DNA of 32,000 bases from an uncultured Moellerella sp. (GCA_963519845.1 CAUQNX010000019.1:22025-54024); one strand, 5' to 3'; counted from the first letter of the stretch, positions 1 to 32,000 are shown. Notes: a model not told the origin generated them from the sequence alone. Program-made: numbers and translations.

Positions 1-1297
1 ATTCCGTGCTTGTTAGTTTGCTAGGGAGAGCCATTAATTGACACCCTTCGACAAACTCAAGATTTAATCCTAGCTCTTTTGCTCGAAGATATTTACCAAA
101 TAATAATCCTGCAACCTGCTTATCGGTAAATGTATCACGCAGCGAGTCAATCAATTGCTGCTTAGATTCTGATTCACCTTTTATCATTTGCATTGCTTGG
201 TCATACTCTTTCATTTGGATCAGACCACTGAGTGTCGACATCCAATTTAAATGCTCATGACGCAATGTTCGAAGATTATCGACATATTGTTTAACTTGGG
301 TCAGCTGTGTATTGAGTGATTCAATATCATTCTGGCTACGGAAACTAATCACCGCTCCCATAAGATTTGAATCATCCATAATAGCAATTCTACTGGCTAT
401 AACATTAAGCCCTTCAAAGGTACAAATTTGATCATATTTGGCAGTTTCAAGCTCGTTCATAAAGAAGGTCGCAGGTGTGATAATTTCAGTAATATGGCGA
501 CCGCGTAAATTCTCCGCCTGCTGCGATAAGCAGAGCATTTTACGAGCTTGAAAATTAATAGCGATAATTCTACCATCAGCATCTACTGCAATAATACCTT
601 CAAATACCGCATCGAAAATCGCTTTTTGTAGCATAACCACTTGACTGATTTGTTGTGGCTCCATCCCTAACATTTGTCGACGGATATGACGCGAAAATCC
701 CCAAGCGAGTAAAAGTAATATAGCTAAAATTCCAAAAAATACACTGCCTGTTTGAACTAAAAATTCTGTTCGATAAACATCGATTTTTTTAGTGAGATAA
801 CCAATTGAAATAACACCAATAACTTTATTCTGTTCATCAAATACGGGTGTCTTTGCTCGAATAGCGTCACCAATTGATCCGTCACCTTCGATAAAATAAC
901 TTTCGCCGCGATCTAATGCACCGGGTTTATTCCATTGCATCATATCACCAATTTTAGCGCTATTAGGGTGATAAAGACGGATAGATTTCTCATCACCAAT
1001 GACAATGTAATCGAAAACAGACTCATTGTTGAGTTTATCAGCAATCACTTTTAGTCGTGGAATATCTCTATTTTGCACAGCAACAATAACACTATCCATT
1101 GAGGCGATCAGTTTTGCTTGGCTCATTGCCATAGTACGAACATTATTGACCAATTTTTGTTCAAAGGTATTAGTAAAATATTGGCCAAGTACTGCAACTA
1201 AAACAACTGAAGCGAAGAGTAATAAAAGAAAAACGCGAATAGGGAATGAGATGGCACGAATGTTAGTAGGAAACTTTTTGCCATTATACATTTTCAT
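1..1297 (-). CDS. citA: Sensor histidine kinase CitA/DpiB (N-terminal ~432 codons; C-terminus lies beyond the window start)
   Basis: My translation of the minus strand from the ATG at 1297 gives MKMYNGKKFPTNIRAISFPIRVFLLLLFASVVLVAVLGQYFTNTFEQKLVNNVRTMAMSQAKLIASMDSV. This is colinear with the E. coli DpiB N-terminus (..FPLRIFLLILVF..AQYFTASFE..VRDMAMNQAKIIASNDSV). The same frame is still open at position 2 and reads ..LEFVEGCQLMALPSKLTSTE, compared with DpiB ..IVPGSQLSQLPPGLDSTE. It is divergent from citC, as in E. coli. It is absent from the ORF track because no stop lies in the window. An alternative start is at 1291. Confidence 0.85.
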   Translation of the reverse strand, partial: MKMYNGKKFPTNIRAISFPIRVFLLLLFASVVLVAVLGQYFTNTFEQKLVNNVRTMAMSQAKLIASMDSVIVAVQNRDIPRLKVIADKLNNESVFDYIVIGDEKSIRLYHPNSAKIGDMMQWNKPGALDRGESYFIEGDGSIGDAIRAKTPVFDEQNKVIGVISIGYLTKKIDVYRTEFLVQTGSVFFGILAILLLLAWGFSRHIRRQMLGMEPQQISQVVMLQKAIFDAVFEGIIAVDADGRIIAINFQARKMLCLSQQAENLRGRHITEIITPATFFMNELETAKYDQICTFEGLNVIASRIAIMDDSNLMGAVISFRSQNDIESLNTQLTQVKQYVDNLRTLRHEHLNWMSTLSGLIQMKEYDQAMQMIKGESESKQQLIDSLRDTFTDKQVAGLLFGKYLRAKELGLNLEFVEGCQLMALPSKLTSTE

Positions 1298-1648
1298 CAC
1301 ACTCCTTTTGATTTTTAAAAGGTAAATTTATTGTTACGCGATTTACCCTCAAAAATCAGATGCATTAAGAGGCCCGCAAAAAAATTAAATACATAGTAAT
1401 AATTAAAGAGATAAAAACCAAGGAATAAAATAGATATTATTCAGTTAACGCCATAAAAACCATTAAAAAAATACTAAACAAACTTAGAAACTTGAATTAC
1501 GTCAAACATATTTATTTCTATCACTCTAAGATCAATATAAACAAAGGGTAATTAATTAAGTTTGTCATTTATATTTCTTAATACCTTATAAATGGATTTA
1601 TTTAATTAACTTTAACACTGGCAACATTTATAAAACATCTCATTATGG
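1298..1648. promoter_or_regulatory. Divergent citA / citC intergenic control region
   Basis: A 350 bp, very AT-rich gap between divergently transcribed citA and citC. The equivalent E. coli region carries both promoters and the response-regulator sites. No individual site could be assigned by eye. Confidence 0.4.
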
Positions 1649-2740
1649 ATGCAGGAAAATACTATGTTCGAACAAATTGCCTTCCATCAGGTAAAGCGTC
1701 ATGAGAACAGGAAAATCATTGAAATTACTAAATTTTTACGCCTAAATAATTTGGACATTGACTCAAGTGTCGATGTTTTTATTACAGTAACACGCCATGA
1801 TAAATTAATTGCGTGTGGAGGCTTAGCCGATAATATCATAAAGTGTGTCGCCATCAGTGATGAAGTCAGAGGCGAAGGATTAGCACTTAAACTTGCAACT
1901 GAACTTATCAATCTAGCTTACGAAAATAATACAACGCATCTGTTTATATATACCAAAACAGAAAATGAAAAGTTATTTGAACAATGTGGTTTTCATACCT
2001 TAACATCTGTGCCGGGTATTATGGTACTAATGGAAAATAGCAATTGTTATCTAAAACGTTACCTAAAGAGTTTGAAACTCCAGCGTAAAGAAGGAGATAA
2101 AATAGGTTCAATCGTGATGAATGCGAACCCTTTCACTCTAGGTCATCGTTATTTAATTCAACAAGCGGCAGAAAACTGTGATTGGTTACACCTTTTTGTT
2201 GTAAAAGAAGATACATCACGTTTTCCTTATTCAGATCGTCTGAAATTAATTGAAGCCAGTACTAAAGATATTCCTAACCTTACTATTCATAAAGGTTCTG
2301 AATATATTATTTCTCGTGCAACATTCCCTTGCTACTTTATTAAGGAACAAGGTGTTATTGATCATTGCTATACAGAAATCGATATCAAAATTTTCCGTCA
2401 GTATATAGCTCCTGCATTAGGCATTACGCATCGTTTCGTCGGTACAGAACCATTTTGTAAAGTCACCAATCAATATAATAAAGATATGCGTTATTGGTTA
2501 GAGACCGATGAACTGCTTTATCCTGCCATAGAGCTAGTTGAACTCGAGCGAATGGTCTACAACGGGGTTGCGGTATCCGCGTCACTCGTCCGTAGACTGC
2601 TTGCCAAAAAAGATCTTGCGGCAATCAAACCTATTGTTCCTGAGGCGACTTATCAATATTTAGATCAATTAGTTGCTTCTCGTGGGACACAGGTTCAGAA
2701 CCGCTCCGAAAGTTCTAATTTAGTCACAGGTGAAATATGA
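1649..2740 (+). CDS. citC: [Citrate (pro-3S)-lyase] ligase
   Basis: 363 aa [50 protein letters not shown] and [31 protein letters not shown] are almost colinear with E. coli CitC. The in-frame ATG at 1664 (MFEQIAF) has an AGGAA RBS 7 nt upstream and fits the E. coli N-terminus better, so the true start may be 1664. Confidence 0.93.
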
Positions 2741-3036
2741 AAATACTCCATGCAGCCGTTGCCGGCACCCTTGAATCTAGCGATGTCATGGTGCGGATCG
2801 AACCGCTGGACGATCCGCAGGAAATTGATTTGCAGATTACCAGTAGTGTTGAAAAACAATTTGGTGAAGCGATACGTCAAACCGTTATGGCAACCTTAGT
2901 GCAGTACGATGTTCGCGGTGTCCAGCTGACTGTTGATGATAAAGGTGCCTTGGATTGCGTGTTAAAAGCCCGATTAGAAGCCCTTTTGGCGCGAGCATGT
3001 GATATCGATTATCTACCCTGGGAGGATCAACAATGA
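2737..3036 (+). CDS. citD: Citrate lyase acyl carrier protein (gamma subunit)
   Basis: 99 aa. [50 protein letters not shown] matches E. coli CitD, including the prosthetic-group Ser region. ATGA start/stop overlap with citC. Confidence 0.95.
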
Positions 3037-3929
3037 GTCCTGAAAAAAAGAAACGCACACGCCGCAGTATGCTATTCGTGCCTGGCTCAAATGCCGCTAT
3101 GCTGAGCAACTCATTTATCTATCCTGCTGATGCATTGATGTTCGATCTTGAGGATTCAGTCACACTGCGCGAAAAAGATACCGCGCGTCGCATGGTTCAT
3201 CATGCGCTACGTCATCCGCTGTATCAAGATATTGAAACCATTGTGCGAGTTAATGCGCTGGATTCAGCTTACGGAATTCCAGATCTCGAAGCCGTTGTAC
3301 GTGGTGGCGCCGATATCGTTCGTTTGCCAAAAACAGATAATGCGCAAGATGTGATTGATATCGAAAGCGAGATTTTACGTATTGAGCAGAGCTGTGGTCG
3401 CGAGCCGGGAAGTACGGGTCTATTGGCTGCAATTGAATCGCCTATGGGCATCACCCAAGCGGTTAATATCGCTCACTCTTCATCGCGTTTGATTGGTATC
3501 GCTCTTGGTGCCGAGGACTATGTACGTAATTTACGTACCGAACGCTCACCTGAAGGAACCGAACTACTTTATGCACGATGCGCAATTCTGCAAGCTGCCC
3601 GTTCTGCTGGTATCCAAGCTTTTGATACTGTCTATTCCGATGCGAATAATGAAGAGGGATTTCTGCACGAAGCCGCTCATATCAAACAACTTGGTTTTGA
3701 TGGTAAATCACTGATTAATCCAAGACAAATTGAGCTGATCCATAACCTCTATGCGCCAACTCAGAAAGAAGCCGATTATGCTCAACGAGTGGTTGATGCC
3801 GCTGAAGCCTCTGAGCGAGAAGGTAAAGGTGTCGTTTCTCTAAACGGCAAGATGGTTGATAGTCCGGTTATCGAGCGCGCACGCTTAGTATTATCACGTG
3901 CCGCATTATCTGGCATCCGAGAAGAGTAA
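3033..3929 (+). CDS. citE: Citrate lyase beta subunit (citryl-ACP lyase)
   Basis: 298 aa with an HpcH/HpaI-like citrate lyase beta signature (RRSMLFVPG.., ..LPKT.., ..IESP.G.., ..GAEDY..). ATGA overlap with citD and the expected operon position. Confidence 0.93.
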
Positions 3930-3938
3930 GGTAGAATA

Positions 3939-5456
3939 ATGACTAAACAAACTCAACGTCAGACCCGCGTCTCCGCTTTTGCCCATGATGATTCGCTGCG
4001 CCTGTTTAATGATATTGGTAAAGTACAACAACAAGTTCAGAAACCGAGAAATCGTAAACTCTGTTCTGATTTGCAAAAGGCGATACGCCGTTCAGGTCTA
4101 AAAGATGGGATGACCATCTCTTTCCATCACGCATTTCGCGGTGGTGATCTGATTTTAAATCAAGTATTACAAGTGATCGCCGATATGGGTCTGCGTAATC
4201 TGACCTTAGCATCTAGCTCACTCAGTGCTTGCCACTCGCCCGTTATCGATCATATTCGCCATGGCGTGGTCAGCAAAATTTATACTTCGGGTCTCCGTGG
4301 CCCACTTGCTGAAGAAATTTCTCGCGGCTTATTGGCTGAACCAGTTCAAATTCATTCACATGGTGGTCGTGTTAACCTGATCCACAGTGGCGAATTAGTG
4401 ATTGATGTCGCTTTCTTAGGTGTACCATCTTGTGATGAATTCGGTAATGCGAATGGCTATATTGGCAATGCCTGCTGTGGCTCACTGGGCTACGCCAAAG
4501 TAGATGCTGAATACGCTAAAAATGTCATTATGCTAACGGAAGAGATCCTCGACTATCCCCATAGCCCTTCTAGCCTAAAACAAGATGAGATCGACTATAT
4601 CGTTAAAGTCGATCGCGTCGGTGATGCCAATAAAATTGGTGCAGATGCAACCCGTATGACCTCAAATCCGCGCGAACTGCTTATTGCAAGAACAGCTGCT
4701 GATGTCATTGAGAAATCAGGTTTCTTCAAAGAGGGTTTCTCTCTGCAAACGGGAACTGGCGGTGCTTCACTGGCCGTAACGCGATTCCTTGAGGATAAAA
4801 TGCGCCGTCATAATATTCATGCTGGTTTTGCTTTAGGCGGCATTACTTCAACTATCGTTGATCTGCATGAGAAAGGCTTAATACGTAAATTACTCGATGT
4901 ACAAAGTTTTGACCGTGCTGCTGCTGAATCTTTAGCGCGCAACCCAAATCATATTGAAATCAGTGCAAACCAATATGCCTGCTTTGATTCTAAAGGCACC
5001 TCTGTTGACCGTTTAGATATAGTGGTTCTGAGTGCGCTAGAAATTGACACCCAATTTAATGTCAATGTTCTCACTGGTTCTGACGGCGTGATCCGTGGTG
5101 CCTCTGGGGGTCATAGTGATACTGCCGTTGCTTCTAAATTATCGATCATTGTTGCACCTTTAGTCCGTGGGCGTATTCCAACATTAGTTGATGAAGTTAC
5201 TACTTGTGTAACTCCGGGCTCAAGTATTGATATTTTGGTGACCGATCATGGCATTGCTATCAACCCTGCCCGTCCAGAGCTAAAACAACAACTGGAATCC
5301 ATGGGTGTGAAGATTGTGTCAATCGCTTCACTAAGAGAAAGAGCAGAACTACTAACAGGCACGCCAGATCCTATCGAATTTACTGATCGAGTTGTTGCTG
5401 TCGTTCGTTATAGAGATGGTTCTATTATTGATGTTGTTCATCAAGTGAAGGAGTAA
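3939..5456 (+). CDS. citF: Citrate lyase alpha subunit (citrate CoA-transferase)
   Basis: 505 aa, near-colinear with E. coli CitF (..GMTISFHHAFRGGDL.., ..IYTSGLRGPLAEEISRGLLAEPVQIHSHGGRV.., C-terminus ..VVAVVRYRDGSIIDVVHQVKE). Confidence 0.96.
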   Translation: MTKQTQRQTRVSAFAHDDSLRLFNDIGKVQQQVQKPRNRKLCSDLQKAIRRSGLKDGMTISFHHAFRGGDLILNQVLQVIADMGLRNLTLASSSLSACHSPVIDHIRHGVVSKIYTSGLRGPLAEEISRGLLAEPVQIHSHGGRVNLIHSGELVIDVAFLGVPSCDEFGNANGYIGNACCGSLGYAKVDAEYAKNVIMLTEEILDYPHSPSSLKQDEIDYIVKVDRVGDANKIGADATRMTSNPRELLIARTAADVIEKSGFFKEGFSLQTGTGGASLAVTRFLEDKMRRHNIHAGFALGGITSTIVDLHEKGLIRKLLDVQSFDRAAAESLARNPNHIEISANQYACFDSKGTSVDRLDIVVLSALEIDTQFNVNVLTGSDGVIRGASGGHSDTAVASKLSIIVAPLVRGRIPTLVDEVTTCVTPGSSIDILVTDHGIAINPARPELKQQLESMGVKIVSIASLRERAELLTGTPDPIEFTDRVVAVVRYRDGSIIDVVHQVKE

Positions 5457-5460
5457 CACC

Positions 5461-6006
5461 ATGTTTCACCCATTGCCTGAGATAACCGAATCGTTTGAAA
5501 TTTCCATGCCGGAATTGCTGACAAGCCGTGATGCCCGTCAAGCTCGTCAGCAACATTGGTTAAAACAGCATCAGGCAACTCTGATTTCATTTACTGTCGT
5601 GATCCCTGGCCCAGTTAAAGATAGTCAACTCGCCAGAAAGATCTTCAATCAGGGGTTATATGCACTGCAACAAGCAATTCAATGCAGGCAATGGGTGGTT
5701 TTGGCGCAAGACTCTTTTGCATTTAATACAGGTCCAGAATCTTTAATCGCCATTTCAGCTGAGGCTGAGCAAGTTAAGGCTTTAATGATTGAAATTGAGC
5801 AAGAATTTGCCATTGGACGATTATGGGATTTTGATGTCTTTAACCAGCAAGGCCAGCTGTTGTCCCGCAGTCAGTTAAATTTAGCCGCAAGAACTTGTTT
5901 AGTTTGTGATAATGCGGCAAAAATTTGCGCCAGACAAAGGACTCATTCCTTAGCAGAGATTTTTAACAAAATTGAGGTATTAGCGAATGAGACTATCAAC
6001 GCTTGA
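5461..6006 (+). CDS. citX: Apo-citrate lyase phosphoribosyl-dephospho-CoA transferase (holo-ACP synthase)
   Basis: 181 aa, lying between citF and citG as in E. coli citCDEFXG. The size is right for CitX and it overlaps citG by 20 nt. Confidence 0.85.
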   Translation: MFHPLPEITESFEISMPELLTSRDARQARQQHWLKQHQATLISFTVVIPGPVKDSQLARKIFNQGLYALQQAIQCRQWVVLAQDSFAFNTGPESLIAISAEAEQVKALMIEIEQEFAIGRLWDFDVFNQQGQLLSRSQLNLAARTCLVCDNAAKICARQRTHSLAEIFNKIEVLANETINA

Positions 6007-6871
6007 TTCTACGGCTCTATTAAGCGAACAAGTTGTCGAACATTTTGCTTATCTCGGCTGGCAAGCGATGTTAGCTGAAGTTAACTTAACGCCAAAACCG
6101 GGCCTCGTTGATCAATTTAATACTGGCGCACATAAGGATATGGCATTGTCAGATTTTCATCTGAGTGCCGCGGCGATAGCTAAATATTTCCCTGATTTTA
6201 TCCATGCTGGCGCACTATCCGCTCAGCAGCCAATCAGCACAGTGTTAGCACAAATCAGACCTATAGGTATCGATTGTGAAAAAGCGATGTTTCAAGCTAC
6301 AGTCGGTGTCAATACCCATAAAGGTACTATTTTTTCTTTAGGATTAGTGTTAACTGCAATTGGTCGCCTACTGGCACAGCAACAAGCAATTACAGCTTCT
6401 TCGATTTGTCAGCTGGTCGCTCAAATGTGCCAAGGTATTACGCAAGAATTAAAGAAAACAGTGATCAATCCAACAGCTGGACAGCGTCTTTATCATGCTT
6501 ATGGATTTACTGGCGCTAGAGGTGAAGCCGAAGCGGGTTATCCGTTAGTCACTCAATTATCACTGCCCCACTATTTATCTTGTCTGGCTAATGGGATCAG
6601 CAAGCCCGTTGCTTTACTCGAAACGTTAATTTTATTGATGGCACATAATGATGATACCAATATTGCTAATCGCGGTGGGATCACGGGTCTCTTGTGGACC
6701 AAAAATTATGCACAACAACTATTATCCCAAGGTGGAATAACCACGGCAGCTGATTTTGATAAAGTTCGATTATTTGATCGAGTCTGTATAGCAAAAAATC
6801 TTAGCCCGGGCGGTAGCGCTGATTTATTAATTTTAACTTGGTTTTTAGCTCAATTATCGAGTGCTAAATAA
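5987..6871 (+). CDS. citG: Triphosphoribosyl-dephospho-CoA synthase
   Basis: 294 aa. The ..LTPKPGLVD..GAH.DM.. and ..DTN...RGG.. motifs are typical of CitG/MdcB. It is the last enzyme gene of the operon. Confidence 0.9.
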   Translation: MRLSTLDSTALLSEQVVEHFAYLGWQAMLAEVNLTPKPGLVDQFNTGAHKDMALSDFHLSAAAIAKYFPDFIHAGALSAQQPISTVLAQIRPIGIDCEKAMFQATVGVNTHKGTIFSLGLVLTAIGRLLAQQQAITASSICQLVAQMCQGITQELKKTVINPTAGQRLYHAYGFTGARGEAEAGYPLVTQLSLPHYLSCLANGISKPVALLETLILLMAHNDDTNIANRGGITGLLWTKNYAQQLLSQGGITTAADFDKVRLFDRVCIAKNLSPGGSADLLILTWFLAQLSSAK

Positions 6872-7100
6872 TCCAATGATAAAAAAACAATATTAAATTT
6901 TAGTTAATACGTTGATATAGATAATCACCTATATTTTCTTTTTATAACAAACCTTAAATGGAGTTTTGGCAATTATTATCATCTGTAGATAAATGGTTTT
7001 TATTTGTTCTCACTTTGATTTCCAATGAATTAATAATATTAATGCTTATCAGCTTTAGTATTAAATAAATTTTATATTTATATTAAGGGGATCGTTATCG

Positions 7101-8534
7101 ATGAATGTAAGTAAAATATGGAAGCTACTATTATTAGTTGCTATACCCATAATCATTGCGTTAATACCTACGCCCTCGGGGCTACCGGATATCGCTTGGC
7201 TTTTGTTTGGTCTTTACTTGGCTGCAATTGTTGGCCTAGTATTAAAACCTTATTCTGAGCCGGTGATATTAATTGCAACTATTGCAGCCAGTGCTGTTGT
7301 TATAGGAATTAGTGGTAGTAAAGAGATTAAAGTTTCTGAAGTATTAAACGGCTACTCATCAGGGACAACCTGGTTAGTGTTTGCCGCCTTTACTTTAAGT
7401 GCTGCTTTCGTTATTACCGGATTAGGAAAAAGAATATCTTATCTCTTGATTGGTAAATTGGGAAGCACCACTCTCGGCTTAGGTTATGTTACTGCTATTC
7501 TTGATTTAGTTATTGCACCTGCCACGCCATCAAATACGGCACGTGCTGGCGGTATTGTTTTCCCAATTATTAATAGTGTTTCAGTCGCATTAGGCTCAGA
7601 CCCCGTTAATAGCCCACGCAAAGCGGGCCATTATCTGTTAGTCAATGTCTATATGGTGACAAAAACCACCAGCTATATGTTCTTGACGGCCATGGCCCCT
7701 AATGCCCTCGCATTAGCTATGATGTCAGATATTATGGGCATTCATTTAAGCTGGGCGGGTTGGACATTAGCCGCCTTGGTTCCGGGTTTGATAATGTTGA
7801 TCCTGACACCCTATATTATCTACAAAATGTATCCACCTGAGTTGAAAAAAGTTAATAATAAAGAGATTGCAGCAGCAGGTTTGAAAGCTCTGGGTCCTAT
7901 GTCTATCAGAGAAAAAATGCTGTTAGTTATCTTTATATTAGCGCTCTTAGGCTGGATTTTCGCCGATAGTTATGGTGTTGGCGCCTCCTCTGTTGCTTTA
8001 TGTGTGATGGCATTAGCATTGATTCTAGGTGTTGTTACTTGGGATGATGTTCTCAAAAACAAAGGTGGCTGGAACACACTTATTTGGTACGGTGGTATCA
8101 TAGGTATGTCTGGCGTCCTGACTAAAGCAGGATTCTTTAAATGGTTATCAACGGTGATGGGTGAACATCTCGCCTTCGGTGATCAAACCATGTTGGCATT
8201 CTTTGTCATTATGTTTATCAGTGTGGCTATACGTTACCTCTTCGCTTCCGGCGGTGCTTATGTTGCTGCTATGGTTCCAGTATTCGCTACTGTGGGCATG
8301 GTTGCAGGCGCACCTCCGATGTTATTAGCATTAGGTCTACTCTTCTCTAATGCCTATGGCGGTAGCTTGACTCATTACGGAGGCGCTGCAGCTCCAATCG
8401 TATTCGGTGCTGGCTATAATGATATTCGTTCGTGGTGGATTATCGGTGGGGTTATTGCGTTCCTCAGCTTACTGGTACATATGACAATTGGTCTAGGCTG
8501 GTGGGAACTTCTGATCAGCGCAGGCTTAATCTAA
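7101..8534 (+). CDS. citT: Citrate:succinate antiporter, DASS/2-HCT-type anion transporter
   Basis: 477 aa polytopic membrane protein. It has the ..LDLVIAPATPSNTARAGGIVFPII.. and ..SLTHYGGAAAPIVFGAGY.. hairpin motifs of DASS carriers and sits in the same position as E. coli citT. Confidence 0.85.
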   Translation: MNVSKIWKLLLLVAIPIIIALIPTPSGLPDIAWLLFGLYLAAIVGLVLKPYSEPVILIATIAASAVVIGISGSKEIKVSEVLNGYSSGTTWLVFAAFTLSAAFVITGLGKRISYLLIGKLGSTTLGLGYVTAILDLVIAPATPSNTARAGGIVFPIINSVSVALGSDPVNSPRKAGHYLLVNVYMVTKTTSYMFLTAMAPNALALAMMSDIMGIHLSWAGWTLAALVPGLIMLILTPYIIYKMYPPELKKVNNKEIAAAGLKALGPMSIREKMLLVIFILALLGWIFADSYGVGASSVALCVMALALILGVVTWDDVLKNKGGWNTLIWYGGIIGMSGVLTKAGFFKWLSTVMGEHLAFGDQTMLAFFVIMFISVAIRYLFASGGAYVAAMVPVFATVGMVAGAPPMLLALGLLFSNAYGGSLTHYGGAAAPIVFGAGYNDIRSWWIIGGVIAFLSLLVHMTIGLGWWELLISAGLI

Positions 8535-8572
8535 ACCATTAAGACACGAAATTTAGATAGTCACTCATAGAT

Positions 8573-8614
8573 AAGGATTGAATTCGAGATTAGCTGAATT
8601 CAATCCTTTTTCTT
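8573..8614 (+). terminator. Rho-independent terminator after citT
   Basis: Perfect 13-bp stem AAGGATTGAATTC (8573-8585) / GAATTCAATCCTT (8596-8608) with a 10-nt loop, followed by TTTTC. Confidence 0.7.
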
Positions 8615-8668
8615 TGATAACCCGTTTTCACTTATTAATACACTTATTCTTTTAATACAGATTCAGAT

Positions 8669-9724
8669 TTAGGCTACAAAAACATCGCCGGATAGCAGCT
8701 TTCTTGCCGTTCTGATAATTGAAGCTTGTAATCCTTCAGGCGAATCACCTTGCTGCTTTAATAACACATCAAATGTACCACTCAGGTGTTCAATCACAAT
8801 AGACTCTAAATCACTGCTTGTTTGCGTTATTTGCTGAACGACGCTGCCCGATAAAATTAGGCTCGTTGCAATCGCAATCGCTCCTGTTACTGCCAAAGCA
8901 CCGTGACAACGTTGTGGCATAAAATAACGAACGTTCACTGAACCACCATGGATGGGGGGTGAAACCAAAATAGGTTTAGGGATCACTTTATTAGTAACAT
9001 CACCAAAACCCATTTTTTCACCCGCTAAACAACGAATGCGCTCTAATTTTTGCATAAACTCGAGATCTGATTCCAATTGTTGCGCCGTTTCATAACCTGT
9101 TTTACCCAGTTTTTGCGCATCAATTAATACCACTGGTGTCGCCATATCAAGACAAGTGACCTCTATACCCTCAAAGATATCTATTTTATTTCCGGTCGGT
9201 AATAATTTCCCCGTTTTAGCACCACAAGCATTTAAAAAAGTCAGCGCAATGGGAGCAGCATGACCGGGAACACCTGCGATAGCTGTATTTCCTTCATAAG
9301 TGACTTCACCATTTGGCGTTTGTATTTCCGCATTAATAAAAGTATTAGTATTAATATTTCGGATTTTCACCGTCGTGGTATTTCCTGTGACGTTAATTAA
9401 TCCACGCTCTAAAGCATATGGCCCCACAGCACAGAGCATATTGCCACAATTAGGACTGGTATCTAATATTCTCTCTGTAATTGATGCTTGAGCAAATAGA
9501 TAATCGATATCGGCGTCGGGATGAGTTGATTGACTAATAATAGCAACTTTACTGGTTTGTGGACTACCTCCACCAAGGCCATCTATTTGTAATTCATGAC
9601 CTGAGCCCATAATAGATAATATTAAATCGTCACGTTCCTCAATATCTTTGGGTAAGTCATCAGCTAACAGAAAAACGCCTTTTGATGTGCCACCGCGCAT
9701 CAACATACAAGGTATCTTTTTCAT
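8669..9724 (-). CDS. PrpF-family isomerase (2-methylaconitate/aconitate isomerase or oxalomesaconate tautomerase-like)
   Basis: 351 aa. The N-terminus ..MRGGTSKGVF.. , ..QIDGLGGG.PQTSKVAII.. , ..DYLFAQ.. and ..SPNCGNM.. (catalytic Cys context) parallel Shewanella PrpF. Confidence 0.8.
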   Translation of the reverse strand: MKKIPCMLMRGGTSKGVFLLADDLPKDIEERDDLILSIMGSGHELQIDGLGGGSPQTSKVAIISQSTHPDADIDYLFAQASITERILDTSPNCGNMLCAVGPYALERGLINVTGNTTTVKIRNINTNTFINAEIQTPNGEVTYEGNTAIAGVPGHAAPIALTFLNACGAKTGKLLPTGNKIDIFEGIEVTCLDMATPVVLIDAQKLGKTGYETAQQLESDLEFMQKLERIRCLAGEKMGFGDVTNKVIPKPILVSPPIHGGSVNVRYFMPQRCHGALAVTGAIAIATSLILSGSVVQQITQTSSDLESIVIEHLSGTFDVLLKQQGDSPEGLQASIIRTARKLLSGDVFVA

Positions 9725-9858
9725 CTATAGTCCTATTTGATATAATAGAACCTTATATTTTATTTTATATTTAACTATCGATATTGATGGCTATCAAGAT
9801 TAATAACAATAGGAATTAAAATAATAAAAACCATAATAACCTTTATAGTAAAGATATA

Positions 9859-9893
9859 GAAAAGGCGCCTGAATAGGCGCCTATTTTTATTTT
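9859..9893. terminator. Hairpin terminator between the HD-Pnk and PrpF-like genes
   Basis: Self-complementary AGGCGCCT (9863-9870) / AGGCGCCT (9875-9882) with a GAAT loop. It is T-rich on the plus side (ATTTTTATTTT) and has a short TTTC on the minus side, 30 nt downstream of the HD-Pnk stop. Confidence 0.5.
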
Positions 9894-9911
9894 ACTATTT
9901 TATCTTTATTT

Positions 9912-11048
9912 TTATTCTTCTATCTTTAATTTAACCCATTGCCGATTGACATAATAACAGACTCTATGCGCTTCATCGGGAGTAGGCATTTCTAATTTTG
10001 TTTGCATACGCTCAAGTACGCTATTAGGAACTGCATATTCGCGTTGTTTATTTTGTTGTTGCCATTGTTCATAAGGCATTTCCAAATAGATAAGATCGAT
10101 CTCAGCTTGATAACGAACAAATAGGCTGATCATTTTATTTCTTAATGAAGCACCTAGCGAAGTGGCATTCCAAATAAAATCCTGCTTTGCTCTTAAATAG
10201 GTTTTAGCTTGAGAAATAGCTTGCTGAACCACCCAACCATTAGCATTTTTATCAGATGGCCTAATATTAAACTCACGCCTTATATTATCGAGACTGACAA
10301 TAGCTTTATCAGGATAGTGCTGTTGAATAAAATGATCTTTCCCCATTCCCGGTAATCCACATAACATAATTACCTGGCTCGTTTCTTGCTCATAAGGTAC
10401 ATAATCAATCGAACTATTCTCATTATGAAAATAATGAAATTGAGCTTGAGGCGAAGCAAAATGACGAGAATGGTGCCAACAATTCTGCTCTTGACAATAG
10501 AGCTTAAATAGCTCAATTCGCGTGAGTAATTCACCTTGATCTTGGCAATGACGCCCCAAAATATCGGCTTTAGCTAACATGGCTAATAGTGGCATATCAA
10601 CACGCAGCGCAGCGGCTAAAACAGCTCTTTGAGGGTCAGGCTTTTCCAAAATCCAAAGGGGTAATCCGTGATAACGAACCAAGGCACTGATTTGCTCACG
10701 TATCATAAAGGGCACATCAAAATGGCGAAATAGCAGCTGGCGCGTAGTAAGTTCACCTTTTTTGGCATGACCAGGCGACACAATACGACCATCAAAATCT
10801 TGACGAGTCGTTGATCGTTTTTCCACATCATGAAATAACGCCGCACTCCAAACAATTTCTTGCTGTTGCTGCGGAAGCTGTTGATATTCAAGCAAACCAC
10901 AAAGTGCATCTAACACCATTTCAGTATGTATCGCCACATCGCCTTCTGCATGATAAATGGGATCTTGCTCGACACCAGACATATCGGCGACAAAACTAAA
11001 CTGTTTTTGCAGCTCTGCCCATGATTTCTGTTTAGTTAACTGCCACAT
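9912..11048 (-). CDS. HD-Pnk type RNA/DNA end-healing enzyme (N-terminal HD phosphoesterase, C-terminal P-loop polynucleotide kinase)
   Basis: 378 aa. The N-terminal half has an HD signature (..IYHAEGDVAIHT.., ..ALFHDVEK.., ..SPGHAKKG..). The C-terminal half has the Walker A LCGLPGMGKDH and looks like a kinase of the AAA_33/T4 Pnk type. It overlaps the upstream ligase gene by 13 nt. Confidence 0.7.
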   Translation of the reverse strand: MWQLTKQKSWAELQKQFSFVADMSGVEQDPIYHAEGDVAIHTEMVLDALCGLLEYQQLPQQQQEIVWSAALFHDVEKRSTTRQDFDGRIVSPGHAKKGELTTRQLLFRHFDVPFMIREQISALVRYHGLPLWILEKPDPQRAVLAAALRVDMPLLAMLAKADILGRHCQDQGELLTRIELFKLYCQEQNCWHHSRHFASPQAQFHYFHNENSSIDYVPYEQETSQVIMLCGLPGMGKDHFIQQHYPDKAIVSLDNIRREFNIRPSDKNANGWVVQQAISQAKTYLRAKQDFIWNATSLGASLRNKMISLFVRYQAEIDLIYLEMPYEQWQQQNKQREYAVPNSVLERMQTKLEMPTPDEAHRVCYYVNRQWVKLKIEE

Positions 11049-11764
11049 ATCTGCCCCCTATTTTGCTGCTGTCGTTCAAAAGCTAATGGTGCGCGCTGCC
11101 AGTTGCGTTTCCAATGCAGATCGGTTTTCACATGGTTTTGGCGAACGTATTTAAAGATATTTTCAGCAAAATCATCGATAGAAAAGCCAGCGCTATTACG
11201 GCTAACAATACCTTCCATCGAACAGAATTTGCCGGTTTTGACATCAGTCGCACCAAAGAGACTATCCTGAGCCGCCGTAGATATTAGTTTTGATTGATAA
11301 TCTTGGGCTGAGATTCGGCAATTTGCCGGTAAAATAATCTCAGGCACCGTAGGAAAATCAAATAACGCTGCGTAGAATTTGACTTCATCCCAACTCAACC
11401 AGTTATTTCCTTGGCGCACAGCAAAAAGATAGAAATAATCTTCAATATACTGATATTCAATTGAGTGGATCGCATACAGATTTTCACCAAATAATTCGAT
11501 ATCAGCCAAGTCATGTTTTATTAATTGCCAGCGCTGGCGGATCTGATTAGTCCATGCAGACACAGTTGGTGCCGCATGAGATCGCGCAAAAACACCATAA
11601 CGACTTAAACAGTTATTTTCGCCATCGAGTTTTTCAGTATGTATCAGATGTTCGATCTGATTAATATGACGCCACCAATCTTGATTAATTCGATCGTCGC
11701 TGGTGGTACCTGGTGAGAACGGATAATGGAATGTTCTACCATATTTTCTTGATTGCATATTCAT
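11036..11764 (-). CDS. ATP-dependent RNA ligase (Rnl2/Rnl5-like covalent nucleotidyltransferase)
   Basis: 242 aa with nucleotidyltransferase motifs in order: I EKLDGEN (lysine nucleophile), III ELFGENLY, IIIa FYLFAV, IV MEGIVSR, V FKYVRQNHVK. Confidence 0.7.
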   Translation of the reverse strand: MNMQSRKYGRTFHYPFSPGTTSDDRINQDWWRHINQIEHLIHTEKLDGENNCLSRYGVFARSHAAPTVSAWTNQIRQRWQLIKHDLADIELFGENLYAIHSIEYQYIEDYFYLFAVRQGNNWLSWDEVKFYAALFDFPTVPEIILPANCRISAQDYQSKLISTAAQDSLFGATDVKTGKFCSMEGIVSRNSAGFSIDDFAENIFKYVRQNHVKTDLHWKRNWQRAPLAFERQQQNRGQICGS

Positions 11765-12000
11765 TATGCTTTTCTCTTAACAAATAAAGTCCGTCGCAAA
11801 TCAGCAGTCTGATTTACCTTTTTAACATTTGTTCAAGTTCAAGAAATGGCATTACATTTTAATTCCGCAAACGGCCTCAGGCTAATGTTCTCTTTGATTA
11901 ATCAACAGAGAGAGAAGTGTGATACTAGCTTATATTGGAGGGATTCTATCAAAGATGAATCTTTAATCAAATGATACTTGTTAGCTTGTTTGTATTAGAT

Positions 12001-12032
12001 AAAAAAATTGGCCTTAATTGATAAGGCCAATT
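12001..12032 (-). terminator. Rho-independent terminator of the CitMHS transporter gene
   Basis: 11-bp stem AATTGGCCTTA (12006-12016) / TAAGGCCAATT (12022-12032) with a 5-nt loop. Read on the minus strand it is followed by a T5 run (plus-strand A-run 12001-12005). It lies 28 nt past the stop at 12060. Confidence 0.7.
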
Positions 12033-12059
12033 CAGTATATTGATTGCTATTAATAGATA

Positions 12060-13373
12060 TTAATACAGGCCTAATAAAGCACCAACGCCTAGAGTAAAGA
12101 AACTAAATAACCAGATCCAACCGAATGAATAACGTAAGTGACGCCCCATATCCGCCCCCGCTAATCCCATTGCCAGCCATGCTGCTGGAGAGAAAGGACT
12201 AACAAAGGTACCCGCGTTATTACCTATTGCCATCGCATAGACCACAGAGGAGGGATCAATACCTGCGGCCGCGGTTATTTGTTGAATTATCGGTAACAGC
12301 GCAAAATAATAAGCATCCGTACTGGTAAAGATATCCATAGGGACACCTAATATACCGACAAAAATATGAACTTTAGATACCCACTCAGTAGGCAAAATCG
12401 CAGTTAAATCCATTGCTATCGATCTTAACATGCCGCCTTCGGACATTATGCCTAAGAAGGCTCCCGCAGCAAGAATAATGGCCACCATACTCAAGGCTTG
12501 CGGCGCATGTCTACCGATAACTTTCATCTGCTCTTTAGGACTAGGAAAGTTAACCATCAATGCCAGTGATAATGCGATCATAAAGACATAAGGTGCCGAT
12601 AACCAACCAAAAGCTAAGGTCACTACTGAGATGATAATCAAACTGCCATTAATCAAAGGTTTCTGTGGTTGATGGATAACGCTATTATCTGCATGATCGC
12701 CTTCGTCTTCTAATAAAGAGTCGAGTTGATAAGGCGTTGTTCCATTGATTGCCGCAGCGGCGATGCGTCGTTTTTCACGTATACCGACCAAAACAGCAAA
12801 GACAGCAGCACCTGCGATACCAGCGATTTGCACTGGGATCAGCGATTGCCACAGAGTTGATGCATCAATACCCGTCACCGCAGAAGCTCGTCCGAGTGGA
12901 CCACCCCAAGGAACCATATTCATCACCCCCATACTTACACTCATTAATAGCAGCATTAGATAGGGACTCATACCTAGTTGGCGGTAGAGAGGTAATAAAG
13001 CGGGAATAATGATAAGAAAAGTCGCGGCCCCAGAGCCATCAAGATGGACAACAGCTGCGATCAATGTAGTCATCACACTAACAATAATCACATTACCACG
13101 AGTCATTTTGACCATAGCTCTGATCATAGGGTCAAATATATGCAAGTCTTTCATTATACTAAAAAAGAGAATTGCAAATAGGAACATAGTAGCGACTTTC
13201 GATACTTTGGTGATCCCACTATCAAAGAATGATGATATTTCCGCTATGCTAAAACCCGCAAATAACGCCCCAATAAAGGGGATACAGGACATTGCAATAA
13301 TAGGGCTCACTTTTCCCATCATCAACAAGGTGACAATAGAGACGATAATTAAAATTCCGATTATTGTTAGCAA
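12060..13373 (-). CDS. CitMHS-family (metal-)citrate:H+ symporter
   Basis: 437 aa polytopic protein colinear with B. subtilis CitM/CitH (..ATMFLFAILFFSIM.D..IFDP.., ..HLDGSGAATFLI.IPALLPLY..LGM.., ..N.VPWGGP..RA..). Confidence 0.85.
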   Translation of the reverse strand: MLTIIGILIIVSIVTLLMMGKVSPIIAMSCIPFIGALFAGFSIAEISSFFDSGITKVSKVATMFLFAILFFSIMKDLHIFDPMIRAMVKMTRGNVIIVSVMTTLIAAVVHLDGSGAATFLIIIPALLPLYRQLGMSPYLMLLLMSVSMGVMNMVPWGGPLGRASAVTGIDASTLWQSLIPVQIAGIAGAAVFAVLVGIREKRRIAAAAINGTTPYQLDSLLEDEGDHADNSVIHQPQKPLINGSLIIISVVTLAFGWLSAPYVFMIALSLALMVNFPSPKEQMKVIGRHAPQALSMVAIILAAGAFLGIMSEGGMLRSIAMDLTAILPTEWVSKVHIFVGILGVPMDIFTSTDAYYFALLPIIQQITAAAGIDPSSVVYAMAIGNNAGTFVSPFSPAAWLAMGLAGADMGRHLRYSFGWIWLFSFFTLGVGALLGLY

Positions 13374-14050
13374 TATAATTCCCTTATTAGTCTATTACTT
13401 TACATTTAGGAATGATCCAATCGCTTATTTTTAATTATCTGTCTTTAGTTTTAAACCTAAAAAAATAAAAGTGATAATTTGAGCGAAATTCCTTTAATGT
13501 TCAGTAATGTTTATGTTTTATTAACAAGCAAATCTAATTATACGATCTGTAAAATGCAGTTGATTTAAAGATCACAAAAACAGCTATTTTATCGTTTATC
13601 ATTTTGCTTTTGATATCTCCTTATATAAATCACACAAATGTTATGCAAGATTTTTTTGTTAGATTTGTCGACTAGACTCAATAACTTGGCAATTAAATAT
13701 CACTATTATTAATCAAATTTCAGTATTACTTGCTATTAAAAACATAAAAATCATTAGCGGCAATTAACTCCATTGCATATTGATTTTTATCATTTTTATA
13801 TAATATATGAGTAATATTAAGGAGCTATTTATTTATCGCAAACCTTAAGTCAAATTTTAACTTGGTTTTATATTCTGCCATTTTAGAATATAAAATATAG
13901 AATAGTGGGAAACACTTTTTTCGCTATCATTTAATACTTATCACTAGAATGGTTGAAATATGTACAAGTCAACATTTTACTACGTAAAATTTCGCTCACT
14001 TACAAAGTGTAATTTCTAAGGATTTAGCCCTGAGATTTACTTATCTTGCG

Positions 14051-14087
14051 AAAAAAATAAAAAATCCACAACGTAGATTGCAGATTT
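14051..14087 (-). terminator. Rho-independent terminator after the lipoprotein gene
   Basis: The minus strand reads AAATCTGCAA-TCTACG-TTGTGGATTT (10-bp stem with two G-U pairs) followed by TTTATTTTTTT. It lies 35 nt downstream of the stop at 14122. Confidence 0.6.
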
Positions 14088-14121
14088 CTTTTTTATCTTA
14101 TAGCCTAATCCGCAAGTCAAA

Positions 14122-14442
14122 TTAACGAATCGACTGAGCACACTCTTGTACAAATTGGATCAAGCTCTGCTCAAATTCAGCCGGTGCTGTTTTGCTTTTA
14201 TTAATAATTTCATCAATACGTTTAAACTCTTTAATACCGTATTTTTCGATCGCCTTATCATAAGAACAGCTGCACATTTCATTGGCTATCTCTTTAGAGA
14301 GGCCTGTCGGTGAACTTGAACTGGTGACGCAAGCTGCAACAAATGTTGTTTTGACTTCCGCTATTTCAGATTTTTCATCAGAACAAGCGGTGATTAATGT
14401 CAAAGCGCTTGCTACGCCTAACATCAAGATAATTTTTTTCAT
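14122..14442 (-). CDS. Small lipoprotein, function unknown
   Basis: 106 aa. The signal peptide MKKIILMLGVASALTLITAC ends in a lipobox (I-T-A-C). The mature part is hydrophilic and contains four further Cys. Confidence 0.6.
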   Translation of the reverse strand: MKKIILMLGVASALTLITACSDEKSEIAEVKTTFVAACVTSSSSPTGLSKEIANEMCSCSYDKAIEKYGIKEFKRIDEIINKSKTAPAEFEQSLIQFVQECAQSIR

Positions 14443-14610
14443 ATTCAGACCTATTGTTATTCTGTTCTTATCATTTAATCACATTAGGAAATTATATTTC
14501 TATTTTAGATTAAACTACCCAATGAGAATATATCCCATATAGTATCTTTTTCCTGAAAAAAAGTCTGTTGCGTTTTTGTTATTTAATCAAAAAGGTTATT
14601 TATATCTGGC

Positions 14611-15480
14611 TTAAGATGCGACTTTAAATGAACGCCAACGATAATAAAATAGCGCCGTCAAAATCAGTGCACAACCAAAAATTTCAATTAGTCTCATTCT
14701 CTCGCCATACCAGAATGCAGCCACAAAAACGGTCATTACTGGCTCTAAAATCATAATAATAGCGGCGTTTGATGTGGTGGTATTTTTTTGTCCCATTAAC
14801 TGCAAAATAAAACGTAAACTCGTCGCGATAACCACACTAGCCACAAACCAAATTATAATTTCAGCTGAAAAATGCGTTGGCCATGTTTCAAAACTGAGAG
14901 AGAGGATCATTCCCACGACACCCGTACAGGCCAATTGAATAGCCGTTAATGGCATGACGGGAATACTACGTGTATATAAACTGGTATAGCAAAAATAGAT
15001 CGCCTGTACGATGGCTGCGGCAAGAAACCACAATTGGCTAGCCTTTAATTCTATATTGGCTTTAAACAGTGTTAAACAACCTAATCCGACTATCGCCAAG
15101 GGCAATGCTTGCCAAAAATATTTAGTTGGCCGAATTTTCAATATCACCCAAGCGACTAAAGGAACAAATAGCATTGCGAGGCTCATAATAAAAGCCCCCT
15201 CGCCGATAGAATCTGTTGTTGCTACAGCATAAATCCATAAAACCAGATTTAATGACATCCATCCACCAGTCATAATGACCTTGGGTAATTGACGTCTTGT
15301 AATATGATTTTTCTTTCCGCGGCAAAAGGGTAATAAAATTAGCGCTGCAAATAGGAAGCGAGCACCAAGAAAACCAAATATTGGCAAGCCTTGAATAGAT
15401 TCACGAGAGAATACCCATCCCCAAGCGGCAATAAATGTGGTCATGACTAAAAAGAGTTCAGCTTTCCGTTGTGGTTGCAT
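14611..15480 (-). CDS. EamA/DMT-superfamily transporter
   Basis: 289 aa with about 10 predicted TM helices arranged as two EamA-like halves. There are no soluble domains. Confidence 0.75.
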   Translation of the reverse strand: MQPQRKAELFLVMTTFIAAWGWVFSRESIQGLPIFGFLGARFLFAALILLPFCRGKKNHITRRQLPKVIMTGGWMSLNLVLWIYAVATTDSIGEGAFIMSLAMLFVPLVAWVILKIRPTKYFWQALPLAIVGLGCLTLFKANIELKASQLWFLAAAIVQAIYFCYTSLYTRSIPVMPLTAIQLACTGVVGMILSLSFETWPTHFSAEIIIWFVASVVIATSLRFILQLMGQKNTTTSNAAIIMILEPVMTVFVAAFWYGERMRLIEIFGCALILTALFYYRWRSFKVAS

Positions 15481-15606
15481 ATTTTTCCTACTTGCCGCTA
15501 GTTACCGCTATTAGCCCAATATGATAACCTCTTCTGACATTATGCCAACGTTAAAATAATACTTCAGTGGATGATTTAAATAGATAATCGGATCACTTAA
15601 CGCAAT

Positions 15607-15632
15607 AAAGGCTACCCCTGCGGATAGCCTTT
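15607..15632 (-). terminator. Possible terminator after the DASS transporter gene
   Basis: AAAGGCTA (15607-15614) / TAGCCTTT (15625-15632) stem with a GC-containing 10-nt loop. On the minus strand it is followed only by TTTATTG, a weak U-tract. Confidence 0.35.
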
Positions 15633-15656
15633 ATGCTTATAACTCAGCGGTATTTA

Positions 15657-17123
15657 TCACCAATAACCGAGGAACTTCCACCACACGCTGCCCAGAAGTA
15701 TCCAAATAGTGAGGTTAACGACACTCATCACAAATCCGGTTTTCCACCATTCCCCTAATGTGGCATAACCAGAACCAAAGATAATAGGCGCTGTTCCTGT
15801 GCCATAATGAGTTAATGACATCATCAATGAGGAAGAAAAACCCAATGTTAAGGCTAATAACATAGGAGGAACACCCAGCGCCAGTCCGGCGGCTAAGAAA
15901 GCGGCAAACATCGCGGTAATATGCGCGGTGGTACTGGCAAAGAAGTAATGGGAATAGACATAAACCAGTACAATCACCAGCATGCCACTCATCCAGCTTA
16001 AGCCCATCTGGTCAATACCCGCACCTAGAGTTAAAGATAGCCATTTAATTAAGCCTAATTTGCCAAGGAAGGTCGCCATCATAACCAGTGCGGCAAACCA
16101 GACGACGGTATCCCAAGCACCTTTATTTTTGAGAATATCATCCCAACTTAAGACGCCCGTAGCCAATAGAATAGATAGACCCACAAATGCGGCAGTAGTT
16201 GGATTGACAGCAAAAGCACTGCCAAATATCAGTGCAGGAACTCCTGCCCACATGAGCAATAACAGCACGAATACAGAGAGCGTAATCATCTCGGGAAGAG
16301 ATATTTTACCCAGTTCCTGTAAACGTTGCTTAGCAAAGTTTGGCGCATCAGGCGTGGCTTTAATTTCAGGTGGATAGAGAAAGTAGATCACTAAAGGCAT
16401 AGCAATCAATGACACTATCGCGGGAACAAAGGCCGCTATCGCCCACATAGACCAAGTGAGTTCAAAAGCAGTTGCCGTTAATATAAAGCTAACAATAAGT
16501 GGGTTAGGTGCTGTTGCTGTGATAAACATCGCCGAGGTAATTGGATTAATATTATAGTTAACTAATGATAAATAGCGCCCAATTTTACTGGATGTCCCAT
16601 CTTCTGCTTTTGAACCAAAACTATCAGAAATAGAGCGCATTATCGGATGAATAATACCCCCACCCCGTGCCGTATTACTGGGTGTTACCGGGGCGAGAAC
16701 GGCTTCTGCAATCGCCAATGAGTAGGCAATACCAATTGTTTTTTTGCCAAATAGCGAAATAAAATAGTAACCAATTCTAGCGCCTAAACCGGTTTTATTT
16801 AAACTCATTGAGACCATAATTGAGATCCCAATTAACCAGATTAAATCATTGGAAAAACCACTCAGCGCATCGGCAATCGCCCCTTTTGTCGAGGTAGGGT
16901 TAGTTACACCTGTCAAGGCAACTAAAGCAATCGCAACGATAGAAACACCACCAATAGGGAGTGATTTACCAATAATTGCCGCTATCGTCCCAACAAACAG
17001 CGCCAATAGATGCCAAGCATCGGGATTAACCCCTTCAGGTACGGGAATAACAAACCAAATAACTAATGCGATAGCTACTGCTATAAGGGTAGGAACAACT
17101 TTCAGTGGCGTGAGTTTATTCAT
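15657..17123 (-). CDS. DASS-family di/tricarboxylate:succinate antiporter (CitT/TtdT paralogue)
   Basis: 488 aa. It shares the ..LAPVTPSNTARGGGIIHPI.. and ..SLTHYGTGTAPIIFGSGY.. motifs and overall architecture with the citT product at 7101-8534 and with E. coli TtdT/CitT. Confidence 0.8.
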   Translation of the reverse strand: MNKLTPLKVVPTLIAVAIALVIWFVIPVPEGVNPDAWHLLALFVGTIAAIIGKSLPIGGVSIVAIALVALTGVTNPTSTKGAIADALSGFSNDLIWLIGISIMVSMSLNKTGLGARIGYYFISLFGKKTIGIAYSLAIAEAVLAPVTPSNTARGGGIIHPIMRSISDSFGSKAEDGTSSKIGRYLSLVNYNINPITSAMFITATAPNPLIVSFILTATAFELTWSMWAIAAFVPAIVSLIAMPLVIYFLYPPEIKATPDAPNFAKQRLQELGKISLPEMITLSVFVLLLLMWAGVPALIFGSAFAVNPTTAAFVGLSILLATGVLSWDDILKNKGAWDTVVWFAALVMMATFLGKLGLIKWLSLTLGAGIDQMGLSWMSGMLVIVLVYVYSHYFFASTTAHITAMFAAFLAAGLALGVPPMLLALTLGFSSSLMMSLTHYGTGTAPIIFGSGYATLGEWWKTGFVMSVVNLTIWILLGSVWWKFLGYW

Positions 17124-17814
17124 AATTCATCCGAAGGTAAAATTGTTTGATAATAATTATATCGCCAATTACTTCTATTATCTTATTATCAATATTGAAT
17201 TTTAACCATGATCATCATCACTAAGTAAAATAAAATATTATAAATATTTATTTTGTAATAATTAGATAAATCTGTTACTAACAACGAATAATTATTAGCA
17301 AATGTTTCCATTTACTTACATAAAAATACAGTTAGTATGAAAATCGAGCTTATTTGAATGTGATTTAAATAAATCTCTAATTACGACAAAAATATCATAT
17401 TTGCATATCAAAAAATCAGATTATACTTATAAACTCACTGTTCATTAATTGTGCAATTTAAATGAATAGAGAAAAAACCGTTAAAACTTGACTATATTGA
17501 GATCTGATACTATGGAGTTCGATAAATCTAATCTATTTAAGAGAAAAAACCAATTCAAAAACAAAAGCCTTATATTACAATTAGTTAATATAAATGTTAT
17601 TACTATTTATAATCTAAAAATAATTTTTTCTTTTAAATTGTTTATTCCATATAATTTACTCTATACATTATCTAAATATTTCTCATTGTCAATTCCACGA
17701 AAAACTTAATGAAATCTATTATTATTTTATTTTAAAACATCAATTAATATGTTTTATAAATGAGAATATTCATTTAAAATAAAACTTGGAGTTGTAATTT
17801 CAAATTAAAATAAA

Positions 17815-17842
17815 CAAAAAACAAAAAACAAAAAACAAAAAA
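17815..17842. repeat. Heptanucleotide tandem repeat (CAAAAAA)x4
   Basis: The C residues at 17815, 17822, 17829 and 17836 are each followed by six A. The repeat sits inside a 1.2 kb gene-free AT-rich region. Confidence 0.9.
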
Positions 17843-18171
17843 TAGAGTCAATTAAAAACAATAAATCATTAATTATATAAGTATAGTAAAGCTCCTCTCC
17901 ATTAAAAAAACAGATAAAATAAATATTTGATCTTATATTTTTAACAACCCATATTGAAAATATAAAGTAACGGGAATAAATAATTTACATGTGTAGTTAT
18001 GTCTATCTATCCATTAAAGGAGTAAAATACCATTATAATGTGTTAATGATCACAACATTGTAATTTTACAAAACTTAACTTAAATAAACAATAAAAAAAC
18101 CACTGGTCGGTTTGGGTTTTTCAAATATCAATGCTATACCTCTATTTCAACTTATAATTTTTTGAAAATTT

Positions 18172-18199
18172 CCCTTTAATTAGAATTAGAGGGTTTTTT
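18172..18199 (+). terminator. Orphan intrinsic terminator-like hairpin in an intergenic region
   Basis: CCCTTTAAT (18172-18180) / ATTAGAGGG (18185-18193), a 9-bp stem with one G-U pair and a TAGA loop, followed by T6 (18194-18199). No annotated plus-strand gene lies upstream. Confidence 0.5.
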
Positions 18200-18365
18200 C
18201 ATACTGTTAAGAATACAATTAAAATTAATAACAAGCTAATAAAGTCTGACAATCACACTTACATCAGTATTTTATTTTGCTTATCTAATAATAAATAATT
18301 ATTAACGTCGCTTTGCGCGCTATTTTATATGCTATGATGCGTGGGGGAAGCCAATAGAGAAAAAT

Positions 18366-18764
18366 ATGAAGAAAACTTTTATATTAACAATAATCATATT
18401 ATTGTTAGGTACTATAGCCATATTGATTAAGTCTCTGTATTATTCACAACAGATTCCATTTATTGAAAAAGCGCAACTATCCGTCAGCGATATGTTGGAT
18501 TATCCAGATGCAGGTACATTTAAAGATGTAAATTACTACTATTATAAAATGCGTGGTAAAAAGCAGGTTGGTTTTGTTTGTGGTTATGTTTCACGCCACT
18601 ACGACTTTGCTAAACCGCAGCAGTATAAAAAATTTATAATTAAAGTTTTTTCCTCTTCTGATCTCGATTACGAGATGTCTCTGCCCTTTATTGATGGTAA
18701 TGAAAATATTATGACATCAGAACAGATTGACAATTTATGGAATATATACTGCTACTCGCGCTAG
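18366..18764 (+). CDS. Hypothetical membrane-anchored/secreted small protein
   Basis: 132 aa with the N-terminal hydrophobic helix MKKTFILTIIILLLGTIAILI. No recognisable family. A purine-rich stretch (GGGGGAAG) lies about 20 nt upstream, too far to count as a clear RBS. Confidence 0.5.
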   Translation: MKKTFILTIIILLLGTIAILIKSLYYSQQIPFIEKAQLSVSDMLDYPDAGTFKDVNYYYYKMRGKKQVGFVCGYVSRHYDFAKPQQYKKFIIKVFSSSDLDYEMSLPFIDGNENIMTSEQIDNLWNIYCYSR

Positions 18765-18866
18765 TCTAGCTCATTCCAAAAAGTTATCACCCCTGCAAAA
18801 TTAGTGATTATACATCACCCATATTAATTGGTTTTATATACAAATTAATTAATCGGGAGATATACC

Positions 18867-19871
18867 ATGTCTACACTCAACTCTTTGCGGGTCGCAACCG
18901 TCCAATTCCAGCATAAACCTAGTGATAAAGCCTATAATTTACAGGTTATTCATCAGTTTATTGATAAAGCAGTAGAACAAAACGTTAAAATATTAGTCTT
19001 TCCTGAAATGTGTATTACAGGATATTGGCACGTACCTAAACTGCCGACAGAAGCTGTTTATGCGTTAAGTGAAAATATTGATGATAGCCCATCACTATCA
19101 TCAATCAAACAGAGAGCCAAGCAGCATAATATGATCATCGGTGTTGGTTTGATTGAACGCACCGCCGAAAATAAACTGTATAATACTTGGGTCGCCTGTA
19201 TGCCAGATGGTAGCTATCACGCTCACCGTAAATTACATGCATTTGAACATCCAGCAATTAGCAGTGGCGATCATTACACTCTATTCCCTACGCCTTGGGG
19301 GGTTACGCTAGGAATATTAATCTGCTGGGATAATAATTTAGTCGAAAATGTTCGCGCCAACGCCCTTGCTGGGGCTGATATTATTCTAGCGCCTCATCAA
19401 ACCGGTGGGACTCTCTCTCGCAGTCCTTTTGGTATGAAACCTATTCCCATGTCTTTGTGGGAAAATCGCCAACAAGATCCCACGGCGCTGCAACAAGCCT
19501 TTGCGGGAGAGCATGGTCGCGGCTGGCTTATGCGCTGGTTACCCGCCCGAGCCCATGATAATGGCCTTTTTGTCTTATTCAGTAATGGTGTGGGTCGCGA
19601 TGACGATGAAATTCGCACCGGAAATGCCATGACTATAGATCCCTATGGGCGGATCATTGACGAAAGTGATGCAATTGGCGATGATATTGTGATATCAGAT
19701 TTAGATTTATCACTATTAGAGATGTCGACGGGTCGACGCTGGATTTCAGGCCGTAGACCGGAACTCTATACCAGTCTTACCGAACGCCAAGGTTATGAGC
19801 AAGATGCAATAAGCGTTCGCTTCTCCGAACAACCGATTTCAATTAATCAACGGAGTAAAGCCAACCAATAA
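18867..19871 (+). CDS. Carbon-nitrogen hydrolase (nitrilase superfamily) protein
   Basis: 334 aa with the Glu-Lys-Cys triad contexts ..ILVFPEM.., ..HRKLH.. and ..GILICWDN.. typical of CN hydrolases. A GGGAGA RBS lies upstream. Confidence 0.8.
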   Translation: MSTLNSLRVATVQFQHKPSDKAYNLQVIHQFIDKAVEQNVKILVFPEMCITGYWHVPKLPTEAVYALSENIDDSPSLSSIKQRAKQHNMIIGVGLIERTAENKLYNTWVACMPDGSYHAHRKLHAFEHPAISSGDHYTLFPTPWGVTLGILICWDNNLVENVRANALAGADIILAPHQTGGTLSRSPFGMKPIPMSLWENRQQDPTALQQAFAGEHGRGWLMRWLPARAHDNGLFVLFSNGVGRDDDEIRTGNAMTIDPYGRIIDESDAIGDDIVISDLDLSLLEMSTGRRWISGRRPELYTSLTERQGYEQDAISVRFSEQPISINQRSKANQ

Positions 19872-19905
19872 AGCTGAGTGATTAACATCATGTTAAGGGC
19901 TTAAT

Positions 19906-20787
19906 GTGGATATTCGATTACTTCGCGCATTTATTACGTTATCAGAAACCGAAAACTTTCGTGAGGCGGCCGAAAAGCTGTACATCACACAGCCCGCATT
20001 GACTAAACAAATAAAATCACTTGAACAACAACTTAATGTTCAACTCTTTACTCGTAACCAAAAAGGCGCATTACTGTCACCATCCGGTGATGCGCTATTG
20101 ATTCGAGTAAAATCTATTATTGAACAGCATCAATTGCTTATGATGGAAGCCGCGGCCCTCAATCCTCAACAGTTGCTATCACTCAATATTGGTTTTGGTA
20201 TTTCAGCGTTTTCGGATGCATCTCAGCTTGTCACTCTTTTTCAGCAACAACATCCATCTATTGATATTTCCCTTGAAGATATGCCATCGAGCTTGATGAC
20301 CCAACAATTACTGGCTGGCACATTGCAACTTGCTTTTATGCGCATTCCTCAAACAAGCTCACTGACGCATCTCGTTATTAAACAAGAAACTCTGGCTATC
20401 GCTATCAGTGCATCTCGCTATCCTGAGGATTCTTCTCTTATTGAATTAATAGCAACTCAACCGCTATTGATGCTCAGAGATGAAAGAGGCCTTGGATTAA
20501 ATACGATTATTCGTCAATTTTTAGACTTCAATCAGATAGCTAATCACTCTAGTCATCCATCAAATGATATACAGACATTGATCGCCAAAGTAAGCGCAGG
20601 CGCGGGAATCGCTCTTGTACCTGCCAGTACTCGTTTTATTACCAACGATAATGTGAAAATCCTACCGTTAGAGGGTCAGTACAGCCAATGGCCAGTCGGA
20701 TTGGTTTGGAATGGAGAGGTTGCACATAAAGCCACCGAGATGTTTATAAAATTGGCTAAACAATTTTATAATTTAGAGCATCTTTAA
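19906..20787 (+). CDS. LysR-family transcriptional regulator
   Basis: 293 aa with a GTG start. The N-terminal wHTH MDIRLLRAFITLSETENFREAAEKLYITQPALTKQIKSLEQQLNVQLFTR is followed by a LysR substrate-binding-type C-terminal domain. Confidence 0.9.
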   Translation: MDIRLLRAFITLSETENFREAAEKLYITQPALTKQIKSLEQQLNVQLFTRNQKGALLSPSGDALLIRVKSIIEQHQLLMMEAAALNPQQLLSLNIGFGISAFSDASQLVTLFQQQHPSIDISLEDMPSSLMTQQLLAGTLQLAFMRIPQTSSLTHLVIKQETLAIAISASRYPEDSSLIELIATQPLLMLRDERGLGLNTIIRQFLDFNQIANHSSHPSNDIQTLIAKVSAGAGIALVPASTRFITNDNVKILPLEGQYSQWPVGLVWNGEVAHKATEMFIKLAKQFYNLEHL

Positions 20788-20821
20788 AATTGTTCTGTAA
20801 AATTAAAAGCGTCGATAGAAA

Positions 20822-21282
20822 CGGTCATCCGCCGCCACTCCCCGTCAAACGGGGAACAAATGTTGATATTAAAGCCCCCAAACATCATCACTGGTACATA
20901 CCCGTCAATACGGGGAACAAACTTTACAGCCTATATTATAATTATAAAATATCGGTTCATCCCTGTAACGACAGGGAACCACAAATGCGCTAGAGAATAA
21001 CCCTCATCCATTTAGGTCTATCCCCGTAATAACGAAGAATGGTCTTAATTAATCAATGGCACGCTCTCCAAGCACGGTATATCCCCGTGAACACGAGGAA
21101 TAATGCTAAAGATGACACATTTAAGACCAGTGATAACCTCTCCGTAGATACGAGGAACAGAATCAGCTCTAGTTCTATTTGAGCTAGCTCAGCGGTATAT
21201 CCCCGTTAACACGAGGAACTTTTTACTCTAAAGCCACGACACAGAGTGCCACTCGGTATATCCCTGTTAATACGGGGAAATG
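20822..21282 (-). CRISPR. Type I-E-like CRISPR array, 8 divergent repeats and 7 spacers, transcribed on the minus strand
   Basis: 29-nt repeats start at 21254, 21193, 21132, 21075, 21014, 20953, 20892 and 20831 (plus coordinates), with spacings of 61, 61, 57, 61, 61, 61 and 61. The best copies read, on the minus strand, AAGTTCCTCGTGTTAACGGGGATATACCG, compared with the canonical I-E GTGTTCCCCGCGCCAGCGGGGATAAACCG. Spacers are 32 nt, except one of 28 nt (21104-21131). The distal repeat carries a ~9-nt insertion (GCCGCCACT) after CGGTCATCC (20822-20830). Confidence 0.9.
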
Positions 21283-21386
21283 ATAAGATAAACGACTTTC
21301 TTTTCTATAATTGCCATAAATTTTCTCACGCATTCATTCTGCACGGTATGGCATTGATATCCCTATCATGCCGCCAATCAGTTCAG
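21283..21386 (-). promoter_or_regulatory. Putative CRISPR leader
   Basis: A 104-nt AT-rich segment between the cas6e stop (21387) and the first, best-conserved repeat. This is the position of the leader in I-E loci, except that cas1-cas2 are missing. No promoter hexamers could be assigned confidently. Confidence 0.45.
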
Positions 21387-22073
21387 TTACAGACTTTTAA
21401 TTAGCATCAATCCACAGCCAAATGCTTTTGCTCGACCAAATCCTTGCGAGTATTGTGATAAAAATTTATTTGTATCAGTAACAGTTAAAATTCCTTGATA
21501 ATCAATAGTGGAAAATTGGATCAACTGGCCTGATTTTTTCTTGCTGCTATGTTGAGTATAACTCTCTACATCAGGGCGCACATCAAGATAAATCCCCCAT
21601 TGCTCCAATCGCCGTTGATTACATAACCAGTTACGCGCCGCCTCTTTAACTAACAGCTCTTTCTGTTCATCATCGAGCTGGGTCTGGCGTTGCTGATGTT
21701 TAGCATGCATTAAAACATCATGACGTCGCTGCTTACCTTTTGGGTCAGTAATACAGATCGTAGGATTGATCCGCACACTAAAAGCCAGTTTTTGCCCATC
21801 ATAAATTTTGGGTTGAAAACATTTAGATTCAATTTCCCAGCGATTAGAGATCCCATGAGATTGAGGCGCAGTTTCCGACAGCACATACAATAGAGGCGAT
21901 CCTGCAGCGCCGATCTCCTGCCTAAATAAAAACTGACGTCGCGGCTGATCGGTGAAAAGTTGCCAAAGATGTTGATGTACAGAGTAAATACTCTGCTGAA
22001 GTGGATTAAATTCACTATTGGATTCATTTACAGAATCATTGATTGAACGTAAAGTAACTCTAGATAAATACAT
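21387..22073 (-). CDS. cas6e: Cas6e (CasE) crRNA endoribonuclease
   Basis: 228 aa. MYLSRVTL.., ..YSVHQHLWQLF.. (catalytic His context; E. coli MYLSKV..YQLHQGLWHLF) and the C-terminal ..GFGRAKAFGCGLMLI.. (E. coli GIGPAKSMGCGLLSL). Confidence 0.92.
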   Translation of the reverse strand: MYLSRVTLRSINDSVNESNSEFNPLQQSIYSVHQHLWQLFTDQPRRQFLFRQEIGAAGSPLLYVLSETAPQSHGISNRWEIESKCFQPKIYDGQKLAFSVRINPTICITDPKGKQRRHDVLMHAKHQQRQTQLDDEQKELLVKEAARNWLCNQRRLEQWGIYLDVRPDVESYTQHSSKKKSGQLIQFSTIDYQGILTVTDTNKFLSQYSQGFGRAKAFGCGLMLIKSL

Positions 22074-22077
22074 GAAA

Positions 22078-22812
22078 TTAATCCTTCACGGAAAGTTGAT
22101 ATAGAGTGCGAGGTGCAAATTGCCAGCGCAAACGAGAGCGCGGCTCATCCCAAGGCACTGTGGTCAATATATGCCCTCCTATCACTTCAATATCACTCTT
22201 ATTCCCTTCCCAAAAATAGCTGACACTGCGCGATTGTCCCAGCCAATAATGATCAAATTCATCTGAATGAGTCATAGCCGGAAATGACGTATCGAGCGCT
22301 AATTTTAATGTCTTTGTCTCAACCAATTGAGGTAGCATAGGCAGTGCAAGCGGACATGCCTTGCGTCCTAAATAAGGTGCATAGGCAGGTTGGAGCAGCG
22401 CAGATTTTAGTTGCTGTAAATCCAGTGAATTTTGCTCTGTCAATGAGATAGCTATAACCCACAACCCATCCATGCGATAATCACGTGAAGACAAAATCGT
22501 ATTTAACTCACTTTCAGACAACTCACTTTTTCGCGTTAAATGCTCAACTTTCTTACTTGCTGATGGAACTTGCGTCGTATGATAGTCACGCATTAATGAA
22601 CCACCAATAACCTGTTTAACCGCGATGCGTATTCCCTGTTGAAGTTGCATCAAACGTGACTCCTCATCTCGTTTAATACCACAAGCTGCACCTAGCAAAC
22701 CTAAAATAGCCGAGCGTGTTGGATAACTGGATGTCGGCCGACTTTCACCCACGGCCGGTTGCCCCCAACTTGCCATAGGCCCATATAATCGAAAAACTAA
22801 ATATTGCGTCAT
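22078..22812 (-). CDS. cas5e: Cas5e (CasD) Cascade subunit
   Basis: 244 aa. MTQYLVFRLYGPMASWGQPAVGESRPTSSYPTRSAILGLLGAACGIKRDE parallels E. coli CasD MRSYLILRLAGPMQAWGQPTFEGTRPTGRFPTRSGLLGLLGACLGIQRDD. ..PYLGRKACPL.. is also present. Confidence 0.93.
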   Translation of the reverse strand: MTQYLVFRLYGPMASWGQPAVGESRPTSSYPTRSAILGLLGAACGIKRDEESRLMQLQQGIRIAVKQVIGGSLMRDYHTTQVPSASKKVEHLTRKSELSESELNTILSSRDYRMDGLWVIAISLTEQNSLDLQQLKSALLQPAYAPYLGRKACPLALPMLPQLVETKTLKLALDTSFPAMTHSDEFDHYWLGQSRSVSYFWEGNKSDIEVIGGHILTTVPWDEPRSRLRWQFAPRTLYQLSVKD

Positions 22813-22821
22813 TTGCTTTCC

Positions 22822-23859
22822 TTAGCGGCTAATAAAATCAGCTAATTTGGCAAAAGACCCTTCACCTGTCGTCGCATTAAAATGATAACGTTCCTTTGCA
22901 CATGGACCATAAACTTTATCAAAATTTTCCAGCTGTTTTTCTAATGCACATACGGCGGCACTCTCTATATCTTCATCCTCAATCGGCTTTAAAAAAGCCA
23001 CTGAAAGTGAACGTGGTTGATAATCGCCCTTCTCCGCTAACGCATAATTGGCATAAGCGCGAGAAGCAAAACTATTTTGTTTACCTGTCGGCGATATTTT
23101 CACTGCCGCTTCCGCTAAGGCTTGGATTGCTCGGTTTGCTAGGCTTTCATTGTTCCCTAGGTTTTCAATTAATAAGGTTTTATTTATGCAGATATAGCTA
23201 TAGAACAAAGCAGAGGCAAAACCAGACTCGCCAATATGGGCTGAGCCGCTATCCTCTTTTCCATTATTGAGATCATCAATAGCGGTAAAGTAGTCATCCT
23301 CGATCACCACGCTATGTACGCTAATGCTGTGAGCAACCTGACAAGCTGCTTCCACATTAAATCGCGGTGATGATGCCAGCATGCGACCAAACAGCGCGAT
23401 ATCAACGGCGGTCTCTTCATGGGTCAGCAACAACAATTCACTCGCCAATGGTTTACGCTGCTCAGCGGCTAAACGTTTAGCCAGCTCAAAAGTTGCAGCT
23501 CTTTCATTTTGGCTGATATGCACTAGTTGCTCAGTACAAAATGCATCCTTTTTACTGTTTTTACCAAAAACAGCGACAATCTCTTCAGTCCACTCTTTTG
23601 CCTGCTTCTCTTTGACGCCGTCGTCCAGTAATTGGCGATAAATTTCAATTCCTAGTCGCTTGGTGCGTATCCCCATATGACCATCTAAAGCAGATTGAAA
23701 TAGGTCTGATACCCGCCAGTGACGCTTTAGGCTTTGGGAACTAACTCGCAAACGCTCAAAGCCCCCCATTCTCGCGGTTTTTGGTCGCCCTAAATCATCA
23801 CGATTTAAATTAGCGGGTGGATAAGAGGTCAGCAGGTGCAGCTGAATAAACTGGCTCAT
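22822..23859 (-). CDS. cas7e: Cas7e (CasC) Cascade backbone subunit
   Basis: 345 aa. MSQFIQLHLLTSYPPANLNRDDLGRPKTARMGGFERLRVSSQSLKRHWR parallels E. coli CasC [49 protein letters not shown]. Confidence 0.93.
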   Translation of the reverse strand: MSQFIQLHLLTSYPPANLNRDDLGRPKTARMGGFERLRVSSQSLKRHWRVSDLFQSALDGHMGIRTKRLGIEIYRQLLDDGVKEKQAKEWTEEIVAVFGKNSKKDAFCTEQLVHISQNERAATFELAKRLAAEQRKPLASELLLLTHEETAVDIALFGRMLASSPRFNVEAACQVAHSISVHSVVIEDDYFTAIDDLNNGKEDSGSAHIGESGFASALFYSYICINKTLLIENLGNNESLANRAIQALAEAAVKISPTGKQNSFASRAYANYALAEKGDYQPRSLSVAFLKPIEDEDIESAAVCALEKQLENFDKVYGPCAKERYHFNATTGEGSFAKLADFISR

Positions 23860-23871
23860 AATTAATTCCCT

Positions 23872-24444
23872 TTATTTTTTAGAAATAGTCAGCGCGGTGG
23901 TTTGGTAATAATCCATCGCCCATTGAATACTAATGCGCTTTTCTGCTTGTCTTGGCTTATATTGGTAAAATTCTTGGCACCATCCCGTGATATCCTTGAC
24001 TAACGAGAGGACATTGACTTCATAATCAACCAATTGCAGAATACGGCGCAAGCGCTGGACAAATTCATCTGGTGTCTTAACCCGCTGTAATTGAGCGAAA
24101 CGCAATTGGCTCACAATGGGTTTATCCGCCTCTGCAATAGTGCCAGCAGCCGTCGCTAAACTCTCTTTGCCATTCACTTTCACGAAGGCCAATAAATTGG
24201 CAATCATCGCCCACTTGATCAACATCTGAGTATTAGCGAGCTGCTTCTCCTCATCAGGTAACATCATCCAAAGCGTACGGAACCCCTCGGTGAATATCAC
24301 GGCATCTAAGCTAGTACAACGCTTTAACTCCGCTTTATAAGTGGCGGGTGCGGGCATACTTTGGCTATTTTTCAATTCATCCGATGATAGATTTAGACTT
24401 TCCCACCAGCCTAATACGGCATTTTCAATTTGCTTATCCATCAA
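23872..24444 (-). CDS. cse2: Cse2/Cas11e (CasB) small Cascade subunit
   Basis: 190 aa, helical and basic. ..LRFAQLQRVKTPDEFVQRLRRILQL.. resembles the E. coli CasB ..IFQLIRADRTADMVQLRRLL.. region. It sits between cas8e and cas7e and overlaps cas8e by 11 nt. Confidence 0.8.
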   Translation of the reverse strand: MMDKQIENAVLGWWESLNLSSDELKNSQSMPAPATYKAELKRCTSLDAVIFTEGFRTLWMMLPDEEKQLANTQMLIKWAMIANLLAFVKVNGKESLATAAGTIAEADKPIVSQLRFAQLQRVKTPDEFVQRLRRILQLVDYEVNVLSLVKDITGWCQEFYQYKPRQAEKRISIQWAMDYYQTTALTISKK

Positions 24445-26065
24445 TCCCTACCTCAATCTGTGCCAATGAAATCTCATTCTTAGCCATAAATGTTTTAACC
24501 GCGTTATCATTCCATAACCATTTATTCAGTTGGATGCGGGATTTAATTTGATCGGCTAACTGCTTAGGCGCATCATCTTCTGAAAGTGCCTGCTCATCGA
24601 ATAGCTCGAAACAGGCATCCCATAATTGCCATAACCACTCCTTAGCCTGCTCAGAAGATAGACTTGACTCGGGAAAGGAACTGGCAATGATCTCTTGTAC
24701 GGCAGTAAAAAATGCTGGTTCAGTACGCTGATAAAAAGCTAAATCAATAAATGAAAAATCACCTTTAACATCCGCAGGCCGGCTAAACCAAGCTGATTTT
24801 ATATGATCGCGACACAACCTAAGAATCCGACTTGATAAGGTCTGTAGCTCTTTTATTCTGAGAATGATATTTTTCTTTAGCGCTTTATTAACCAAAAATA
24901 GAGGGAAAGAGGCCGAGTACCAGCAGCGCGCTTTCATATTATCCATATCATAACCAAAGGCCCAAATTTGCGGCGGGCTATCCATTTTCTCACCAATAAG
25001 CTCATGTAAAACTTGGCTATAAAACGCCACATTTAGCGCGGTTTTCTGCCCATACTCATCTTCGGAATAGACTAAATAGTCCCATATTTTATAACTCAGT
25101 CCGCCCGGTTGCCCTTTAATGGATAAATGTTCATCATGGGGTTTTTTCGCATCCCAGCGATAAGGCGTCAGTGGGTGATACCATTGACCTGAATAGTTCT
25201 CACCATAATTCTGAGTGCGATAGACTTTGACTGATTGGGCTGTTTCCTTACCCGATAGCTGACATATATCGGGTTGATTTTCGACCTCAAGTCGAATACG
25301 TCTAGGCATAGCCCAATACATAAAAAGTTTATTGACATCACGCGCATAGACTTCACTACCCGATTGCTGGCTCACCCGTGTTTGACCCAACCAAGGGAAA
25401 ACTTTAGGACTATATAAATCAGGTATTTCATTGCCTAAATAGTCGCGAGTCATCACATTGATCCACAACTTTTGCCAGAGGGATTGATCGGGTGAAGTGG
25501 GTTGCAAAATCGTTGTCAGCGGGCCGCCTCCACGTAAACCCACTCTATGCCCTACTCCACCAGCAGGTGCATTGATTTGCAGAGTAAAAAGAGCAATTGC
25601 TGCCATTTCTGGAGAGATTACCTCACTAATACTGCGCTTAATAAAATGGTCAGTATTTTGTTTAATGGTATTTCCACCAGGTGCTTCGATTAATAATCCA
25701 GATATTGGCGTATTTTTCACCCCTTCGAGTGGATCGAGATCCTGCATAAACAGTGGTCCTTCTCCCGTCAAATTAAATGCATGAGCAGCTTGATTAAAAG
25801 CCGTTTGCAGTTGAGTTTGAGAAGGTGGCGATTGATAAAAATTTAGCCACTGTGCTAGATCTTCAGGTGCAAAAACCGTTTGTAACAAACCAATATTAAA
25901 CTGGTAAGCAGCTCCTTGAAAATCCATACGAGGTAGCGCAAAATCAACAACATCAGGGTTTACAATTGCACTTAATGGCAATCTTTGCTCTGTTCCATCA
26001 CGTAACTGAAAATCTAGCCACGCATCTTTAACAAGATTCATTCTCCCTCCGTTTGGATTTTTCAT
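24434..26065 (-). CDS. cas8e: Cas8e (Cse1/CasA) large Cascade subunit
   Basis: 543 aa ORF. The internal MNLVKDAWLDF (ATG at 26041, preceded by GGAGGGAGA) matches the E. coli CasA start MNLLIDNWIPV, so 26041 is the likelier start. ..GHRVGLRGGGPLTTIL.. matches E. coli ..GFKSGLRGGTPVTTFV.. Confidence 0.9.
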   Translation of the reverse strand: MKNPNGGRMNLVKDAWLDFQLRDGTEQRLPLSAIVNPDVVDFALPRMDFQGAAYQFNIGLLQTVFAPEDLAQWLNFYQSPPSQTQLQTAFNQAAHAFNLTGEGPLFMQDLDPLEGVKNTPISGLLIEAPGGNTIKQNTDHFIKRSISEVISPEMAAIALFTLQINAPAGGVGHRVGLRGGGPLTTILQPTSPDQSLWQKLWINVMTRDYLGNEIPDLYSPKVFPWLGQTRVSQQSGSEVYARDVNKLFMYWAMPRRIRLEVENQPDICQLSGKETAQSVKVYRTQNYGENYSGQWYHPLTPYRWDAKKPHDEHLSIKGQPGGLSYKIWDYLVYSEDEYGQKTALNVAFYSQVLHELIGEKMDSPPQIWAFGYDMDNMKARCWYSASFPLFLVNKALKKNIILRIKELQTLSSRILRLCRDHIKSAWFSRPADVKGDFSFIDLAFYQRTEPAFFTAVQEIIASSFPESSLSSEQAKEWLWQLWDACFELFDEQALSEDDAPKQLADQIKSRIQLNKWLWNDNAVKTFMAKNEISLAQIEVGIDG

Positions 26066-27189
26066 AACATCTGTTATGGGGTCACAGCTACAATTTTATT
26101 CGAGCTCTTGAGGCCAAAAATGTCACGATTCCATTTGATAAAAACACGGATTCAAACAATATCAAGTGACCAGAAAAAACTCTGGTAAACAATCCGTTGT
26201 CTATGTGTTTTTTATCGTTGAATAGTTTTCGTGAAGGATTGAATTGACCTTCTCCCACCAAGTTCATCATCTTGGTGAATTATTCTAAAAAGCTAATATC
26301 AGACTTATTTATCTTTGCTGTAGCGCGTTCAAATATTGAAACTCTTTTAGTCTCAATTAATTGGATAAAACCTGTCGTCCTGACACTGCCAACTTCCTGC
26401 TGCACAGTCGGTTTGATCAATAAATCGATCTTTTTGATGTATTCCTACTTTCAGAAAAATCCTGATACACATCATTTTTATAAACAGATTTAATTAATAC
26501 CCGCTCACTAACAACCACATCCATTTCTACGACTCGATGTGATATTTGCAACCCTAATCCAAAACGATCAGGTGAACGATAAACAAGCTGTTCTTCCCAT
26601 TGCGGGGTATGTAGATAAAATATCGAAGCTAATTGTTAATTTTTATAAACTCATTAATTTTATTCATTTATACCACTAAGTTAATTTTGCCCTTAATATC
26701 CACTCAGCGAGCCCCAATGAGGCTTGATATATAAATGTGTATAAATTATAACCTAAAGAATAAATAGAATATCTTATAGTCTATATTTGAATAGGTGATA
26801 TTACTCAACCCTGAATATTTTAGTTAAATCATCTTAAAATTCCTAGATGATTTTATTGATAAATAATTTTCCCCGTTATCTTTTTTCTGGTATTGAAGCT
26901 AGATACATTTGAATAATTCACATATGCAAACCATTTATTTCTTTATATTCAATATGATACAGATAAATAACACTATTCTATCATCATAAAAACGTACAAT
27001 TAATAACCTAAGTGCTTTAATTTTAACCTTCCAGTAAAACATCACATTCAGACTAATCCCATCAATAGAGCCTGCCCCATAAAAATTTATGCCCTTCCTG
27101 CCGTTATATATCTAAGAACTTTAATTTAATAAGTAACCAATCTACTTAGGTAGGAATGACTCCCTTTATGACTTTGCTAGGATGCAGCT

Positions 27190-29796
27190 ATGATCCAGAT
27201 TGACCTTTCAACACTTGTTAGCCGCCTTAATCCACTTGCTAAGCAGGCAATGGAAAATGCCGCTGCACACTGCGTCAATGCGCAGCAACCCGAAATTACC
27301 GCGCCTCTATTTTTACTTCACTTAATCAAAACTCCCTTAAGTGATGCGCATATTATTTGCAGCAAATCCGATATTTCGATACAGGCACTGACTGGCCAGC
27401 TTGATGCCATAGTTCCACCGCACTATGCATCAGGACAAAATACCCCTAGCTTTTCACCTTTATTGGTTGAATGGCTAAAAGATAGTTGGCTGCTTGCATC
27501 GGCTGAAATGCAACATACACAACTGCGATCTGGTACTTTATTACTCGCTTTATTGCAGACGCCTCAGCGTTATTTATCCTACGGCGCAGCAGATTTAATA
27601 TCGCAAATCAACCGCGAGCAGCTTAAGCAGCATTTTAGTGATTGGATATCAGGTTCCGCTGAAATATCAGTGTCAGAGGCAGAAAGTGGTAGCAATATTC
27701 AACAACATGAGCAGCTACTGACAAAATTCACGCAAAATATGACTCAGCAAGCGAAAGCAGGGAAATTAGACCCTGTGCTCTGTCGTGATAAAGAGATCGA
27801 TCTTATGATTGATATTCTTTGCCGCCGCCGTAAAAACAATCCGATAATTGTGGGTGAACCTGGCGTTGGGAAAAGTGCACTTATTGAGGGCCTCGCATTG
27901 CGTATCATAGCCAATGAGGTTCCCGATAAATTAAAACAGAGTGAATTATTGACCTTAGATCTCGGCGCTTTACAAGCAGGTGCGGCAGTAAAAGGGGAAT
28001 TTGAGAAGCGCTTCAAAGGCATTATGCAAGAGATTGAAAAATCTGCCCATCCTATCATTTTATTTATTGATGAAGCCCACACACTTATTGGTGCTGGCAA
28101 TCAGCAGGGCGGATTGGATATTTCAAATTTATTAAAACCAGCACTTGCGCGTGGCGAATTAAAAACAATTGCAGCAACCACATGGAGTGAATATAAAAAG
28201 TATTTTGAAAGAGATGCTGCCCTAGCCCGTCGTTTTCAACTGGTGCATGTCAAGGAGCCCACTGCCGCTGAAGCAACGGTAATAATGCGAGGATTAAGAG
28301 TTATTTATGAATCATCCCACGGTGTTTTTATCGATGATGAAGCCCTATGTGCCTCAGCTGAGTTAAGTGAACGCTACATATCCGGACGTCAATTGCCCGA
28401 TAAAGCGATTGATGTCTTGGATACCGCCTGTGCACGCACTGCAATTAACCTGACTTCACCCCCTAAGCAAGTTGCCGCATTAAAAACTGAATTACATCAG
28501 TTAACTATGGAGATAGAGACTCTAGAGCGTGAGCGACAACTAGGATTCAATGACCATAGTGCGCGTTTAGGTGGGCTTGCTCAACAATCCTCACAACTTC
28601 AGCAGCAATTAGATCAACTGCTTGAGGAGTGGCAGCAGCAAAACGAACTAGTCAAGCAGATGATTGCCTTACGTGCTCAACTACTTGATAATAATTTAGC
28701 CGCAGAGGAGTTACTGCTCGTCAAAGAGAAGTTAGAGACATTAAGCGCTAAACTCAATAGTTTACAAGCCCATACGCGATTAGTTTCTCCTCATGTCGAC
28801 AAATTGCAAATTGCCGCCATCATTGCTGAGTGGACAGGTGTTCCATTAAATCGATTATCTCAAGACGCTCTTTCTATTGTCACTGATTTGCCCTTCCACC
28901 TTGAGCAGAGTATTAAAGGACAAGCATTAGCCATTTCGCACTTGCATAAACATCTATTAACGGCTCGAGCCGATTTACGCCGCCCAGGTCGTCCACTCGG
29001 TGCCTTTCTACTCGCAGGCCCAAGTGGCGTAGGTAAAACTGAAACGGTTATGCAAATTGCACAATTGATGTTTGGTGGTAGTCAATATTTGACCATTATC
29101 AATATGTCAGAATTTCAAGAAAAACACACAGTTTCGCGTTTAATTGGATCACCACCGGGCTATGTGGGATTCGGTGAGGGAGGAGTATTAACAGAAGCTA
29201 TTCGCCAAAAACCTTACTCAGTGGTGCTGCTCGATGAGGTAGAAAAAGCCCATCCTGATGTGCTTAATCTCTTCTATCAAGCTTTTGATAAAGGTGAATT
29301 AGCCGATGGAGAAGGACGTATTATTGATTGTAAAAATATTGCTTTTTTCCTAACTTCCAATTTAGGTGACCAGACTATTGTTGATTACGCGGATAGACCA
29401 GAAGAGTTACAAGAAGCCTTATATCCTGAATTAACAACCTTTTTTAAACCCGCATTACTAGCAAGAATGGAGGTAATTCCTTACCTACCATTGGATCAAG
29501 AGACGCTTAAATCTATCATAGTCGATAAATTGCAACGTTTAGAAAAATTACTTATTCAGCGATTTAATGCCGAAGTTACAATCGAACCTGAGGTTTATAG
29601 TGAAATTTTACTGCGTGCAACTCGCGCAGAAAATGGCGCTCGAATATTGGAATCGATTATAGATGGTGCTTTATTACCTCCCCTATCATTACTCCTACTG
29701 CAACAGAGCGCTAGCGGTAATAAGATCAGCCATATCCACTTAAACGTAAAAGATAATCAATTCAGTGCAAAGGTTGAAACAGACGAAATAGAGTAA
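27190..29796 (+). CDS. tssH: ClpV/TssH-type Clp/Hsp100 double AAA+ ATPase
   Basis: 868 aa with a Clp_N-like N-terminus (..LNPLAKQAMENAAAHCV..). NBD1 has the Walker A GEPGVGKS and Walker B ILFIDEAH. A short coiled-coil middle region follows. NBD2 has the Walker A GPSGVGKT and Walker B VVLLDEVEKAH, and SRLIGSPPGYVGFGEGG is present. An AGGA RBS lies 8 nt upstream. I cannot exclude a ClpB/ClpK-like paralogue without a search. Confidence 0.85.
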   Translation: MIQIDLSTLVSRLNPLAKQAMENAAAHCVNAQQPEITAPLFLLHLIKTPLSDAHIICSKSDISIQALTGQLDAIVPPHYASGQNTPSFSPLLVEWLKDSWLLASAEMQHTQLRSGTLLLALLQTPQRYLSYGAADLISQINREQLKQHFSDWISGSAEISVSEAESGSNIQQHEQLLTKFTQNMTQQAKAGKLDPVLCRDKEIDLMIDILCRRRKNNPIIVGEPGVGKSALIEGLALRIIANEVPDKLKQSELLTLDLGALQAGAAVKGEFEKRFKGIMQEIEKSAHPIILFIDEAHTLIGAGNQQGGLDISNLLKPALARGELKTIAATTWSEYKKYFERDAALARRFQLVHVKEPTAAEATVIMRGLRVIYESSHGVFIDDEALCASAELSERYISGRQLPDKAIDVLDTACARTAINLTSPPKQVAALKTELHQLTMEIETLERERQLGFNDHSARLGGLAQQSSQLQQQLDQLLEEWQQQNELVKQMIALRAQLLDNNLAAEELLLVKEKLETLSAKLNSLQAHTRLVSPHVDKLQIAAIIAEWTGVPLNRLSQDALSIVTDLPFHLEQSIKGQALAISHLHKHLLTARADLRRPGRPLGAFLLAGPSGVGKTETVMQIAQLMFGGSQYLTIINMSEFQEKHTVSRLIGSPPGYVGFGEGGVLTEAIRQKPYSVVLLDEVEKAHPDVLNLFYQAFDKGELADGEGRIIDCKNIAFFLTSNLGDQTIVDYADRPEELQEALYPELTTFFKPALLARMEVIPYLPLDQETLKSIIVDKLQRLEKLLIQRFNAEVTIEPEVYSEILLRATRAENGARILESIIDGALLPPLSLLLLQQSASGNKISHIHLNVKDNQFSAKVETDEIE

Positions 29797-29988
29797 TCGC
29801 ATTATTGACTCTCTTAGGCGAGTATTTTTTATTTTATCGCACAAGAGAGTCAGCATTAAAGAGCACTTTGGTCAATAGACAACACACGACAAATGAATAA
29901 AAAATCACTTTTATAAGATAATTATTTACAATTGGATGAATTTAGGTAATCTACCATCCAAATGAAAATAATATGTTAAAAGGTAAAT

Positions 29989-31152
29989 ATGATGGATCGT
30001 CGTGCATTTTTAAAGACCTCATCTTTGATGATGGGTGGATTAACACTGAGCTCATTAGTTAGTCCATCTCAGGCTGCGCAAGTCTCAGCTAAAGTACTTT
30101 CTCCACTTAGTGCAGAGCACCCACTGCTACTGAATTTTAATGAAAATTCATTAGGTATGTCGCAAAAAGCACAGCAGGCGGTTATCGATGCACTACCTAC
30201 AGCATTTCGTTACCCTGATGATGCGCGTGCTTCACTAATCCAACAAATTGCTGCCCACTTCGCTGTTAATGAACAACAAATCACTTTAGGCAATGGGTCT
30301 TCTGAGACGATCCAAGCCGCAGTTCAGATGCTAGCTGCGCAAGCGGCTAAACAGGGCCAGAAAGTACAATTAGTTGCACCAGACCCAACATTTAACTATG
30401 CGGAGCTCTATGCACAACCACTGGGCGTTGCGATCGAAAAAATTCCACTGACCTCATCACTGGCTTTTGATCTCACGGCAATGAAGCAAAAAGTGGCTAA
30501 TTTTGATGGCCTCTCTATTATCTATATCTGCAATCCTAACAATCCCACGGCGATGATCACCGCAGCGAGTGACTTAGATGAGTGGATTAGCAATGCGCCT
30601 GAAAATCAATTTTTTATCATTGATGAAGCTTATGCCGAATTTGTGACAGATCCTGCATTTATCAGTGCCATTGAACTGGTCAAAAAAGGGCAAAAAAATC
30701 TTATCGTCACCCGTACATTCTCTAAAATTTATGCGCTGGCTGGATTACGTATCGGTTATGGTATTGCTGCTCCTGAAGTTATTGCTACAACGGATAGCTT
30801 CGTCTCAATAGATAATACCAATACTGCTGGCGCTGTGGCCGCGTTAGCTTCAATTAACGATACTGCATTCGTTGAATATAGCCGTAAGACTATAGATGCA
30901 TCACGAGCATTGGTGGTTGCGGCATTAGATGAGCTAGGTTTGCCATGGGCGCCGTCGCAAGCTAACTTTATTTTCCATAAAGTGAATGGTGATGTGAAAA
31001 CCTACCAAGAACGAATGAAGAGCCAACATATTATGGTTGGGCGTGAATTCCCACCCGCGATCGGTTGGAGCCGCTTAACGTTAGGCACGCCAAGTGAAAT
31101 GGCTGAGTTTATAAGGGTATTAAAGCAATTCCGCACTAAAGGTTGGGTTTAA
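29989..31152 (+). CDS. Class I/II (HisC-like) PLP aminotransferase with an N-terminal twin-arginine signal peptide
   Basis: 387 aa. It has the Tat motif MMDRRAFLKTS, an h-region and SQA-AQ cleavage context, then HisC-family landmarks ..NENSLG.., ..LGNGSSE.., ..IYICNPNNPT.., ..IIDEAYAEF.. and the PLP-lysine context ..RTFSKIYALAGLRIGY.. Confidence 0.85.
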   Translation: MMDRRAFLKTSSLMMGGLTLSSLVSPSQAAQVSAKVLSPLSAEHPLLLNFNENSLGMSQKAQQAVIDALPTAFRYPDDARASLIQQIAAHFAVNEQQITLGNGSSETIQAAVQMLAAQAAKQGQKVQLVAPDPTFNYAELYAQPLGVAIEKIPLTSSLAFDLTAMKQKVANFDGLSIIYICNPNNPTAMITAASDLDEWISNAPENQFFIIDEAYAEFVTDPAFISAIELVKKGQKNLIVTRTFSKIYALAGLRIGYGIAAPEVIATTDSFVSIDNTNTAGAVAALASINDTAFVEYSRKTIDASRALVVAALDELGLPWAPSQANFIFHKVNGDVKTYQERMKSQHIMVGREFPPAIGWSRLTLGTPSEMAEFIRVLKQFRTKGWV

Positions 31153-31504
31153 ATCAAAATAGGACATTTGCCAGTTATATTGTAAGTGTCCTATTTCGCA
31201 AATAGATCAAATCCTAATAACATAATATTTTTTCTCAATTCTCTTTTTCTTGATGCCCTATCTTATAACTCATATTAAGATAAATATTTATATTTTGATT
31301 AAATACCTTATATCCACAATAACACCAAGGTAATATTACAAATAATAAGGTTGTTTTTATAAGTACAATTTTACCAATCTTAATTAGAGGATCTTAATTG
31401 GACTTATAGCCAATTTTAGTAAAACGCGATTATTTGGATAATAAATAGCTAATTGAACTCAATCTGGTCAAAATTAGTAAAGGTAAATCTGATATAATTT
31501 TAAT

Positions 31505-31538
31505 AAAAAATAAGCCCCTATAGGTAGGAGCTTATTTT
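31505..31538. terminator. Bidirectional hairpin terminator
   Basis: AATAAGCCCCTA (31509-31520) / TAGGAGCTTATT (31525-31536), a 12-bp stem with one mismatch and a TAGG loop. It is flanked by an A-run on the left and a T-run on the right, about 170 nt downstream of the HTH gene stop on the minus strand. Confidence 0.5.
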
Positions 31539-31706
31539 ATGGTTTCAAGAACCACAGAAGTGATATTGTATCATTATCGAAAAGCACGTAACCAAGAAAT
31601 ACTTCAAAATTGAATGCGATATAGGGTCAATATCATAATTTAAGTATAAATGTTATTCAATTTTCCAAATTACGTGCCATTACGAAACACAGATAAAGAT
31701 TCTTAT

Positions 31707-32000
31707 TTAAAGTATAGAGTATAGCGACTCATTAAAACTATTAGAATCAGTATCGCCTTCGTCTTTCATACTTTCTTTTAGTATATCGTCAAAAAACTCG
31801 CCCATATTAATATCTAATATTTTCAGCACCTTGACTAAGCAATCTATATCTATACGGTTAACACCTCTTTCATAACGAAACAGTTGTTGTTCACTGATAT
31901 CGATCTCTTTTGCCAGCTGAAAAACCGTATAACCATGAGATTTTCTCAAAGACTTAATTTTTTGTCCAACTGCACAAGCGACGGGATATTTCGTATTCAT
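31707..32000 (-). CDS. MrpJ/PapX-like XRE-family HTH regulator
   Basis: 97 aa. ..GQKIKSLRKSHGYTVFQLAKEIDISEQQLFRYERGVNRIDID.. is an XRE HTH, and the SEQQLFRYERG segment resembles the SQQQFSRYERG signature described for Proteus MrpJ paralogues. The ATG sits exactly at the window edge, so the true start could lie outside. Confidence 0.7.
   Translation of the reverse strand: MNTKYPVACAVGQKIKSLRKSHGYTVFQLAKEIDISEQQLFRYERGVNRIDIDCLVKVLKILDINMGEFFDDILKESMKDEGDTDSNSFNESLYSIL

Follow-up and report, generated by a model that had tools for sequence, protein, structure and literature searches.

A type I-E Cascade operon in Moellerella

We analysed a 32,000-nt stretch of DNA from an uncultured Moellerella sp. 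(GCA_963519845.1, CAUQNX010000019.1:22025-54024), called the window hereafter. Its minus strand carries a five-gene type I-E Cascade set, cas8e, cse2, cas7, cas5 and cas6e, together with a leader and a CRISPR array (Table 1). The ORF coordinates, the Pfam matches and the NCBIfam equivalogs bear out the original prediction, made from the sequence alone, of five intact and tightly packed type I-E ORFs. From cas8e on, the spacing of the genes consists of an 11-nt overlap followed by gaps of 12, 9 and 4 nt. The type I-E signature subunits Cas8e and Cse2 are present, and the order of the other genes is cas7-cas5-cas6e. Cas8e matches the TIGR02547 equivalog at 407.9 bits (cut-off 70), Cse2 matches the TIGR02548 equivalog above its cut-off (114.7 bits), and Cas5 passes the type I-E equivalog TIGR01868 (166.6 bits). 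Cas5 is devoid of an HNH insertion, and its matches in Pfam, NCBIfam and PADLOC are all to Cas5 families. Cas7 and Cas8e are 71-75% and 62-63% identical, respectively, to the Xenorhabdus proteins.

The cas8e ORF reaches a further-upstream ATG at 26065, which would yield 543 residues. The true start is probably Met9 at 26041, since the alignment with E. coli CasA begins at residue 9 and both NCBI and the gene caller use that start. In Cas6e, the catalytic His is found in the context IYSVHQHLW, compared with LYQLHQGLW in E. coli CasE, and it is aligned to the residue that we take to be His20. Both this His, whose context had been recognized in the original prediction, and the C-terminal glycine-rich loop are kept in the alignment to E. 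coli CasE (PDB 4qyz_K).

Table 1. Features of the Moellerella locus, in coordinates of the window
Feature	Coordinates	Strand	Remarks
Non-coding, AT-rich stretch of 1.1 kb separating tssH from cas8e (divergent genes)	26042..27189	.	GC 0.32; holds the cas3 remnant
cas3 3' remnant, decayed	26275..26644	-	tblastn and Cas3 profile HMM; ~60-100 codons
cas8e (cse1/casA)	24434..26041	-	535 aa from Met at 26041; Pfam CRISPR_Cse1 (PF09481), 3.6e-100
cse2 (cas11e/casB)	23872..24441 (ORF to 24444)	-	189 aa; Pfam CRISPR_Cse2 (PF09485), 3.3e-17
cas7e (cse4/casC)	22822..23859	-	345 aa; Pfam Cas_CT1975, 4.9e-100
cas5e (casD)	22078..22812	-	244 aa; Pfam Cas_Cas5d, 9.7e-43, the only Pfam family matched
cas6e (cse3/casE)	21387..22073	-	228 aa; Pfam CRISPR_assoc, 2.1e-47
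Leader	21283..21386	-	AT-rich, 104 nt, from the cas6e stop to repeat 1; place of cas1-cas2 in canonical loci
CRISPR array	20832..21282	-	8 diverged 29-nt repeats, 7 spacers
Repeat R1	21282-21254	-	
Repeat R2	21221-21193	-	
Repeat R3	21160-21132	-	
Repeat R4	21103-21075	-	
Repeat R5	21042-21014	-	
Repeat R6	20981-20953	-	
Repeat R7	20920-20892	-	
Repeat R8	20859-20832	-	

Loss of cas1-cas2 and a decayed remnant of cas3

No intact cas3, cas1 or cas2 had been predicted in the 32 kb, and the tblastn searches and the Pfam scan agree. With Xenorhabdus queries, no Cas3, Cas1 or Cas2 similarity was detected in the 32 kb at E<=1e-3, and none of the scanned ORFs of at least 80 residues matches a Pfam family for a helicase, an HD domain, Cas1 or Cas2. 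For cas1-cas2, tblastn gave nothing beyond chance even at E=50, and no trace of these genes is left in the 32 kb.

The original prediction that the 1.1 kb upstream of cas8e contain no ORF longer than 73 residues was correct (the longest ORF in 26066-27189 has exactly this size), but it overlooked a decayed 3' remnant of cas3 in that region. The core of the remnant, 26629-26435, corresponds to Cas3 residues ~680-759, i.e. the VYRSPGRLWLGL...ARxLIExVY segment, with a 14-aa deletion. A faint, non-significant, collinear and frameshifted match to the IxTRYS motif is found at 26334-26275. Five different I-E Cas3 queries gave the same frame and coordinates in tblastn, at 29-33% identity, with E values of 1e-5 to 9e-4 in the 32 kb and of 5e-8 to 7e-6 when the intergenic region was the target, and a Cas3 profile HMM matched it as well (i-E 1.1e-7, profile positions 706-759). 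The remnant is on the same strand as cas8e and collinear with it, and its position upstream of cas8e indicates that the locus descends from a canonical I-E system. The loss of cas3 is old, because the remnant shows only ~30% identity to intact Cas3 over a segment that hardly varies among intact Cas3 proteins, in addition to its deletion and its merely faint continuation in another frame.

The 1.1-kb region presumably contains the promoter of the cas operon. An Rfam search of it gave no match. It is unusually conserved between strains, with zero indels and only 40 of 1124 nt variable, compared with 7-12% of variable third-codon positions in the cas genes.

A frozen array with conserved hairpins

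As predicted, the first repeat is found 104 nt past the cas6e stop and the array has seven spacers, for eight repeats. A scan for promoters and terminators found no terminator-like site in the leader, and read-through from the cas operon is therefore possible. The leader differs from those of the orthologues at two to three of 103 nt. The array has a period of 61 nt; six spacers are of 32 nt, with 28 nt for S3, and the register of the repeats shifts by 4 nt past repeat 3, the 5'-handle part of which is degenerate. Each copy of the repeat is 63-96% identical to the reference copy, whereas the relatives that harbour cas1-cas2 have identical repeats. The predicted preservation of the repeat hairpins was confirmed, with the 6-bp Cas6e hairpin paired in 95.8% of cells and with compensatory (double-sided) changes. 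A covariance model of the repeat identified exactly eight copies, all of them in the array, and no solitary or mini-array copy elsewhere in the window.

The array is frozen, as the set of seven spacers is identical in all four orthologous loci aligned across it. Nevertheless, it is no more conserved than the neighbouring non-coding DNA, the dead cas3 fragment included, and thus selection on the spacers themselves is not demonstrated.

Orthologous loci and selection on the cas genes

The original prediction had proposed to look for the Cas3-less layout in orthologous loci and to determine the dN/dS ratios of the five genes. We collected such loci from other Moellerella samples, namely one NCBI assembly and five Logan assemblies of sequencing runs. 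They are ~96.3% identical to the window locus at the nucleotide level, and the Cas3-less layout is conserved, being complete in four of them and consistent in the other two, short contigs that break off within the operon. All five cas genes have been under purifying selection after the loss of cas3, with dN/dS ratios of 0.012-0.087 at dS values of 0.12-0.20 (cas8e, 0.06-0.09; cse2, 0.06-0.07; cas7e, 0.012; cas5e and cas6e, 0.03-0.05 each). About 32 of the 179 substitutions in these genes change an amino acid, and the four full-length orthologous sequences show zero stops or indels in 4.7 kb relative to the window. The flanking tssH, aminotransferase and EamA genes have a selection pattern similar to that of the cas genes.

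Of the alignment columns that do not vary among 28 Cas3-bearing relatives, Moellerella alters just 2, 0, 3, 4 and 3 in the five cas genes. Comparison with the same relatives revealed no lineage-specific change in Cas8e that would signal its release from Cas3 binding; this observation is equally compatible with a cas3 gene supplied in trans. Altogether, the low dN/dS ratios, the retention of invariant residues and that of the hairpin agree with the original view that the locus is not undergoing simple decay. The lineage is narrow, with one 90% cluster of five sequences whose next relative is 63% identical, and identity to outgroups is 1-8 points lower for the Moellerella proteins than for those of Xenorhabdus.

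Spacer targets and neighbouring genes

We searched the seven spacers against phages and plasmids, as had also been proposed, and found no target. Similarly, no target was identified for any spacer in IMG/VR or in the window itself, including seed and PAM matches, nor in the JGI metagenomes for the two spacers searched there. Near promoters of the window, seed and PAM matches of the spacers did not exceed chance.

The Pfam, NCBIfam and PADLOC searches identified no candidate effector gene linked to the locus. There is no nuclease, HNH, STAND or transposase domain within or beside the Cas proteins, and no transposase family in any window ORF of at least 80 residues. The locus is flanked by citrate-metabolism and housekeeping genes that are conserved between strains. 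The neighbouring 868-aa P-loop/AAA+ ATPase is a TssH/ClpV equivalog of type VI secretion systems (TIGR03345, 1120 bits for a cut-off of 885). It was rejected as a STAND NTPase, its nSTAND Pfam matches being below the gathering thresholds, and a TniB match on the same protein was discarded as evidence of a transposition gene since it is a generic AAA match.

A possible function without Cas3

The locus is a minimal and derived form of type I-E system, carried by the Moellerella chromosome. We give an even chance to the explanation that it represents a selectively maintained, Cas3-independent Cascade with fixed guides, which binds or silences DNA. Its ancestor would have been a canonical system with cas3, cas8e-cse2-cas7-cas5-cas6e, cas1-cas2 and an array, from which most of cas3 would have been deleted, leaving a 3' end that decayed, and cas1-cas2 would have been lost altogether. 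The remaining set would be sufficient for a crRNA-loaded Cascade: Cas6e would cleave the conserved hairpins of the fixed seven-spacer transcript, the five proteins would assemble on each crRNA, and the complex would locate matching DNA flanked by a PAM and establish a stable R-loop there, without degradation of the target. As Cascade devoid of Cas3 cannot degrade its target, sequence-specific DNA binding is the likely activity, and because the surviving genes are under strong selection, the complex probably has a role for which cutting is not required. Once bound, it might prevent the element that carries the target from being transcribed or replicated, or it might regulate a gene of the host. 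We propose silencing because, in published experiments (PMC4288158), E. coli Cascade is reported to serve as a programmable repressor when Cas3 is missing. In this model, the locus would be expressed and its crRNAs processed, with DNA binding and silencing as presumed outcomes and such an element or gene as the putative target. The CRISPRi-like function or recruitment of a different effector suggested in the original prediction is hypothetical.

Purifying selection on the five genes and the retention of every broadly conserved Cas8e residue would also fit an unchanged partnership with Cas3, in which a second I-E locus or a stand-alone cas3 gene acts in trans and Cascade is an ordinary immune effector with fixed spacers. 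This is unlikely, as the cognate cas3 beside cas8e is dead and our sample provides no example of such a situation, with none of the 76 loci that reach far enough upstream having an intact Cascade without cas3 sequence upstream. Furthermore, no second Moellerella Cas7 was found among the 80 best genome loci, and the Proteus-like Cas3 matches that we traced belong to complete Proteus-type loci, including one with ~96% identity to P. hauseri ATCC 700826. No Moellerella-named protein is present among the best 120 of 7098 Cas3 relatives, which is weak evidence. The Moellerella Cas proteins carry that name in the same database as these Cas3 relatives. It appears extremely improbable that Cascade recruits another effector, unlinked or neighbouring, in replacement of Cas3. 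The divergent AAA+ gene would be a candidate, since all orthologues that extend to it have it 1.1 kb upstream of cas8e, but its product is the TssH/ClpV equivalog described above, and tssH is not found beside any of 80 related I-E loci. The cas3 remnant lies between the two genes, and their adjacency is consistent with a by-product of the deletion of the cas3 5' part. The absence of nuclease, HNH, STAND and transposase domains in or beside the Cas proteins also argues against a replacement effector.

CreTA RNA toxin-antitoxin modules belong to haloarchaeal type I-B systems, and the repression that they exert needs Cascade and not Cas3. Similarly, a crRNA-like guide might repress a toxic gene through the Cas3-less Cascade of Moellerella, whose loss would be lethal, with no benefit to the host. 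Such addiction would explain why the Cascade genes and hairpins persist while cas3 and cas1-cas2 decay and why the same outcome arose twice, in Moellerella and in Photobacterium sp. SKA34, and the diverged repeats resemble degenerate CreA-type repeats. However, we consider it quite unlikely, since the covariance model found no solitary or mini-array repeat in the window outside the array, no spacer has a seed and PAM match to a nearby promoter of the window above chance, and no small toxin candidate was identified. Lastly, the locus might be a non-functional relic that lost cas3, perhaps under selection against autoimmunity, and whose other genes decay slowly and have not yet been hit. The short array with its diverged repeats, one degenerate handle and one 28-nt spacer, the lack of spacer targets in the databases searched, the narrow lineage and the lower identity of its proteins to outgroups are in line with this possibility, yet it is very improbable and strongly disfavoured by the selection tests. 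No stop or indel has accumulated in the cas genes at the dN/dS and dS values given above, while the adjacent cas3 decayed, over a longer period, to ~30% identity with deletions. The compensatory changes in the hairpin pairs likewise speak against a relic. In SKA34, the 0.57-kb cas3 fragment has ~9 stops and 3 indels, and the 4.7 kb of Cascade genes have none.

Comparison with known systems

The subunits and their order are the same in Moellerella as in canonical I-E systems of the E. coli K-12 type, the closest of which are those of Xenorhabdus, Photorhabdus and Proteus, and so are the 29-nt repeats, the 6-bp hairpin, the ATAxACCG-type handle and the 32-nt spacers. In contrast, only a decayed piece of cas3 is left, cas1 and cas2 have gone without trace, and the array is frozen, with diverged repeats. 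Of the related loci, 76 extend sufficiently far upstream, and all of these have cas3 sequence directly before cas8e, nearly always intact. The Photorhabdus I-E loci with cas3 and Cascade but without cas1-cas2, found here in 10 species, similarly lost their adaptation genes. Their array directly follows cas6e, has diverged repeats with a retained hairpin, and is vertically inherited and collinear across species. They differ by a full-length cas3 beside cas8e and by an array that diverges ~2.5 times faster than cas7, for a ratio of ~0.8 in Moellerella.

The Photobacterium sp. SKA34 locus is an independent parallel of the Cascade-only state. As in Moellerella, its Cascade ORFs are intact, and its cas3 3' fragment begins near the same motif of Cas3 (YVYRSPGRLW). 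It has five diverged repeats, and cas1 and cas2 survive as fragments only, whereas the sister species P. angustum has a complete system with at least 45 identical repeats. The event is younger in SKA34, where the cas3 fragment is 87% identical at the DNA level to the intact P. angustum gene and the cas1 and cas2 fragments are visible. A dead cas3 3' end was retained in both lineages, possibly because it carries the operon promoter. We tentatively suggest that Cascade-only I-E modules may not be wreckage but an end state that recurs and is maintained by selection. Once cas3 and cas1-cas2 were lost, domestication might have turned the complex and a few fixed guides into an RNA-guided DNA binder without nuclease, and this would have happened independently in Moellerella and Photobacterium at least. 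If so, domesticated Cascade would silence mobile elements or regulate host genes.

A Cas3-less I-E derivative of Streptomyces, also without cas1-cas2, has reportedly been linked to a STAND NTPase in comparative surveys. Its Cascade-only gene set is similar, but Moellerella has no linked STAND NTPase. The analogy drawn in the original prediction thus fails, as TssH/ClpV is the only P-loop ATPase nearby; of that interpretation, which had also missed the cas3 remnant, the absence of simple decay and the conserved Cas3-less layout stand. Type I-E2 systems share a Cas3-less I-E Cascade; they typically lack Cas3 and have an HNH nuclease fused to Cas5 instead (PMC12669027, PMC11794572), whereas Moellerella Cas5, with 244 residues, consists of the Cas5 domain alone. 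Type IV-A systems and CRISPR-associated transposons are nuclease-free, RNA-guided DNA binders (PMC12669027). Unlike type IV, the Moellerella subunits match I-E equivalogs and the window codes for neither DinG nor Csf proteins, and unlike the transposons (I-F3, I-B2, I-E5 and similar), it harbours no Tns or TniQ genes. The engineered, Cas3-deleted E. coli Cascade repressor (PMC4288158) is artificial, whereas the Moellerella case is natural and under selection. The plain form of the locus, with no HNH, STAND NTPase or transposon genes, is matched by none of the Cas3-less variants compared. By analogy, it most plausibly works like the nuclease-free DNA binders, with a Cascade-like complex that binds its target without degrading it.

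A Cascade operon without intact nuclease and adaptation genes

The DNA of the window is chromosomal and belongs to a Moellerella species (Morganellaceae). ORF calling identified five tightly packed ORFs on the minus strand, which match the Pfam families CRISPR_Cse1, CRISPR_Cse2, Cas_CT1975, Cas_Cas5d and CRISPR_assoc with E-values of 1e-17 to 1e-100. All three Cas proteins tested passed the NCBIfam type I-E equivalog cut-offs, and an alignment with E. coli CasE showed that Cas6e retains the catalytic histidine and the glycine-rich C-terminal loop. The Pfam matches and equivalog scores thus confirm the five intact Cascade ORFs of the original prediction. The start of cas8e, which it had placed at 26065, is better set at 26041 (535 aa), as favoured by the alignment with E. 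coli CasA, the public annotation and the gene caller.

The claim that the 32 kb hold no intact cas3, cas1 or cas2 was borne out by a family scan of the ORFs and by tblastn, with Xenorhabdus Cas3, Cas1 and Cas2 queries giving no match in the window at E<=1e-3. In the 80 related loci, the same queries revealed cas3 sequence directly upstream of cas8e wherever the locus reaches that far (76 of 76), cas3 being truncated in L043 and L049 and present only as a fragment in L075. The remaining scanned ORFs of at least 80 aa in the window code for metabolic, transport or regulatory proteins or have no family match. No HNH, STAND, DinG or transposase components were found among the ORFs of that size, Cas proteins included. 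An Rfam search of positions 20000-27400 yielded no match, and a promoter and terminator scan gave a result no better than that for shuffled sequences.

The 868-aa ORF divergent from cas8e does not code for a helicase; it matches TssH/ClpV at equivalog level. This tssH gene stands alone, type VI secretion genes being otherwise absent on both sides within the window. Elsewhere in the window, two genes overlap, one for a 242-aa protein with an RNA ligase domain and the other for an AAA_33 kinase-like protein of 378 aa. They may represent an RNA repair or modification pair; PADLOC gave no match for them.

Features of the Moellerella window and of the related type I-E loci used for comparison
Feature	Record or locus	Position	Strand	Description
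RNA ligase and AAA_33 kinase-like genes	window	9912-11764	-	overlapping genes
Hypervariable intergenic region	window	17124-18365		GC ~0.23
CRISPR array	window	20832-21282	-	
Repeat 3/spacer 3 unit	window	21160-21104	-	57 nt, usual unit 61 nt
Non-coding region	window	26042-27189		1.1 kb, AT-rich, includes the cas3 remnant
cas3 remnant	window	26275-26644	-	decayed 3' piece of cas3
tssH	window	27190-29796	+	TssH/ClpV type VI secretion ATPase
Other genes	window			citrate lyase operon, DASS and CitMHS transporters, PrpF, EamA, CN-hydrolase, LysR regulator, aminotransferase, HTH protein
Photobacterium sp. SKA34 locus	L075, NZ_CH724141.1	7250-13515		Cascade-only
Photorhabdus spp. loci	L014, L023, L024, L026, L028-L031, L033, L035, L039 (11 loci)	about 5080-13600 in each		cas3 and Cascade, no cas1-cas2
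Photorhabdus asymbiotica DSM 15149 cas3	L014	5087-7792		in-frame stop
Short Cas1 matches	L012 (X. kozodoii), L013 (X. bakwenae)	~12480-12820		57-62 aa

A decayed cas3 upstream of cas8e

In relaxed tblastn searches, the Cas3 proteins of Xenorhabdus, Photobacterium, Photorhabdus, Proteus and Marinobacter pointed to one common frame at ~26629-26447, on the strand of cas8e. This remnant aligns with Cas3 residues ~680-757 at 29-33% identity (E 1e-5 to 9e-4, whole window), while the next-best Cas3 matches anywhere in the window have E-values of 0.07 or worse. A profile HMM built from five Cas3 proteins matched the remnant over positions 706-759 (i-E 1e-7) and gave a faint, collinear, frameshifted 'IxTRYS' match at 26334-26275. 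Intact Cas3 proteins hardly vary in the matched segment, VYRSPGRLWLGL...ARxLIExVY; the remnant has changes at about half of these invariant residues and a deletion of 14 residues. The spacing between remnant and cas8e agrees with a collinear cas3 3' end. Because tssH begins only ~560 nt upstream of the remnant, the ~2 kb coding for the HD and helicase domains are missing. The presence of this remnant in cis, collinear with cas8e, therefore indicates that the locus descended from the canonical cas3-cas8e arrangement and that the loss of cas3 is old. As judged by relaxed tblastn, cas1 and cas2 have left no trace in the window or in the intergenic region.

Between strains, variation in the non-coding region with the dead cas3 fragment is 2-3 times lower than at third-codon positions of the adjacent genes, and indels are absent from it. 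This low variation could reflect promoter or regulatory constraint, or an effect of composition.

An independent case was found in Photobacterium sp. SKA34, whose cas8e-cse2-cas7-cas5-cas6e ORFs are intact. Relative to the intact gene of P. angustum ATCC 25915 (L066), its cas3 3' fragment has about nine stops and three indels; cas1 and cas2 fragments are still present. The SKA34 array comprises five diverged repeats, compared with at least 45 identical ones in the complete locus of its sister strain, P. angustum. The four scorable Cascade genes have dN/dS values of 0.10-0.25 against P. angustum, cas8e being aligned with a gap, and the two loci share no homology in their flanks. Taken together, the Moellerella and SKA34 sequences thus indicate that the Cascade-only syndrome arose independently at least twice. 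In both, the retained cas3 piece begins near the same motif, at about residue 700. We suggest that the cas3 3' end may have been kept because the Cascade promoter lies in it, which would also explain the conservation of the remnant between Moellerella strains.

Selection on the Cascade genes

Via a close Cas7 variant, six loci orthologous to that of the window were reached in other samples, among them NCBI assembly GCA_965119455.1 and several Logan assemblies of sequencing runs. They are ~96.3-96.6% identical to the window across the region. Four of them have the whole layout, with the HTH, aminotransferase and tssH genes, the 1.1-kb gap, the five cas genes, the array, lysR and the CN-hydrolase gene; the other two, contigs of ~3 kb, break off within the cas operon and agree with this layout as far as they go. 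The comparison of orthologues proposed in the original prediction thus shows both a conserved Cas3-less arrangement and purifying selection: the five cas genes have dN/dS values of 0.012-0.087 at dS 0.12-0.20, with ~32 amino-acid changes among 179 substitutions and neither stop nor indel across 4.7 kb. Flanking genes are in the same regime (tssH, 0.024-0.028; aminotransferase, 0.06-0.10; EamA, 0.05).

In an alignment with 28 Cas3-bearing relatives, the otherwise invariant columns altered in Moellerella number two in Cas8e, none in Cse2, three in Cas7, four in Cas5 and three in Cas6e, which is not above typical lineages. The identity of the Moellerella Cas proteins to outgroups is only 1-8 points below that of the Xenorhabdus proteins. 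Based on the dN/dS values, the intact ORFs and the kept invariant columns, decay of the Cascade genes is therefore rejected for the time since the strains split. The decay of cas3 is much deeper, which indicates that the nuclease had been lost before that split. A Cas8e search showed the Moellerella Cascade lineage to be isolated, with one 90% cluster of five sequences followed by Xenorhabdus at 63%.

The very AT-rich intergenic region at 17124-18365 is hypervariable between strains, with ~15% substitutions and many indels; elsewhere in the region strains differ by ~3-4%.

A frozen array with preserved hairpins

The array starts 104 nt past the cas6e stop and comprises eight repeats and seven spacers. 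A covariance model of the repeat found these eight copies and no other credible one across the window. Past repeat 3 the register is displaced by 4 nt, leaving spacer 3 with 28 nt. Repeat 3 has one mismatched stem pair and a 5'-handle segment degenerate beyond recognition, so that spacer 3 probably yields a defective crRNA. In repeat 8, one loop base is missing and the 3' end is degenerate. The same eight repeats and seven spacers occur in all four orthologous loci that align across the array. There has thus been no acquisition since the orthologues diverged, as expected without Cas1-Cas2.

In related loci where cas1-cas2 persist (X. beddingii, P. hauseri and P. angustum), the repeats are essentially identical, whereas in the window the identity of each copy to the reference copy is only 63-96%. 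Even so, the 6-bp hairpin that Cas6e recognises has kept its pairing in 95.8% of cells (slid controls, 39-51%), with double-sided changes at three of its pairs; the observed pairing or covariation was reached by only two of 500 shuffles. This conservation argues for continued selection on crRNA processing. Together with the dN/dS values, it supports the original argument that intact ORFs and hairpins speak against simple decay.

Conservation of the array was also considered as evidence of selection on the spacers and rejected, neighbouring non-coding DNA being equally conserved. Variable sites between strains amount to 3.3-4.8% in the array, 3.6% in adjacent non-coding DNA and 1.6% in the dead cas3 fragment, all well below the 7-12% at third-codon positions, and this comparison therefore does not single out the spacers. 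The search for targets put forward in the original prediction came back empty for phages and plasmids: the whole array had no spacer target in 50,697 phage and 72,556 plasmid records at E<=10, the only matches being chance ones of 20-25 nt and those of repeats to the repeats of Proteus and Vibrio arrays. Searched as 26-nt patterns with every sixth base free, the seven spacers had no match in IMG/VR, nor did S4 and S7 in JGI metagenomes. Self-matches and seed-plus-PAM matches inside the window were at chance level.

Related loci of Photorhabdus, Xenorhabdus and Proteus

Ten Photorhabdus species have kept cas3 and Cascade and are devoid of cas1-cas2. In the two loci examined, the arrays begin just after cas6e; their repeats have diverged strongly, and the hairpins are preserved. 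Across ten loci compared, the array region is collinear and ~70-75% identical (cas7, ~87-89%), and by these comparisons it looks like a genus-wide frozen array. With a stop codon inside its reading frame, cas3 of P. asymbiotica may be a pseudogene too. In Xenorhabdus bovienii T228 (L005), cas1-cas2 are absent and a search of the 2 kb that follow cas6e detected no array, and in two other Xenorhabdus species the Cas1 matches are short. This suggests that the adaptation module has eroded repeatedly in the family. Two Proteus mirabilis records filed as plasmids, NZ_OL790811.1 (L087) and NZ_OL790812.1, look like chromosomes (4 Mb; one carries purF). The former harbours a complete canonical I-E locus beside purF, which likewise adjoins the complete locus of a Proteus hauseri-type scaffold (L088).

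Possible roles and relation to known systems

The best-supported reading, in which we have middling confidence, is that the Moellerella locus codes for a Cascade that is maintained by selection, works independently of Cas3 and has fixed guides. The array transcript would be processed by Cas6e, and Cascade, once assembled, would bind matching, PAM-flanked DNA without degrading it. That a cas3 gene elsewhere in the genome acts in trans appears unlikely. A profile search of 5.8 billion proteins returned 7098 Cas3 relatives, and the best 120 include no protein under the name Moellerella, which the Cas proteins of this organism do carry in the same database. Looking up the exact Cas7 and Cas6e sequences of the window yielded no contigs. 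Two Proteus-like Cas3 matches that were traced belong to complete Proteus-type loci, one of them ~96% identical to P. hauseri ATCC 700826 and presumably of that species. A CreTA-like addiction module is slightly less probable still, as the covariance model detected no solitary repeat in the 1.1-kb region and a CreA/CreR-like element is thus unsupported.

The locus might also be a non-functional relic, which we consider improbable given the low dN/dS values and the uninterrupted Cascade genes. Recruitment of another effector in place of Cas3 is the least probable of these readings and very unlikely. TssH was rejected as a Cascade partner: it is associated with none of the related I-E loci, it is a type VI ATPase at equivalog level, and the decayed cas3 lies between its gene and cas8e. 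The adjacency of tssH and cas8e is consistent with a by-product of the deletion that would have taken the 5' part of cas3.

If the reading as a maintained Cas3-independent Cascade is correct, a plain I-E Cascade without Cas3, Cas1 or Cas2 and with no visible gain, under purifying selection at housekeeping level, would be a natural counterpart of engineered CRISPRi and a tractable case for non-immune or non-degradative work of type I systems. The remnant serves as an internal clock, as the nuclease gene decayed and the Cascade genes did not, and judging from the independent case in Photobacterium, evolution may have taken this route repeatably. Together they open the question to direct testing with only a few genomes and straightforward genetics. 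We found nothing specific in the literature on natural Cas3-less I-E Cascades or on CRISPR in Moellerella or Photorhabdus.

CRISPR effectors of the nuclease-free kind occur where Cas3 has a substitute, such as transposase recruitment, DinG or HNH, and engineered Cas3 deletions also yield them, for gene silencing; silencing by E. coli Cascade requires the absence of Cas3. The Moellerella locus lacks the Cas3 and Cas1-Cas2 of a complete type I-E system. It has no HNH, unlike I-E2, and no Tns genes, unlike CRISPR-associated transposons, and its subunits are those of type I-E rather than type IV. The resemblance to a STAND-linked Cas3-less I-E variant seen in the original prediction does not extend to membership, as no STAND is present. 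In its mode of working, the locus may be likened to E. coli Cascade, reportedly used for programmable gene silencing (PMC4288158), and to type IV-A systems, most of which are described as nuclease-free and as acting via inhibition of transcription (PMC12669027).
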